A stretch of 64,000 bases of DNA, from the NCBI GenBank assembly GCA_039630545.1, contig JBCNUU010000006.1, positions 17,543 through 81,542 on the forward strand. Reading direction: 5' to 3'. The notes beneath the pieces are model-generated. The model searched no databases and was not told the DNA's origin. It worked only from the letters and a program-made list of their open reading frames with translations. This stretch comes from Endomicrobiia bacterium. Lineage in GTDB: Bacteria > Elusimicrobiota > Endomicrobiia > DTEH01. The translations under genes and the position numbers were made by a program. How positions within the stretch are numbered: the first letter of the stretch is position 1; every line of letters begins with the position of its first letter. This document shows positions 1 to 64,000 of this stretch, one piece after another.

Positions 1-975
1 CATAGCAAGAGCTTCTAAAATTTTATTTTTTATACCTGAACCACTTATCATAGGGCATATATTTATTTTACATTTTACAATATATTCTCTTACATCTTCA
101 ACATAGCCAGTTATTATTATGTTTTTATCTTTTTTTGTATATCTTATAAGATTTTTCGGCGGATTTGGGCCAACTATATAAAATTTAACCTCAGGAATTT
201 CTTTTTTTATTATAGGATATATTTTTTTTAAAAAGTAAATACACGCATCTATATTAGGTTTAAAGCTCATTATTCCGCGAAAAAGTAAACTATATGGCTG
301 TTCTTCAAATGAAGTGTTAAATTTATAATAAAAGTATTCTATATCAACTCCGTTAGGAATAACTTTTATTTTAGTAGGCTCAATTTTTGATTTCTCACAA
401 AGCCAGTTTTTGTCTTTTGAAGATACTACTACAATTTTATCAAATATAAATTGAAGTCTGTTTTCAAAATTTAGCAGTTTTTTATATTGTTTATACCAGT
501 AATATTTTTTTAAAATATTATTTTCAACAACAAAATTTCTATAAAATAACATACTCATTGCATCATAGTAATGCAATAAAATAGGGGTTTTTATGTTTAA
601 GAATGATGCATACTCTGCAACTGTAAAAAAATCAAAAAAAATAACATCTATGTTTTCATAAAAATTAATTATTCTTTTTAACTCTTCCAAAAATTTTTCT
701 GAATAAAACTGATAAATGTTAAAGGGTTTTTTCCCAAATAAAGTATAAAAAACTCTTTTAATAATATCTTTTGAAATGGTATGTTCTACAACAACAACTT
801 CTTTGCATATGCTTTTTATTGTAGAAAGATATTTTTTTTCATCTTTTCTTATAAAACTTAAAAGTATCACAGAGTGACCATTTTTTGTAAAACTCCTTAT
901 GAGGTTGTATACGGGCATCTTTATTCCTTCATGTGGAGGATACGGAAAACTAGAACAGACAAGTAGTATATTCAT
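1..975 (-). CDS. Glycosyltransferase family 4 (GT-B fold), 3-prime end runs off the window
   Basis: Manual reverse-complement translation from ATG at 975: MNILLVCSSFPYPPHEGIKMPVYNLIRSF..., ending near position 1 with a ...SGSGIKNKILEALAM motif typical of GT4. Absent from the ORF track because no stop lies in the window. Confidence 0.75.
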   Translation of the reverse strand, partial: MNILLVCSSFPYPPHEGIKMPVYNLIRSFTKNGHSVILLSFIRKDEKKYLSTIKSICKEVVVVEHTISKDIIKRVFYTLFGKKPFNIYQFYSEKFLEELKRIINFYENIDVIFFDFFTVAEYASFLNIKTPILLHYYDAMSMLFYRNFVVENNILKKYYWYKQYKKLLNFENRLQFIFDKIVVVSSKDKNWLCEKSKIEPTKIKVIPNGVDIEYFYYKFNTSFEEQPYSLLFRGIMSFKPNIDACIYFLKKIYPIIKKEIPEVKFYIVGPNPPKNLIRYTKKDKNIIITGYVEDVREYIVKCKINICPMISGSGIKNKILEALAM

Positions 976-1031
976 TTTAATTTTTTATGAAAATTTTGTA
1001 TCAAAAAAATTCAAAAGAGGAGTCTGTTTGG

Positions 1032-2069
1032 TTATTTTTTGTTTTTATTCTGTGTTTCTTGTTGAACTATTTCTTCTTTAGTCTGGAAAAATCTTTTCTT
1101 TATTTCAGATTCTATTTCTTCAAAAATTTGCTTGTTGGTTTTTAAATAATTTTTCACCTGTTCTCTTCCCTGTCCTAATTTTTCATTTTTGTAAGTAAAC
1201 CAGGAACCCGCTTTTTCTATGATTCCTTCTTCTACTGCTGTGTCTAAAAGACAGCCAATTCTATCAATACCTGTGTCAAAATAAAATTCATATGTAGCTT
1301 CCTTAAAAGGAGGAGCAACTTTGTTTTTTGCAACTTTTACTTTCACCCAGTAACCAACAGTTTCATCTCCAACTCTTATTATATCTGCTTTTCTTACATC
1401 AAGCCTAACAGAAGCATAAAACTTCAACGCTAAACCACCTGTTGTCGTTTCTGGTGAACCAAACATTACTCCTATTTTCTGTCTTATCTGATTTATGAAT
1501 ATAATGATAGATTTTGACTTACTTACAGCAGCTGTAAGTTTTCTTAAAGCCTGTGACATAAGACGAGCCTGAAGCCCAATTTGAGATTCTCCCATCTCTC
1601 CTTCTATTTCAGCTTTTGGAACAAGTGCTGCTACAGAGTCTACAATAATAACATCTACTGCATTGCTTCGCACAAGTTTTTCTGCAATTTCTAAAGCCTG
1701 TTCTCCATAGTCAGGTTGCGAAACATAAAGGTCAGCTACATTTACTCCTAATCTTTTTGCAAAATCAGGAGTAAAAGCGTGTTCTGCATCTATCATTGCT
1801 GCTATACCGCCCATTTTTTGTGCCTCTGCTGCAATAGTTAAAGCAAGTGTTGTCTTACCAGAAGCTTCTGGACCAAAAATTTCTATTACTCTCCCTCTTG
1901 GAACCCCACCAACACCTAAAGCTAAATCTAAAGACAAAATACCTGTAGGTATCACCTCAACAGCAAGCGTCTTTTTTTCACCAAGTCTAACAATGGCTTC
2001 TTTACCATATTCTTTTTCAATCTGTGAAATTGCAGCGTTTAATGCTTTAAGTTTTTCTTCTTTTGACAT
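1032..2069 (-). CDS. recA: Recombinase RecA
   Basis: 345 aa; Walker [13 protein letters not shown], conserved RecA core ([36 protein letters not shown]). Confidence 0.97.
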
Positions 2070-2159
2070 AAGAATTTATACCTCCGAAAAATAATTTTTG
2101 ATAATATTTAAAAAAACTAACACAAAACTTCAACAAGAAAAAAACCATTATTTGGTAGT

Positions 2160-3452
2160 TTATAAAATTTCATCTTTAATTTGCAACAAAACATCTAAAA
2201 AACTTTTAACAGATTTTTCCCAACTGAATTTTTTAACCTGTTCAAATCCTTTCTTTATCAACTGCTGCCTTAGATTCTCATCAGTTAAAACTTTTAGTAT
2301 TCCCTCAGCAATATCTTCTGGATTGTAGGGATTAACATATACTGCTGCATCACCACATATTTCAGGTAAAGAACCTTTATTTGAAACCACAACAGGACAT
2401 CCACATGCCATAGCTTCAAGTGGTGGTAAACCAAAACCTTCATGTAGCGTGGCAAAAAGAAAAAGTTTAGCTCCCGTATAGAATGGAGATAATTTTTCAT
2501 TAGAAACATGTCCAATAAAGTGAACCTTTTTTTTCAAACATAAATGTACTTCTGTATTTAGTTCCTTAAAAAATTTTTTATCTAATAGACCAACTATTAC
2601 GAAATCTATATCTAGTTTTTTTTGATTAACTAAAGCTATTGCTTCTATCATACGTTTAAAGTTTTTTATAGGATGACTGTGAGCTACACAAAGTATATAG
2701 TCGTTTTTTAAACCATATTGTATTTTAATATCTTCAACTTTTTTAAAATCAACCGGATAGAAGTATTTCTCATTTACCCCCCCATAGATAACCATTCTAT
2801 TTTTAGTTTTCAAATTAAAAATTTTTATACATTCTTGCATTGTTACTGAGGAAACAGTAGCTATTCCAAAAACATTCTTAACCACTTTTGGGAATAAACA
2901 ATAGATATAAAACTTATATTTTGTTTTAAACTGCCTAAACAAAAAAGGAACTGTGTTATGAATGAATATTATTTGCTTTTTCAAAAAAATGTTAGCATCA
3001 TATTCTGTCAAAGAAACTATCAAGTCATATCTTAAAGCATAAACTGGAAAGACTATTTGTGTCCAGAACATTCTTAAGTAATCAGCTAAAACCATTTTTA
3101 TGCTACTAAGCAATCCAAAAAATGTGATTTTTTTTAGAAGATTATTTATTTTGCTAAAGAATCTATTTTTTTCTTTCTTATGTTGTTTTCTAACAACACT
3201 CTGTTTTTCAACTTCAAAATGTTTAAATATAAAATTTCGAGTATTGTATTTAAAATTCAAAATTTGTTTAATATTTTCTTTTCTTACTTCGGTAAAATGG
3301 AAAGGAAACAATGTATAAACATCAAATTGAATGTTTATATGTGGATTGCCATATACATATTTTGCAAATTCATTTATAAAGTTTATAATGTAAGTATCAA
3401 AACCACTGCCTGCTTTGTTTGAAACACGAATTGCATTAAATGCTATCTTCAT
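2160..3452 (-). CDS. Glycosyltransferase family 4 (start likely ATG at 3452 rather than track start 3518)
   Basis: C-terminal [31 protein letters not shown] motif. Internal start [12 protein letters not shown] at 3452 gives an ATGA overlap with the stop of the upstream GT2 gene. Confidence 0.85.
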
Positions 3453-4309
3453 TTTATTGATTTCAGTGTACGAATAATTTTTAGCACTGGTTTGGTATAA
3501 AAATTTAGTAAAAACCATAAAACTAAATACGAAACCACACCGAAATGTTTTTTATAGTAATAAAGCATAGAATTATAAAATATTCTTTCTTTTTTTTCCC
3601 TTCCATGCTTATTCATCGTAACTTGCCAATAATGAATAATTTTTACCTCTGCAAGATAATAGATTTTGTATCCTGCTTCTAATATTCTTTTGCACCAATC
3701 AATTTCTTCCCAGTAGATTAAAAATCCTTCATCCAATAAACCTACCTTTTCTGCAACTTCTCTTCTTATCAACATACAACTACCGCCTACAGAATCAACT
3801 TCTCTTGTTGTATTTCTGTCCCAATCCGAATATATGCGATGTAGTTTCACAGGATTATTTTTCCATATTGTATTTAACAGTAACACTTCAAATAAACCAT
3901 ACAAAAATGTTGGTAACCTATCTGAACTTCTCTGTAAACTTAAATCGGGATTAAGCAATTTTGGTCCACAAGCACCACACTCCGGATGTTCATCCATAAA
4001 TTTTACCATTTTATCAAATGTCTCATTTAGGATTATAGTGTCTGAATTCAATATCATTAAATATCTACCTTTTGCGATTTTTAAGGCTTGATTATGAGCT
4101 CGAGTAAAAAACAAATTCTCTTTGTTAGCGATTATTTTAACTTCTGGAAACTCACTTTTTACCATTTCAACGGAACCATCTTTGGAGGCATTATCCACGA
4201 CTATTATTTCAAACGAAATTTTTTTTGTAGAGCGGTATATTGATTCTAAACACTGCCTTAATAGATCTTTTGTATTATAATTAACAATAGTAATAGACAA
4301 ATCAATCAT
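3449..4309 (-). CDS. Glycosyltransferase family 2
   Basis: 286 aa; N-terminal ITIVNYNTKDLL...VVDNASKDGS...LNSDTII (GT-A / GT2 signature). Confidence 0.88.
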   Translation of the reverse strand: MIDLSITIVNYNTKDLLRQCLESIYRSTKKISFEIIVVDNASKDGSVEMVKSEFPEVKIIANKENLFFTRAHNQALKIAKGRYLMILNSDTIILNETFDKMVKFMDEHPECGACGPKLLNPDLSLQRSSDRLPTFLYGLFEVLLLNTIWKNNPVKLHRIYSDWDRNTTREVDSVGGSCMLIRREVAEKVGLLDEGFLIYWEEIDWCKRILEAGYKIYYLAEVKIIHYWQVTMNKHGREKKERIFYNSMLYYYKKHFGVVSYLVLWFLLNFYTKPVLKIIRTLKSIK

Positions 4310-5662
4310 ATTGAATTAAAAAATAATGGATTAAATACAATTTTACTATTTTTACTATCAGATTCGATCTCAGTATTATTCTTAAGTACTTTATTCCTAA
4401 ATATATCATTATAGGTTTTGATTATAATAAAATATCACCCACACCGTTTATTTTGTCAATTAAAATTCCATTGAAGATAACCTGGACAACTATATATTGT
4501 TTATATTTACTCATATGCAGATAAAACTCAAAATCACTTTTCTTTTTAAATAAAATTGACCATTCCTTAAGTGATAAAAAATTCACCTATTGTGACGATT
4601 TTTTTATTAATAACCTTAAAACGCTAATCATTTTATATACAAAATTTGCTTTTCCAATATCTACTTTACCAATCACATATATGTTGGTTTTTGTTTTGGT
4701 TTTTCATCACGGCAATATTGAACCAACACAATATTTTAACTCTTCCTCAGGCCTCTCAACCATCCTATCCAACTGTCTTTATTAATCTTCATCGTAAGAT
4801 TTAGTTGTGAAATCTTACAAAATCAGTATTTATTGGTCTAAAAATGTCTCTTTTGTCAGGATGTCTATAAAACGTAAGGATATCTTTCGTTTTCATCAGT
4901 ATAAAAAACTCATTAAGAGCATTATATTTTGGTTTACTATTTACTGGATTCATTTTATCAAGAAAATCAACAATTTTAGCAACTTCGTTAAAATTATGTT
5001 GTGGAAATAAAAAAACTTTTTGTGAGTCATTATTCAAAGTAAAGTCAAAATTAGTAAGTCTATCTCTTCAAAAGTATATAGAAACACATTCAAAACCAGG
5101 TATTAAACATTCTTTTTTTGAATTAATTTTCTTGATTTCATTTAAATAGTTATTGATATTTGATACATCTATACCCTGCCTTATCACTTCTTCTTTAAGA
5201 AATTTTGAAGTAAATTTGAATTTAACAGTCAACATATCAGATAGAAATCCATAATCTATCTTTTCTCTTTATAATATACGATGTAAATCTTCAAGCTCAA
5301 TTGTATCATTTGGAGAATAGTTACTCCTTAGACCCCATTACAACTTTAGTAATTGACAAATCTCTCAGATAGTTTGAATTTACAGGATACATTCTCTTTA
5401 CTGGTTGTAAAATATATTCGTTCGAAAGTAAAGAAAATTATAAAATAAAGTAATATACATACAAAAAACTGAATGAAATAAGTCAAACTATCAAAGCATC
5501 CCTTGTGGCTAAAAAACAAAATTAAACAGACAAAATAACTATTAAAGGGAATACACTGATTAAATTATTTTTCTCAACTTTGAACATATTTATGTCAAAT
5601 TTCTATATAAATTGTAGTATTAAAACGGTCCACTTTTGCAGATTTTTTATTTAACCTTAATT

Positions 5663-6330
5663 TTAAAAATAAACTGGAAACCAAACAATGTTGGAAACAA
5701 AGAATAAAATTTTTTTTAAGTTCTTCCATCCATTTGGCAATTTCAAAAATAAACTATGATGTTTAGGTATACCTTTGTCTTGATCAAATGAAATGTATTC
5801 AATCTTATAACCATTGTTAATGAATAATTCTTTTATAGTTTTCAATGTAAAAAATCTAAGATTGTGTTTCATCCATTATTCCTTTACCATACTCACTATT
5901 AAACAATCCTTTTTCATAATCAAAATTGCCAAATAAAAGCTTTAAGTCGTATAGACAATGTGCAACATTAGGAATGCCAGCAATTAAACTTCCATTTGAC
6001 TTTAGAAATTTTTAATATTAAATACACCTTCTGTAGCCATTTAAGGTGTTCTAAAACATTTATATGTAATCAAAGTAATCCCTAGCAAGTATACCAAAGT
6101 ATCTAAAGTGGTTTCGTCTTCAACATAACCTATAATAATTTTCTCATAATAAGGTTTTGCTAATTCAACAACTTCTTTATCAATTTCTATAGCGTACATT
6201 TTACAATTGCGTTTTTCTTTTAAAAACTTCCCAATCTATCTTGTTGCACATCCAATCTTTAAAATTACACTGTTTGGCTTAATTAGCTGAACTGCTTGAT
6301 AATCAGCCCATAACGGACATATTTTGTCAA
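5663..6330 (-). pseudogene. Degraded class I SAM-dependent methyltransferase (frame disrupted; only a 69-aa C-terminal ORF is intact)
   Basis: Reverse-complement translation gives ...VQLIKPNSVILKIGCATR*IGKFLKEKRNCKMYAIEI...: motif I (GCGTG) is mutated to GCATR followed by an in-frame TAG. Intact tail ORF 5663..5872 (RFFTLKTIKELFINNGYKIE). Confidence 0.55.
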
Positions 6331-6530
6331 TGTCTTAATTTTCTCTATGGAATTTCATTTACATTGATTCTTTTTGAATTTTGTCTTTTCTTCGCATTCA
6401 ATAAAATTTGAGAATTTATTGTATTTGTTTTTTTATCTTTTGTCGGGATCTTATCTTGGATTTTACACTAAGATTTCATTTTCATTGTTCTATAATTTTC
6501 GTGCTTATTTTTGTAACAACAGTAAAAATG

Positions 6531-7961
6531 TTAAATGTTTAATTTTATATCTTTGTTTATCAAAAAATTTAAAAACTTCTTTATTTCATCAATTTTTATA
6601 AATTTTATTGAAAAACAGAGTGTTAAAAATAAAAACGGAGCAATTTTAATTTTAAACAGAATTTCTACGACACAACTTATAAAAATGAAGCTTACTAAAT
6701 ACAGAAAATTGTATATTAAGTTTATATTAAATTTTATCAAACATACAAAGCAAATAATAAACACAAATACAACAAATGCTGTTAAATAACTTATAATTAA
6801 AGCAAAAAATTTAAACCGGTAAATAAAAACAATATTTAAAAAATTATAAAGTAGTATCATAACTAACCCATATACACTGATAAATATAAAAGGTTTGTTT
6901 TCAGAAACAAAAAAAGGTGAAAACAAAACTACAAATCCAAAAACTGGTAAATATAAAGAAAAAAATCTAAATGCTTCTACACTTTCTAAATAATTTTTTC
7001 CAAAAAGAAAAGGAAGTATATACTCTGCGAAGGAAAAAAATATAAGTCCTACGATACCAAATATAAAACCTAGAAATTTAGATGAAAATATAAGAATTTT
7101 ATTTTTCATTGCAAAATTCTGATTGGAAGAAAAATAATAAAAAAAAGGCGCCGGGATCTGTGAAATTAACATAGTTTCTATAAGCTTTGGAACCCTTGTA
7201 GATGCAAAATAAAATCCAACTTGAGCTGGATCTTTTAAAATCCCACGAAGAAGTAAAACATCTAAATTGATTGAAAGCATGTATATAAACTGCCCAAATA
7301 GAAAAGTCAAACAAAAAATTATAATCTGTTTTTCAAAATTTAAAATTTTGAAGTTAAAATTTTTAAATGAAATTGAAAAAAGAATTACTAAAAATATCAA
7401 TGATACAAAAAAATTACTTTTTAAAATTGTTTTGTATGAAAGAAACCCATATATTATAAGAATCAAACCCAAAATACTACTTGTGTTGCTTCTTATTCCG
7501 TCTATTATTACAAATTCGTTAAATTTTCCTAAACCCCGCCAGAAACCTTCAAAAGCATTAAAGAAACTAACTAAAACTACAAAAATAATAAATATATAAA
7601 ATATATCTTTTATTTCAGCAGGTAAAAAAGCTTGAAAAAATTTTTTTATGAAAATCATCGTTAATAAAAATAAACTTCCTGCAAAAAAAATGCTAATTAA
7701 ACTTTGAGATAAAAGGTTATATTTTTCTTGCAAACTAACTTTCTGTGGAACAAACTTAGTTAATGTGTTTAACCAACCTAATGAAAGAATAGGTCCTAAA
7801 GTAGATATAAGGTTCCAAACTAAGGAGTACTTACCATATTCATATGGACCTAAAAAGCGTACAAAGAATATATTTATTATACCTGTTACACCCATAAAAA
7901 AATTTCGCAAGATTATATACTTAGTGGTGTCCCAAAAAATTTTTCTGTAAATTTTACTCAT
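6531..7961 (-). CDS. Polysaccharide flippase, Wzx-like (MOP superfamily)
   Basis: 476 aa polytopic membrane protein with an N-terminal region typical of oligosaccharide flippases (ILRNFFMGVTGIINIFFVRFLGPYEYGKYSLVWNL). Confidence 0.75.
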   Translation of the reverse strand: MSKIYRKIFWDTTKYIILRNFFMGVTGIINIFFVRFLGPYEYGKYSLVWNLISTLGPILSLGWLNTLTKFVPQKVSLQEKYNLLSQSLISIFFAGSLFLLTMIFIKKFFQAFLPAEIKDIFYIFIIFVVLVSFFNAFEGFWRGLGKFNEFVIIDGIRSNTSSILGLILIIYGFLSYKTILKSNFFVSLIFLVILFSISFKNFNFKILNFEKQIIIFCLTFLFGQFIYMLSINLDVLLLRGILKDPAQVGFYFASTRVPKLIETMLISQIPAPFFYYFSSNQNFAMKNKILIFSSKFLGFIFGIVGLIFFSFAEYILPFLFGKNYLESVEAFRFFSLYLPVFGFVVLFSPFFVSENKPFIFISVYGLVMILLYNFLNIVFIYRFKFFALIISYLTAFVVFVFIICFVCLIKFNINLIYNFLYLVSFIFISCVVEILFKIKIAPFLFLTLCFSIKFIKIDEIKKFLNFLINKDIKLNI

Positions 7962-7966
7962 AAATC

Positions 7967-8704
7967 TTATAAAGAAAATATAACAAAATACTCTATATTG
8001 CCTTCTTTCCCTTTAACTTCAGATTCCTGCATAAAAATTTTTTTATATCCAAGATTTGTTTCTGCAAATTTAATAATTTTTTCTACTGCTTCTAACCTAT
8101 ACTTTTTTTCTTTAACTATTCCTTTTTTTACATACTTTGGTTCACATTCAAACTGGGGTTTTACAAGGGCAATAATCTGGTGAGGATAATTAGCTATTTT
8201 TTTTATAACAGGTAAGATTTTTGTAAGAGAGATAAAAGAAACATCAACAGTAAATATATCTATGTTTTCTTGTATCTTTTTAGCATATCCTAACTCTACA
8301 AAATATCTAAAATTTATTCCTTCTAGAACCACCACTTTAGGATTATTTCTTAACTTTTCATGTAAAAGGCCTTTGCCTACATCGCAACAGTAAACTTTTC
8401 TTGCTCCAAATTTTAAAAGACAATCAGTAAAACCTCCGGTTGAGCTTCCTACATCAAAACAAACTCTGTTTTCTACATTAATTATTCCCGTCTTCAACAA
8501 ACCTTCTAATTTGTACCCTCCAGCTGACACATATTCATATGATTTTATTATTTCAATTTTAGCATCTTTTTGTACTATTTTTGAAGGATCTTTTATTACT
8601 TCGTTGTTAATTTTCACACCACATTCTTTTATTATCTTTTGCGCTTTCTGTCTTGATTCGAAAAAATTCTTTTCCACAAGAAGCTTATCTAATCTTTCTT
8701 TCAT
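7967..8704 (-). CDS. tlyA: TlyA-family rRNA 2-prime-O-methyltransferase
   Basis: 245 aa; S4-like N-terminus (RLDKLLVEKNFFESRQKAQKII), SAM-binding motif DVGSSTGGFTDCLLKFGARKVYCCDVG. Confidence 0.9.
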   Translation of the reverse strand: MKERLDKLLVEKNFFESRQKAQKIIKECGVKINNEVIKDPSKIVQKDAKIEIIKSYEYVSAGGYKLEGLLKTGIINVENRVCFDVGSSTGGFTDCLLKFGARKVYCCDVGKGLLHEKLRNNPKVVVLEGINFRYFVELGYAKKIQENIDIFTVDVSFISLTKILPVIKKIANYPHQIIALVKPQFECEPKYVKKGIVKEKKYRLEAVEKIIKFAETNLGYKKIFMQESEVKGKEGNIEYFVIFSL

Positions 8705-8711
8705 TTTATAG

Positions 8712-9488
8712 TTAAGAATTTGACTTTATTGCCTTATAAAGTAATTCAAAAAATAATCTTCCAGATGGTGAAAGTTTATTGTTTATTTGATTATATAATG
8801 GATGTTGAAAAGAAACTACAAACCTCTCTGGATGAGGCATAAGACCTATTATCCTGCCTGAACTATCAGTTATACCGGCGATATTATACAATGAACCGTT
8901 GGGATTTAAAGGATAACCAACATTAGTTTTCCCTTCAGAATCACAATATTGAAATATGTATAAATTATTTTCTATAATATGCTTCAAAGTATTTTCTTCA
9001 GTAAAAAAATTCCCCTCTGCATGAGCTACCGGAAGTTCTATTATATCAGGTAAGCTGCTTAAAGGAGAAGGATTGTTTTTGTTTGTCTTTAAATAAACCC
9101 ATCTACATTCAAATCTAGAAGAAATATTATCAGTAAGTGTTGCTTGCTGTTTGAAATTAGGATAAGGTAAAAGGCCTAGTTTAACTAAAACTTGAAAACC
9201 ATTACATATACCAACAATAAATTTGTCTTTATTTATAAACTCTTCAAAAGAATCTTTTAATTTGTAATAAATTTCTATTGCGAAAACTTTTCCTGCTGAG
9301 ATATAATCTCCAAAGGAAAATCCTCCAGGAATAACCAAAAGTTCAAAATCTAAAATATCCACATCTTTTCTTATAACTTCATTTATATGAACCAAATCTG
9401 TTTCAAAACCTACTAATCTTAAAGCATTAACAGTCTCTTTATCGCAGTTAGTTCCTGCTACTCTTAAAACAATAGCTTTTGGTTTCAT
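8712..9488 (-). CDS. purQ: Phosphoribosylformylglycinamidine synthase, glutaminase subunit PurQ
   Basis: 258 aa; class I glutamine amidotransferase fold (LVIPGGFSFGDY, GICNGFQVL). Confidence 0.9.
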   Translation of the reverse strand: MKPKAIVLRVAGTNCDKETVNALRLVGFETDLVHINEVIRKDVDILDFELLVIPGGFSFGDYISAGKVFAIEIYYKLKDSFEEFINKDKFIVGICNGFQVLVKLGLLPYPNFKQQATLTDNISSRFECRWVYLKTNKNNPSPLSSLPDIIELPVAHAEGNFFTEENTLKHIIENNLYIFQYCDSEGKTNVGYPLNPNGSLYNIAGITDSSGRIIGLMPHPERFVVSFQHPLYNQINNKLSPSGRLFFELLYKAIKSNS

Positions 9489-11875
9489 AAAAGATTGCTA
9501 AGAGTTTTTGACCATATTTCATAAGCTTTTCTAACTGATATTTTCAAAATTGGTTGTCCTTTTATGTTAAAAATTTCCAAGTAGGGTTCCAAAGTTGTTT
9601 CTCCAAGGTATTCATAGTCAACATCTTCTTTCTTTAACAGGTCTTCAAAGAAATCTTTTGTTTGTGTTTCGACTATTATGCAGGAAGGAGGTTCTGAAAA
9701 TAGATATGATATATGGTTTTTCGTCGACAATTTTATTTTCGCACCTAACTGTTTTGCAAAACACATCTCAACCAAACTAACAATAACCCCCCCATCAGAT
9801 ACATCATGGGCCGTCAGTATGTGTTGTGCGTGGTTGTTAATAAATTTATAAACTTTTTTAGCTCTTTTTATGTCTAAGTGAGCTACTGGTAACTTTTTAT
9901 TTTCTTTTAATAAACATCTTGAAAAAATTGTACCCCCAAGAGAGTCTTCTATTTTTCCTATTAAAAAGATATAAGTTTGTGATTTCTTAAAGTAAGAAGT
10001 TCTTATTTTGGATAAATCTTCAACTATTCCTAAACCTGATATAAGGAGTGTTGAAGGTATAGAAATCTTTTTTTTACCAAGAAGATAATAGTTGTTTAAA
10101 CTATCTTTGCCAGAGATAAATGGTGTTTTAAACTTTAGAGATACTTCCTTAGCTACTTCGCAGGCTAAAAATATATCCAAAAGATTTTTTTTATTTAACT
10201 CACCCCAACAAAAATTGTCTAACAAAAATATCTTATCTAGTTGGGCTCCTGCACAGATTAAGTTTCTTATCGCTTCATCTATTGAATGTTCTACCATTCT
10301 TTCTATACTCAACTTACTTAAATGTGGCTTTATTCCACAGCTTATAGCTATGGCTTTTTTTGTATCTTGTAAACCTTCTACATTAAATGGATATAAAACA
10401 GCAGCATCCTGAGGAGAATAAAAATCATTTTCAGATTCTCCACATAGAGGTTTTAGAATTGTGTTGCCTTGAACTTCATGGTCATATTGTCTTATTATCC
10501 ATTCTTTAGATACTACATCTAAATGTGACAAAACTTTGTTGAAGATCTCCTCTAAAGAATTTTTAATGCTTATATGAGGTTTTGTTTTAGGTAAAGTGGT
10601 TTTATTATATGTGAGTTTATATTTTCTTTTAGGCAGACCGTTATGAAGGAACTCCATATCAAGATCACATATTTTAACTGAATTATAATACACTTCTAAT
10701 TTTTTGTTGTTGGTTACCTCTCCTATCACTGTAGCTTCTACATCCTCTTTGTTGCAAATTTCTAAAAACTTTTCTACTTTTTCTTTCTCCACAATTAAAA
10801 CCATTCTTTCCTGGGATTCTGAAAGCCATATCTCCCATGGCATAATATCTTTGTATTTAAGAGGAACCCTTTCAAGATATATTCTGCATCCACAATCTTT
10901 TGTTAATTCTCCACAGGCAGAAGAAAGTCCACCAGCTCCACAGTCTGTAATAGCTGTAAATAAACCTAAATCCCGAGCTTTTAAAATCACATCCACAAAC
11001 ATTTTTTGCGTTATTGGATCTCCTATCTGAACAACAGATGTAGGTAAATCTTCATGAAGAGCATCAGAAGAAAAAGTAGCACCATGAATACCATCTCTTC
11101 CAGTTTTACCACCAACAAGAACAATAAGTTGACCTGGTTTTACTGTTTTGTGAATTTTGTCACATGGAATTATACCTAAACATCCACAGTAAACCAGTGG
11201 ATTGTAAGTATATCCATCATCAAACAAAACAGCACCATTTACAGTTGGTATACCCATACGGTTACCATAGTCTCTTACCCCGCTTACTACACCTTTCATA
11301 ATTCTTTTTGGATGGAAAACTTTAGATGGAAGTTTACCATTATAATCTATATTGCCAAAACAAAAAATATCGGTGTTGGCTATTGGTTTGGCTGAAAGTC
11401 CACAACCAACTATATCTCTTATTACTCCACCAATACCAGTAGCAGCTCCACCGTAAGGTTCTAATGCTGAAGGATGATTATGAGTCTCTACCTTAAATGC
11501 TATTGCATATCCTTTATCAAAATTCACAACTCCTGCATTATCAACAAATACAGATAAACAATCTGGATGATTTATCTTTTTTGTAGCATAAAAAATTGTA
11601 TCTTTTAAAACATTGTTATATTTTTTGAGCTTGTTTTTTTTACTTATTACTTTGATTTCTACTGAACTTGTTAATGTTTTATGTTTACAATGCTCTGACC
11701 ATGTTTGAGCAATTGTTTCTAATTCACAGTCTGTAGGGTTTCTTTTTTCTTTCAAAAAATATTTTTTAATAGCCTTCATTTCCTCTAATGATAAAGAAAG
11801 CAGCCCCTTTTTGCTTATTTCTAAAAGTTTCTTGTCGCTTGCATCTAAAATATTTACTACATCATAAAATTTCAT
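9485..11875 (-). CDS. purL: Phosphoribosylformylglycinamidine synthase subunit PurL
   Basis: 796 aa; PurL/AIRS-like domains (WSEHCKHKT, GGAATGIGGVIRDI, HDVSDGG). 4-nt overlap with purQ. Confidence 0.93.
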   Translation of the reverse strand: MKFYDVVNILDASDKKLLEISKKGLLSLSLEEMKAIKKYFLKEKRNPTDCELETIAQTWSEHCKHKTLTSSVEIKVISKKNKLKKYNNVLKDTIFYATKKINHPDCLSVFVDNAGVVNFDKGYAIAFKVETHNHPSALEPYGGAATGIGGVIRDIVGCGLSAKPIANTDIFCFGNIDYNGKLPSKVFHPKRIMKGVVSGVRDYGNRMGIPTVNGAVLFDDGYTYNPLVYCGCLGIIPCDKIHKTVKPGQLIVLVGGKTGRDGIHGATFSSDALHEDLPTSVVQIGDPITQKMFVDVILKARDLGLFTAITDCGAGGLSSACGELTKDCGCRIYLERVPLKYKDIMPWEIWLSESQERMVLIVEKEKVEKFLEICNKEDVEATVIGEVTNNKKLEVYYNSVKICDLDMEFLHNGLPKRKYKLTYNKTTLPKTKPHISIKNSLEEIFNKVLSHLDVVSKEWIIRQYDHEVQGNTILKPLCGESENDFYSPQDAAVLYPFNVEGLQDTKKAIAISCGIKPHLSKLSIERMVEHSIDEAIRNLICAGAQLDKIFLLDNFCWGELNKKNLLDIFLACEVAKEVSLKFKTPFISGKDSLNNYYLLGKKKISIPSTLLISGLGIVEDLSKIRTSYFKKSQTYIFLIGKIEDSLGGTIFSRCLLKENKKLPVAHLDIKRAKKVYKFINNHAQHILTAHDVSDGGVIVSLVEMCFAKQLGAKIKLSTKNHISYLFSEPPSCIIVETQTKDFFEDLLKKEDVDYEYLGETTLEPYLEIFNIKGQPILKISVRKAYEIWSKTLSNLL

Positions 11876-12311
11876 AGTATTGGATTAAAGGATTTAAAAA
11901 AATTTTTTCTAAAATTTCTTTTACATATTTTTCTTTTATTGCTGGTTCTAAAATAAGTTGGGTTCCAGAATGAACTTCAATTGATTTATTTATACCTAAA
12001 TATCTTACTGCGTTAGAAATTGTATTCGCCACTACATCCAGTACAGCCGGTTTATACCATATATTAATAATTGTTTTGTCGTTATTTTCTTTTTTTTGTT
12101 TCTTCTTTTTAACTTTATAATTTTCTAAAAAAGGGTCTACAAGTAAAGTTTCTACAATAAAAGTTATTTCTGAATCATTAACTCCTGAAAATGAATAAAT
12201 CTTATTTATATTCATTCTATGTATTTTTACAGGACTTATTGTGTTTATCTCGTTAATAAGGTCTTTATAGTCTTTATTTTTAGGGATAATCTCAACTATG
12301 TATTTTTCCAT
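11862..12311 (-). CDS. purS: PurS-like protein, apparently a tandem double PurS domain
   Basis: 149 aa, about twice the usual PurS length. Second half resembles PurS (IINIWYKPAVLDVVANTISNAVRYLGINKSIEVHSGTQLILE). Overlaps the purL start by 14 nt. Confidence 0.6.
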   Translation of the reverse strand: MEKYIVEIIPKNKDYKDLINEINTISPVKIHRMNINKIYSFSGVNDSEITFIVETLLVDPFLENYKVKKKKQKKENNDKTIINIWYKPAVLDVVANTISNAVRYLGINKSIEVHSGTQLILEPAIKEKYVKEILEKIFLNPLIQYYEIL

Positions 12312-12320
12312 ATTTTAAAA

Positions 12321-14171
12321 CTACAAGTTACTATAAATAGTTTTTAAAATTTTTTCTTCTGTTAAACCAACTAAATCATCTAATATGTGTTTATCACCGA
12401 AAGTAATAAATTTATCAGGTAATGAAATCGGAATAACTTTTGTCTTGCAATGGTTTTTAGTTATATATTCACTAACTGCTGAAAATAAACCTCCTATAAT
12501 AGAGTTTTCTTCTACAGTTACAACTACTACATCTTCTTTACAAACTTTTTCTAATAATGCTTCATCAAGAGGTTTAACAAATCTCATGTTTACAACACTA
12601 CATTCACAATCTAGTTTATCTACAATTTTAATTATTCTGTAAATCAAAGGACCAACACAAAGAAATACTATCTTTGAATTGTGTGTGTATTTTTCTATAC
12701 AAGCTTTGCCTGGGTCTATTTTATGAAAATTTTCAAAATCTACAAAAGTATCTGGGATGTAATCTCTTGGATATCTTATCGCAACAGGTCCATTTATGTA
12801 TTCCACAGCAGTATAAAACATGTCTTTAAGTTCTTCTCCATTCTTTGGAACCATAATGGTCATATTTGGTATAAATCTCAAATAAGATAAATCAAAACTT
12901 CCGTGATGAGTGGGTCCATCTTTGCCAACTAGTCCTGCTCTATCAATCATAAACACAACATGTAAATTCTGTAAAGCAACATCATGAATAATTTGATCCA
13001 GTGATCTTTGTAGAAAAGTTGAATAAATAGCACATACAGGAATAAAACCACCTCTTGCAAGTCCACAAGCAAACGAAACAGCATGTTCCTCCGCAATACC
13101 TACATCAAAAAATCTATTTCTAAAAACTTCAGAAAACTCTTCAAGTCCACATCCTTCAGTCATAGCAGCTGTAATACCAACTATTTTTGGATTTCTTTTA
13201 GCTAAATTAATGATTGATTTTGAAAATACATCAGTAAATGTTATTTTTTCACTTTTAATTTCTTCTCCGGTTTCAATTACAAAAGGGACTACTCCATGAT
13301 ATTTTTCAGGCTTTTTTTCTGCAGGTTTATAACCTTTACCTTTTTTTGTAACAACATGTACTACAACTGGCCCTTTGAAATTTTTTATATTTTTAAATAC
13401 TTCGCACAGCTCCTTAATATCATGACCATCTACAGGTCCAACATACGCAAACCCCATTTCTTCAAATAACATTCCAGGAAATAACAGAAGTTTAAAACGT
13501 TTAGCCACTCTAAGTAGTATCTGACCTATATATTTAAGTCGTCTTAAAAATTTATCTATTCTGCTTTCAATTTTTTTTACTAAACCTAAAGTAAACAATC
13601 TCACTAACATTTTAGCAATAGCACCAACACTTTTGGAAATAAACATAGCGTTATCATTTAAAACTACTATAAAATCATAACCTAAATGTCCGGCACAGTT
13701 AAGCCCTTCATAGGTTAACCCTCCACTTAAAGAACCATCTCCAATAACTGCTATAACTTTGTAATCTTCCCTGTTTATTTCTCTGGCTGCCACTAGACCT
13801 AAAGCGGTAGATATAGCTGTTGAAGCATGTCCAACAGTGAATATATCATACTCTGATTCATCCTTATTTGTAAATCCACTTATACCTCCGTATTGTCTTA
13901 ATGTTGGAAATTTATTTTTTCTGCCGGTAAGTATTTTGTGAGTATAGGTTTGATGTCCAACATCCCACACGATCTTATCATTTGGCATATCAAAAGTGTA
14001 ATGTAAAGCCACAGTAAGTTCAACAGCTCCTAAATTGGAGGCAAGATGTCCACCCGTTTTTGAAACAGTTTCAATAATGTATTCTCTTATCTCTTCGGCT
14101 AATTTTTTAAGTTCTGAATAATTTAAAGTTTTAATGTCTTTAGGATACTCTACTTTATCTAAAATTCTCAT
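12321..14171 (-). CDS. dxs: 1-deoxy-D-xylulose-5-phosphate synthase
   Basis: 616 aa; TPP-binding motifs (GHLASNLGAVELTVALHYTF, GDGSLSGG) and transketolase-like C-terminal domains. Confidence 0.95.
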   Translation of the reverse strand: MRILDKVEYPKDIKTLNYSELKKLAEEIREYIIETVSKTGGHLASNLGAVELTVALHYTFDMPNDKIVWDVGHQTYTHKILTGRKNKFPTLRQYGGISGFTNKDESEYDIFTVGHASTAISTALGLVAAREINREDYKVIAVIGDGSLSGGLTYEGLNCAGHLGYDFIVVLNDNAMFISKSVGAIAKMLVRLFTLGLVKKIESRIDKFLRRLKYIGQILLRVAKRFKLLLFPGMLFEEMGFAYVGPVDGHDIKELCEVFKNIKNFKGPVVVHVVTKKGKGYKPAEKKPEKYHGVVPFVIETGEEIKSEKITFTDVFSKSIINLAKRNPKIVGITAAMTEGCGLEEFSEVFRNRFFDVGIAEEHAVSFACGLARGGFIPVCAIYSTFLQRSLDQIIHDVALQNLHVVFMIDRAGLVGKDGPTHHGSFDLSYLRFIPNMTIMVPKNGEELKDMFYTAVEYINGPVAIRYPRDYIPDTFVDFENFHKIDPGKACIEKYTHNSKIVFLCVGPLIYRIIKIVDKLDCECSVVNMRFVKPLDEALLEKVCKEDVVVVTVEENSIIGGLFSAVSEYITKNHCKTKVIPISLPDKFITFGDKHILDDLVGLTEEKILKTIYSNL

Positions 14172-15058
14172 ACGGTCCTTGTTGAAATTTTTTCAATTAA
14201 GTATTTTAAGTAACCATTATTTTTGCTAAATTCTTTATCAATTTTACAAATTATATCTTTTTTAAGCTGTTCAATAAAATTTTTTGTTCCATTAATTCCT
14301 ATTAGTGAAGGATAACACAAACTTTCTTTATCCTGGCCAGAAAGAAAATCAATTAAATCGTCAGTTACTTGAAAAAGAAGACCAATTTTTTTTCCTATTT
14401 CTTTCAAGATTTTTATCTTTTTATTATCAAGAGAAGCAACAAAAGCAGGAATTGTTACCGCAGCTTCTATTAACTTCGCTGTTTTATTTATACTTAAATC
14501 TCTTATATATAGAGAAAGGAATTTTTTATTTTTACCTAAAAACTTTTTACTTTCTAAGTCCATAAGTTGTCCTTTTATAAGTCCATTAAGTCCAGCATAG
14601 TTAGACACCAATTTTATAGACTTTATGACAATATCCTGATCTTTTTTCCAATCAGATAAAATCTCAAAAGATAAAGTTAAAAGCCCATCCCCTGTAAGCA
14701 CAGCATCTGATTCGGAAAATTTTTTATGAAGAGCAAGTCTACCTCTGCGGTAATCATCGTTATCCATACAAGGTAGATCATCATGTATAAGTGAGTAGTT
14801 ATGTATTAACTCTATACAGCAGGCAGGATAAAGAACTTCTGCTTTTTTTATTCCTAACATTTCAGCCGAACTAAACATTAAAGCAGGTCTTATATACTTG
14901 CCGGAAGGAAATAAAGGATATAAAACGATTCTTTTATACTTGTACTGAAGACCATCTAAATATTTTTCTAATATTTTCTTAAAGTTTCTTTCAAACCATA
15001 TTCTATCTTCTTTGAATTTTTTTTCAAAATGGAAGTTCATCATCGGTGTCTTCTTCAT
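14168..15058 (-). CDS. ispA: Polyprenyl (farnesyl/geranylgeranyl) diphosphate synthase
   Basis: 296 aa; first Asp-rich motif LIHDDLPCMDNDDYRRG and second motif QVTDDLID. Confidence 0.92.
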   Translation of the reverse strand: MKKTPMMNFHFEKKFKEDRIWFERNFKKILEKYLDGLQYKYKRIVLYPLFPSGKYIRPALMFSSAEMLGIKKAEVLYPACCIELIHNYSLIHDDLPCMDNDDYRRGRLALHKKFSESDAVLTGDGLLTLSFEILSDWKKDQDIVIKSIKLVSNYAGLNGLIKGQLMDLESKKFLGKNKKFLSLYIRDLSINKTAKLIEAAVTIPAFVASLDNKKIKILKEIGKKIGLLFQVTDDLIDFLSGQDKESLCYPSLIGINGTKNFIEQLKKDIICKIDKEFSKNNGYLKYLIEKISTRTV

Positions 15059-15341
15059 CTTCTTTATTTTTAAAGTTAAAATTTTTGTTATTCAGTTCTT
15101 CATCTTTTTTATCTAAAAATGGCTTAAGTGTAAAACCTTCTTTTGTTCTTATTACTATTTCTACTTTGTGTTTCACCTCTTCTAATTTCTGATTACAAAA
15201 ATTTACCAATTCCATACCTTCTTGAAAAAGGTTAATAGTCTCTTCAAGTGGAACATCTGAAGTTTCCAATTTTGTAACTATTTCTTCAAGTCTTTTTAAT
15301 GCTTCTTCAAAATTATATTTTTCTTTTCTATTTTTTTCCAT
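15024..15341 (-). CDS. xseB: Exodeoxyribonuclease VII small subunit with an acidic C-terminal tail
   Basis: 105 aa; FEEALKRLEEIVTKLETSDVPLEETINLFQEGMEL matches the XseB core. Conserved xseB-ispA-dxs order. Confidence 0.88.
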   Translation of the reverse strand: MEKNRKEKYNFEEALKRLEEIVTKLETSDVPLEETINLFQEGMELVNFCNQKLEEVKHKVEIVIRTKEGFTLKPFLDKKDEELNNKNFNFKNKEDEEDTDDELPF

Positions 15342-15354
15342 AAATTTCTCCTTC

Positions 15355-15774
15355 TTAATAACTTTCTTTTATTATTTTTATAAGTTCTTTATCTGATTTA
15401 TAGGTAAGAATGTCTTCCACATTTTTTATTTCATACCACAATACTTCTTCCACCTCTTTACTTTTTATTTGTTTAACACTTATTGGTTCCATTAAATACC
15501 AGCATACATTTTTATGAATTTTTTTCCCATCTTCTATAAACCAATATTCTACATCTTTTATTTTCTTTATTATTTTTGCCTCTACACCAGTTTCTTCTTT
15601 TACTTCTCTTAAAGCGGCAGCTTCTGGAGTTTCTTCTTTTTCAATATGGCCTTTGGGAAAAGTGTAGACAGTTTCTCCTTTCAAATTTTTAGTTTTTATC
15701 ACAAGAACTTTATTTTTATCTATAACTACTCCGCCAGCTGAAAACTCAAAACTTACTTTTTTTTCCTTATTCAT
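15355..15774 (-). CDS. NUDIX hydrolase
   Basis: 139 aa; Nudix box GHIEKEETPEAAALREVKEETGV. Confidence 0.88.
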   Translation of the reverse strand: MNKEKKVSFEFSAGGVVIDKNKVLVIKTKNLKGETVYTFPKGHIEKEETPEAAALREVKEETGVEAKIIKKIKDVEYWFIEDGKKIHKNVCWYLMEPISVKQIKSKEVEEVLWYEIKNVEDILTYKSDKELIKIIKESY

Positions 15775-16270
15775 ATATCTTTATCACATCCTGGAGTGAT
15801 TTTTTGTTTATTTTCTTCACATTTTCAAGTTCTTTTTCCTCAGGATAACCTAGGGAAATCAAACTTACTAATTTATATTTATTGTCTACTTTAAGAAGTT
15901 CTTTTATTTTCTCAGCATAAACTTTTTTGTCACCTGCTACCCAGCAACTCCCTATTCCATAACACCATGCTGCCAAAAGAATATTTTGTGTAGCTGCACA
16001 ACCATCTTCTAAATAATACTTTGTATCTTCACAAAATACTACAATGCAACAATAAGCATCTTTGATAAACTTTCCATAATCTGTAATTTCAGCTATTTGG
16101 TTTTTTATTTCTTTGTTTTTAACAACAACAAATAACCATGGTTGTTTATTATTTGCAGAAGGTGCTAATCTTGCACAATCTAAGATTTCTTTTATAATAT
16201 TATCGGGTATAGGTTTGTTAGTGTATCTTCTTATACTTCTTCTTGTTTTTATTACTTCTAATATGCTCAT
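15767..16270 (-). CDS. Nitroreductase-family protein
   Basis: 167 aa; RRSIRRY...LAPSANNKQPW motif. Confidence 0.85.
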   Translation of the reverse strand: MSILEVIKTRRSIRRYTNKPIPDNIIKEILDCARLAPSANNKQPWLFVVVKNKEIKNQIAEITDYGKFIKDAYCCIVVFCEDTKYYLEDGCAATQNILLAAWCYGIGSCWVAGDKKVYAEKIKELLKVDNKYKLVSLISLGYPEEKELENVKKINKKSLQDVIKIYE

Positions 16271-16293
16271 ACAATTAAAATTTAAACTTTTAT

Positions 16294-17436
16294 TTAGAGT
16301 AAAATTATCATAAGAAACAAAGCAATCAAGCCCGTAAAACTCCCGAACAAAAATGGAGCACCCACACCAATACTATCCCATAAAAATCCTGCTATTGTGC
16401 TTGCAAAAAAAAGCATAAAACCTCCTACAGTTGAATGTGTACCTAAAACTGTAGCTTTATATTCCGGAGGTGAAATTTCTGCTAAAAATGCTTTCTCTTG
16501 TCCTTCTACAATAGCTATATAAATACCATATACTACAAATAAGATCCAGATAAGGTCAGGTTTTTTTATAGCAAAAAATCCAAAATATACAAAAGAGTAA
16601 ATTAAGTAGCCTAATATTATTGTTGTTTTTTTACCAATTTTATCTCCCAGAATACCTGCTGGGTAAGAAAAAATAGTATAAGATATATTGTATATTAAAT
16701 AAAGCAAAATTATGTTTAAGTAACTAACACCTAGATGTTTAGCTCTCAAAAGTAAAAATTGATTTGAAGAGTTGCCTAAAGAAAAAATAGCAGAAATAAA
16801 AATATACTTTTTAGCAACTTCAGGTATGTATCTAAAACTAAAAAGTTTGTGTCCCGCTCTTTTAGAAGAAAATTCTTTTTTCTTTGGTTCCTTTACAAAA
16901 AATAGCACAACTACGGCCAAAAACGCAGGAATTAAAGACAAAAGAAAGACTTTTTTAAATGGTACCTCTTCAGGATAAAAATAAAACACAATGTATACCA
17001 CAATCACTCCTAACATAGCTCCAAAAGTATCCATTGCTCTATGTAAACCAAAAACTTTTCCTTTTTTAACATCATCTATAGATTCAGAAATTAAAGCATC
17101 TCTTGGTGCAGTCCTTACACCTTTACCTAATCTATCAACTACTCTTGCTAGCAATACCATAAACCATGTTTTACTTACATATAAAAACATTTTACCAATT
17201 GTAGAAAATGAATATCCAAAAATAGCGAAAGGTTTTCTTTTTTTAAATTTATCTGAAAAACTACCAGAAAAAATTTTAAGAAGATTAGCTACACTTTCTG
17301 CTATGCCTTCTATGATTCCTATAATACTAAATGGGGTATTTAAGGAAGCTAAATAAAGACCCAACAAAGGATAGATCATTTCAGAAGAAACATCGGTTAA
17401 CAAACTAGTAATTCCTAAAAGAATTATGTTTTTCAT
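16294..17436 (-). CDS. MFS transporter
   Basis: 380 aa; about 12 predicted TM segments, MFS-like loop motif (RVVDRLGKGVRTAPRDALISE). Confidence 0.8.
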   Translation of the reverse strand: MKNIILLGITSLLTDVSSEMIYPLLGLYLASLNTPFSIIGIIEGIAESVANLLKIFSGSFSDKFKKRKPFAIFGYSFSTIGKMFLYVSKTWFMVLLARVVDRLGKGVRTAPRDALISESIDDVKKGKVFGLHRAMDTFGAMLGVIVVYIVFYFYPEEVPFKKVFLLSLIPAFLAVVVLFFVKEPKKKEFSSKRAGHKLFSFRYIPEVAKKYIFISAIFSLGNSSNQFLLLRAKHLGVSYLNIILLYLIYNISYTIFSYPAGILGDKIGKKTTIILGYLIYSFVYFGFFAIKKPDLIWILFVVYGIYIAIVEGQEKAFLAEISPPEYKATVLGTHSTVGGFMLFFASTIAGFLWDSIGVGAPFLFGSFTGLIALFLMIILL

Positions 17437-17478
17437 AATAAATTTTATTCTATAATATTTTTACTTAAAATTAAAGTG

Positions 17479-17507
17479 TTGAAAAAGCTAAAAGTTTTTG
17501 ATAGAAT
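17479..17507 (+). promoter_or_regulatory. Candidate sigma70-type promoter (TTGAAA-N17-TAGAAT) 8 nt upstream of the radical SAM ATG
   Basis: Hexamers read directly: TTGAAA 17479-17484, TAGAAT 17502-17507. AT-rich background makes false positives likely. Confidence 0.25.
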
Positions 17508-17515
17508 TTTCAGAA

Positions 17516-18868
17516 ATGAAAATTATACTAATAAATCCTCCTGTATATGACTTTAGTGCATATGATGTGTGGATCAAACCGTTAGGAATTCTTTATCTTT
17601 CTAACATATTAAAGAAACATAACTTTGAAATTGTACTGTTAGATTGTTTAGACAGAAACTTTTTTTTAGATAAGCCAGTAAAGGAAAACGGCACTGGAAA
17701 ATACCCCTATGAAGTTGTTCAAAAACCTTCTGTTTTAAGCAATATCCCCTTAAGATACAAAAGATACGGAGTAAGTAAAAAGATAATTGAAGATTTTCTA
17801 TTAACACATAAAGACGCCAGGTATGTAATAGTTACTTCCTGCATGAGTTACTGGTATTTAGGAGTAGAGGAGATAATAGATACTGTAAAGAGACTTCTTC
17901 CAGAAAGCAAAATAATTCTCGGAGGAACTTATCCTGTAATCATGCCTGAGCACGCTAAGAGTTTATTCTCATCTAAAGTAGCTCTAATATCATGCAAGCC
18001 AGGCTTTTATGAAGTGCTAGATTATCTTGATATTCCTGAAAAGGAATACTATAATTCTTTTGAAAACTTTCCTGCCCCAGATTATACATTGTATAAAAGA
18101 GTATGGTATGTTGTTTTAAGGTTATCTTATGGATGTGGAAATAGATGCACATATTGTGCAACAGGAAGTATATTTTCAGATTATCAAGTCAAAGATATAA
18201 AAAAAGTAGTAAAGGAAATAATAGAACTTTACAATCTTACAAATTGTCAAAATTTTGTATTTTATGATGACTATCTTCCGATTAACAAAAGATATTTTTT
18301 AGATTTGTTTAAAGAATTATCTAAATTAAATCTGAAAATTAAATTTTTTACTCCAAATGGTATAAATCCTAAATTAATCTCAAAGGAAACAGCAATTCTT
18401 CTAAAACAACTTAATTTTATAGATCCCAGACTCAGCTTGGAAACAGTTTCTAATTTAACACATAATTTAGTAGACAAAAAAGTTTTTCTTAAAGATTTTG
18501 AAGAAGCTCTTAAAAATTTAGTTCTTGCCGGATATAACCCAAATGAAATATCGGTATACTTGTTAGCTGGATTACCAGGTGAAACTATAGAAGATGTTTA
18601 TAACTCAATAAATATTATGTCTGCATATAAAGTAAGAATTAGACTTAGTGAATTATCTATTGTGCCTAAAAGCAAGTTGTTTTATGATTTAAATCTTGAT
18701 GAAACAGTGGATCCACTTCTTTATAACAACACTATATTTTTATTTCATGGAATTCCTGGTAAAATAAAACCATGGTGCAACTTTGAAGAAATGCAACAGC
18801 TTAAAAACCATGTAAAAGAAATAAATTCAAAAATTAATGTTTTGGATTTTAAAGAAAGTTATGTTTGA
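17516..18868 (+). CDS. Radical SAM protein with N-terminal B12-binding-like domain (class B), unknown substrate
   Basis: CxxxCxxC cluster motif GCGNRCTYCATG; Rossmann-like N-terminus (KIILINPPVYDF...KPLGILYL). Track start 17498 is a TTG; ATG at 17516 preferred. Confidence 0.8.
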   Translation: MKIILINPPVYDFSAYDVWIKPLGILYLSNILKKHNFEIVLLDCLDRNFFLDKPVKENGTGKYPYEVVQKPSVLSNIPLRYKRYGVSKKIIEDFLLTHKDARYVIVTSCMSYWYLGVEEIIDTVKRLLPESKIILGGTYPVIMPEHAKSLFSSKVALISCKPGFYEVLDYLDIPEKEYYNSFENFPAPDYTLYKRVWYVVLRLSYGCGNRCTYCATGSIFSDYQVKDIKKVVKEIIELYNLTNCQNFVFYDDYLPINKRYFLDLFKELSKLNLKIKFFTPNGINPKLISKETAILLKQLNFIDPRLSLETVSNLTHNLVDKKVFLKDFEEALKNLVLAGYNPNEISVYLLAGLPGETIEDVYNSINIMSAYKVRIRLSELSIVPKSKLFYDLNLDETVDPLLYNNTIFLFHGIPGKIKPWCNFEEMQQLKNHVKEINSKINVLDFKESYV

Positions 18869-19625
18869 TACTCACTCCCATTTATTTGACAAAAAAATTC
18901 TTCCACAACTGGATATTATTCTTCAACAAATAAATTCTTTAAATTTCTTAGGTGTAATCTGCATCTGTGAAAATGAAAAAGATATAGAATATTTCTTAAA
19001 ATATTACTTAAAGTATAATTTTCTTTATTGTAGTATTGGCATTCATCCTCATAATGCTAAAAACTTTAATGAAAAAAACTTTTTATATATGTTTGAAACA
19101 TTAAAAAAAACTCAAAGGTTAGTTGCCATAGGAGAAACAGGTCTTGATTTTTATTACAACTTCTCTGACAAGGAAACACAACTAAGATGCTTTTATTTTC
19201 AACTTAAATTTGCTAAGAGCCAAAATTTACCTGTTATAATACATTCAAGAAACAGCAAACTTATCACTTATAACATTCTTAAAGAAGAAAATATCACTAA
19301 AGGAATTATTCATTGTTTTAGTGAGGATACTGAGTACGCAAAGAAGTTTGTAGAATTAGGATTTCTTTTAGGAATAACTGGAATTATTACATTTGAAAAG
19401 TCAACCAGTTTAAAAGAAACTTTGAAATCTATAAGTATATCTGATATCGTTGTGGAAACAGATTCTCCATATTTAACTCCGCATCCTTATAGAGGAAGGC
19501 CAAACAATCCATTGTATCTAAAATATATACTTCAAGAAATAGAAAAAATAAAAGGTAGTTCATTTGATGAGATAGAAAAAATAACTGATAGGAATGCTTT
19601 AAGAGTTTTCAATTTAATACAATGA
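18861..19625 (+). CDS. tatD: TatD-family metal-dependent hydrolase
   Basis: MFDTHSHL...IGETGLDFYY...IIHSR motifs. Start taken at the second Met (18861), overlapping the radical SAM stop. Confidence 0.88.
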   Translation: MFDTHSHLFDKKILPQLDIILQQINSLNFLGVICICENEKDIEYFLKYYLKYNFLYCSIGIHPHNAKNFNEKNFLYMFETLKKTQRLVAIGETGLDFYYNFSDKETQLRCFYFQLKFAKSQNLPVIIHSRNSKLITYNILKEENITKGIIHCFSEDTEYAKKFVELGFLLGITGIITFEKSTSLKETLKSISISDIVVETDSPYLTPHPYRGRPNNPLYLKYILQEIEKIKGSSFDEIEKITDRNALRVFNLIQ

Positions 19626-21775
19626 AGAACAAAATCTTTCTATTATTAATTTTTATTCTGTCTTTGATTTTCTTTTCAGATATAATATTCAAAGATAAAA
19701 CATTTTTTCAAAGAGATATAATTCTACAATTTAAACCCTGGAAAGTTTATATAAAAAACTGCTTGGGTAAAATTGACTCAAAAGACTATCTGGATTTTCT
19801 TCCTTTATGGAATCCCTACAACCATTGTGGCACTCCTTTTATAAGCAACATTCAATCTCAGATCTTTTATCCATTAAGTATTATTTTTTACCTATTCAAT
19901 AGTTTTGAAGTCGCATTTAAAATTTTTATAATTTTTCATATAATTCTAGCAGGATTTTTTATGTTTTTGTTTTTAAAAAATAGAAATCTAAACTTCATAA
20001 GTTGTATTGCTGGCAGCATCGTATGGTGTTTTAACGGATATATTATATCAAGAATTGAATTTTTAAGTGTTTTTAGTTCTATAATATGGCTACCTTTAAT
20101 TATTTTTTTGATTGATAAATTTCCATATACATTCTCTTTATCTCATGTTATATACTTATCTTTCGCAATGGCTTTTAAGTTTTTAGCTGGACACACACAG
20201 ATATGGTTTTATGCTATGTGCTTTTGTGTGATGTATGTTATTTTTTTAAGTATTATAAGACAAAACAAAACAATAGTGTTTATGTTTGCGCTAAGTGTTG
20301 GCCTTTCTTTGGTTTTTTGTTGTATTCAGTTTTTGCCAACCTTAGAATTTGTTCTCCATTCCACAAGAGGAGGATTTGAAATTAAAAAATTTGGAATGGA
20401 TTTTAAAGAATCTGCAACCTATTCTTTAAAATTCTCTCATCTTATAAATTTTATTTATCCTTTTTACTGGCAGGTTAATCCTGAGGTGTTTAATATAAAA
20501 AATTCAATTAAAATTTTAAATTTACCTAATTACTGGATATATACCTTTTATGTAGGAGTAATAACCATTTTTTTGTCTGTATTTTATTTTTTTAGTAGAA
20601 GAGATATTAAAGAAAAAATTTTCCTGTTATTCAGTTTTATTTTTTTTATAACTTATGCACTTGGAGAAAATTTTTGGCTTTATGGTTTTTTATATGAAAT
20701 ATTTCCAGTTGTAAGAATTTTCCGATATCCTGCTACTGCTAGTTATATTCCGGTTTTTGTGTTTTGTATTTTGTGTTCTTTTGGTTTAGATATTTTAGTT
20801 TCTTTTATTAAAAATGAAAAAATTAAAAAAATTTTATACTTATTGCCTGCTTTAATATTTTTAGAGTTAGTATATTATAGCAAAAAAATAACAATTACTT
20901 TACCTTCTAAAATCCTTTATGAAAAAGCCTCAACAATAGACTTTTTGTTAAAATTAAAAGACATAAACCTCTACAGAATAGCTTTAACTCCGAAAACTCA
21001 AGTTTTAGCAAGGAGTGTTTCTTCTAAAAATTTATATGAAGCAATAAAAACCTACAGGGATAATCTATTAGGAAACATAAATCTTGACTACTTTATTTAT
21101 AATTTTAGAGGTCAGGATATAGAACTTAAAAATTTTTTTGATTTTATCGATCTGGTGTATAAAAGAAAATCACTGGATGAAGCTCTTCCATTTTTTTCTA
21201 TATCCAATGTTAAATATATTCTATCTTCAGAATATCAGAGTACAAAATTTTGTAATTTAATTTCTAATAGAAGTAACATGAAAATATACGAAAATCCATT
21301 TGCTTTAAAAAAAGTATATTTTGTAAACAAGTATATTCTTGAAACTGATTTAGAAAAATCTAAAGAAATAATGCAAAATATAGCTAAAAACTTAAATGAA
21401 ATCGTAATAATTCATACTAAAGAACAATTTAAAATAAATTCTTTAAACAAAAAAGCAAAATATTATATAAAAAATATAAATTCTGAAAACAACAAAATTT
21501 TTATAGAAATAGACAATCCCACAGATGGATTTTTGGTTTTTTCTCAAAATTTTTACCCTGGATGGAAGTGTTATTTAAATGGCTGCTTAGAGAAGATTTA
21601 TCAATGTAATATATATATGATGTGTGTATATTTGAAAAAAGGTGTAAATCAAGTTATGTTTAAATTTGAACCTGTCAGCTTTAAAATAGGAACGGTTGTT
21701 TCTTTAGTAAGTTTATTATTTAGTTTTCTATTTTTATTTGAAAAAGGAGGTTTAACAAAAAATGAAAGAATGTAA
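19622..21775 (+). CDS. YfhO-like polytopic membrane protein (putative glycosyltransferase of the GT-C type)
   Basis: 717 aa; N-terminal [13 protein letters not shown]...[11 protein letters not shown], many TM helices, large C-terminal extracytoplasmic domain. ATGA overlap with tatD. Confidence 0.65.
21745..21750 (+). promoter_or_regulatory. Shine-Dalgarno AGGAGG for the small Cys-rich ORF
   Basis: AAAGGAGGT read directly, 11 nt upstream of ATG at 21762, inside the 3-prime end of the YfhO-like gene. Confidence 0.5.
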
Positions 21776-21959
21776 TATTACACAAAATTTAAAATACTGC
21801 ACATGCAGTTATGAACCATGCAGCAGAAAAGGAAGATGTTGTGAGTGTGTTTTATATCACAGAAAAAACGGAGAACTTCCTGGTTGTTTTTTTCCAAAAG
21901 ATAAAGAAAGAACTTACAACAGAAGTATAGAATTTTTTGTTTCTATTTTTAAAAAATAA
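21762..21959 (+). CDS. Small cysteine-rich protein (8 Cys, CCEC motif), unknown function
   Basis: 65 aa [44 protein letters not shown]...; strong SD upstream; overlaps the YfhO-like stop by 14 nt. Confidence 0.6.
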
Positions 21960-21963
21960 ATAG

Positions 21964-23079
21964 TTATATTATAGTTTCTTCGGTCTCTATATCAAAAAGA
22001 TGAATTTTTTCTGTGTTTACTACTACTTCTATTACCTGATTAGGCTTTGCTGTATTATGTGGATCTGCTTTTATTACAAAGCTGTTTTTGCTGCTTTTAA
22101 GATGTAAATAAATTTCTGACCCTAATGTTTCAATAAAGTCCACAGTTAAGGTTACTAATGTTCCATCTTTTATAGGTCCTGTGTAGAAAAGTTTATCATA
22201 CATGTGCTCAGGTCTAACACCTAATATCATTTTGTTGCTCTTTTTTGTGGAGAGGTAATTTTCTATTTTTTCTTTGAAACTTGCAGGAAGTTTTAACTTA
22301 AAACTTCCCTCATCTGCATATATATCGCCGTTTTCTTTTACTATTTCAACCTCCATAAAATTCATAGGAGGTGAACCTATAAATCCAGCAACAAATTTAT
22401 TTCTGGGATTATCATACAGTTCAATTGGTTTATCTACTTGCTGAATAACACCGTCTTTCATTACACAGATCTTATCCCCTAAAGTCATAGCTTCTACTTG
22501 ATCATGTGTAACATATATTATTGTTGTTTGAAGACGTTCATGTAATTTTTTAAGCTCGGCACGCATTTGAACTCTTAATTTAGCATCTAAATTTGAAAGT
22601 GGCTCATCAAACAAAAATACTTTCGGTTTTCTTACTATTGCTCTACCAACAGCAACACGCTGTCTCTGGCCACCTGAAAGTTCTTTAGGATATCTATTAA
22701 GTAAATGTGAAATACCTAAAATTTCAGCAGCTTCTTTTACTCTCATATCTATTTCATGTTTAGAATACCCACGAATTTTTAAACCAAAAGCCATATTGTC
22801 ATACACTTTCATATGAGGATACAAAGCATAGTTTTGAAAAACCATAGCTATATCCCTGTCTTTCGGATGAAGGTTGTTTACAACTTTATCGTCAATATAG
22901 ATTTTTCCTTCTGTAATTTCTTCAAGTCCAGCAATCATTCTTAAAGTTGTTGTTTTTCCACATCCCGATGGTCCTACAAGCACAGCGAATTCTTTATCTT
23001 TTATTTCTAAATTAATTCTTTTTACAACTTCATGATTACCAAACCTCTTTGTAACATTTTCTAAAACAACTTTTGCCAT
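21964..23079 (-). CDS. Sugar-type ABC transporter ATP-binding protein (MalK/MsmX/UgpC-like), no permease adjacent
   Basis: 371 aa; Walker A GPSGCGKTT, signature LSGGQRQR, Walker B LFDEPLSNLD, C-terminal MalK-like regulatory domain. Confidence 0.92.
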   Translation of the reverse strand: MAKVVLENVTKRFGNHEVVKRINLEIKDKEFAVLVGPSGCGKTTTLRMIAGLEEITEGKIYIDDKVVNNLHPKDRDIAMVFQNYALYPHMKVYDNMAFGLKIRGYSKHEIDMRVKEAAEILGISHLLNRYPKELSGGQRQRVAVGRAIVRKPKVFLFDEPLSNLDAKLRVQMRAELKKLHERLQTTIIYVTHDQVEAMTLGDKICVMKDGVIQQVDKPIELYDNPRNKFVAGFIGSPPMNFMEVEIVKENGDIYADEGSFKLKLPASFKEKIENYLSTKKSNKMILGVRPEHMYDKLFYTGPIKDGTLVTLTVDFIETLGSEIYLHLKSSKNSFVIKADPHNTAKPNQVIEVVVNTEKIHLFDIETEETII

Positions 23080-23110
23080 ACTTTCTCCTCCGTTGGTTTT
23101 AAGACTAAAA

Positions 23111-23186
23111 CGGGCTCGACGGGATTTGAACCCGCGATCTCTGGCTTGACAGGCCAGCGTGTTGAACCAGGCTACACCACGAGCCC
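23111..23186 (-). tRNA. tRNA-Asp (GTC)
   Basis: Manual cloverleaf: acceptor GGGCTCG/CGAGCCC, anticodon loop CTGTCAA, T-loop TTCAAAT, G73 discriminator; GC-rich island in AT-rich DNA; CCA not encoded. Confidence 0.85.
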
Positions 23187-23199
23187 ACCACCCAAAATA

Positions 23200-23271
23200 T
23201 GGGCGGTAGAGGATTTGAACCTCTGACCTTCCGGGTGTAAACCGGGCGCTCTCCCGCTGAGCTAACCGCCC
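23200..23271 (-). tRNA. tRNA-Val (TAC)
   Basis: Manual cloverleaf: acceptor GGGCGGT/ACCGCCC, anticodon loop TTTACAC, T-arm AGAGG-TTCAAAT-CCTCT. Ends placed by hand, +/-2 nt. Confidence 0.8.
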
Positions 23272-23305
23272 TTGTTATTTAATCAATCAAATAAAAACTT
23301 TCCTG

Positions 23306-23380
23306 GGTGGTTGACGGGACTTGAACCCGCAACAACCTGGGCCACAGCCAGGTGCTCTATCCAGTTGAGCTACAACCACC
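23306..23380 (-). tRNA. tRNA-His (GTG) with encoded G-1
   Basis: Manual cloverleaf: extra 5-prime G pairing with C73, anticodon loop CTGTGGC, T-loop TTCAAGT. Confidence 0.82.
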
Positions 23381-23408
23381 ACAAAACAAACCTTTTTCAA
23401 ATTCAAAA

Positions 23409-23482
<74 letters not shown>

Positions 23483-23489
23483 ATTAAAA

Positions 23490-23562
23490 TGAGCCCGGAG
23501 AGATTCGAACTCTCGACACCCGGCTTAAAAGGCCGGTGCTCTACCGACTGAGCTACGGGCCC
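23490..23562 (-). tRNA. tRNA-Lys (TTT)
   Basis: Manual cloverleaf: acceptor GGGCCCG/CGGGCTC (one G-U), anticodon loop CTTTTAA, T-loop TTCGAAT. Confidence 0.82.
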
Positions 23563-23585
23563 TTTTTTTATCAAAATTTTTACTC

Positions 23586-23657
23586 AGCCGGCGAAGGGAT
23601 TTGAACCCCCGACCTGACGCTTACAAGGCGCCTGCTCTACCACTGAGCTACGCCGGC
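23586..23657 (-). tRNA. tRNA-Thr (TGT)
   Basis: Manual cloverleaf: acceptor GCCGGCG/CGCCGGC, anticodon loop CTTGTAA, short variable arm (so not Tyr), T-loop TTCAAAT. Confidence 0.78.
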
Positions 23658-23673
23658 ATTTTTTGAAAAAATA

Positions 23674-23702
23674 AAAATATAAAAATGAATTCTAAAAGTC
23701 AA
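23674..23702 (-). promoter_or_regulatory. Candidate promoter for the tRNA cluster (TTGACT-N17-TATTTT on minus strand)
   Basis: Hexamers read directly on the reverse strand, about 10-15 nt upstream of the tRNA-Thr 5-prime end, within/just past the obg 3-prime end. Confidence 0.25.
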
Positions 23703-23705
23703 TAA

Positions 23706-24989
23706 TTATTCTCTAAAATCAAATTCTACATCTGAGATTATAACTTTATCTCCTTCTTTTATTCCCTTTTCTTTTAGAAATTTTTCTATCTTCAATTTTT
23801 TAAATATTTTCTGAAGACGCGCAATACTTTCTTCGGAATTAAAATCTGTCATTTTTACCAAATCTTCTAATTTTTTATTCTTAATTATAAATTTGTTACC
23901 TGCTTTCTCTATCACAAACTCATCTTCGTATTTATATATTTTCTGCTCCTCTGAAATTTCTATTTCAACTTCTGTATTTTTTAATTTTTCTAACATATTA
24001 CAAATCTTTTTTATTAATTCTTTAAGACCTTCTCTTTTTAAAGCAGAAATTGCTAAAATTGTATACTCTGACTTTATTTTTTGTTTTAATTTTCTTATCA
24101 GCTGATTTTTGACATTCTCAGGGATCATATCAATTTTATTCAAAACTACTATCATTGGTTTTTTCGCAAGTTTTTCAGAATAATTTTTAAGTTCTTTCAT
24201 AATTATTTTATAATTTTTATATATCTCATTTTCATCAGCACTACTTACATCAATCAAATGAATAAGCATTTTTGTTCTTTCAATATGTCTTAAAAATTCA
24301 ACTCCCAGTCCTTTACCTTTATGAGCATCTTCTATAATACCAGGAATATCTGCTATTACAAACTTTTTGTCAGAATATACCAATGTCCCTAAATTTGGTG
24401 ACAATGTAGTAAAAGGATAATCTGCAATTTTAGGTTTAGCAGGTGTCAAAACAGCTAAAAGTGTAGACTTTCCTGCATTAGGAAGTCCAACTATTCCAAC
24501 ATCAGCTATAAGCTTTAGTTCTAAAATTAAAGTAACTTTTTGAGACGGTTGGCCTAATTCAGCTATTTTGGGCGCACGATTAGTTGAGGATTTAAAATCA
24601 GCATTGCCTCTTCCGCCTCTACCACCTTCTGCAACTAATACTGTATCATATGGTTTTACTAAATCTTTAAGAAAAATTTTATTCTGGTTTTCATCTAATT
24701 TATATACAACTGTCCCGCAAGGAACATCTATATAAAGATCTTTCCCATCTTTACCATACATATTTTTACCCTTACCATGCTGCCCGTCTTCTGCTTTAAA
24801 ATGGGGTTTTAAAGTAAAGTCATAAAGAGTAGTAATATTGGGGTTAGCTCTTAAGTAAACATCTCCACCTTTTCCGCCTCTTCCACCATCAGGTCCACCA
24901 AAAGGTACAAACTTTTCTCTTCTAAAACTTACACAACCATTACCTCCTTTTCCTGATTCTACATATATTTTTACTCTGTCAATAAACAT
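23706..24989 (-). CDS. obg: GTPase Obg/CgtA
   Basis: 427 aa; Gly-rich Obg fold (GKGGNGCVSFRREKFVPFGGPDGGRGGKGGDV), G-motifs GLPNAGKST and DIPG, C-terminal OCT-like domain. Confidence 0.95.
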   Translation of the reverse strand: MFIDRVKIYVESGKGGNGCVSFRREKFVPFGGPDGGRGGKGGDVYLRANPNITTLYDFTLKPHFKAEDGQHGKGKNMYGKDGKDLYIDVPCGTVVYKLDENQNKIFLKDLVKPYDTVLVAEGGRGGRGNADFKSSTNRAPKIAELGQPSQKVTLILELKLIADVGIVGLPNAGKSTLLAVLTPAKPKIADYPFTTLSPNLGTLVYSDKKFVIADIPGIIEDAHKGKGLGVEFLRHIERTKMLIHLIDVSSADENEIYKNYKIIMKELKNYSEKLAKKPMIVVLNKIDMIPENVKNQLIRKLKQKIKSEYTILAISALKREGLKELIKKICNMLEKLKNTEVEIEISEEQKIYKYEDEFVIEKAGNKFIIKNKKLEDLVKMTDFNSEESIARLQKIFKKLKIEKFLKEKGIKEGDKVIISDVEFDFRE

Positions 24990-24996
24990 AATTTTA

Positions 24997-25233
24997 CTAT
25001 AGAGGATAAACCTCTACTATCTTTTTCTGTTTAGTAAGATTTTTAAAAATAACTTTACCAGTAATTTTTGAGTGAATAGTAAAATCTTTAGAAAGATAAG
25101 TATTTCTGCCAGCTAAAAACTTTGTCCCTCTTTGTTTTAAAATAATTTGTCCCGGTTTTACTATTTGTCCTTCATAAATTTTTACGCCAAGATATTTTGG
25201 ATTACTATCTCTTCCATTAACAACATGTGCCAT
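24997..25233 (-). CDS. rpmA: 50S ribosomal protein L27
   Basis: 78 aa; NGRDSNPKYLGVK...RGTKF matches the L27 signature. Confidence 0.92.
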   Translation of the reverse strand: MAHVVNGRDSNPKYLGVKIYEGQIVKPGQIILKQRGTKFLAGRNTYLSKDFTIHSKITGKVIFKNLTKQKKIVEVYPL

Positions 25234-25251
25234 TTGGTTGCTTCCTCCTTT

Positions 25252-26385
25252 CTATTCAATTATAGTCTTATCATAGTTTAATATCTGAGAACTACCTTCT
25301 TCTGAAAACCATAAAAATTTGTTATCTATATAAAAACTTGAAATGTTTTTGTTTGCCAAAAAACTTAATTTAAAAGAATTTGATATTTCTTTGAGTCCTT
25401 TAAGCATATAAAGATTATAATCATTATCTAAAATCCATATTTTGTTTTTATAAGAAGACGCATAAATTGTATTTTTTATCAGATAAGAAAATTTTTCTAC
25501 AATTCTATTTAAATCTTTATCATAAAGTATGACTTCTTTGGCTTTATTATTAAACACTAAAATATTTCCTCTATAAGCTACAATACATATTGGCTCAATT
25601 TGAGATAAATCAAGTACTTTAAGCAAAATATTTTTATTTTTTATTATCGCATATTTGTAAATTTTTTTATTCCAGCCATCTAAAATATACAAAAAATTAG
25701 ATATAAAACAAACAGAAGTAGGTACTATATTATCTTTAGCAAATTTAAAAGAAGTTACCAATAATAAAAAATCACCTTTCATTTTATAAAATGCTACTTC
25801 TTGAGAAGACCAACTGCTTAATACAAGTTTATTATCAATTTTATTTATAGAGGAAATAGTTTCTAATGTAGTGTCATAGATCTTTGGGATTGGAATTTTT
25901 TCTTTTGAAATAAAATTTTTATAAAAAAATAAAACACCCACACTAACAACAAAAATTCCACCAAAAATAAATAAAAAATTTTTTATTTGAAAATTTAATT
26001 TAAAACCTAAAGATTGAAGATGTTGGATTTCTGCTTCATGAGATTTAACAATCTGTAGATTATCAACTGGCATTTGAGAAGAGATTGTTTTGTTTTCTTT
26101 TGAAAGAATACTTATTTTTGTTAACAGCTCATTTAAATTTTTTTGAGCCTCAAAATATCTTGGATTGAGCCTGAGTGCTTTTTCAAATTCCATCCTTGCT
26201 TCTTCTAAAAAACCCTTTTTCGCTAGAGCTTTTCCTAAAGAGTTATGAACATCTGCGTAGTCAGCTCCATATTCTATTGCTTTTTTATATTCCTCTATGG
26301 CTATATCTAACTCTCCAGTAGCTTCAAAAACTCTTCCACGATAATAATGCCTCATCGCATCAAATGAAACATCATATTTAGACAT
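25252..26385 (-). CDS. TPR-repeat membrane protein (N-terminal TPR, one TM helix, C-terminal beta-rich domain)
   Basis: 377 aa; TPR-like AIEEYKKAIEYGADYADVHNSLGKALAKKGFLEEARMEFEKALRLNP; TM FLFIFGGIFVVSVGVLFFY. Confidence 0.6.
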   Translation of the reverse strand: MSKYDVSFDAMRHYYRGRVFEATGELDIAIEEYKKAIEYGADYADVHNSLGKALAKKGFLEEARMEFEKALRLNPRYFEAQKNLNELLTKISILSKENKTISSQMPVDNLQIVKSHEAEIQHLQSLGFKLNFQIKNFLFIFGGIFVVSVGVLFFYKNFISKEKIPIPKIYDTTLETISSINKIDNKLVLSSWSSQEVAFYKMKGDFLLLVTSFKFAKDNIVPTSVCFISNFLYILDGWNKKIYKYAIIKNKNILLKVLDLSQIEPICIVAYRGNILVFNNKAKEVILYDKDLNRIVEKFSYLIKNTIYASSYKNKIWILDNDYNLYMLKGLKEISNSFKLSFLANKNISSFYIDNKFLWFSEEGSSQILNYDKTIIE

Positions 26386-26397
26386 AAGTTTTTCTCC

Positions 26398-27570
26398 TTA
26401 AGCTGGAAATTCTAAAGTTACAACTGTTCCTTTATTAAATACAGAGGTTATATCTATTTTAGCATCGAATAATTTTAAATACCACTTTGCTTTAAACAAT
26501 CCTATACCAAAATGTCCCTGTTCAAATTTTGTGGTAAAAAACAATTCAAAAACTTTTGGCAATAAATGTTCAGGTATTCCACAACCATTATCTTCTATCA
26601 TTATTCTTTTAGACAACTCAGAGGAATATAACCTGATAGTTATTCTGTTGCCTGTAAGCTGTAAAAATGCTTCTAATGAATTTTGAATTATCTCAGAAAT
26701 AATATCTATTAAAATTTGAAAATCTGCTTCTACAATAAACTCTACATCTGGCGACAAAATTTCTTGTACAACTTCTACATTTTTAAAAGAAATTTCATTT
26801 TGAAATTTATTTAAAACAGAAACTAAAACTGATTTTAAATCTACTTTCTGGATATTTATAGCAGTTGGAGGTTTTAAGCGTTCAGATGCAGTACGAATTA
26901 TATCTCTTATTCTATATATCTCTTTCTGTACTAATGAAATTTTTTTAAAAGAAGGATGGCCATCTATTTCATCTTTTACTAAATTAAAAGCTTCATCTAT
27001 GATTCCAATTGGGTTTCTAAAATATCTTAAACATTCATTCATACAAGTAGTCAACAATTTCATATGTGACAACACATACTCAATTTTATCCTGTTTTATG
27101 ACTTCTTTAAGAGATTTTTCTTTTTTAGAAATGCTTTCTATTTCATTTTTTAAATTTTTATTTTCTGCCTCAAGTTCTGTTATTTTTTTTATAAGTTCTA
27201 AAAAAGATTTATCCTGTTGAACAGACAAAGCTGAAACTTTAGCTATCTGTTGTTCTTGTGTAGATTTAATTTGTTCATATTTTGCAATTATGTCTTCCAT
27301 TTCTTTTTGTAATTTTTGAATTATTTTCTCTTTTTCTTGTAGAATTGTTTCATAACCTTTTTTTATTGTTTCAAGTAACATATTTTGAACTTCAGAGAAA
27401 AAAGATGGAGATACAACGCCAGATGATATAATCTGTGGTTGAATATTTAAAATTTGTGTTGAGATGTTATCTTTTTTATTTTGTATTTCTTCAGTAAGTT
27501 TTTTTATTCTTTCACGAATTTTTGTTATTTTTTCTTTTTCTTGTTGTGATAGTTTTTCTAAATCTTTCAT
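26398..27570 (-). CDS. Histidine-kinase-like protein (coiled-coil N-terminus, C-terminal HATPase_c), no TM segment, no adjacent response regulator
   Basis: 390 aa; GHKL ATPase motifs (IEDNGCGIP, FTTKFEQGHFGIGL); long heptad-like N-terminal region. Confidence 0.7.
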   Translation of the reverse strand: MKDLEKLSQQEKEKITKIRERIKKLTEEIQNKKDNISTQILNIQPQIISSGVVSPSFFSEVQNMLLETIKKGYETILQEKEKIIQKLQKEMEDIIAKYEQIKSTQEQQIAKVSALSVQQDKSFLELIKKITELEAENKNLKNEIESISKKEKSLKEVIKQDKIEYVLSHMKLLTTCMNECLRYFRNPIGIIDEAFNLVKDEIDGHPSFKKISLVQKEIYRIRDIIRTASERLKPPTAINIQKVDLKSVLVSVLNKFQNEISFKNVEVVQEILSPDVEFIVEADFQILIDIISEIIQNSLEAFLQLTGNRITIRLYSSELSKRIMIEDNGCGIPEHLLPKVFELFFTTKFEQGHFGIGLFKAKWYLKLFDAKIDITSVFNKGTVVTLEFPA

Positions 27571-27575
27571 AGGGT

Positions 27576-28922
27576 TTATGGTATCTCAAGCACACTTCCA
27601 GGAACTAATTGCCCCCTTATGATTTTTTCTTTGTTTGCTTCATAAATTTTTCTCCATTGGGAAGCATCTCCATAGTATTTTTCAGCTAATTTTGGTAAAG
27701 TGTCACCCTCAACAACAGTATGATATCTTTTTTTGGGAATCGTAACAGGTTGTGGTTGTGATGGTTTTGGTTTTTCTTCAATTCTTTTTGTTTCGGCTTC
27801 TTTAAGTTTTTTTTCTAATTCTTCTATTTTTTTTAACAACTCCTCTTGAAGAAGTATTTGCTGAGACTGCAAAATTTGTGGTTGTTCTTTTTTTTCAACT
27901 TCTAACTTAGAAGATAACATTTTAAGTTCTTCTTCAAGCTTTTGTTTTTCTAAAAGAAGTTTTTCATATTCTTTTTTTGAAATCTTTTCTTCTTCAACTT
28001 CTACAGGAAAAAATTTATAACTTAAAGAAATACACTGTTGTCCACCTGTGTCAATTTTATTTATCAAAGAAAACTTATAACCATAGTTAAATGTTATTCT
28101 AGAAGTATATAAACCAAAACCTAAAGAAATACTGTTGTAATCTTTGTTTCCATAACATATACCAAAGGATGGAGTAAATTTTAATTTTTTGTTAAAGAAT
28201 AACATCTTGTATTCAAACACTAAGGAGACAAAATAATCCGTCAAAGAAGAAAATTCAAATTTTATATCAGGTAGTATTTTTATATTTTTATAATTGTATC
28301 TATATCCAAAACTCATCCTTAATGGCATTTTCTCTTCAGTATATAAACCTATAGATGGCTGTAGTATATTGTCTATTGTAAATGCTCCTGTATGAATTTC
28401 ATTAAACATATATAAACTACCTAATGAAAATGAAAAATAAGATATTTCTTTACTTTTTAAAAATACAGGATTGTTTTTTATATACTCATCAAGAGTATAG
28501 GCTTCTTTGTCATATGTAAGCTTTAATCCAAAAGCTATCTTTGAGTTGATTTCTTTTAGTTGTCTACCGTAAGACAGCAGGATTTTGTTTTTAATGTACC
28601 AATCTGTAATTCCAAATTGATTAAATCCTAAACCTAAACTTCCACCCAGAAATTTCTGTGTAACTGCTAAACTATTATTAATAAATTTAGTTCCATCTGT
28701 CAAGTTAGGATAAATGAGGTTATAAGTAACAACCACTTCAGCTACTTTTATGTTCCATAAACCAGAAGGGTTTAAAAACATACATCCTGCTGAACCATCT
28801 TCAGCAGCTGGTTCTAACTTTCTTAAGTTCTCAGCAGAAAAATTTTCAGAAGGAGAATATCCACATAAAAAGTTGTAGATAAACAAAAAAACGACTATTA
28901 TTGTTCTATTTAAATACTTCAT
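27576..28922 (-). CDS. Secreted barrel-like protein with C-terminal coiled coil and LysM domain (putative outer-membrane to peptidoglycan tether)
   Basis: 448 aa; signal peptide MKYLNRTIIVVFLFIYNFLCG, about 300 aa of alternating aromatic/hydrophobic beta-like segments, charged coiled coil (EKLLLEKQKLEEELK...), C-terminal LysM YHTVVEGDTLPKLAEKYYGD. Confidence 0.65.
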   Translation of the reverse strand: MKYLNRTIIVVFLFIYNFLCGYSPSENFSAENLRKLEPAAEDGSAGCMFLNPSGLWNIKVAEVVVTYNLIYPNLTDGTKFINNSLAVTQKFLGGSLGLGFNQFGITDWYIKNKILLSYGRQLKEINSKIAFGLKLTYDKEAYTLDEYIKNNPVFLKSKEISYFSFSLGSLYMFNEIHTGAFTIDNILQPSIGLYTEEKMPLRMSFGYRYNYKNIKILPDIKFEFSSLTDYFVSLVFEYKMLFFNKKLKFTPSFGICYGNKDYNSISLGFGLYTSRITFNYGYKFSLINKIDTGGQQCISLSYKFFPVEVEEEKISKKEYEKLLLEKQKLEEELKMLSSKLEVEKKEQPQILQSQQILLQEELLKKIEELEKKLKEAETKRIEEKPKPSQPQPVTIPKKRYHTVVEGDTLPKLAEKYYGDASQWRKIYEANKEKIIRGQLVPGSVLEIP

Positions 28923-31900
28923 TTTGCTACAATTATTGTCCCAGTAAATGTTTTATTACCAACTTTTATTTTATAAATATAAACACCTTTTGGCACAAAG
29001 TTTCCGTTGGTATCTTTCCCATCCCAGGTAAGTTCTACACCTTCTAATTTTAACCTGGCAATATATCTTAAGTTTAAATCATAAACTTCACCTTCAGGTG
29101 TAAACAAAGTAGGATTGAAAATCACAAAATGAATTTTGTTGTCTTGTGACGCTGTTGGTGTAAAGATTTTTTTTGGATAAATATTTGTAATCACAGGTTC
29201 TTGAGTTGAAATGACTTTTCTTACTACATATTCTCCTGTAGACCTTAAAGTACATCTCAAAATACTTTTTTGTTCATCATAAAAACTTGGAACAAGCACA
29301 TATTCAATATCATTATTAAAAAATACTAAAGGTTTTACTTTAACTAAATTTTTTTCTTCCACGAAATTATCGGATGAATAATCTTCATTTTCTTTCTGAA
29401 GAAAAATTTCTAAGTTTATTGGCTGTTTAAACTTATAGGAGACAGGTTTATTATTTCTAACAAGTTCTAATTTATATTTCATAAATGTACTGAAATTAAT
29501 ACTTTCATTTTCTTCAACAGGTACTGTTGTAATGTTAAGTTTATAGCCATAAAATGAAATTTCTTCTTCTACACCTTTTGGAATAACGATCTTCATTGTA
29601 TCTAAAAAGGGAATAATTCTACTTCCCGAATTAAAGGAAGAAACTACATCTGACGGTAAACTTTCTATTCCAGTTTCTGTTACAACCTTTATTAAATAAT
29701 AATAAGTGTTAAAATAAATATAGTCGGTAAATGTCGTAGCCGGAGTTGAGACAAATTTATAAAAAGACGAAGGGTTTAAAACACCTTCATAGTCCTGACT
29801 GCGATAAATGTTATAGCCTTTAATGTCGTCAGCTAAAGAACCATCTGTATATGTTTGCACTTTTTCCCATGATAAAATAAATCTATAATCAGGATTATCA
29901 TAATTTATTTTTTCTATTCTTGAAGGAATATTTATTACTCCTATAAAGAAAGTATTTTTAGTAGGTTCACTAAAAATATCTTCCTCATCTATTGCTATCA
30001 CTTCATAATAATATGTCATATTCTGTGTTAAGTTTATTTGGGGCTGATATGAATTAGATGAAACTTCTACATCAATTACTGGAGAATAAAGATTTTTATT
30101 GGAAAAAATTTTGAGTCTATATTTTTTAATGCTAGTGTTGGGTTCCGGGTGTGGTAAAGGTTCCCATTCAAAAACAGGTCTTCTTAATAAAATTTCTCCT
30201 TCGGGATTTAAAATTTTTACACCTTGAGGTCTAAAATATGGCACATAAAAGCTTAAAACTGAAGAATCTCTCCACAGGCCTCTTTTATCATAAGCGCGTA
30301 TTTTCCAATAATAAGTTGAATTCATTAAGAGCTTAAAATTGATTGTGTAGACAGTAACTGAAGATGAAACCACAATGGATGTTGTAATGTTTAGCTGAAA
30401 ATTTTGTTTTGTTGAAAGTTTAATTTCATAATAGTTTATACCATCGTCTTTATCAAAACCTATCTCCCATATAAACTGAGGCTTTCTTGTAAAAACTGTA
30501 CTTGACGGGGAAAATATTCCAAATGGTTCTGGTGGATCGTTTTGGGAGTCAATGAATAAATAATTAGTTGTAGATATTTTTTGACTAACTTGATTTTTAG
30601 CAACTACATACCAGAAATATGTTGTGTTTTCTTTTAAGGTTGAAGTAGAATATGAAATAGGTTGTAGTTCTTTGTAGTTTTCATAAGGACCTAAAAAAAA
30701 TTCTACTTTATTGGGTGGTTTTCCTAGTTCACCTATGTATAACTCATACGTTATCTGTTTCCACCACTCTGTAATATTTGCGGGTGCCCAAATTAGATTT
30801 AAAGGTTGTGTTGCCCGAGTAAAAGTATAGGATGAACCTGGACTAAGTAGATAAATATCATCGGGAGGATCATCCTGTAGGTCTACTATAAACATGTAAG
30901 ATGAAATGCTTTTTGTATAGTTTGATTTTGTATCATAAGCTTCAACCCACCAGTAGTAGGCTGCATTTTCTTTTAATTTTGATAAATCTATATTATAACT
31001 TAAAGTTGTACTTCCTAAAATAACTATATATGTTGAATCACCTACTATATAGCTTTCTGCTGATGAAATTACTACTTTATATTGTTCTACATAATCCTTT
31101 GGATCAGAGTCATAACTTTGTTGCCAGCTTAAATTTATATATCTTTCTTTTATTACTCCAGAAGTGATATTGAGATAAAAACTTTTTGGATTTTCTTCAT
31201 AAAAATTTACCCAGAAAGAACCAATAGTAGAACTTGAAATCCCTCCATAGTTATCATAAGCCACCACCTGCCAGAAATATTGAGTGTTTTCTTTAAAATC
31301 AAAAAAGATTTCTGCCTCTATAGTTTCTCCTATTTGTTTTCCTATGTTTGTTCCGGCAGAAAATTTTTCATAAACAGAAAAATTTTGAAAACTTGAAATA
31401 TATAAAGTATAGTATAATATATCTCTATCCAAATCTCCATTGTTTTTAAACTTAAATTTAAAAGAAGATAAAACTATTTCATCATTTAAAGGATATACTA
31501 ATTCAAAATTGTTTGGATCAAAATTTGTAGTTTGAAAATAAAATGTAGAGTAGGGTGTCTCAAAATTTCCAAATTTATCATAAGCTTTTACATACCAGTA
31601 ATAAGTGGTCCTAGGATGCAGATCAAAATTTAAAATAAATTTTGTATCTGAAGAATAAAAAGTATAATAAGAAGAAAAATTAGCAAAACTGCTTATTATA
31701 ATTACATAACTTGAAACAAAAGAATCATAGTTGTCTGGATCGTATACTTGTTCCCAGTAAAATGTTGGTCTAAAAGTTTTAATTCCTGATGCAAAAGGAT
31801 GACTTATGCTTACTCCAGGAGACAAAAGATTAAACTTTAATGGCCTCTGGTTTGAAACTATAAATCTTCCGGTACTTAAAGCGACACCATATGGTTTTAC

Positions 31901-34669
31901 TAAGTATGGTTGCGATGTAGAAGGATTTAGTGCAAAATCCCATTCATTTTTACTCCAGCAATGAACCTGCCAGTAGTAAGTTACAGAAGGGCAAAGCTTA
32001 GAAAGTGTAAACATAACTGTAGTAGAACTTATATCTGAATTTTCTAAATATACATTTATTTTCCAAAAAGGTAAAGTATACCAATGATCGGAATTCTGAA
32101 TTAAGACCGTAGAAATATTTAAAAAATAATGTTTTACAGAATCAAAAGGATCTGGATCTTTAGGTTTTGACCATTCAAAATATATTGGCCCTTCCAGAGA
32201 TGCTGGATTTACTATACCGGTAGGTGTAATTATGGTATAGTTAGAAGGTGGTTCTTTAATAAAATCTATACAAAAACTTAAAGGATTTTCATTTAAAGGT
32301 GGAGAAAATGTTTCTGTTGAACTCCATATCCAGTATAGATTTTGAGGAGCATCAATTGCTCTAATCCTGAAAAAATATGTGGTATTTTCTACAAGCTCAA
32401 GTACATATCCTTCTTGGGTACCTTCTTCTATGTTTTTTACTATAACTGTGGAAACAAAAAAATCCCATTTTTTAAACCAGTCATCATATTCAAATGGTGG
32501 AGCATTAAATGTCGGATTTGTAACATATCTCCAGGCATTTGGTTCTGTTTTTGGTTCACGCCAGCTTGAAATAAAAACTGCATATTCATATACTCCGTCT
32601 TCAGGATCAGGATCCCATGTAGGCTGCCAACATAAAACTATAGGAGTTGATTTAGCAATAAATATCTTTTTACCATCAACAACTTTTTCCGTTACAGGAT
32701 AATAGGTTGTATCATCCAGTATTACTTTATAGAAAGTTACATTTTTTATTAAAGAAATCATACCAGTAGGGAAAAACACATCAAAACTACAAACAGGTTC
32801 ATCTATTTGGTTTACCCAAAAACTTGCAACTGGAGTTTGAGTAGAAAGTTGACTAAATCCAAAAGGAGCTCCTGAATCATATGCTACAACATACCAGTAT
32901 ATTTTTTGGTTCTCATAAAAAAGCAATTCATTAGAAGAAGGTTGAGTATATGGTGTCATCAAAAAATATGAATTAGTAAGTAAACCTTCCTGTGGAATTG
33001 TAATGTAGCTTTCAAAATTTTCTGAAGTAGAAAGATAAATTTTATAACCAACAACATAATCAAAAGGATCTATCTCATATGCATCTTTAAAATCAAAAAT
33101 TAAACTACCATCTTTAGTATGCACTACAGTATTTGAAGGTGAAATTAAAGGATTTAAAGGAAACTTTGGAGCTGTATTTTGAAAGTTTACTGTAAACCTA
33201 AAAATAGCAGTGGTTGAAGAAGCATTTTCTGAATCATATACAGAAAGACTCCAGAAGTATGTGATATTGTCTTGTAAGTCCTTAACAACTATAGATGTAG
33301 CAGAAGTAGACACTTCAACCAAAATCGCTCCTAAAGTGTTACCAATGGTATAGCTTGAGATTTTTAATGTGTAGGTAGATATATAATCTCCGTAATCAGA
33401 ATCGTAACTGTTATCACTGAAAGAGAAACCAGCATGCCACACTGCATCAGACCAATCAAATTTTACTGTTGAGGAAGAAATAATGGTTGAAGTGGTATTT
33501 TTTACTGGATCATATACAAAGTGTTTGTGAGGATAAAAACATGAAGGAGAAGAATTAAAAGCTCTGCAAAAAGGAGATGAAGAAGAAATTAAAGACCAGT
33601 TTAATTTTTCATCTGCTATTTTTATAGAAAAATAATAAGGACTACTATTAACTAGATTATTTACTACTATATTTGTAGAAATATAAGGAGTAATGTTTAC
33701 ATTAGTTATAAAAAAAACTTCCGTAGCTTGGTTCCATAAAGTTTCATTATATATTTTTTGGGTGTGATATTTTATCTTATAACTTCCTGTATAGGTAGAA
33801 GAATTGTATAAGAAACCATCCTCATATGAGTCTTCATATGGAAAAACCCAACTAAGTTTTACATGTCTAAATCCAGCTGAAACAAAAATTGATGTAATAC
33901 TTTTTGGAGGTGAAATATCAGGCTGAGCCCACATTGTTGTTTTGTTAGACATCTCAGAAAGATTACCTAGTTCATCTTCTGCCCAAATTCTTAAATAATA
34001 AGTTATCCCACCAGATAATCCTGTAATCAAATATCCTGCAGACCATATATAAGATGGGTAAGAAAAAGTAGATATTACAATCTGGGCAGCAGAAGTACTC
34101 CAATTGTTAAAATACTCTATATCTGTATACTGAATATAATAATAACCAGAAAGAATACCGGTCATCGTATTGTTGATATAATCATCACTTCCTTGAAATT
34201 TTAATTCAACTTCTCCCTCATGAACTCCGGGATTTGCTTCTATAATCTCTACATAAGGCAACCATAGAGTCATCCAGCCGGTTGCAATATTTGATAAGGA
34301 TAAATCACCCTGAGATCCTGAAGAAATAAATACAACAAAATAAAATGTTGTAAACCTGCTTAAAGAATTCTCAAGCACAAAATTATCTAACCCTGTAAGC
34401 ACAAACAATTGTTGTTGAAGAGGATTGACGGGACCCGTGGATACTACTATGGAAGAAGAAGTTGACCAGTTAACTTCATAAAAACTACTGTATTTTATGT
34501 AGTATGCACTTCCTTCAGGTAACACATCCGGACCAGGATAAGTCCATATTAGCTTTACACTGCCTTCTTTTAGTTCATCAATTCCTGAAATCGAAAATAA
34601 ATCGGAAACAGGATTAGGTTGAGCAAAAACTTTAAAAGTAAATAAACTTAAAAATAAAACAATATACAT
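28919..34669 (-). CDS. Giant secreted protein with tandem Fn3-like repeats and a C-terminal FlgD-Ig-like (sorting-type) domain
   Basis: 1916 aa; signal peptide MYIVLFLSLFTFKVFAQ; recurring TxYYWxVxAYD-type repeat ends (YFWYVVA, YYWKIRAYD, YFWQVVAYDNYG, YYWWVEAYD, YYWYVKAYDKFG); C-terminus LTWDGKDTNGNFVPKGVYIYKIKVGNKTFTGTIIVAK. Confidence 0.8.
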   Translation of the reverse strand: MYIVLFLSLFTFKVFAQPNPVSDLFSISGIDELKEGSVKLIWTYPGPDVLPEGSAYYIKYSSFYEVNWSTSSSIVVSTGPVNPLQQQLFVLTGLDNFVLENSLSRFTTFYFVVFISSGSQGDLSLSNIATGWMTLWLPYVEIIEANPGVHEGEVELKFQGSDDYINNTMTGILSGYYYIQYTDIEYFNNWSTSAAQIVISTFSYPSYIWSAGYLITGLSGGITYYLRIWAEDELGNLSEMSNKTTMWAQPDISPPKSITSIFVSAGFRHVKLSWVFPYEDSYEDGFLYNSSTYTGSYKIKYHTQKIYNETLWNQATEVFFITNVNITPYISTNIVVNNLVNSSPYYFSIKIADEKLNWSLISSSSPFCRAFNSSPSCFYPHKHFVYDPVKNTTSTIISSSTVKFDWSDAVWHAGFSFSDNSYDSDYGDYISTYTLKISSYTIGNTLGAILVEVSTSATSIVVKDLQDNITYFWSLSVYDSENASSTTAIFRFTVNFQNTAPKFPLNPLISPSNTVVHTKDGSLIFDFKDAYEIDPFDYVVGYKIYLSTSENFESYITIPQEGLLTNSYFLMTPYTQPSSNELLFYENQKIYWYVVAYDSGAPFGFSQLSTQTPVASFWVNQIDEPVCSFDVFFPTGMISLIKNVTFYKVILDDTTYYPVTEKVVDGKKIFIAKSTPIVLCWQPTWDPDPEDGVYEYAVFISSWREPKTEPNAWRYVTNPTFNAPPFEYDDWFKKWDFFVSTVIVKNIEEGTQEGYVLELVENTTYFFRIRAIDAPQNLYWIWSSTETFSPPLNENPLSFCIDFIKEPPSNYTIITPTGIVNPASLEGPIYFEWSKPKDPDPFDSVKHYFLNISTVLIQNSDHWYTLPFWKINVYLENSDISSTTVMFTLSKLCPSVTYYWQVHCWSKNEWDFALNPSTSQPYLVKPYGVALSTGRFIVSNQRPLKFNLLSPGVSISHPFASGIKTFRPTFYWEQVYDPDNYDSFVSSYVIIISSFANFSSYYTFYSSDTKFILNFDLHPRTTYYWYVKAYDKFGNFETPYSTFYFQTTNFDPNNFELVYPLNDEIVLSSFKFKFKNNGDLDRDILYYTLYISSFQNFSVYEKFSAGTNIGKQIGETIEAEIFFDFKENTQYFWQVVAYDNYGGISSSTIGSFWVNFYEENPKSFYLNITSGVIKERYINLSWQQSYDSDPKDYVEQYKVVISSAESYIVGDSTYIVILGSTTLSYNIDLSKLKENAAYYWWVEAYDTKSNYTKSISSYMFIVDLQDDPPDDIYLLSPGSSYTFTRATQPLNLIWAPANITEWWKQITYELYIGELGKPPNKVEFFLGPYENYKELQPISYSTSTLKENTTYFWYVVAKNQVSQKISTTNYLFIDSQNDPPEPFGIFSPSSTVFTRKPQFIWEIGFDKDDGINYYEIKLSTKQNFQLNITTSIVVSSSVTVYTINFKLLMNSTYYWKIRAYDKRGLWRDSSVLSFYVPYFRPQGVKILNPEGEILLRRPVFEWEPLPHPEPNTSIKKYRLKIFSNKNLYSPVIDVEVSSNSYQPQINLTQNMTYYYEVIAIDEEDIFSEPTKNTFFIGVINIPSRIEKINYDNPDYRFILSWEKVQTYTDGSLADDIKGYNIYRSQDYEGVLNPSSFYKFVSTPATTFTDYIYFNTYYYLIKVVTETGIESLPSDVVSSFNSGSRIIPFLDTMKIVIPKGVEEEISFYGYKLNITTVPVEENESINFSTFMKYKLELVRNNKPVSYKFKQPINLEIFLQKENEDYSSDNFVEEKNLVKVKPLVFFNNDIEYVLVPSFYDEQKSILRCTLRSTGEYVVRKVISTQEPVITNIYPKKIFTPTASQDNKIHFVIFNPTLFTPEGEVYDLNLRYIARLKLEGVELTWDGKDTNGNFVPKGVYIYKIKVGNKTFTGTIIVAK

Positions 34670-34700
34670 AAAAATATTTAGCTTCTAAATTTAAATCATC

Positions 34701-35195
34701 TTACTTATTAAAATATACTAATTTTTTAAGGATTATTTCAACACAAATTTTAATTTCTTCTGCTGTATTAAGATAAATACTTTCCGGCTGACCAATTGGA
34801 TCAAAAATTTCTGGCTGTGAAAAAAATCCCGCAAATTCTTTTAAGAGATAAACTTTATCAAAAAATTTCTTAAAATTCAGATAGATGAAATCCATTTGGC
34901 TTTTTTCCATTACAAAAACTATATCGGAAATTTCCAATAAAGGAGAATTTATTTTTGTAGGTATATGTTTTGAAAGGTCTTTTTCTTTGATATTATAGAT
35001 TTTAAAAAGTTTATTAATACTTTCTGGAATTTTAAAGTTTTGCTGTGCTATTACTCCGCAAGAGTAGACTTTAATATTATCTATATTATATTTAGCCAGA
35101 AGATGTAAAGTATATCCTTCAGCAAAAACACTTCTAAATACATTTCCATTACACACATAAAGTATTGTTTTTATTTCTTTCATAAGTTTATTCAA
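34701..35195 (-). CDS. Low-molecular-weight protein tyrosine phosphatase
   Basis: 164 aa; P-loop CX5R (VCNGNVFRS) and DP motif (IFDPIG). Confidence 0.85.
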   Translation of the reverse strand: MNKLMKEIKTILYVCNGNVFRSVFAEGYTLHLLAKYNIDNIKVYSCGVIAQQNFKIPESINKLFKIYNIKEKDLSKHIPTKINSPLLEISDIVFVMEKSQMDFIYLNFKKFFDKVYLLKEFAGFFSQPEIFDPIGQPESIYLNTAEEIKICVEIILKKLVYFNK

Positions 35196-35544
35196 TAAAA
35201 ATTGGATTTGTGGCTAACATATGCGGAAAATCAAACTCTACCCACAACCTACTTGTAGTAAGAAGGTTTTTCCGGATTTTTGTATGAAGACGCGATTTTT
35301 TTTTAGATGTTGCAGCTTTTTAAACTTAAAAATCAAAAACTTTACCTTCAAATTTATATTTTGTCCCCAAAATACCTAATTTTTTAGAAATTTCTATATT
35401 CGATATTTCTAATCTTTTTTTATCCCTCCATACATTATAAAAATTTCAGCTTTTTAAAGAATAAAATAAAGTATATATTTTTTCTTTTTTTATTGCAAAA
35501 AGTATATTTTTTCTTTCATAAATAGATGTTACTTCTTTACCAAT

Positions 35545-35742
35545 TCAGCATAACACCATACAGGTTTTTCCCTTACAGTATTCAACTAAAATTTTATCCC
35601 AGAATCCTTCTATGCTATCAACTTTTTTAACCTTCAGAAATATAACTGTAGCCATCATAATTATAACGATTAAACAAAGATGAAAAATATGGTTTATTAA
35701 GTTTATTTTTTCTAATTCCTGTCCATCTATAACCACTTTCAT
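35545..35742 (-). CDS. Small hypothetical membrane protein (uncertain)
   Basis: 65-aa ORF with one hydrophobic helix, 3 nt downstream of the phosphoesterase gene; no recognisable motif. Confidence 0.3.
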   Translation of the reverse strand: MKVVIDGQELEKINLINHIFHLCLIVIIMMATVIFLKVKKVDSIEGFWDKILVEYCKGKTCMVLC

Positions 35743-35745
35743 AAT

Positions 35746-36870
35746 TTATAAGATATCTATAACAACAACTTCAGATGAGGATAAAAACCTCATAGGAGGA
35801 CCCCAAACCCCTGCACCTGAAGTAACATATAGTGTTGATTTATTTTTTCTAAACAGACCATATAGGTATTTATAAAAAATTCGTGTAAAAATATGAAACG
35901 GGAAAATCTGTCCATTATGGGTATGACCACTTAACATCATAATATCAAAATTTTTGGAAAGTTCATCAAAAAATAACGGCTGGTGTGAGACAACAATATT
36001 AAGTTTTCCTGTTTTGTAGTTATTATTAATTATACTTACAATTTCTTCTTTGTGTAAGTTTTCTGTCCTAATGTCACCTAAGCCTATAATGTTAACATTT
36101 TCAATCTCAAATGAAGTATTCTGTAACACTATAAAACCAAACTGTTCAAAAATTCTTTTTGATTTCTCAATCCCAAAATAATAATCATGATTGCCTAATA
36201 CTGCTATCTTTGTAGAATATATTTTTTTAATTGTTTCTTCTAATTTAACATCATATACAAAACCAGGATCAAACATATCACCACCAAAAATAAGTATTTG
36301 GGGATCTATATTTTTTATTTTATTAAATAACTCTATTGCTATTTTATTCTTGTATTTGAAATCAAGATGTAAATCAGAAAGGTAAACAATCCTGAAACTA
36401 TTATTACCATCTAAATCAACAACAATCTGTTTTATTTTTGACATTTTTATTCCACGATAAGTTGCCAGAGTTGAAGATATTAAACTTACCAATAAAACTC
36501 CTAAACCAATATATTTATTGCTTCCTTTGAGGAATAAAAAAGAAATAAAATCACCAATCACACAATATGAAACAAAAATTATAACAATACCCATCCAATA
36601 AAAACCAAAGAAATAAATTGTTTTTAAAACTGCATCTGGTACTACAACAGCTCTCAAAATTAAACTTAAAAATGAAACCGAAAACATTAAAACAAATATA
36701 AACTTAACTAAATTTTTATAATTGTTTAAAGCTAAATGCCTATTTAAAAAATTAACAATGTATAAATGTGACAAAAAATACCCAAAAATAAGCAAAAGAA
36801 ATCCAACAAGAATAATTACAACTTTTGCCATTATTTTTTTAATTTTTATTGAAATTTTAGTATATACCAC
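35746..36870 (-). CDS. Membrane-anchored calcineurin-like metallophosphoesterase
   Basis: 374 aa; N-terminal TM helices, phosphoesterase motifs (YLSDLHLD, GGDMFD, GNHDYY, GHTHNG). Track start is GTG; a later ATG (MAKVV...) is also possible. Confidence 0.85.
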   Translation of the reverse strand: MVYTKISIKIKKIMAKVVIILVGFLLLIFGYFLSHLYIVNFLNRHLALNNYKNLVKFIFVLMFSVSFLSLILRAVVVPDAVLKTIYFFGFYWMGIVIIFVSYCVIGDFISFLFLKGSNKYIGLGVLLVSLISSTLATYRGIKMSKIKQIVVDLDGNNSFRIVYLSDLHLDFKYKNKIAIELFNKIKNIDPQILIFGGDMFDPGFVYDVKLEETIKKIYSTKIAVLGNHDYYFGIEKSKRIFEQFGFIVLQNTSFEIENVNIIGLGDIRTENLHKEEIVSIINNNYKTGKLNIVVSHQPLFFDELSKNFDIMMLSGHTHNGQIFPFHIFTRIFYKYLYGLFRKNKSTLYVTSGAGVWGPPMRFLSSSEVVVIDIL

Positions 36871-37020
36871 TTAAGATCTGATTTCAACATCATTCTAACA
36901 AGTTCTTCAAATTTTACTTTAGGATACCAACTTAATTTCTTTAGTGCTTTGCTTTAATCATCACACAATTCAAAAATTTCAAAAGCATCTGTAATTTTAC
37001 GCATTACAACATTTAAGAAA
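36867..37020 (-). pseudogene. C-terminal remnant of a GDP-mannose 4,6-dehydratase-like (SDR epimerase/dehydratase) gene
   Basis: Reverse-complement translation LNVVMRKITDAFEIFELCDD*SKALKKLSWYPKVKFEELVRMMLKSDLKW resembles the Gmd C-terminus and carries an in-frame stop; upstream 37020-37390 has only broken frames. Confidence 0.5.
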
Positions 37021-37389
37021 TTTCTTTTTTAAAACTGACAATAAAGATATTGTACTGTCTTATTTTAGTATTTACTGCTAAAAACTCATCTTCAAATAAG
37101 AATAAATAAACTTAGTACAACAAAAACAAACTCTACTTTGAATAGAGCTAACTGCACTATGATTTTATATAGTCCGGCAGAAATCTTTAACCAGTTTTAA
37201 TTTTCTGGCTGTTTTTTCTGCTATGATTGTAGATTTAATAATTTTTACTTCCATGTTTATTGCATTAAACATATCCCAAATTAACATTTCTGTTTGTATA
37301 CCGGTATAATTAACGATGGGTTTATTTTATTACTGTCGTTGCTTGATAAATTGGAATCTATAAATTAGTGTATATTTTCATTATTTTTT

Positions 37390-38466
37390 CTATAAACCAG
37401 ATTTCTGCAGTAATTTTTTAAGTTCTTCCGGATCAGAAGAAGCACTTATGGCTTCTTCCAGACTAATTAATCTTCTTTGATACAAATCTGCTAGTGCTTG
37501 ATTCATTGTTTGCATTCCAAATTTTGCACCAGTTTGAATTAAAGTAAATATTTGTTCTGGCTTTCCTTCACGAATTAAGTTCCTTACAGCAGGTGTAGCA
37601 ACTAACACCTCACAAGCTAAAACTCTACCTTTGCCCGAAATATGCAAAAGAAGCTGCTGTGCCAAAACTGCTTGTAGTACAAAAGAAAGCTGAACTCTTA
37701 CTTGCTGCTGTTGATGAGGTGGAAAAACATCCACTATTCTGTTGACAGTAGAAACAGCATCTGTAGTATGAAGAGTTGCAAAAACCAAATGCCCCGTCTC
37801 GGCTATAGTAAGTGCCGCAGAAATTGTTTCTAGATCGCGCATTTCTCCTATCAAAATAATATCAGGATCTTCTCTTAACACATACTTTAATGCTGTAGCG
37901 AAACTTTCTGTATCTGAACCAACTTCTCTTTGGTTTATTATACAGTTTTTATGATGAAACAGATATTCTATAGGATCTTCTATTGTAATAATATGGGCAT
38001 TTCTATGTTCATTAATAAAATTTATCATAGAAGCTAATGTTGTTGTTTTCCCGGACCCCGTGGGACCTGTTACCAAAATTAAACCCCTTGGAAGATCTAC
38101 AAGTTGAGAAACAATTTTTGGAAGTCTTAATTCTTCAAAAGTAGGAGGAGTCGAAGGAATAGCTCTCAAAGCTGCAGCAACTGCACCCTTTTGACGAAAA
38201 ACATTCATTCTTATTCTTCCTATATCTCTTACTCCAAAAGATACATCCAACTCATTAAGTGTTTCAAACCTTTCTTTCTGTTTATCTGTAAGAACAGAAT
38301 AAATTAGTTTTTGACACATTTCTGGGGTAAGTTTACCAAAAGAGGTAGGTACTAACTTACCATCAACTCTTAACATAGGAGGTAATCCAGCAGTAATATG
38401 TAAATCTGAAGCTTTTTGTTCATGCATTAAATACAACAAATTTTCCATACTTAAAGACATCTCCAT
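37390..38466 (-). CDS. pilT: Type IV pilus retraction ATPase PilT
   Basis: 358 aa; Walker A GPTGSGKTTT, Asp box, Walker B DIILIGEMRD, His box, PilT-type GMQT motif. Confidence 0.92.
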   Translation of the reverse strand: MEMSLSMENLLYLMHEQKASDLHITAGLPPMLRVDGKLVPTSFGKLTPEMCQKLIYSVLTDKQKERFETLNELDVSFGVRDIGRIRMNVFRQKGAVAAALRAIPSTPPTFEELRLPKIVSQLVDLPRGLILVTGPTGSGKTTTLASMINFINEHRNAHIITIEDPIEYLFHHKNCIINQREVGSDTESFATALKYVLREDPDIILIGEMRDLETISAALTIAETGHLVFATLHTTDAVSTVNRIVDVFPPHQQQQVRVQLSFVLQAVLAQQLLLHISGKGRVLACEVLVATPAVRNLIREGKPEQIFTLIQTGAKFGMQTMNQALADLYQRRLISLEEAISASSDPEELKKLLQKSGL

Positions 38467-38492
38467 ATATCAATCCTCCCTTTAAAAATAAT

Positions 38493-40208
38493 TTAAACAC
38501 CTGTTTCTTCACTAACAGTAACTCTTAAAACTTCCTCTATAGTTGTGATTCCAGCAAGCATTTTTCTTATTGCAGATTTTCTTAAAGTAGACATTCCATT
38601 TCTTATAGCTACTTTCTTTATTTCTATATCTGGTGTGTTTTTCAAAATCATTTCTCTTATTTCATCTGTTATCTCCATAATTTCATAAATACCTATCCTT
38701 CCTTTATATCCATTATTACATTTTTTACACCCAGCACCTTTATATAGCACTACTTTTTTTTGTCTTTGAACCATATCATCAGTAACTCCTAAAGGATACA
38801 ACTTCTCTACAGGAACCTCATATGGCTGTTTACATTCTGAACATATTTTCCTTACTAATCTTTGAGCTTCAACTAAAGTAAGTGTGGAAGAAATTAAAAA
38901 TGGATCTATCCCCATATTTACAAGACGCGTTACAGCAGAAGGTGCATCGTTTGTATGAAGAGTAGAAAATACTAACTGACCTGTTAAAGCTGCCTGAATT
39001 GCTATTCTTGCTGTCTCTGTATCACGAATTTCACCTACTAAAATTATATCAGGTGCTTGTCTTAAAAAAGCTCTTAAACCAGAAGCAAATGTTAATCCAA
39101 CTTCAGGATTCACATTTACCTGTGTTATTCCATCTAAAAGATATTCGACAGGATCCTCTATTGTTAATATATTGACTTCTGGACGATTTAAAGTTGAAAG
39201 AGCAGAATATAAAGTAGTTGATTTTCCAGAACCGGTAGGTCCTGTAATCAAAATTAAACCAAAAGGCAACCTAATTGTCCTTAAAAAAATCTCTAGCTGT
39301 TCTGGTTCAAAACCCAATTTTTCAAGATCCAAACACAAGGCAGAAGAATCGAGGATTCTTAAAACTGCTTTTTCTCCATATACCACAGGAAGTATTGAAA
39401 CGCGAAAATCTATCTCTCTTTCATCTATGCGCATTTTTATTCTACCATCTTGAGGTTTTCTTGTTTCTGTAACATCTAGCTTTGACATAATTTTTATTCT
39501 TGCTATCAAGGCATTATAAACATGATGAGGAAAAAATGCTTCCTCTTTTGCTACTCCATCAATCCTGTAGCGCAAACGACATTTCTTTTCAAAGGGTTCA
39601 AGGTGTATATCAGAAGCTCTTTTGCGAACTGCTGTAATAATAATATTATTTGCAAGCTTAACTATAGGTTCTTCTTCCGCAAGTTCCCTTACTTCAACTG
39701 TTTCTGGTATTGGCTCGACTTCTATTGAAGTTTCTAATTTCTCAAGTTCATTTATTTCTTTCTCTATGTGTGTTGTTTCTTCTTTTAAAAGATACTTTCT
39801 TATATTCTCCTTAATATCTTTGAGAGTGGCAACTACCGGCTTAACATTAAGTCCTGTAGAAAGTTTAATGTCATCTATTATAAACAAATTATAAGGATCA
39901 GGAAGAGCCACCGTTAAAGTATTCGTTTTTTTATCAAAACTTATAGGGAAAACATTATGTTTTTCTATAAACGTCCTAGGCAGTAAATTAATTACAGATT
40001 CGTCTATTTCAAGTTCTGAAATATAAACAAAATCCAAATTTTGTTGTCTTGCTAAAAAAGACAAAAGAACATCTTCAGTGATATATCCTAAATTTATCAA
40101 AGTCTGCCCTAATTTTTCACCAGTTTGTTTTTGTAAAGTCAAAGCTTCTTCAAGTTGCTTTTGTGTTATAATATTTGCTGAAATTAAAATTTCACCTAAT
40201 TTTTGCAT
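38493..40208 (-). CDS. pilB: PilB/GspE-family assembly ATPase (paralog 1)
   Basis: 571 aa; N-terminal GSPII_E_N-like domain, Walker A GPTGSGKSTT, tetracysteine motif CSECKQ...CKKC. Confidence 0.9.
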   Translation of the reverse strand: MQKLGEILISANIITQKQLEEALTLQKQTGEKLGQTLINLGYITEDVLLSFLARQQNLDFVYISELEIDESVINLLPRTFIEKHNVFPISFDKKTNTLTVALPDPYNLFIIDDIKLSTGLNVKPVVATLKDIKENIRKYLLKEETTHIEKEINELEKLETSIEVEPIPETVEVRELAEEEPIVKLANNIIITAVRKRASDIHLEPFEKKCRLRYRIDGVAKEEAFFPHHVYNALIARIKIMSKLDVTETRKPQDGRIKMRIDEREIDFRVSILPVVYGEKAVLRILDSSALCLDLEKLGFEPEQLEIFLRTIRLPFGLILITGPTGSGKSTTLYSALSTLNRPEVNILTIEDPVEYLLDGITQVNVNPEVGLTFASGLRAFLRQAPDIILVGEIRDTETARIAIQAALTGQLVFSTLHTNDAPSAVTRLVNMGIDPFLISSTLTLVEAQRLVRKICSECKQPYEVPVEKLYPLGVTDDMVQRQKKVVLYKGAGCKKCNNGYKGRIGIYEIMEITDEIREMILKNTPDIEIKKVAIRNGMSTLRKSAIRKMLAGITTIEEVLRVTVSEETGV

Positions 40209-40225
40209 ATAAGTTTAAATAAAAG

Positions 40226-41956
40226 TTACTCTTCTTCAGCAAATGTATTTTTAATTACTTCTTCAACAGTAGTGATACCCGCTAATAATTTTTTTAAAGC
40301 CGCCTCTCTTAATGTTATCATTCCGTTTTTTCTTGCTTGTTGTTTTATCTCAAAATGAGAAGCTTTTTTAAGGATTAAATCCTTTATTGACTCATTGCAA
40401 TCAATCACTTCAAATATTCCTGTTCTTCCTTTATATCCACCTTGACATTTACTACATCCTGTTCCTTTGTAAATAACTATTTCCTTCATATTCTTTACCA
40501 TTTCAGATGTAACACCTAATGGTTGAAGTTGTTGAAGTGAAACCCTATATTGTCTACGACACTCTTTACATATTTTTCTTAAAAGCTTTTGAGACATCAC
40601 AAGTGTTAAAGTTGAAGCTATTAAAAACGGCTCCACACCCATATTTATCAGCCTTGTTACTGCAGAAGCAGCATCATTTGTATGTAGAGTAGCAAAAACT
40701 AAATGTCCAGTTAAAGCTGCGTTAATACCTATTTCAATTGTTTCTTTATCTCTTATTTCTCCTATCATTATTACATCTGGATCTTGCCTTAAAAACGCAC
40801 GCAAAGCAGCAGCAAAAGTAAGTCCAACTTTTTCATTGACATTTACTTGATTTATACCATACATAACCGCTTCAACAGGATCTTCAACTGTCATAATGTT
40901 TACATCTTCAGTGTTTAAAACATTAAGTGCTGAATATAATGTTGTAGTCTTTCCTGAACCAGTAGGACCTGTAACAAGAATCATTCCATAAGGTTGTTTT
41001 ATAGCTTTTTCAAAAAGCCTAAGTTGTTCTTCCTCAAAACCTAATTCTGTTAAAGGTAAAGTAAGTGCCTGTGCGTCTATTATTCTTATACAAACTTTTT
41101 CTCCATGCGCTGCAGGTATAACTGATAAACGAAGATTTATTGGTTTGCCATTATAAGACATCCTGACTCTTCCATCTTGTGGTTTTCTTCTTTCAGTAAT
41201 GTCCATCTTACCCATTATTTTTATTCTTGCCACTACAGAAGGAAGCAATTTTTTAGGTAGAGGTTTTTGATCATGAAAAACACCGTCAATTCTGTACCTT
41301 ATTCTTACTTGTTTTTCCTGGGGTTCAATAAGAATATCAGAAGCATTTAAATTCAATGCTTGTTCTATTATAAAATTTACAGCTTTTACAACTGGAGCAG
41401 CATCTGCTTTAATATCTAATTCAGTGATATCCTGTTCTTCTACTATTTCAGCAGTGCCTGTTTCTATTTCTGTTTCTGCTTTCTTTTCTATTTCTTCTAT
41501 AGACTCTTTTTTCTCATAGTATTTGTTTATCGCTTCCAAAATCTCTTTTTTTCTTGCTACAACAATTTTTATGTTATAAGGAGTAGCCAACTTAAGACTA
41601 TCAAGGGCTATTATATCTAAAGGATCTGACATAGCTACAGTGAGAGTTTTTGTATTTTTGTCAAACTCAACAGGAATAAACTGAAAAGTTTTTACTAATT
41701 TTTCTGAAACTAACTTAAGAGTATCGGTAGGTATTTCATCAATTTCTGAAAGTGAAATGTAAGGAATATTAAACTGTTTAGCTAAAACAGCAAAAAGGAT
41801 TTCTTCGTTAACAAGTCCTTCTTCTATTAACAACTCACCAAGTTTTTTGCCTGTTTTTTTTTGAGTTTCTAACACACTTTGTAGTTGTTCCTGGGTAATT
41901 AGTCCTAATGCTACAAGAAGTTCTCCTAGTTTCTTATGAGGAGTTATTATTTCCAT
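40226..41956 (-). CDS. pilB: PilB/GspE-family assembly ATPase (paralog 2)
   Basis: 576 aa; same architecture, Walker A GPTGSGKTTT, tetracysteine CKECRR...CSKC; clearly paralogous to the downstream copy. Confidence 0.9.
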   Translation of the reverse strand: MEIITPHKKLGELLVALGLITQEQLQSVLETQKKTGKKLGELLIEEGLVNEEILFAVLAKQFNIPYISLSEIDEIPTDTLKLVSEKLVKTFQFIPVEFDKNTKTLTVAMSDPLDIIALDSLKLATPYNIKIVVARKKEILEAINKYYEKKESIEEIEKKAETEIETGTAEIVEEQDITELDIKADAAPVVKAVNFIIEQALNLNASDILIEPQEKQVRIRYRIDGVFHDQKPLPKKLLPSVVARIKIMGKMDITERRKPQDGRVRMSYNGKPINLRLSVIPAAHGEKVCIRIIDAQALTLPLTELGFEEEQLRLFEKAIKQPYGMILVTGPTGSGKTTTLYSALNVLNTEDVNIMTVEDPVEAVMYGINQVNVNEKVGLTFAAALRAFLRQDPDVIMIGEIRDKETIEIGINAALTGHLVFATLHTNDAASAVTRLINMGVEPFLIASTLTLVMSQKLLRKICKECRRQYRVSLQQLQPLGVTSEMVKNMKEIVIYKGTGCSKCQGGYKGRTGIFEVIDCNESIKDLILKKASHFEIKQQARKNGMITLREAALKKLLAGITTVEEVIKNTFAEEE

Positions 41957-41967
41957 AATATGTAACT

Positions 41968-42456
41968 TTATCTTGCAAATCTTTTCTCTACAATCGGAAT
42001 AATATCTTTTGGAACAAAATCTGAAATATCTCCTCCAAAACTTGCTATTTCTTTTATTAAACTAGAGGATAAATAAATCCATCTTATATCTGGCATAAGA
42101 TATATAGTCTCCATTTCAGGAAACATCTTGCGATTTGTTAAAATCATCTGAAATTCATATTCAAAATCACTTAGTGCCCTTAATCCCCTTAATACAGTGT
42201 TACATTTTTTCTTTCTAAGATAATCTACCAACAACCCATCAAAACTATCAATTTCAACTTTTTTATTAAGATTATTTTTTTTAATTATTTTTTTTAGCAT
42301 TTCTATACGCTCTTCAAGCGAAAAAAAAGGTTTTTTTTGAGGATTGTTAAGGATAGCTACTATAATAAAGTCAAAAATTTTACTTGCTCTAAGAATAAGG
42401 TCTACATGTCCATTAGTCGGAGGGTCAAAACTTCCTGGATATACTATTTTTTTCAT
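41968..42456 (-). CDS. coaD: Phosphopantetheine adenylyltransferase
   Basis: 162 aa; YPGSFDPPTNGHVDL (H/TxGH motif). Confidence 0.95.
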   Translation of the reverse strand: MKKIVYPGSFDPPTNGHVDLILRASKIFDFIIVAILNNPQKKPFFSLEERIEMLKKIIKKNNLNKKVEIDSFDGLLVDYLRKKKCNTVLRGLRALSDFEYEFQMILTNRKMFPEMETIYLMPDIRWIYLSSSLIKEIASFGGDISDFVPKDIIPIVEKRFAR

Positions 42457-42488
42457 TAAAATGTAATTATTAAAATTTTACACTTTTT

Positions 42489-43994
42489 TCAAGAATTTTT
42501 ATAATTCTTTAAAAATTTCTGGATCAAAGATATAGCCTGTTTTCTTGTAGAAATCTTACCGAGAATTTGTGCTTCTTTTATCAGATTTAATAGTTTTCCT
42601 ACCAATGGACCTTGAGGAATTTTAAAGATATTCATAATATCATATCCGTTTAATAATTTTGGTAGTGTTAACTTAGCTTTGTAATCTTTATATATATCTA
42701 GTATTTTATTTTCAAAATTTATAAACTCTTTTAAAGACGAAAAATTCTTAAAATATTTTCTTCTTTCTTTAACAGGAATACTTTCATATGAAATTCTATC
42801 TGCAAGAGAAAACACTAATAAAAAATATATATTATCGCCTACATCTTTAAACAATCGAAGATAAGCCCTTTGTGTTAGGTTGTCTTTATTAACACAGAGA
42901 TTTCCTATCCTCATATGATGTTTTATTACATTCAAAATAACCGAAATATCATCGTTACTTAATTTTAGTTCACGTAAGATCTTTTCTGAAATCTCATATG
43001 ATTTTATTTCATGATGAAAGAATCTAACTTTTCCTTTTATTTTTTTAGCAACTAATGGCTTTGCTATATCATGCAACAATGAAATAAACTTTAAAATATA
43101 TTCTTTCCCTCTTATAGCTGAAAAAATTTCTTTATGATGGCAAGGATAATATTTTTTAATATTTAACAAAATTTTTTCTATACTTCTATAAGTAAGTTTT
43201 ACATGTTGCCATAAACCTTCTGGGTGAAAATAAAATTTTTTAAACTGAGTATTTTTACCTTTCTCTTTTATAATTTTTATATCAGGAAAAATTTCTTCTA
43301 ATATTCCATTTTTGTCCATCCATTCTAATACTTTATAGGATTCATTGTTAAATATTTTTTTAATTTCCTCTAAAATTCTTTCTTTTGCAACTTGTTTAAG
43401 GAAAACTTTGGTTTTTTTTATAAGAAGATTTATTTTTTTGTGTGGTTTGAAACCTAATACATAAAATCTTGCTACTCTGATTATTCTTAAGGGGTCTTTT
43501 AAAAAAACATCTTCTTTTACTACTTTTAATACTTTATCTTTTATATCTTTTTTTGCATTAAGTGGGTCTTCTAAGTTACTAAACAAAATTTTAGTATTAA
43601 AAGAAGATAAAAACCTTATAAAGTGCGATAATTTTAAATATAGGGTATTAATGGTAAAATCTCTTCTTTGAATATCTTCTTGTAAATTTTCATAATTAGT
43701 AAAGTCTAAGTTTATAAAGAAGTTAGTTTCTTTTATAACGGTTCTAAAAACTAAATTTTCTTCATCAAGGACAACAAACGGAAGACTGTTTTTAAGTATT
43801 ATTTCTTTTAGTTTTTCTACTGAAAGATTTTTAACTGCTATATCTATATCAAGCTGGTTTTTTGTTTTAAACAGATTTTTATAAATAAACAGATCTCGCA
43901 AAATACCCCCGACAACAAAACAATCCTTAAAATTTTTATCTATAGTAGATAAAAAATTCTTTAACTTATATAAACTCGTAGGTTCCATTTTCAT
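42489..43994 (-). CDS. cca: tRNA nucleotidyltransferase (CCA-adding) / poly(A) polymerase family, with HD domain
   Basis: 501 aa; GGILRD...DIDIA nucleotidyltransferase motif; HD motif LLHDIAKP. Confidence 0.85.
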   Translation of the reverse strand: MKMEPTSLYKLKNFLSTIDKNFKDCFVVGGILRDLFIYKNLFKTKNQLDIDIAVKNLSVEKLKEIILKNSLPFVVLDEENLVFRTVIKETNFFINLDFTNYENLQEDIQRRDFTINTLYLKLSHFIRFLSSFNTKILFSNLEDPLNAKKDIKDKVLKVVKEDVFLKDPLRIIRVARFYVLGFKPHKKINLLIKKTKVFLKQVAKERILEEIKKIFNNESYKVLEWMDKNGILEEIFPDIKIIKEKGKNTQFKKFYFHPEGLWQHVKLTYRSIEKILLNIKKYYPCHHKEIFSAIRGKEYILKFISLLHDIAKPLVAKKIKGKVRFFHHEIKSYEISEKILRELKLSNDDISVILNVIKHHMRIGNLCVNKDNLTQRAYLRLFKDVGDNIYFLLVFSLADRISYESIPVKERRKYFKNFSSLKEFINFENKILDIYKDYKAKLTLPKLLNGYDIMNIFKIPQGPLVGKLLNLIKEAQILGKISTRKQAISLIQKFLKNYKNS

Positions 43995-44688
43995 GTAATA
44001 TTAACAAATTATCACAAAAATATTCAGCTAAATTTTTATCATGGGTTATAAAAATATACGAAAGCTTTAAATTTTCTTTTATCTCATTTAAAAAATTCAA
44101 CATCTGAGCCTGAAGTGCAACATCCATAGCTGAAAGGGGCTCATCTAAAATCAACATTTTTGGATAAAGACATAACACAAGTAAAACAGCAACTCTCTGC
44201 CTTTGTCCTCCAGAAAGTTGGTAAGGATACATATTTAAAATTTCAAAAGGTAACTTCGTAATGGAAAGAAGCTCTTTGGTTTTTAGTTCTATGTCAGAAT
44301 TTTTAAACTTTAAATTGTTAAGTTTGAAATATTGCTTTATTCTTTCTTTTATTAAATAGCCAACAGTAAACTTTGGATTTAACATTGAATATGGATTTTG
44401 AAACAAAAGCTGCACCTTTAATGCAAATTCCTTAAAAGAATACTCATTTATATTTCTACCTTCTATAAAAATCTCTCCCTCATCAGGAGGTTCTATTTTA
44501 GAAATTATTTTAACAAGCGTAGTTTTGCCTACACCGGATGGACCAAGTATACCTAAGGTTTTATTGTATTCTAAATAAAAACTTACATTTGAAAGAATTT
44601 TTTTTCTTAAAATTTCTACATGAAGCAATTGAGAATAAACAGGATATGTCTTACTTAAAGATTTTACTTCTAAAATATTATTTTTCAT
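43966..44688 (-). CDS. oppF: Oligopeptide-type ABC transporter ATP-binding protein (OppF-like); start moved to internal ATG
   Basis: Walker A GPSGVGKTT, LSGGQRQR, Walker B ILDEPLSAMD. Track start 44847 overlaps oppD by 170 nt; MKNNILEVKSL at 44688 preferred. Confidence 0.85.
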   Translation of the reverse strand: MKNNILEVKSLSKTYPVYSQLLHVEILRKKILSNVSFYLEYNKTLGILGPSGVGKTTLVKIISKIEPPDEGEIFIEGRNINEYSFKEFALKVQLLFQNPYSMLNPKFTVGYLIKERIKQYFKLNNLKFKNSDIELKTKELLSITKLPFEILNMYPYQLSGGQRQRVAVLLVLCLYPKMLILDEPLSAMDVALQAQMLNFLNEIKENLKLSYIFITHDKNLAEYFCDNLLILHENGTYEFI

Positions 44689-45703
44689 ATAAGAAACATT
44701 TAATGAAATGTTTGTCTTCAAATGAGTAAAATTCTGGTTTTGAAAGCTCACATTTTTTAATTTTTTTATTACATCTATTATAAAAAATACATCTTTTAAA
44801 AGTAGCCTCGTCTGTAAGATCAGGTAAATCATACGGAATTGTAGCAAGTTTTTGGCCTTTTTTTGTTTTATCTACAGTACATTCTAAAAGTAACATAGTA
44901 TATGGATGCAGCGGCTTTTCAAAAATTTCTTTAGTATAAGAGTATTCAATAATTTCACCAGCGTATAGAATAAAAACATAATCCACATAATTTCTAACGA
45001 GATTTATATCATGGGTAATAAGAATAAAAGTAGAATTGTTTTCAAATACTAATTCATTAAGTAAATCCATAATAACTTCTTTTAAAGAAGCGTCAAGGGA
45101 AGTGGTAGGTTCATCAGCTATTAAAATTTCTGGTTTGTTAACTACAGCAGCTGCTATACAAATTCTTTGAATCTGACCTCCGGATAATTGATGTGGGTAT
45201 TTATTATAGGTTAACTCAGGCTCAGGAAGTTTTACTTTATGAAATATATCAATGACTTTATGATAAACTTCACTTTTTGAAAATTCAAAATGGTTTGTAA
45301 TTACCTCTTCAACCTGTTTACCAACTGGTATTACTGGATTTAAAGCACTAAAGGGATCCTGAAATATCATAGAAATATGATTACCCCTTAAGTGTAGCAT
45401 ATGATTTTCTGAAAGAAGATTATTTTTGTTTTTACTATTTATTATAAAAATCTCTTTACTACAATTACAGGAATCCTTTTGTGGATAAAATTTAATAATA
45501 CCAGAATAGCTTGTGAATTTTTTGTCGTTTAGTAACATTATGGTGTTAGCAAGGGTAGTTTTACCTGAACCTGATTCTCCTACTATTGCTATCTTTTGAG
45601 ATTGAGAAATAGTTAAACTAATATCTCTTAATATAAATAACTTCTTATTGTTTTTAAGTAAAAAACAAACATTTAAATTTTTTATTTCTAAAACATCTTT
45701 CAT
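44678..45703 (-). CDS. oppD: Oligopeptide-type ABC transporter ATP-binding protein (OppD-like)
   Basis: 341 aa; Walker A GESGSGKTT, LSGGQIQR, Walker B LIADEPTTSLD. Confidence 0.9.
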   Translation of the reverse strand: MKDVLEIKNLNVCFLLKNNKKLFILRDISLTISQSQKIAIVGESGSGKTTLANTIMLLNDKKFTSYSGIIKFYPQKDSCNCSKEIFIINSKNKNNLLSENHMLHLRGNHISMIFQDPFSALNPVIPVGKQVEEVITNHFEFSKSEVYHKVIDIFHKVKLPEPELTYNKYPHQLSGGQIQRICIAAAVVNKPEILIADEPTTSLDASLKEVIMDLLNELVFENNSTFILITHDINLVRNYVDYVFILYAGEIIEYSYTKEIFEKPLHPYTMLLLECTVDKTKKGQKLATIPYDLPDLTDEATFKRCIFYNRCNKKIKKCELSKPEFYSFEDKHFIKCFLYEK

Positions 45704-46506
45704 TTTTCTTTAGGGCTAAACATAATTCTAAAACCTTCAGCTAAAAAGTTAAATCCTATAACAGTGAAAAATATTGCAAGTCCTGGAAATAAAGAAAGCC
45801 ACCACGCTATATGAATATAATCCTTCCCAGATGTAAGAATATTTCCCCATGAAGGCTGTGGAGGCTGAACTCCTAAACCTAAAAAAGATAAAGCTGACTC
45901 TGTCAAAATAGCTGAAGCTATACCTAAACTGAATGTTACAAGAATTGGAGCTAAGACATTTGGTAAAATATGAACAAATATTATCTTAAAGGAAGAAAAA
46001 CCTGCAAGTTTACATGAAAGTATAAATTCCATGTTTTTAATTTTTAAAACTTCTGCTCTAACATATCTTGTAAGAGAAGGCCATGAGGTAAGACCTATTA
46101 CTAACATTATGTTATAAACACTTGGTTTGACGAATGCAATTACCAATAAAATAAGAAAAAAAGTTGGAAAACAAAGCATTATATCGACCAACCTCATTAT
46201 TGCAGTATCTATCCAGCCACCATAATAACCACTTAAAAGTCCTAAACAACTTCCTATAATAGTAGCAACTCCTACTGCTATAAAACCAACACTTAAAGAA
46301 ATTTTAGTAGCATGAATCATTCTTGAAAATACATCTCTCCCAAGTTCATCTGTCCCAAAAAAGTGTTTAAAAGATGGTGGTTTTAATCTATTAAGTAAAT
46401 CTTGCTGATAAGGATCATATGGTGAAAAAAACTTAGCAAAAACTGCTATTACAACAAAAAATGAAACTATAATTAACCCGACTATAAAATAAGTATTTCT
46501 TTTCAT
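45700..46506 (-). CDS. oppC: ABC transporter permease (OppC/DppC-like)
   Basis: 268 aa; 6 TM helices, BPD-transporter loop (SESALSFLGLG). Confidence 0.88.
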   Translation of the reverse strand: MKRNTYFIVGLIIVSFFVVIAVFAKFFSPYDPYQQDLLNRLKPPSFKHFFGTDELGRDVFSRMIHATKISLSVGFIAVGVATIIGSCLGLLSGYYGGWIDTAIMRLVDIMLCFPTFFLILLVIAFVKPSVYNIMLVIGLTSWPSLTRYVRAEVLKIKNMEFILSCKLAGFSSFKIIFVHILPNVLAPILVTFSLGIASAILTESALSFLGLGVQPPQPSWGNILTSGKDYIHIAWWLSLFPGLAIFFTVIGFNFLAEGFRIMFSPKEK

Positions 46507-46507
46507 A

Positions 46508-47476
46508 TCACTTATACCTTACTCTTGGATCTACATAGACATAAAGAATATCAGCTAAAAAATTTCCTAATAGTGTAAGAAATGCAGTTATTACGCTTAT
46601 TCCCATTATTAAAGGATAATCTCTTGACATTATAGCCTCATATCCTAGGCGCCCCATTCCTGGATATGCAAAAATTGTTTCAAATATAAAAGCGCCACCG
46701 ATAATTTCTGGCAAAGATAATCCTAAAATTGTTACAACTGGAATAAGAACATTTTTAAAAGCATGTTTAAAAATTACTTTGTTTTTTGGTGTCCCTTTGC
46801 TAATTGCAAATTTTATATAATCACTGTTTAGTTGTTCTATCATAGTTGCTCTTATATATCTTGTAAGTCCAGCTAATCCGCCAAAAGCAGAAATTAACAC
46901 AGGCAAAATTAAATGTTTAATGATATCTATAAATTTTTCTGTAAAACTTAGATATTCAAAATTTACACTTCTTATTCCTGAAATAGGCAAAAGTTTTAAT
47001 TTTATTCCAAAAATTATCATGCATAAAATTGCTAACCAATATTTAGGAATTGAATATCCCAGAAACACAAAAACAGAAATTATTTTATCTAATAATTTAT
47101 TTTGATATACTGCACAGATAACACCCAGAAATATCCCACCAAAAAAAATTAAAAAAAGAGAAGATATATTAAGAACCAATGTAGCTGGAAGTCTTTCTAA
47201 TATTTTTTTTATCACGGGTCTGTCATCTTTGAAAGAATTTCCAAAATCTAATTTAATAAATCGCACAAGCCAATCGAGATATCTTAAATGAAGCGGTTTA
47301 TCTAATCCATAAATTCTGGCAATTTTCTGTTTTGCTTCATAGGTAATTTTTGAACTAAAATCCATCATATCCTGAGGTTTTCCAGGAGATATATTAATAA
47401 CAAAAAAAGTTATAAAACTTATTCCAAAAAATGTAATAATTAAAATCAGTATTCTTTTTAAAACTATCTTAAGCAT
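46508..47476 (-). CDS. oppB: ABC transporter permease (OppB/DppB-like)
   Basis: 322 aa; polytopic, N-terminal MLKIVLKRILILIITFFGISFITFF typical of OppB. Confidence 0.88.
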   Translation of the reverse strand: MLKIVLKRILILIITFFGISFITFFVINISPGKPQDMMDFSSKITYEAKQKIARIYGLDKPLHLRYLDWLVRFIKLDFGNSFKDDRPVIKKILERLPATLVLNISSLFLIFFGGIFLGVICAVYQNKLLDKIISVFVFLGYSIPKYWLAILCMIIFGIKLKLLPISGIRSVNFEYLSFTEKFIDIIKHLILPVLISAFGGLAGLTRYIRATMIEQLNSDYIKFAISKGTPKNKVIFKHAFKNVLIPVVTILGLSLPEIIGGAFIFETIFAYPGMGRLGYEAIMSRDYPLIMGISVITAFLTLLGNFLADILYVYVDPRVRYK

Positions 47477-47582
47477 ATCTTTTTGCCAGATAGAGTTTTC
47501 TTAGTTATTTATTTAAAAACTATAAAAATTAAAAATTTTTTTCTATTGATAAATAAAAAAATTTTTATTAAAATTTTGAACT

Positions 47583-48722
47583 ATGAAAAAATTTTTATGT
47601 TTTACATTTTTTTGTTATTTATTTACAACCTGCTGTACCTTACAAACTACAGAACATAAATCAGAAAATCCTCAAACAAAAAATAAAATAAAAGTAGAAA
47701 AACCAAAATATGTAAGAGGAATACATCTTTCTGCCTGGGTTGCTGGGTTAGACAAATTTAAAAAAAGATTCGAACCATATTTAGGAAAAGAAAAACTAAA
47801 TTCTATTGTAATTGCAATAAAAGAATATGAAGGGCAGGTATATATTGATGTACCAGAAATTAAAAATAAATATAACACACCAATAATTCCAATCCCAAAG
47901 ATTGAAGAATATCTTGAAGAATTAAAATCAAAGGGAATATATCCCATAGCAAGAATAGTTGTATTTAAAGACAACCATTTAGCAAAAAACTTTCCTCACC
48001 TGGCAGTCAAAACTCCAGATGGTAAAATATGGAAAGATTACAAAGGAAACTCATGGACAGATCCTTACAACAAAGAAGTCTGGGACTACAACATTGCGGT
48101 TGCAAAAAGAGCAGTTGAACTTGGATTTGAAGAAATACAGTTTGACTATATAAGATTTCCATCTGACGGTAATACAAAACTTTGCAGATACTCACAACAT
48201 CACACCTCCACCTCAGCTACCAAAGCTCTGGTTGACTTTTTACAATATGCTAAAGAAAAACTCTCGCCAACATTTATTTCTATAGATGTTTTTGGATTAA
48301 CACCCTCAGTAAACCATGATATGGGAATAGGACAGAGGTTTCTTCAAATGGCAGAAGTTGTAGATTTTGTATCACCTATGATGTATCCTTCACATTATAG
48401 AAAAGGAGAATATGGTATTCCTGATCCCAACAGAGAACCCTACAAAACAGTTTTTAGAACAGTTTCTGACGCAAAAAAACTTTTAGCAGAACAATATCAT
48501 AAACTAAGACCGTACTTACAGGATTTTTCTTTGGGCTACAAGTATGGCCCTGAAGAGGTAAAAGCACAAATTAAAGCTTGCTATGATAATGGTATCTTTG
48601 AGTGGCTTTTATGGGATCCTAAATGTTTATATACTTTGGAGGCAATTGAAGAAATGATAAAATTTAAACCTGAAAACTATTCTGTAGAAATGTCTACGAT
48701 TGAATCTCAAAACAATAAATAA
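47583..48722 (+). CDS. Lipoprotein with putative glycoside-hydrolase-like TIM-barrel domain (family not resolved)
   Basis: 379 aa; lipobox-like signal (LFTTCCT); conserved-looking segments YVRGIHLSAW and EIQFDYIRFPSDGN. Confidence 0.55.
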   Translation: MKKFLCFTFFCYLFTTCCTLQTTEHKSENPQTKNKIKVEKPKYVRGIHLSAWVAGLDKFKKRFEPYLGKEKLNSIVIAIKEYEGQVYIDVPEIKNKYNTPIIPIPKIEEYLEELKSKGIYPIARIVVFKDNHLAKNFPHLAVKTPDGKIWKDYKGNSWTDPYNKEVWDYNIAVAKRAVELGFEEIQFDYIRFPSDGNTKLCRYSQHHTSTSATKALVDFLQYAKEKLSPTFISIDVFGLTPSVNHDMGIGQRFLQMAEVVDFVSPMMYPSHYRKGEYGIPDPNREPYKTVFRTVSDAKKLLAEQYHKLRPYLQDFSLGYKYGPEEVKAQIKACYDNGIFEWLLWDPKCLYTLEAIEEMIKFKPENYSVEMSTIESQNNK

Positions 48723-49289
48723 TTAATCTATTAATCTAAACTTATCAATCACTATATATTCTGGACCTTCTGGTTTTAAGATGCTTTGAAAGAATGTAAT
48801 ATGGGTTACTTTGTTTGTTCCAAAAATTTGATTTTTATATTTTTCAATATAATCGACAATTTCATTTATTCTTTTTATTTGTTTAACTCTTGCAATTGTA
48901 AGGTGAGCTGTAAATTCTTTTGTTTCTTTAGGAAAACCCTCTTTTGAAAGCTCACTTTCTATTAAATCTGCAAGGGTTTTAAGTTTGTCTTTGCCTTCTT
49001 TTATTCCTATCCATATAACTCTAGGTGAGTTTATTTTTGGAAAAACTCCTAATCCTTCAAAGGATATATTAAAACTTTCTTTGCTTTGTAGAATTTCTTT
49101 TAAGACATTTTTTACAGTTAAAACCTGTTTTTCGTCAATCTCACCTAAAAACTTCAATGTTATATGAAGGTTTTCTTTTTTTACCCAGGAAATTTTATTT
49201 TTGTCTATTTCACGATAAGTTTTAAATATAAATGTGTCTATTTTCTGCTTGACTTCTTCATCAAGTTCTACAGCTATGAATGTTCTCAT
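48723..49289 (-). CDS. thpR: RNA 2-prime,3-prime-cyclic phosphodiesterase (2H family, ThpR/LigT)
   Basis: 188 aa; two H-x-T/S-x motifs (HITLKF and HLTIAR). Confidence 0.88.
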   Translation of the reverse strand: MRTFIAVELDEEVKQKIDTFIFKTYREIDKNKISWVKKENLHITLKFLGEIDEKQVLTVKNVLKEILQSKESFNISFEGLGVFPKINSPRVIWIGIKEGKDKLKTLADLIESELSKEGFPKETKEFTAHLTIARVKQIKRINEIVDYIEKYKNQIFGTNKVTHITFFQSILKPEGPEYIVIDKFRLID

Positions 49290-49292
49290 ATT

Positions 49293-50561
49293 TTATTTAA
49301 TTGTTTTTCTTAACATATCTAATGCTGCATTTACTGCTTGCTCTTTTACTTCTACTCTTGAACCAAAAAATCTAAAACACTTTGTATTGAAGTTTTTCCC
49401 ATCATATATACAAATCCAAACTGTCCCTATCGGTTTTTCTTTTGTAGCACCTGTTGGACCTGCAATGCCTGAAATAGAAACACAATAGTCAGCATAAGTA
49501 ATGTTTTTAAGTCCAACACACATCTCTTTTACTGTTTCTTCAGAAACAGCTCCATATGTATCTAATGTCTCTTTTTTTACTCCTAAGAGTTTCATCTTTA
49601 AGGCATTTGAATAAGCTACCACTCCTCCTAAAAAATAAAAAGAACTACCTGGAATGTTTGTGATTCTGTTTGCCAAAAGTCCACCTGTACACGACTCTGC
49701 AACAGCAACTGTTTTTTTATGTCTGCCCAAAGATAAACCCACCACCTGCTCCAGGCTAACTTTTCCCTCAGCAAAAACAGCATCCTTGTTGTCTGAGTTT
49801 ATAAAGCAATCATAAATTTCTTTTTTTATGAGTTTTAGTTCTTCATCAACTTTTAGTTCGTCTTCTCCTGAAACAGTTATTACTATATCTACAACATTTA
49901 AATGAGGGAGTATCCCAAAATCAACCTCTGAGGAGTATTTTTTTTGTGTCTCCACAACTGGTTTTATTATTTCTTCAATTTTTGATTCTGGGATATTACA
50001 AACCTTAAGTATTTCTTCTTTTGTAATTTTAGTTTGAAATTTTGTAAGAAAAGGAAACACATACTCATCAAACATCGGTTGAAGTTCTCTTGGAGGACCC
50101 GGTAAGACAAAGATTATTTTTTGCTTTTTATCTTTTTTAGTTATTATTTTTTCTCCTGGAGCATGACCTACTTTATTAAACAAAACTTCAGCTCCCTCTA
50201 CTACATATGCTTGCCTTTCAGCAAGTTTTGGAACTTCTTGATTTTTCTCAATAAAGTGCCTCACTATGTTTTCATATACTTCTTTTATAAAAACTGTTTT
50301 CCTATCTAAAACATAAGCAACGGTTTCTACTGTTATATCGTCAAGTGTAGGACCAATACCACCTGTAATAAAAATAACATCCGATACCTCAATATGATAA
50401 TTTAAAATTTCAGCAAGAGTATCCTTATCATCAGGAACAGTAGAGCAAAAATTAATTTTTAAGCCTATCGATGATAGTTTTTTTGCAATATAAAAAAGGT
50501 TAGTGTTTGGTTTTTCTTTTAACAATTCAGAGCCTGTTGAGATAACTGAAATTTTAACCAT
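49293..50561 (-). CDS. cinA: CinA (MoCF-binding domain plus NMN deamidase domain)
   Basis: 422 aa; N-terminal ISTGSELL...ITGGIGPTLDDIT, C-terminal CinA domain AESCTGGLLANRIT. Confidence 0.92.
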   Translation of the reverse strand: MVKISVISTGSELLKEKPNTNLFYIAKKLSSIGLKINFCSTVPDDKDTLAEILNYHIEVSDVIFITGGIGPTLDDITVETVAYVLDRKTVFIKEVYENIVRHFIEKNQEVPKLAERQAYVVEGAEVLFNKVGHAPGEKIITKKDKKQKIIFVLPGPPRELQPMFDEYVFPFLTKFQTKITKEEILKVCNIPESKIEEIIKPVVETQKKYSSEVDFGILPHLNVVDIVITVSGEDELKVDEELKLIKKEIYDCFINSDNKDAVFAEGKVSLEQVVGLSLGRHKKTVAVAESCTGGLLANRITNIPGSSFYFLGGVVAYSNALKMKLLGVKKETLDTYGAVSEETVKEMCVGLKNITYADYCVSISGIAGPTGATKEKPIGTVWICIYDGKNFNTKCFRFFGSRVEVKEQAVNAALDMLRKTIK

Positions 50562-50576
50562 ATTAATTAAAAATTT

Positions 50577-50876
50577 TTAGTGCACAAACCCTATTTTAGG
50601 TACTTGTTTTGGTTCTGTTTTTATTTCTCCAAATTTTTCTTCGTATTTTTTAATATTATCTTGTAAAGCAGACAGAAACCTTTTTATATGCCCTGGAGAA
50701 GTAATAACTCTTGCTCTAACTTTTGCTTTTGGAACTTGTGGTTGAATAAATATAAAATCTAAGATAAACTCATCAGGTGAGTGACTTATAATTGCTAAGT
50801 TAGAATATACTCCCTGAGCAGTTAAATCGTCAATTTCTATTTGTATTTGTTGATCTTTTATTTCTTTTTCTTCCAT
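50577..50876 (-). CDS. DUF3467-like small protein
   Basis: 99 aa; GVYSNLAIISHSPDEFILDF segment recalled as characteristic of DUF3467 (from memory, not searched). Confidence 0.6.
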   Translation of the reverse strand: MEEKEIKDQQIQIEIDDLTAQGVYSNLAIISHSPDEFILDFIFIQPQVPKAKVRARVITSPGHIKRFLSALQDNIKKYEEKFGEIKTEPKQVPKIGFVH

Positions 50877-50906
50877 AAAAATCCTCCATAGATTATTAAT
50901 TGGATA

Positions 50907-51791
50907 CTAACTTTTTCTAAAAAGATAAACCATAAGTGCTTTTTGTACATACAATCTGTTTTCTGCTTGTTTTATTACTATTGAATTTTTACCATCTAAA
51001 ACTTCATCTGTTATCTCCAAACCACGATTTGCTGGTAGACAATGCATCACTATACAATCAGGCTTTGCCAGAGATAAAAGTTTAGAATTTACTTGATATG
51101 GTTTAAAAATCTTTATTCTTTTTTTCTTTTCTTTTTCTTGTCCCATTGAAATCCACACATCTGTGTAAATCACATCTGCATTTTTTATAAATTCTAAACT
51201 TTCAGAAATTACTATATTTTTAGAAAAATTTCCTTTTGGTTGAAATTTTTTAGGTATAATAAAATATGACTGCATACCTAAAATTTCAGATATATATATT
51301 AAAGATAAACATACATTGTTAGCGTCACCTATATACACAAACTTAATTTTGTTTATATTATCCAATGAAACTTTTTTTTGTTCTAATATACTCCAAACAT
51401 CAGATAGAACCTGACAGGGATGTTCTTTGTCACTTAGTGCATTTATTACAGGAATTTTTGAATATTTTGTAAATTCTAACAAAGTTTCATGCTTATTTAC
51501 TCTTAAAATCAATCCATCTAAATAACAGTTAAAAATATTTGCAGTATCTTTTATTGTCTCTCCACGAGAAAGTTGCAGTTGTTTTTCATCCAGTTCTATA
51601 GGCATTCCCCCCAACTGTCGAATTCCTACTTCAAAAGAAATCCTTGTTCTTGTTGACGGTTTTTCAAAAATTAAACCAATATATTTGTTCTTTAGTTCTA
51701 AAGTTAGCTCTTTAGTTGTGTACACAGGTACTAAATCATAAATTTCTTTTATTTGCTGTTTTGTTAAATCTTTTATACTTATGAAGTGCAT
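50907..51791 (-). CDS. argF: Ornithine carbamoyltransferase
   Basis: 294 aa; carbamoyl-phosphate site STRTR, ornithine-site HCLPA motif. Confidence 0.85.
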   Translation of the reverse strand: MHFISIKDLTKQQIKEIYDLVPVYTTKELTLELKNKYIGLIFEKPSTRTRISFEVGIRQLGGMPIELDEKQLQLSRGETIKDTANIFNCYLDGLILRVNKHETLLEFTKYSKIPVINALSDKEHPCQVLSDVWSILEQKKVSLDNINKIKFVYIGDANNVCLSLIYISEILGMQSYFIIPKKFQPKGNFSKNIVISESLEFIKNADVIYTDVWISMGQEKEKKKRIKIFKPYQVNSKLLSLAKPDCIVMHCLPANRGLEITDEVLDGKNSIVIKQAENRLYVQKALMVYLFRKS

Positions 51792-51797
51792 AATAAG

Positions 51798-52697
51798 TTA
51801 CTTTATTTTTACTCCTTCGTTTACAAATGATAAAATTTTTAATTCACAATTAAGTATGTTTGTAATCTTTTGTTTAACTTTTTCTAATAAATTTTCATCT
51901 AAATCAGCTTTTTTATAAAGTGCTACAACTGTTGAACCAGAACCACTTAACATACAACACAAAGCTTTGTTTTCTAAACATATCTTGAATACAACATTCA
52001 TCCATGGCATAAGTTTTTTTCTATATGGTTGATGCAAAAAATCTTCTGCTGCAAATTTAAGAAATTCATATCTTTTAGCAACTAATGAAGATACAAGCAT
52101 TGCTACATTAGAAACATTTTTTACAGCATTTTTGAAATTAATATTATTGGGCAAAACTTCTCTTGCTTTCTGTGTAGAAATCTTTTTTTGCGGGATAATA
52201 GCTAAAACCAAAAGTTCTTTTGGAATAGGTAATTTCACAAACTTAACTTTACCGTCTATAACACTACTTACACACAATCCACCAAACATACAAGGCACAA
52301 CATTGTCAGGATGCCCTTCAAGTTCACAAGCAATGTTTATTAACTCATATTCAGATAACGGTTCTCCACATAAAATGTTTCCAGCAACTACACCTGCAAC
52401 ATATGCTGTAGCAGAAGAACCAAGTCCACGCTGCAATGGGATGTTGTTTTTAATATAAATTTCTAAAGAAGGTAAAGCATTTTTTGTTAATTTAAAAATT
52501 TTTTTGATCGCTCTGTATACTAAATTATTTTCATCTTTTACAACTAAATCTGCGTCTATACCTTCTACTTCGATTTTTAACCTGGCTTTATTACTTACAA
52601 CATTTATCTCAAATTCATTATATAAAGACAAAGAAGCTCCTAAACAGTCAAATCCTGGTCCTAAGTTTGCAGTTGTCGCTGGAGTTTTTATTTTCAT
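51798..52697 (-). CDS. thrB: Homoserine kinase
   Basis: 299 aa; GHMP kinase motifs (TPATTANLGPGFDCLG, PLQRGLGSSAT), EGHPDNV typical of ThrB. Confidence 0.88.
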   Translation of the reverse strand: MKIKTPATTANLGPGFDCLGASLSLYNEFEINVVSNKARLKIEVEGIDADLVVKDENNLVYRAIKKIFKLTKNALPSLEIYIKNNIPLQRGLGSSATAYVAGVVAGNILCGEPLSEYELINIACELEGHPDNVVPCMFGGLCVSSVIDGKVKFVKLPIPKELLVLAIIPQKKISTQKAREVLPNNINFKNAVKNVSNVAMLVSSLVAKRYEFLKFAAEDFLHQPYRKKLMPWMNVVFKICLENKALCCMLSGSGSTVVALYKKADLDENLLEKVKQKITNILNCELKILSFVNEGVKIK

Positions 52698-52714
52698 ATA
52701 GTAAAATGAATAAT

Positions 52715-54001
52715 TTATATACCCAGTTTAGTAGACTCTTTCATTGCACAGTAGGAACCACACATTGAACATACTTTTTTTGTTTTACTTTGAATTTTTT
52801 TTCTTTCTTGCTCAAATTTAATTTTGTCAATAGCATATTTTTGCTGGAGAGCCCAGTTAAGGGATTTTCTTGCTTTTGACATCTCTAAATCAACTTTATC
52901 ATCACCGAACTTTCTTCTTTTGACAATATCTGCTGCATGCGCTGCTATGCGTGCTGCTATTACTCCCTCATATACATCTTTCGGCGTAGGTAATCTTAAA
53001 TGTTCTGCTGAAGTTACATAGCATATAAGATCTGCACCTGCTTTAGCAGCTATTGCTGCTCCTATTGCTGAGTTTATGTGATCGTATCCAGCAGCTATAT
53101 CTGTAACGAGTGGCCCCAAAAGATAGTATGGCTTTTCGCAAGTTAACTTTTTTTGCAATTTCACATGATCTTCAATTATATCCATTGGCATATGACCAGG
53201 ACCTTCTATCATCACTTGGACGCCTTCTCTATTTGCAATTTCTGCTAATTCTGCCAATGTTTTTAATTCAGCAATTTGTGCTTTATCGTTTGCATCAAAA
53301 ATGCTACCAGGCCTTAAGGCGTCTCCTAAGCTAAGTGTTAAATTATATTTTTTAGAGATGCTTAACAATCTATCAAAATGTTCATAAAGTGGATTTTCTT
53401 TTTTGTTTTCAATTATCCACTCAGCAAGAAAAGAACCACCTCTACTTACTATTCCGCATACTCTTTTGTTTTTCTTTAATAGATCTATATTTTTTCTTGT
53501 TATTCCACAATGAACAGTAATAAAATCAACACCATCTTCAGCATGTTTTTGTATTGTTTCAAATATGTGTTCTACCGATATGTCTTTTATTTTTTTGTTT
53601 TTTCTCAATGTCTCACAAACAACTTGATATATAGGTACTGTCCCTACAGGAACAGTTGAGTGTGATATAACCTGTTTTCTTATGTAATCCAGATCACCGC
53701 CTGTTGATAAATCCATTACAGTGTCTGCTTTTGCTTTTATAGCAGCTTTTAGTTTTTCTAATTCGAACTTTATATCAACTTTATCTGGAGATGTACCTAT
53801 GTTTGCGTTTACTTTTGTTTTTAAGTTTTTCCCTACAGCAGAAGGTTGTATTTTTGATTTTACATTTTTTAAAATTACTACTTTACCATCAAGTATATTT
53901 TTTATTAAATCTTTAAAACAAACATTTTCTTCATCAGATATTTTTTTTATCAACTGATAAGTGTTTTTATCTTTTATTTTTAGTTTCTCTATTATACTCA
54001 T
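52715..54001 (-). CDS. thiC: Phosphomethylpyrimidine synthase
   Basis: 428 aa; VMDLSTGGD core and C-terminal CSMCGSYCAMK cluster motif. Confidence 0.92.
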   Translation of the reverse strand: MSIIEKLKIKDKNTYQLIKKISDEENVCFKDLIKNILDGKVVILKNVKSKIQPSAVGKNLKTKVNANIGTSPDKVDIKFELEKLKAAIKAKADTVMDLSTGGDLDYIRKQVISHSTVPVGTVPIYQVVCETLRKNKKIKDISVEHIFETIQKHAEDGVDFITVHCGITRKNIDLLKKNKRVCGIVSRGGSFLAEWIIENKKENPLYEHFDRLLSISKKYNLTLSLGDALRPGSIFDANDKAQIAELKTLAELAEIANREGVQVMIEGPGHMPMDIIEDHVKLQKKLTCEKPYYLLGPLVTDIAAGYDHINSAIGAAIAAKAGADLICYVTSAEHLRLPTPKDVYEGVIAARIAAHAADIVKRRKFGDDKVDLEMSKARKSLNWALQQKYAIDKIKFEQERKKIQSKTKKVCSMCGSYCAMKESTKLGI

Positions 54002-54063
54002 CTTTTCTCCTTAAAAAGCAGCTAAGTTTTTATACCAAAATATACTAAAGGAATTCAACATAA

Positions 54064-54822
54064 TCAATAAAATTCGGATTTAAACCAGTTGTTGAGGGTT
54101 GTTTTAAAAAGATTAACTAATAAAGTATGTGTTGTTAGATTAAGTTCATCTTGCCTTATTGGCGGGAAAATTTTTATATAGAGGGAATTTCCAGGGTTTA
54201 CTTTGCCAATATCTTTTATTATTTTGCCCATTTCTAAAAAATCTGTTTTTACACATATCGGAAGTAATTCTACTTTAAAGATCCTTGCAAGCTTAATACC
54301 AATTTTATTGAATTTTTTTTCGTTTATAAATTTAGTTCTGGTAGCTTGAGGGAATACAATTATTGAAATTCCTTTATTGAATAATTTTTTTGTGTTTTTT
54401 AAAACGACTTCAAAATCTTTTTTGGGATTTTTTCTTGTAACAGATATTGGCTCAAGAAATTTTATAAGTTTACCTAAAATAGGATACCTAAGCAAGCTCT
54501 CTTTTACAACAAACGAAATTTTAAAGTATTTACCTATTAAATAACCAAAAAGTAAAGTCTCTAAACTGCTCATATGATTGCTTACAATTACTGCTGGAGG
54601 AGAGACTTTTTTAAGATTTTCCTGGCCTTCTATATATACTTTTGCACCTAACTTGTAAACTAAATTTAAAATTTTCCTGGAATAATATATATAATATCGC
54701 CATGAATAGGTTTTAAATAAAATTCTAAAATAAGCTATCAAAAAAATTAAAAATAAATTTGTATAAAAATAAATAGATGCAAAAAAAGGAATTTTAAAGA
54801 TTAATTTTAGCAAATTACTCAT
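54064..54822 (-). CDS. Lysophospholipid acyltransferase (PlsC family)
   Basis: 252 aa; N-terminal TM segment, acyltransferase motifs SNHMSSLE (block I) and FPQATRT (block III). Confidence 0.85.
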   Translation of the reverse strand: MSNLLKLIFKIPFFASIYFYTNLFLIFLIAYFRILFKTYSWRYYIYYSRKILNLVYKLGAKVYIEGQENLKKVSPPAVIVSNHMSSLETLLFGYLIGKYFKISFVVKESLLRYPILGKLIKFLEPISVTRKNPKKDFEVVLKNTKKLFNKGISIIVFPQATRTKFINEKKFNKIGIKLARIFKVELLPICVKTDFLEMGKIIKDIGKVNPGNSLYIKIFPPIRQDELNLTTHTLLVNLFKTTLNNWFKSEFY

Positions 54823-55439
54823 TTAAATATGGATTTTAATTTGAAAACTTCTCTTTTAAGATCAGCAATTTTTAGCGCGCTAATTACAGCTATTGCTGAA
54901 GGCTTTATCTCTTTTAGCAGTTCAACATTTTTAGAGTTTATCCCTCCTATAGCCACAACCGGCATTTTATTTTTAGCAAGCAAAACCACCTCTTTAACTG
55001 TTTGTAAACCTACTGGCTTATAGTCTTTTGTGCTGGTAGGAAAAACCGGTCCAATTGAAATATAATCTACAGGCATCTTCAAAGCTTCTTTGGCTTGCTG
55101 AAATGAGTGAGTAGAAACCCCAATAATAAAATTTTTGCTTTTTATTTTTAGTAATTTTCTTACTACTTCTGCAGGAAGATCATCCTGTCCAAGATGAACA
55201 CCATCTGCTTTTACTAACAAAGCAATATCTACCCTATCATCAATTATAAAAGGAATTTTTTTAGAAGCAAGAATTTTTTTTATATTTAAAGCAACAGAGT
55301 AAAAAAACTTATCTGAAAAATTTTTAATTCTTAATTGAATAACATCTGGATTAAATTTTATAAGCTTTCTTGTAAAGCTTATGTACTCCTGTAAAGTTTC
55401 AAACTCTGGCAAAATACAATACAAACCTTTTATTTTCAT
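54819..55439 (-). CDS. thiE: Thiamine-phosphate synthase
   Basis: 206 aa; TIM-barrel ThiE motifs (IQLRIKN, DRVDIAL...ADGVHLGQDDLP, IGGIN). Confidence 0.9.
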   Translation of the reverse strand: MKIKGLYCILPEFETLQEYISFTRKLIKFNPDVIQLRIKNFSDKFFYSVALNIKKILASKKIPFIIDDRVDIALLVKADGVHLGQDDLPAEVVRKLLKIKSKNFIIGVSTHSFQQAKEALKMPVDYISIGPVFPTSTKDYKPVGLQTVKEVVLLAKNKMPVVAIGGINSKNVELLKEIKPSAIAVISALKIADLKREVFKLKSIFK

Positions 55440-55837
55440 TTGAAAATTTTTTTTATGATTTCCTTTTCTAAATCATATATCTTATATCTTATTTTTTTTA
55501 ACTTTAACACATTTTTTATATCAACCAACTTTGATAGTTCCTCAAGAACTCTCAAAGATTCACTTACCCGATGGAAGTTCGAAATTAAAAGCTGATTTAT
55601 ATTTTTATATTTTTTTTCTTTTGCAGAAATTCCTGGATCAGAAATACTGTTTCTCTGGAATACAGTTGAAGGATAAAATTTTAAAAAAAGTTTTGGTATT
55701 TTGTGCCTTATTTCTCTTAAAGCTTTATATTTTGATTCAAACCTATAAACAAATCTTAAAGTTTCTTCTATCACTCTTAAACCTTCTGTGATTCTGTTAA
55801 TGTTAGCATCAATTATTCTTAAAATTTTTTTATTCAT
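55436..55837 (-). CDS. Conserved hypothetical protein with two internal RxxEGLRVxEE-type repeats, translationally coupled to thiE
   Basis: 133 aa; NINRITEGLRVIEETLRFV and NFHRVSESLRVLEELSKLV are evident internal repeats; ATGA-type overlaps with both neighbours. Confidence 0.6.
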   Translation of the reverse strand: MNKKILRIIDANINRITEGLRVIEETLRFVYRFESKYKALREIRHKIPKLFLKFYPSTVFQRNSISDPGISAKEKKYKNINQLLISNFHRVSESLRVLEELSKLVDIKNVLKLKKIRYKIYDLEKEIIKKIFK

Positions 55838-56295
55838 AAACTTTGGAGTTTTAATATTTTTTTAATAATGTTAGTAGTAGATTTTCCTTTTTTAAGCTTT
55901 ATTCTTACAACTTCTGGCACAATACCCCAGCCTACTATATCTTTTACTTTATAGTCTGCGCCTTTTACTAAGATATCTGGTTTTATCTCTGCAATAAGTT
56001 TATAGGGAGTATCCTCTTTAAACAAAATCACATAATCAACATATCTTATACTGTCTAAGACTTCAGCACGATCTTTCTGAGAGTTTATAGGTCTCTGCGG
56101 ACCTTTGATTCTTTTAATTGATTTATCTGTGTTTAAACCAACTATCAAAACATCTCCTAGATTTTTTGCTTCTTTTAAAAGTTTAATATGTCCAGAATGA
56201 ATAATATCAAAACACCCGTTTGTAAAAACTAATTTCTTGTTTTCTTTTTTTAGTTTTTTTAGTATCTTTTTAAATTTTTTAAGAGTTACTATCAT
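55834..56295 (-). CDS. rfaE: D-glycero-beta-D-manno-heptose 1-phosphate adenylyltransferase (RfaE domain II type)
   Basis: 153 aa; cytidylyltransferase motif FTNGCFDIIHSGHIKLL. Confidence 0.88.
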   Translation of the reverse strand: MIVTLKKFKKILKKLKKENKKLVFTNGCFDIIHSGHIKLLKEAKNLGDVLIVGLNTDKSIKRIKGPQRPINSQKDRAEVLDSIRYVDYVILFKEDTPYKLIAEIKPDILVKGADYKVKDIVGWGIVPEVVRIKLKKGKSTTNIIKKILKLQSL

Positions 56296-56309
56296 AGGTT
56301 ATATAATTA

Positions 56310-56882
56310 CTAAAAAAGCTTTTTTTCTACTAATTCACATATTATGTGAATAATGGTAATATGCATCTCTTGTATTCTTGGAGTATCATTTGATGGAACA
56401 CAGATGCAATATTTCACCATGTCTTTTAACTTTCCTCCACTTAAACCTGTAAGTCCCACAGTTACACATTTAAGCTTGTTAGCAGTTTCAATAGCTTTTA
56501 ATACATTTGGTGAGTTTCCACTGGTAGAAATTCCAACAACTATATCACCTTTTTCAGCACATGCCTCAATTTGACGACTAAAGACAATCTCATAAGCATA
56601 ATCATTGCCTAAAGCTGTAATAGTTGAAGTATTAGTTGATAAAGCAACTGCATTTAAGGCTTTTCTTTCTTTTTTATATCTTCCAACAAGTTCTGCAACC
56701 ATATGTTGTGCATCTTCAGCAGAACCTCCGTTTCCAAAAACTATAATTTTTTTGTCTTTTTTAAAAGCATATATTATTTCTTCTACAACTCTGGATAGAA
56801 CTTTAATCTGCTTTTGATTTTTTAAAAAATTTTGTTTTATTGTTATACTCTCTTCTATAAGCGATTTTATTTCTTTTTGCAT
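56310..56882 (-). CDS. gmhA: Phosphoheptose isomerase (SIS domain)
   Basis: 190 aa; FGNGGSAEDAQH and GISTSGNS motifs. Confidence 0.9.
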   Translation of the reverse strand: MQKEIKSLIEESITIKQNFLKNQKQIKVLSRVVEEIIYAFKKDKKIIVFGNGGSAEDAQHMVAELVGRYKKERKALNAVALSTNTSTITALGNDYAYEIVFSRQIEACAEKGDIVVGISTSGNSPNVLKAIETANKLKCVTVGLTGLSGGKLKDMVKYCICVPSNDTPRIQEMHITIIHIICELVEKKLF

Positions 56883-56988
56883 ATTATGACTCCTTTAAAA
56901 AAGAGGCTCTTTTTGGTATTACTAAATTATTCCTGCCTTTTTCAATACTATTGTTGATTTAGAGAATTTTTTATTATATATTTACAAT

Positions 56989-57804
56989 ATGAACAGAAAA
57001 TCACAATTTGCAGGTAGCTGGTATCCTTCCAGCCTAAAAGAAGCAAAAAGTTATCTGTCTCCTGTAGCAAAAGATAAAAAAATAGATGTATTTGGATGTA
57101 TATGCCCCCATGCAGGCTGGCTTTATTCTGGAAAAGTTGCAGGAGAAGTTTACTCTATTATAACCCCAGCTGATGTATATATTCTGCTTGGGCCAAATCA
57201 TACAGGATTAGGAGAAAACATTGCAGTTTATCCAGAAGGAAAATGGGAATTTCCTTTTGGAGAAGTAGAAATAGAAAAAAATCTTGTAGATTTGATAGTA
57301 AAAAATTCTGAATTTGCAAAAAAGGATACAAAGGCTCACCAAAGAGAACATTCTTTAGAAGTTCATATTCCATTTCTTCAACTTATTACAGACAGAGAAT
57401 TTAAAATAGTACCTATAACTATAAAAGTAGAAGATTATGAAATGTGCAAGGACCTAGGGAATAGTATATTTTTTTCAATAAAAGAATATCTAAAAACAAA
57501 CAAAGACAAAAAAATAATAATAATTGCCTCAACCGATATGACCCATTATGAATCACAAAGTTATGCTTATAAACTTGATACACTTGCCATTGAAGAAATT
57601 TTAAAACTTTCACCAAAAGGTCTTTATGACATTGTGCTCTCTTACGGAATAAGTATGTGTGGAGTTTATCCTACGGTTTCTGCATTAATAGCATTAAAAC
57701 TTCTTGGCGCAAAAAAGGCAGAGGTAATAAAATATCAAACAAGTGGAGATGTTACAGGAGAATATGACTCTGTAGTGGGATATGCTGGAATAATAATTTA
57801 CTAA
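56989..57804 (+). CDS. MEMO1-family protein (AmmeMemoRadiSam system protein B type)
   Basis: 271 aa; FAGSWYP, CPHAGWLYSG, GPNHTG, HSLEVHIPFL, MTHYE motifs. Confidence 0.85.
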   Translation: MNRKSQFAGSWYPSSLKEAKSYLSPVAKDKKIDVFGCICPHAGWLYSGKVAGEVYSIITPADVYILLGPNHTGLGENIAVYPEGKWEFPFGEVEIEKNLVDLIVKNSEFAKKDTKAHQREHSLEVHIPFLQLITDREFKIVPITIKVEDYEMCKDLGNSIFFSIKEYLKTNKDKKIIIIASTDMTHYESQSYAYKLDTLAIEEILKLSPKGLYDIVLSYGISMCGVYPTVSALIALKLLGAKKAEVIKYQTSGDVTGEYDSVVGYAGIIIY

Positions 57805-57808
57805 AAAT

Positions 57809-59011
57809 ATGATAAAGCGAGTTGTTCTTGTTGTACTGGACGGTTTAGGAGTTGGTTATTTAAATGACGCAAAAGAATACAATGATGAAGGTACAAATAC
57901 CTTAACTCATATCTACCAACAAATTCCAAATTTTTCTCTCCCAAACCTGGCTAAGTTAGGTTTGTATAATCTTATTGAAAATTGCAAGTTTAAATATAAA
58001 AACTGCATTGGAAGTTATACCAAAATGGCTGAGTTATCAAAAGGCAAAGATACTATTACAGGACACTGGGAAATCACAGGTATAGTTGTAGAAACACCCT
58101 TTCCTACATATCCTAAAGGGTTTCCAGAAGAGATAATTAAAGAATTTGAAAAAAGAATAGGCACAAAAACACTTGGCAACATTCCAGCTTCAGGAACAGA
58201 AATTTTAAAACTTTTAGGTGAAAAACATCTTAAAACTGGATATCCTATAATATATACTTCTGCTGACAGTGTCTTTCAAATAGCAGCTCATGAAAAGGTT
58301 ATACCTGTAGAAAAACTTTATTACTACTGTCAAATAGCAAGAGAGATGTTAGGAAATCCTCCTTTTGAAAAACACAAAGTAGCAAGAGTAATAGCAAGAC
58401 CTTTTACAGGCACAAATAAAAAAAATTTCACAAGAACATCGAAAAGAAAAGACTTTAGTCTTAAACCTCCCACTAAAACTATACTTGACTACATACAAGA
58501 ATCTAAAGGAAAAGTTGTAGCTTTAGGGAAAATAGAGGATATATTTGCAAATCAGGGAATCAGTGTTTCTTTTCATACAACCAATAATACTGAAACCTTA
58601 AAAGAAATTTTGAGTGTTTTAAAAAACTTCAAACAAAACAAAACTCTAATCTTTGCTAATCTTGTTGACTTTGATACACTGTGGGGACACAGAAGAGATG
58701 TTTCAGGATACTATGAAGCTCTTAAATTTTTTGACAATAAATTAGTAGATATTATTAATTACCTAGATGAAAACGATTTGTTAATAATCACATCGGATCA
58801 CGGAAATGATCCCACCTACAAAGTTCACACAGATCACACAAGAGAATTCGTTCCTTTGATTTTATTCTCTAAAAGTAAGAAGTTTAAAACAAATATTAAG
58901 CTTAAAATAAGAAAAACATTCGCTGACATAGCAAAAAGTATAGAAGAAATCTTCCAACTAAAAACAAAACTTCAAACCGGAGAGAGTTTTATTAAAGAAA
59001 TTTTTGCCTGA
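57809..59011 (+). CDS. deoB: Phosphopentomutase
   Basis: 400 aa; N-terminal VVLVVLDGLGVG, metal-site TSDHGNDPT motif. Confidence 0.92.
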   Translation: MIKRVVLVVLDGLGVGYLNDAKEYNDEGTNTLTHIYQQIPNFSLPNLAKLGLYNLIENCKFKYKNCIGSYTKMAELSKGKDTITGHWEITGIVVETPFPTYPKGFPEEIIKEFEKRIGTKTLGNIPASGTEILKLLGEKHLKTGYPIIYTSADSVFQIAAHEKVIPVEKLYYYCQIAREMLGNPPFEKHKVARVIARPFTGTNKKNFTRTSKRKDFSLKPPTKTILDYIQESKGKVVALGKIEDIFANQGISVSFHTTNNTETLKEILSVLKNFKQNKTLIFANLVDFDTLWGHRRDVSGYYEALKFFDNKLVDIINYLDENDLLIITSDHGNDPTYKVHTDHTREFVPLILFSKSKKFKTNIKLKIRKTFADIAKSIEEIFQLKTKLQTGESFIKEIFA

Positions 59012-59856
59012 TGAAAGAAGAGTTGATTAAAAAAATAACAGAAGCCATAAATTTTATAAAAAAAGAGACCATAAACATTTCTCCTCAATATGGCATAATT
59101 TTAGGTTCTGGTTTAGGAAATATTGCAGAAACTGTAGAAGAAAAAATAGTAATTCCTTATCATGAAGTCCCAAATATGCCGGTTTCTAATATTAAAGGGC
59201 ACAAAGGAAATTTTGTTTTTGGTTATCTCGAACAAAAACCTGTAGTAGTAATGAATGGAAGAATACATTACTATGAAGGATATTCTATGCAAGAAGTTAC
59301 TTTCCCTATAAGAATTATGCATAAACTTGGCGTTAAATACTTAATAATCACAGCTGCTGTTGGAGCTATCAGGAAAAGATTATTGTTAAAACCATCTGAT
59401 ATTGTTATAGTGAAAGACCACATAAACTTAATCGGAGATAATCCATTAAGAGGAATTATTTTTGAAGAATTTGGAGAAGTTTTTGTAGATTTATCAAATG
59501 TTTACGATAAAGAATTAATAAAATTAACAAAAACTATAGCTAAAGAAAAAAACTTAAAAATATATGAAGGCATATACCTTGCTACCTGTGGACCTTCTTA
59601 CGAAACACCAGCTGAAATAAAAGCCTTTAAAAAATTAGGAGCAGATGTGGTAGGAATGTCGTTAGTTCCAGAAGCAGTAGTAGCAAAACAGGCAAATATG
59701 AAAATTTTAGGAATTTGCTATGTAACAAACTTAGCAAGTGGATTTTCCTCAAAACCACTTTCACATGTTGAAGTGTTAGAAATTGCTACTAAAGTAGCAT
59801 ATAAGCTAAATATGTTGATAAAAGAACTTATTAAAAGATTACCTGATTATCAATGA
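59011..59856 (+). CDS. punA: Purine nucleoside phosphorylase (PunA-like)
   Basis: 281 aa; GIILGSGLG phosphate loop and PNP-family core. Confidence 0.88.
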   Translation: MKEELIKKITEAINFIKKETINISPQYGIILGSGLGNIAETVEEKIVIPYHEVPNMPVSNIKGHKGNFVFGYLEQKPVVVMNGRIHYYEGYSMQEVTFPIRIMHKLGVKYLIITAAVGAIRKRLLLKPSDIVIVKDHINLIGDNPLRGIIFEEFGEVFVDLSNVYDKELIKLTKTIAKEKNLKIYEGIYLATCGPSYETPAEIKAFKKLGADVVGMSLVPEAVVAKQANMKILGICYVTNLASGFSSKPLSHVEVLEIATKVAYKLNMLIKELIKRLPDYQ

Positions 59857-61160
59857 GAGCATATGATATAATTCTTAAAAAAAGAGATGGATATTCACTT
59901 ACTAAACAAGAAATAGATTTTATGATCCAAAATTATACCACTAACAAAATTCCTGATTATCAAATGGCTGCTTTTTTGATGAGTATATATTTTAGAAGCA
60001 TGTCAAAGAAAGAAATAATTTGGCTGACTGAATCAATGATTAAAAGTGGTGATGTTTTAGATCTAAAAGATATAGATAAACCAAAGGCAGACAAACACTC
60101 AACTGGAGGTGTAGGTGATGGAATTTCATTGTCTTTAGCTCCACTTTTAGCTTCATTTGATATAGCAGTACCTATGATGTCAGGCAGAGCCTTAGGCCAT
60201 ACCGGAGGAACTTTAGATAAACTTGAATCTATTGATGGTTTCAATATCTACTTAACTCAAACACAAATCAAAAAACAGCTAAAAAAAATTGGATTAGCTA
60301 TTTTTGCTGCAAATAAAAATATTGTCCCAGCAGATAAAAAAATATATGCTTTAAGAGATGTAACTGCTACGGTAGAAAGTATTCCATTGATATCTGCTTC
60401 AATCATGAGTAAAAAAATTGCAGAATCAATAGATGCCTTGTTACTTGATGTAAAAACAGGAAATGGAGCATTCATTGAAAAATTTTCACTTTGTCTGCAA
60501 CTTGCTAAAACTATGGTAGAAATAGGTAAAAATTTTGGTATAAAAACTTTAGCTTTAATTACTGATATGAATCAACCTTTAGGAGAATATGTTGGCAACT
60601 CTTTAGAAATTTATCAAACTATAAAGATTTTAAAAAATGAAGGACCTGAAGATATAACAGAGCTTGTACTTATAGAAACTGCAAAACTGCTACAGCTTTT
60701 AGGTATAGAAAAAAATTTTGAAAAAGCAAAACAAAAAGCTAAAGATAATTTATCTAAAGGATATGCTTTAGAAAAGTTTAAAGAACTTATTATAGCACAA
60801 AATGGAAATTATAAGATTTTAGACAAACCTCAGATTCTCTTAAATGCTAAATATCAAACACCGATAATGTCAAAGAAGTCCGGTTATATTACAAACATTA
60901 ATACAAAACTTTTAGGATTGACTTTAGCAAAATTAGGAGCTGGTAGACAAAAATTAACCGATAAAATTGATCATTTAGTTGGCATAAAAGTTTTAAAAAA
61001 GTTAAACCAGTATGTGGAAAAATCTGAACCGTTGATTTATGTGTTTTATAATGATAAAAATAAATTTGAAGAGTTACAATCTTTCTTTTTATCTTGTTTT
61101 TCAATCACAGAAAAATTAAATTTTAAAACTCCTCCTTTAGTTTATAAAGAAATAAAATAA
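59853..61160 (+). CDS. pdp: Pyrimidine-nucleoside (thymidine) phosphorylase
   Basis: 435 aa; N-terminal ILKKRDG...L, glycosyltransferase family 3 signature DKHSTGGVGD. Confidence 0.92.
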   Translation: MRAYDIILKKRDGYSLTKQEIDFMIQNYTTNKIPDYQMAAFLMSIYFRSMSKKEIIWLTESMIKSGDVLDLKDIDKPKADKHSTGGVGDGISLSLAPLLASFDIAVPMMSGRALGHTGGTLDKLESIDGFNIYLTQTQIKKQLKKIGLAIFAANKNIVPADKKIYALRDVTATVESIPLISASIMSKKIAESIDALLLDVKTGNGAFIEKFSLCLQLAKTMVEIGKNFGIKTLALITDMNQPLGEYVGNSLEIYQTIKILKNEGPEDITELVLIETAKLLQLLGIEKNFEKAKQKAKDNLSKGYALEKFKELIIAQNGNYKILDKPQILLNAKYQTPIMSKKSGYITNINTKLLGLTLAKLGAGRQKLTDKIDHLVGIKVLKKLNQYVEKSEPLIYVFYNDKNKFEELQSFFLSCFSITEKLNFKTPPLVYKEIK

Positions 61161-61163
61161 CCA

Positions 61164-63392
61164 ATGAGAATGCCGTATAAATGGATATTAAAAGAAAACA
61201 ACAATATAGATATTGAACTTCTTTCAGAAAAACTTAATCTTCCTAAAATTTTAATAAAGATTCTTGTGAATAGAGGATACGACTCAGAAGAAAAAATCAA
61301 AAAGTTTTTGTTTAATGAGCTTTTTTATTTAAAAAACCCTTTTTTGTTTAAAGATATGCAAAAAGCAGTTGAAACTACAAAAAAACACATAGAAGAAAAA
61401 AATAAAATCCTTATCTGGGGAGATAGAGATGTGGACGGAGTTACGGCTTTAAGCGTGCTTCTTTTTACTTTGGAAAAACTAGATGCTAATGTTATGTGGT
61501 ATATTCCTCAAACAGAGGGTTATGGTTTAAATATTAACACTTTAGAAAAATTTATAAATGAAATAAAACTTTTAATTACAGTAGATTGTGGCATTTCTTC
61601 TTTTGAAGAAATAAAGTATTTGATAGACAAAGGGATAGATGTAATTGTAACTGACCATCATACTCCAAACTTAGAAATAGTTCAAAACATTAAATCTTTA
61701 AATGTTCCTGTGATAAATCCACACTTAGAAGAGTTTGATTTTAAAGATCTTGCTGGAGTAGGGGTTGCTTTAAAATTTTGTTGTGGGCTTTTAATGTCAT
61801 ATGATGAAGAATATTACAACAAAGAATTTATAGTAATAGATTTGGAAACAACGGGTATTTCTGCAGTGGTGGATGAAATATGTGAAATAGCAGCTGTGAA
61901 GGTAAAAAACTTTGTACCTTATGAAATATACACTACATTAATTAAACCTACAAAAGCAATACCGGAAAGTGTATCTAAAATCCACGGAATAACCTCCAAA
62001 CTTGTAGAAAACGCTCCAACAATTCAAAAAGTTATTCCTGAACTTTTAAATTTTATTAAAAACAAACCATTGGTTATACACAACTCTGATTTTGATTTGT
62101 CTTTCTTAAATAAATCTTTACAAAATTTAGATTATCCTCCTCTATCTAACAAAGTAATTGACACATTAAAAATCTCACAGGAGTATTTACCAATAAAGTC
62201 GCATTCGCTTAAACATCTCACTGAACACTTTTTGTTTAATGCTAAACCTAACCACAGAGCATTAAATGATGCCCTAGCTACATGCGAGTTATTCTATTTT
62301 CTATATAACATAAAAAACCACAAATTAAAGTTTTATATAAAAGAAATGTTACCTTTAGTATGTTTAGGTACAATCTCAGATATAGTATCTTTGACTGATG
62401 AAAATAGAATATTTGTTAAAAAGGGAATAGAAGAAATGTATAACTCTGAACTTCCCTTTGCAAGAAGAATTAAAAAATACTTATTAGAAGAAAAAAAACT
62501 TTCTAAACTAGACTCTGAAACTTTTTCTTGGCAAATTATTCCCATTTTAAATTCAGCGGGAAGATTAAAAAAAGTAGAAATTGCTTTAAATTTATTAACT
62601 GCAAAAACTTATAAAGAAGCTAATCATTATTTTGAACAACTTTTAGAAATAGACAAACAAAGAAAAAATCTTCAAGAAATTAATTTTTCAGTCTTTTATG
62701 AGTTAGTGGAACAGCAATGTGACTTAGAAAAAGATTTGATTCTTTTGGTGGTAGCAGAAAATATAGAACATGGAGTCACAGGTATTGTGGCTAATTATAT
62801 GTTAAGAGAATTTAATCGTTGCGTTATACTTCTTATTGTGGAAAATGACACAGCAATTGGAGCTGCTCGCTCACCTGATTATGTTGATATATACCAACTT
62901 CTCAAGAAATGCGATTATCTTTTTGAAAAATTTGGAGGACACAAAAATGCTTGTGGGATTACTATAAAAAAAGAAAAAATTCCTCTGTTTAAAGATGAGC
63001 TTAAAAAATTAGAAAAAGAAATTTCGTTAAAAACTCCAGAAATAGAAATTGATACAGAAATAACACCAGAAGAGATAACTTTGGAACTTTATCAAAAACT
63101 TAACCTGTTAGAACCATTTGGTCCACAAAATAACTATCCTGTATTTCTTTTAAGAAATTTAAAAGTAATTGATTGGAAATATTTTGGAAAAACTAATAAA
63201 TATACTCAAATAGTTTTTGAAACACCAGCCTCCACAATTTTAAATGCTGTATGCTGGGATATACCTGAGTTGGGAGATATTTTAAGAAATTTCTCTTATT
63301 TTAATGTAGTCGGTGAATTAGAGTTAGACCCCCAAAGCAAAAATTCATTAAGATTGACATTGTTAGACATACAACCAGTAATTCATATTTAA
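61164..63392 (+). CDS. recJ: RecJ-like DHH/DHHA1 exonuclease with an inserted DnaQ-type (DEDDh) 3-prime to 5-prime exonuclease domain
   Basis: 742 aa; DHH motifs (GDRDVDGVTA, ITVDCGIS, VIVTDHHTP), inserted Exo I FIVIDLETTG, Exo II VIHNSDFDLSFL, Exo III HRALNDALATCELF, then RecJ core (LVCLGTISDIV) and DHHA1 (FGGHKNACG). Confidence 0.85.
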   Translation: MRMPYKWILKENNNIDIELLSEKLNLPKILIKILVNRGYDSEEKIKKFLFNELFYLKNPFLFKDMQKAVETTKKHIEEKNKILIWGDRDVDGVTALSVLLFTLEKLDANVMWYIPQTEGYGLNINTLEKFINEIKLLITVDCGISSFEEIKYLIDKGIDVIVTDHHTPNLEIVQNIKSLNVPVINPHLEEFDFKDLAGVGVALKFCCGLLMSYDEEYYNKEFIVIDLETTGISAVVDEICEIAAVKVKNFVPYEIYTTLIKPTKAIPESVSKIHGITSKLVENAPTIQKVIPELLNFIKNKPLVIHNSDFDLSFLNKSLQNLDYPPLSNKVIDTLKISQEYLPIKSHSLKHLTEHFLFNAKPNHRALNDALATCELFYFLYNIKNHKLKFYIKEMLPLVCLGTISDIVSLTDENRIFVKKGIEEMYNSELPFARRIKKYLLEEKKLSKLDSETFSWQIIPILNSAGRLKKVEIALNLLTAKTYKEANHYFEQLLEIDKQRKNLQEINFSVFYELVEQQCDLEKDLILLVVAENIEHGVTGIVANYMLREFNRCVILLIVENDTAIGAARSPDYVDIYQLLKKCDYLFEKFGGHKNACGITIKKEKIPLFKDELKKLEKEISLKTPEIEIDTEITPEEITLELYQKLNLLEPFGPQNNYPVFLLRNLKVIDWKYFGKTNKYTQIVFETPASTILNAVCWDIPELGDILRNFSYFNVVGELELDPQSKNSLRLTLLDIQPVIHI

Positions 63393-63408
63393 TTACAGGA
63401 GGAATCAA

Positions 63409-64000
63409 ATGAAAAAACAAAAATCAAAATTACCAACCAATATAAAAATTGGAATTATAGGTGGTAGTGGAGTATATAACATAGAAGATCTTAAAAATAT
63501 AAAGGAATACAATATTGTAACTCCTTTTGGAAAACCATCTGATAAAATAATTGTAGGCGAACTGGAAGGAAAACATGTGGCGTTTCTACCACGACACGGG
63601 AAAGGTCATTTTATTTCACCCACAGAATTAAACTCTCAAGCAAATATTTACGCTTTTAAACTTTTAGGTGTTGAGTTTTTATTTAGTATATCAGCCTGTG
63701 GTTCATTAAAAGAAGAAATAAAACCCAGAGATTTCGTAATACCTGACCAGATCTACGATAGAACCAAACATAGAAACCCAACTTTTTTCAGAGATGGTTT
63801 TGTGGCTCATGTGGCGTTTGCCCAACCATACTGTGAAAATTTAAGAAAGTTAGTTTTTGAATGTTGTAGAGAATTAAATCTGACCACTCATTTTGGTGGA
63901 ACTTATGTTTGTATAGAAGGACCACAGTTTTCAACCAAGGCAGAATCAAAAGTATATAGACATCTTGGTTTTGACATAATAGGAATGACAGCCTTACCAG
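63409..64000 (+). CDS. mtnP: S-methyl-5-prime-thioadenosine phosphorylase, 3-prime end runs off the window
   Basis: Manual translation MKKQKSKLPTNIKIGIIGGSGVY...VAFLPRHGKGH...GMTALP; PNP/MTAP family. No stop within the window. Confidence 0.85.
   Translation, partial: MKKQKSKLPTNIKIGIIGGSGVYNIEDLKNIKEYNIVTPFGKPSDKIIVGELEGKHVAFLPRHGKGHFISPTELNSQANIYAFKLLGVEFLFSISACGSLKEEIKPRDFVIPDQIYDRTKHRNPTFFRDGFVAHVAFAQPYCENLRKLVFECCRELNLTTHFGGTYVCIEGPQFSTKAESKVYRHLGFDIIGMTALP

What the first reader, a model, noticed from the sequence alone, without database searches (positions are those of the whole stretch)
61164..63392. RecJ-like nuclease with a complete DnaQ-type exonuclease inserted between DHH and DHHA1
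Seen in sequence: DHH motifs I-III are followed by about 170 aa (roughly nt 61800-62320) carrying all three DEDDh motifs (DLETTG, HNSDFDLSFL, HRALNDALATCELF), after which the RecJ core (LVCLGTISDIV) and DHHA1 (GGHKNACG) resume in the same frame. Established: RecJ degrades ssDNA 5-prime to 3-prime, DnaQ-type domains 3-prime to 5-prime. Inference: a single polypeptide could attack ssDNA from both ends. It is the fifth gene of a tightly packed memo-deoB-punA-pdp-recJ-mtnP operon, suggesting DNA scavenging feeding nucleoside salvage rather than repair alone. I do not recall this as a described RecJ architecture, but could not search.
Basis: partly seen in the sequence, partly recalled or inferred. 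Interest (0 to 1): 0.65.

Follow-up and report, generated by a model that had tools for sequence, protein, structure and literature searches.

The report
RecJ nuclease with nested DnaQ-type exonuclease
A DNA-end-degrading enzyme (RecJ) of uncultured Endomicrobiia carries a complete second exonuclease of opposite polarity spliced into the middle of its catalytic domain and sits in a conserved nucleoside-breakdown operon; the feature is real and I found no description of it, but it is a modest variation on known enzymes.

Summary
ORF 61164-63392 (+, 742 aa) is a RecJ: it passes the TIGR00644 cut-off and has DHH, DHHA1 and RecJ_OB domains. It contains a full-length PF00929 DEDDh exonuclease at residues ~215-385.

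One correction: the exonuclease is nested inside the DHH domain, between motifs III and IV. It replaces a ~5-residue loop; it does not lie between DHH and DHHA1.

It is not a chimera. Eighty of the best 120 protein clusters, from independent assemblies of Elusimicrobiota and Brevinematia, share the architecture down to 30% identity. Both catalytic sets are conserved, and insert and core diverge equally. The AlphaFold model is confident (pLDDT 93).

The form is rare: about 38 of ~25,800 RecJ-like clusters at 50% identity. Sources annotate it only as "RecJ". Five targeted literature searches found no description.

New findings:
- Related Endomicrobia RecJs carry dead or ~100-aa remnant inserts at the same site.
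- The whole subfamily has a remodelled 5'-nucleotide pocket.
- The gene order deoB-punA-pdp-recJ-mtnP(-cdd) is conserved across Elusimicrobiota whether or not the exonuclease is intact, but is absent in Brevinematia.

Most likely it is a dual-polarity ssDNA exonuclease. A catabolic role is plausible but unproven.

The parts
61164..63392 (+). recJ-exo gene (742 aa). The alternative start ATG at 61170 gives the 740-aa NCBI product P0001.
   Evidence: TIGR00644 447.1 bits against a 396.9 cut-off
61341..61805 (+). DHH catalytic domain, N-terminal part: motif I D87/D89/D91, motif II D141, motif III D164-H165-H166, followed by helix 198-211.
   Evidence: Pfam DHH 81-218. All seven residues are present in 67/67 homologues. 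Mapped to DrRecJ D79/D81/D83, D135 and D158-H160.
61806..62318 (+). Nested DnaQ/PolC-type DEDDh 3'-5' exonuclease domain (residues ~215-385): Exo I D226/E228, Exo II D311, Exo III H364/D369.
   Evidence: PF00929 223-377, full profile, E 1.3e-32. Boundaries. Catalytic residues kept in 64-66 of 67 homologues. Fold matches Pol III epsilon 2gui (TMt 0.85, rmsd 2.0) and the DnaQ domain 8h18 (TMt 0.84). By sequence, the PolC exonuclease 2p1j matches at E 6e-30.
62319..62717 (+). DHH domain, C-terminal part: helix 386-405 leading into motif IV (GTISD, D406), motif V R467, and the long linker helix 483-518.
   Evidence: D406 and R467 are invariant. They map to DrRecJ D223 and R280.
62742..63011 (+). 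DHHA1 domain with motif VI R569 and motif VII G591-G592-H593.
   Evidence: Pfam DHHA1 527-616. R569, G591, G592 and H593 are invariant.
63048..63329 (+). RecJ OB-fold domain. The protein ends here and has no SSB-binding C-terminal domain of the DrRecJ type.
   Evidence: Pfam RecJ_OB 629-722, E 5e-18. DrRecJ domain limits.
56989..57804 (+). Memo / AmmeMemoRadiSam-B family gene, first gene of the tightly packed run. It is not part of the conserved cluster in more distant relatives.
   Evidence: Present in L001 only.
57809..59011 (+). deoB, phosphopentomutase.
   Evidence: NF003766 516 bits against a 256 cut-off; TIGR01696 445 against 341
59011..59856 (+). punA, purine-nucleoside phosphorylase.
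   Evidence: NF006054 345 bits against 218; TIGR01700 304 against 293
59853..61160 (+). pdp, pyrimidine-nucleoside (thymidine) phosphorylase. Its stop codon lies 3 nt before the recJ-exo start.
   Evidence: TIGR02644 540 bits against 409; junction sequence
63409..64000 (+). MTAP-like (mtnP) nucleoside phosphorylase, cut by the window end. It lies 16 nt after recJ-exo and is preceded by AGGAGG.
   Evidence: NF005657 262 bits for a partial protein

Best explanation
The gene encodes the RecJ orthologue of an Endomicrobiia bacterium. A complete, catalytically competent DnaQ/PolC-type DEDDh exonuclease domain is nested in a surface loop of the DHH catalytic domain, between motifs III and IV. The polypeptide therefore has two independent two-metal-ion nuclease sites. 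One is the RecJ site at the DHH/DHHA1 interface, fed through the helical gateway and OB fold, with expected polarity 5'->3' on ssDNA. The other is the DEDDh site, with expected polarity 3'->5'. The most likely working model is that it degrades single-stranded DNA or oligonucleotides from both ends to 5'-dNMPs, combining in one protein what E. coli divides between RecJ and ExoI/ExoX. Shown here: the architecture, its recurrence, conservation of both catalytic sets, a confident two-lobed fold, and co-evolution of insert and core. Inferred: both activities, their polarities and any cooperation between them. In Elusimicrobiota the gene is embedded in a conserved, tightly packed nucleoside-catabolism cluster (deoB, punA, pdp, mtnP-like, cdd, often transketolase and phosphate transporters). 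Its products therefore probably also feed nucleotide and nucleoside turnover. That link belongs to the RecJ subfamily as a whole, not specifically to the exonuclease insert.
For: Architecture. Insertion point. Recurrence: 80 of the best 120 clusters have DHH + RNase_T + DHHA1 + RecJ_OB, down to 30% identity, from NCBI, JGI, ENA and Logan assemblies named Endomicrobiia, Elusimicrobiota or Brevinematia. About 38 clusters at 50% identity carry an intact nested exonuclease. RecJ ligands D87, D89, D91, D141, D164, H165, H166, D406, G591, G592 and H593 are present in 67/67 homologues. DEDDh residues are kept as follows: D226 66/67, E228 65/67, D311 64/67, H364 65/67, D369 65/67. Insert and core have equal mean pairwise identity (0.42 vs 0.41) and their distances correlate at r = 0.86. 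AlphaFold2: pLDDT 93.2, pTM 0.91. The core superposes on S. aureus, D. radiodurans and T. thermophilus RecJ (TMt 0.65-0.71) and the insert on Pol III epsilon (TMt 0.85, rmsd 2.0 A). The closest exonuclease relatives all act on DNA 3' ends: PolC exonuclease, DinG exonuclease, epsilon. Synteny with deoB/punA/pdp/mtnP holds in the window, L001, L003, L006, L009 and L010. Genes overlap or lie 3-16 nt apart, with no intergenic terminator.
Against: There is no biochemical evidence. The RecJ 5'-nucleotide pocket differs from characterised RecJs. DrRecJ Tyr80 (which stacks on the +1 base) is Arg88 here. DrRecJ Arg109 (a 5'-phosphate ligand whose mutation impairs activity) is deleted. Ser371 is Ala567. 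Polarity or substrate choice of the core could therefore differ. I could not read model coordinates, so the geometry between the two sites is unknown. The exonuclease has been inactivated or reduced to a ~100-aa remnant in several sister lineages that keep RecJ and the same operon. The second activity is therefore dispensable in some settings. In Brevinematia the intact fusion lies next to holB and near addB, with no salvage genes.
Confidence: 0.6

Rival explanations
1. It is primarily a catabolic nuclease. In this reading the RecJ subfamily was recruited in Elusimicrobiota as the nucleic-acid-degrading entry step of a nucleoside and pentose catabolism operon. The path would be imported ssDNA or oligonucleotides -> dNMP -> nucleoside -> base + (deoxy)ribose-1-P -> pentose phosphate pathway. 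The second polarity would speed complete digestion.
For: The order deoB-punA-pdp-recJ-mtnP(-cdd) is conserved at 36-59% RecJ identity. It is often flanked by split transketolase genes, PHO4/PhoU or a Na/Pi cotransporter, and DeoC. The genes are translationally coupled in spacing. PilB/PilT-type ATPases lie in the same window. [quoted passage not shown]
Against: No 5'-nucleotidase is encoded in the cluster. The synteny is independent of exonuclease integrity (L007 and L008 have remnant inserts). It is absent in Brevinematia. The protein passes the RecJ equivalog threshold, and nothing shows there is a separate repair RecJ in the genome. The organism has de novo purine synthesis genes (purLQS), so salvage is not obligatory. 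Conserved gene order within one phylum can be inherited rather than functional.
Confidence: 0.3
2. The insert is a structural or regulatory lobe rather than a working nuclease, for example a DNA-end or protein-binding module.
For: Sister lineages keep dead inserts (P0071: the full domain at E 2e-13, with DxE lost) or miniaturised inserts (P0091: a confidently folded beta-beta-beta-alpha-beta-alpha unit) at the same site. This suggests the lobe may have a role that does not depend on catalysis.
Against: In the window protein and 64-66 of 67 full-length homologues all five DEDDh residues are intact, together with the surrounding motifs (T229, G231, H306, N307, F310). The insert evolves as slowly as the catalytic core.
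Confidence: 0.1
3. It degrades RNA or nanoRNA. The DHH/DHHA1 core would act like NrnA and the DEDDh domain like Orn or RNase T, finishing RNA turnover to NMPs for the adjacent ribonucleoside phosphorylases.
For: Both superfamilies include nanoRNases (PMC9757072 and PMC9779919, listed). The cluster enzymes (PNP, PyNP, cytidine deaminase, deoB, transketolase) handle ribonucleosides as readily as deoxyribonucleosides. The nucleotide pocket, which discriminates DNA from RNA in DrRecJ, is remodelled.
Against: The protein has the full RecJ architecture, with OB fold and linker helix, and passes the TIGR00644 threshold. The best exonuclease matches are DNA exonucleases (PolC, DinG, epsilon), not Orn or RNase T.
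Confidence: 0.1
4. The nested domain serves as the replicative proofreader (an epsilon surrogate) tethered to RecJ.
For: Sequence and fold are close to epsilon and the PolC exonuclease. In Brevinematia the gene abuts holB.
Against: It scores far below the dnaQ equivalog cut-offs (TIGR01406 101 bits against 222.7). Being nested, it has no free C-terminal tail. The domain has decayed repeatedly without loss of the host gene.
Confidence: 0.03
5. It is an assembly chimera or a frameshift fusion of two genes.
For: None beyond the unusual architecture. GC skew flips over the insert.
Against: There is a single frame with no stops. The same nested order is seen in about 80 clusters from many independent assemblies and sequencing centres. 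The RecJ domain is split by the insert, not juxtaposed to it. The single-chain model is confident.
Confidence: 0.01

Closest known systems
Bacterial RecJ (D. radiodurans 5F54-5F56, T. thermophilus 2ZXO, S. aureus 8Y30; TIGR00644)
   Same: It shares DHH motifs I-IV, the linker helix, DHHA1 with GGH and the OB fold. The fold matches at TMt 0.65-0.71 and it passes the equivalog threshold.
   Different: A ~171-residue DEDDh domain replaces a ~5-residue loop between motifs III and IV. There is no SSB-binding C-terminal domain. The 5'-nucleotide pocket is remodelled: Tyr80 -> Arg, Arg109 deleted.
PolC-type DNA polymerase III (DEDDh proofreading exonuclease inserted into the PHP domain)
   Same: The same type of exonuclease domain (best NCBIfam and PDB sequence matches) is nested inside another metal-dependent phosphoesterase domain rather than attached at a terminus (PMC3919608; PolC loci L013 and L048). 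Some PolC also lack the exonuclease insertion, which parallels the losses seen here.
   Different: The host domain is DHH, not PHP. The host is itself an exonuclease of opposite polarity, not a polymerase.
Terminal DEDD fusions: DinG-exonuclease (S. aureus, B. subtilis), Cas2-DEDDh, DEDD-GIY-YIG, UvrD-exonuclease
   Same: A DnaQ-like 3'-5' exonuclease is recruited to a DNA-processing partner (PMC12345164 and PMC12525004; PDB 8zef and 8fy9; L014, L075 and L083; PADLOC DEDDh).
   Different: Those are end-to-end fusions. This one is a nested insertion into a catalytic domain, and the partner is a nuclease.
Exonuclease VII, and the RecJ + ExoI/ExoX set of E. coli
   Same: They are functional analogues: ssDNA degradation from both 5' and 3' ends. 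This is from my own knowledge and was not tested here.
   Different: ExoVII is an unrelated XseA/XseB complex with a single active site. This protein has two distinct active sites of known families in one chain.
CDC45 / archaeal GAN (DHH family with large insertions)
   Same: It shows that the DHH scaffold tolerates large insertions (PMC4846377).
   Different: [quoted passage not shown] Here the insert lies within the DHH domain and both parts keep their catalytic residues.

Membership tests
Bacterial RecJ (DHH subfamily 1, TIGR00644) | Equivalog HMM score above the curated cut-off | tested here: met
   447.1 bits against 396.9, one stretch 28-725
Bacterial RecJ (DHH subfamily 1, TIGR00644) | Metal-binding motifs I-IV (DxDxD, D, DHH, D) and motif VII GGH | tested here: met
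   D87/D89/D91, D141, D164-H166, D406 and G591-H593 are present, and conserved in 67/67 homologues. They map to DrRecJ D79/81/83, D135, D158-H160, D223 and H397.
Bacterial RecJ (DHH subfamily 1, TIGR00644) | DHH + long linker helix + DHHA1 core, plus an OB-fold domain | tested here: met
   Pfam DHH, DHHA1 and RecJ_OB. The model has helix 483-518. TMt is 0.65-0.71 to 8y30, 5f56 and 2zxo.
Bacterial RecJ (DHH subfamily 1, TIGR00644) | Terminal 5'-phosphate pocket (DrRecJ Arg109, Arg280, Ser371, Arg373), which sets 5'-3' polarity | tested here: inconclusive
   The equivalents of Arg280 (R467) and Arg373 (R569) are invariant. Arg109 is deleted ('IPQ--TEGYG'), Ser371 is Ala567, and Tyr80 is Arg88, which may compensate.
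Bacterial RecJ (DHH subfamily 1, TIGR00644) | Processive 5'->3' ssDNA-specific exonuclease activity | not testable with these tools
   Needs enzyme assays
DEDDh (DnaQ-like, PF00929) 3'-5' exonucleases | Exo I DxE, Exo II (H)NxxFD, Exo III Hx4D | tested here: met
   D226-L-E228; H306-N-S-D-F-D311; H364-RALN-D369. PF00929 covers the full profile at E 1.3e-32.
DEDDh (DnaQ-like, PF00929) 3'-5' exonucleases | RNase H-like alpha/beta fold | tested here: met
   The insert matches 2gui (TMt 0.85, rmsd 2.0), 2ido (0.87) and 8h18 (0.84).
DEDDh (DnaQ-like, PF00929) 3'-5' exonucleases | 3'->5' exonuclease activity | not testable with these tools
   Needs enzyme assays
DNA polymerase III epsilon subunit (DnaQ proper) / PolC | Equivalog HMM scores above cut-off (whole-protein orthology) | tested here: not met
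   TIGR01406 scores 101 bits against 222.7. NF001688 (PolC) scores 146 against 873. Only the exonuclease domain matches.
Anti-phage defence systems (PADLOC) | Match to a defence protein model together with defence-type neighbours | tested here: not met
   There are only domain-level DEDDh hits. The neighbours are metabolic genes.

The most novel reading that the evidence does not exclude
A distinct RecJ subfamily has a remodelled 5'-phosphate pocket and an ancestral nested 3'-5' exonuclease. In Elusimicrobiota it would be a dedicated catabolic nuclease, co-transcribed with phosphopentomutase, three nucleoside phosphorylases, cytidine deaminase and phosphate transporters. Imported or turned-over ssDNA or oligonucleotides would be eaten from both ends and channelled into pentose and energy metabolism. 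That would make it an operon-encoded 'DNA as food' pathway in which RecJ is a metabolic enzyme rather than a repair enzyme. The repeated decay of the exonuclease lobe would then track lifestyle changes, for example host-associated Endomicrobium.
Probability: 0.25. Interest if true: 0.7.

Novelty: new variant of a known kind. Interest (0 to 1): 0.5.

Why it matters
If both sites are active, this is a single-chain, two-active-site exonuclease that attacks ssDNA from both ends, built by nesting one nuclease domain inside the catalytic domain of another. That would be a second natural example, after PolC, of a DEDDh domain nested in a metal-dependent phosphoesterase domain, and a compact enzyme of possible practical use.

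The family also offers a natural decay series: intact, catalytically dead, ~100-aa remnant, and ~17-aa vestige. This is useful for studying how inserted domains are gained and lost.

The phylum-wide embedding of recJ in a nucleoside-catabolism operon suggests a metabolic role for RecJ that has not been explored in these uncultured lineages.

None of this overturns current understanding. The parts are well-known families and the inferred chemistry is conventional.

Tried and rejected
1. Assembly chimera: rejected on cross-assembly recurrence.
Hits that seemed to extend beyond the exonuclease turned out to be PolC, DEDD-GIY-YIG or UvrD-exonuclease proteins.
3. Monophyly of insert-bearing RecJs: a core-only NJ tree gave 0/100 support for a clean split from canonical RecJs, because the deep nodes are star-like. 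Only local groupings are supported. I rely instead on shared rare changes.
4. Sequence homology of the ~100-aa remnants to the exonuclease: HMM search was not significant. hhalign gave only 82% probability over 34 columns. The Foldseek top 50 for the remnant model contained DHH-family hits only. Remnant status is therefore likely but not proven.
6. P0001 is not in the contig index, so I could not see the operon beyond the window end.
7. Promoter and terminator scans were below or near shuffle expectation.
8. The Palchevskiy & Finkel 2009 paper is not held.
9. Defence-system and phage readings: only domain-level matches.
10. A survey of the rest of the window found no comEC/comEA, no 5'-nucleotidase and no second ssDNA exonuclease. 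It did find TatD, CinA, recA and PilB/PilT-type ATPases.
Full report
OBSERVATION

The window has one uninterrupted ORF at 61164..63392 on the + strand, 742 aa.

Pfam finds four domains:
- DHH, residues 81-218
- RNase_T (PF00929), residues 223-377, covering the whole profile (1-164 of 164; E 1.3e-32; 114 bits against a cut-off of 24)
- DHHA1, residues 527-616
- RecJ_OB, residues 629-722

NCBIfam's RecJ equivalog TIGR00644 is passed at 447.1 bits against 396.9, in a single stretch that bridges the insert. The exonuclease part scores best against the PolC exonuclease region, PRK06807-type 3'-5' exonucleases and the DinG exonuclease. It falls far below the whole-protein cut-offs of dnaQ and PolC.

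WHERE THE INSERT SITS

That is imprecise.

- Against S. aureus RecJ (8y30), query residues 3-213 align to 4-213 and query residues 397-728 to 219-548. About 183 residues therefore replace a five-residue loop.
- Against D. radiodurans RecJ, the break maps to about residues 196-210. In that enzyme the DHH domain spans 49-295, the linker helix 296-327 and DHHA1 328-424. The metal ligand of motif IV is Asp223 (PMC4846377).
- The exonuclease is therefore nested inside the DHH catalytic domain, between motif III (D164-H165-H166) and motif IV (D406).
- Alignment with insert-less relatives puts the boundaries at residues ~215-385, nt 61806-62318.

IS IT REAL?

Eighty of the best 120 clusters at 90% identity carry PF01368 + PF00929 + PF02272 + PF17768, at 30-100% identity to the query. 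They come from NCBI, JGI, ENA and Logan assemblies.

Where a source gives a name, it is an Endomicrobiia, Endomicrobia, Elusimicrobiota or Elusimicrobia MAG, or a Brevinematia, Brevinemataceae, Brevinematales or "Spirochaetes GWF1_51_8" MAG. The product is simply called "single-stranded-DNA-specific exonuclease RecJ". Fragments are called "exonuclease domain-containing protein". The 100%-identity hit, P0001, is from an Endomicrobiia MAG.

A chimera is therefore excluded.

A profile search of 1.84 billion representatives at 50% identity found 25,831 hits at E <= 1e-30. Only about 38 of the listed representatives carry an intact nested exonuclease. The architecture is a small coherent group, not a common RecJ form.

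ARE BOTH HALVES FUNCTIONAL?

In an alignment of 67 full-length homologues (A1):
- The RecJ ligands D87, D89, D91, D141, D164, H165, H166 and D406, and G591-G592-H593, are invariant.
- The DEDDh residues are kept in 64-66 of 67: D226 66, E228 65, D311 64, H364 65, D369 65.

Mean pairwise identity is the same for insert and core (0.42 against 0.41), and the two sets of distances correlate at r = 0.86. The insert has therefore co-evolved with its host under comparable constraint.

AlphaFold2 on this alignment gives pLDDT 93.2 and pTM 0.91. Foldseek places the core on bacterial RecJ structures: 8y30, 5f56 and 2zxo at TMt 0.65-0.71. It places the insert on Pol III epsilon (2gui, TMt 0.85, rmsd 2.0 A) and on a DnaQ domain (8h18, TMt 0.84).

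I could not read the model's coordinates, so the relative placement of the two active sites is unknown.

A DISTINCT RecJ SUBFAMILY

Two residues of the 5'-nucleotide pocket described for DrRecJ differ. Residue roles are from PMC4846377.
- Tyr80, which stacks on the +1 base, is Arg or Lys ("GDRDVDG"; R88 in the query).
- Arg109, a ligand of the terminal 5'-phosphate whose mutation impairs activity, is deleted ("IPQ--TEGYG" instead of "IPxRxxEGYG").

The equivalents of Arg280 (R467), Arg373 (R569) and His397 (H593) are invariant.

This signature is present in nearly all intact, dead and remnant forms examined. It is absent from 18 of the 24 closest canonical-length RecJs. The six canonical-length proteins that share it are the ones that interleave with insert-bearing proteins in a core-only tree.

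I read Y80R plus loss of R109 as a possible charge swap. That is inference. It also means that the polarity and substrate preference of the core are not guaranteed by homology alone.

DECAY SERIES

Other Endomicrobia RecJs of 656-716 aa, with no PF00929 hit, carry shorter inserts at exactly the same site.

- P0071 still matches an HMM of the insert over its full length (E 2e-13) but has lost DxE. P0084 and P0118 match weakly.
- P0041 has an internal deletion and has lost the His.
- The 656-684 aa group has a ~100-residue insert with no significant HMM match. A profile-profile comparison, however, recovers the junction motif and strands beta1-beta3 (82% probability, E 1e-5, 34 columns).
- A confident model of P0091 (pLDDT 89.4) folds the insert as beta-beta-beta-alpha-beta-alpha-alpha-beta...alpha. 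The elements come in the same order as in the intact domain. Foldseek's top 50 for this model showed only DHH-family hits, so fold-level confirmation is lacking.
- P0150 (585 aa) keeps only "DYNKEIAIMDHE", that is, the junction motif plus strand beta1, before motif IV.

In the core tree:
- The intact P0050 groups with the dead forms in 82/100 replicates.
- The intact P0029 groups with the partly deleted P0041 in 100/100.
- The remnant group is a clade in 96/100.
- Deep nodes are unresolved, and a clean insert-versus-canonical split has 0/100 support.

The simplest reading is one old insertion in this RecJ subfamily, followed by repeated inactivation and deletion. Monophyly is not demonstrated.

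GENOMIC CONTEXT

Then comes recJ-exo, then an MTAP-like phosphorylase cut by the window end. Gaps or overlaps are 1-16 nt. No intergenic terminator-like site was found.

The linkage is conserved in Elusimicrobiota-type loci:
- L001 (59% RecJ identity): Memo-deoB-punA-pdp-recJexo.
- L003 (40%): deoB-PHO4-PhoU-punA-[NTase pair]-recJexo-pdp-mtnP.
- L006 (36%): transketolase N/C, then deoB-punA-pdp-recJexo-mtnP-cdd.
- L009 and L010: punA and pdp flank the gene.

The same order also holds for remnant-insert RecJs. L007 and L008 have transketolase-deoB-punA-pdp-recJ-mtnP-cdd-Na/Pi cotransporter.

It does not hold in three Brevinematia/Spirochaetota loci with the intact fusion (L004/L005, L011, L012). 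There the neighbours include an OTCase, holB and addB.

The synteny is therefore a property of Elusimicrobiota RecJ, not of the exonuclease insert.

RecJ and DEDDh enzymes both release 5'-mononucleotides, which need a nucleotidase before a phosphorylase can act on them. None is encoded in the cluster.

The rest of the window is housekeeping: recA, purLQS, dxs, obg, thiC, an Opp-type transporter, TatD, CinA, and three PilB/PilT-type ATPases.

MECHANISM

My best explanation, at confidence 0.6, is a dual-polarity ssDNA exonuclease. The RecJ core threads a 5' end through the helical gateway to the DHH/DHHA1 site. The nested DEDDh lobe digests 3' ends. Both release dNMPs. One protein thus covers what E. 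coli divides between RecJ and ExoI/ExoX; that comparison is from my own knowledge.

In Elusimicrobiota its co-location with nucleoside catabolism suggests that the products also feed nucleotide turnover.

Rivals:
- A primarily catabolic "DNA as food" nuclease (0.3).
- A non-catalytic lobe (0.1). This does not fit the window protein but does fit its decayed relatives.
- An RNA or nanoRNA degrader (0.1).
- An epsilon surrogate (0.03).
- A chimera (0.01).

COMPARISON AND NOVELTY

The protein meets every sequence and fold criterion I could test for bacterial RecJ, except the complete 5'-phosphate pocket. It meets every testable criterion for a DEDDh exonuclease. It is neither a DnaQ nor a PolC orthologue.

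The closest architectural precedent is PolC. There the same kind of exonuclease is "inserted into the PHP domain", and some lineages lack the insertion (PMC3919608).

Other DEDD recruitments are end-to-end fusions: DinG-exonuclease, Cas2-DEDDh, DEDD-GIY-YIG and UvrD-exonuclease.

Five literature searches on RecJ, DnaQ/DEDD fusions and Elusimicrobia found no description of this architecture. The library lacks most subscription journals, and domain-architecture databases surely list it.

I rate it a new variant of a known kind, interest 0.5. It is real, coherent and experimentally tractable, with an instructive decay series and an intriguing operon. It is assembled from familiar parts with conventional inferred chemistry.

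Noticed in passing
P0071, P0084, P0118, P0041; P0069-P0120 group; loci L007:8001-10055 and L008:8001-9977: Related Endomicrobia RecJs carry catalytically dead, partly deleted or ~100-aa remnant inserts at exactly the same site between motifs III and IV. This forms a decay series of the nested exonuclease. The remnant in P0091 still folds confidently as a small beta-beta-beta-alpha-beta-alpha unit.
   Followed up: yes
window 61422-61436 (G86-D-R88-D-V-D91) and 61503-61526 (I113-P-Q-T-E-G-Y-G121): The RecJ core of the whole insert-bearing subfamily has DrRecJ Tyr80 replaced by Arg/Lys and the 5'-phosphate ligand Arg109 deleted. This may be a charge swap in the pocket that sets 5'-3' polarity. 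Six insert-less RecJs (P0150, P0156, P0157, P0158, P0178, P0210) share the signature.
   Followed up: partly
P0150 (585 aa): An apparently insert-less RecJ keeps 'DYNKEIAIMDHE' (the junction motif plus exonuclease strand beta1) immediately before motif IV. This is a vestige of an almost completely deleted insert.
   Followed up: partly
L003:7278-8004: A nucleotidyltransferase / NTase-substrate-binding pair (toxin-antitoxin-like; PF08780 + PF01909) is inserted between punA and recJ-exo in an otherwise conserved cluster.
   Followed up: no
L001:6695-7990: In this relative (GCA_017880035.1) the pdp gene upstream of recJ-exo is called as a 246-aa fragment plus small ORFs, and tblastn finds it in two pieces. 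It is probably a frameshift or pseudogene.
   Followed up: no
L006, L007, L008 (about 2600-4500 and 10000-13700): The conserved Elusimicrobiota cluster extends beyond the window's genes. Split transketolase N/C genes lie upstream. Cytidine deaminase and a Na/Pi cotransporter lie downstream (PHO4 + PhoU in L003). DeoC lies at the edge of L008. Together these look like a nucleoside-to-pentose-phosphate catabolic module.
   Followed up: partly
P0121 (1848 aa): The top-scoring representative in the profile search is three tandem canonical RecJ copies in one ORF. The first and third copies have degenerate motifs (for example DHH -> LNH / NRH). It has no exonuclease insert.
   Followed up: no
window 61900-62350: GC skew of the coding strand flips to about -0.32 exactly over the exonuclease insert, while flanking RecJ sequence is at +0.1 to +0.3 and GC content is unchanged. 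This could reflect amino-acid composition or a residual foreign signature.
   Followed up: no
window 37390-41956 (-): Three consecutive T2SSE-family ATPases, one PilT-like and two PilB/MshE-like with MshEN domains. This indicates a type IV pilus or type II secretion apparatus. It is compatible with DNA uptake but is not evidence for it.
   Followed up: no
window 28919-34669 (-): A 1916-aa ORF with only Ig-like (Rha78A_N) and fn3 matches, presumably a large surface protein. The adjacent 448-aa ORF (27576-28922) has no Pfam match.
   Followed up: no
window 61164 vs 61170: The start codon is ambiguous. The ORF's first ATG gives MRMPYKW (742 aa), whereas the NCBI product P0001 starts at the second ATG (740 aa). 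The pdp stop codon is 3 nt upstream of the first ATG.
   Followed up: partly
window 59960-60244 (-): A 94-aa antisense ORF lies inside pdp. It is most likely spurious.
   Followed up: no
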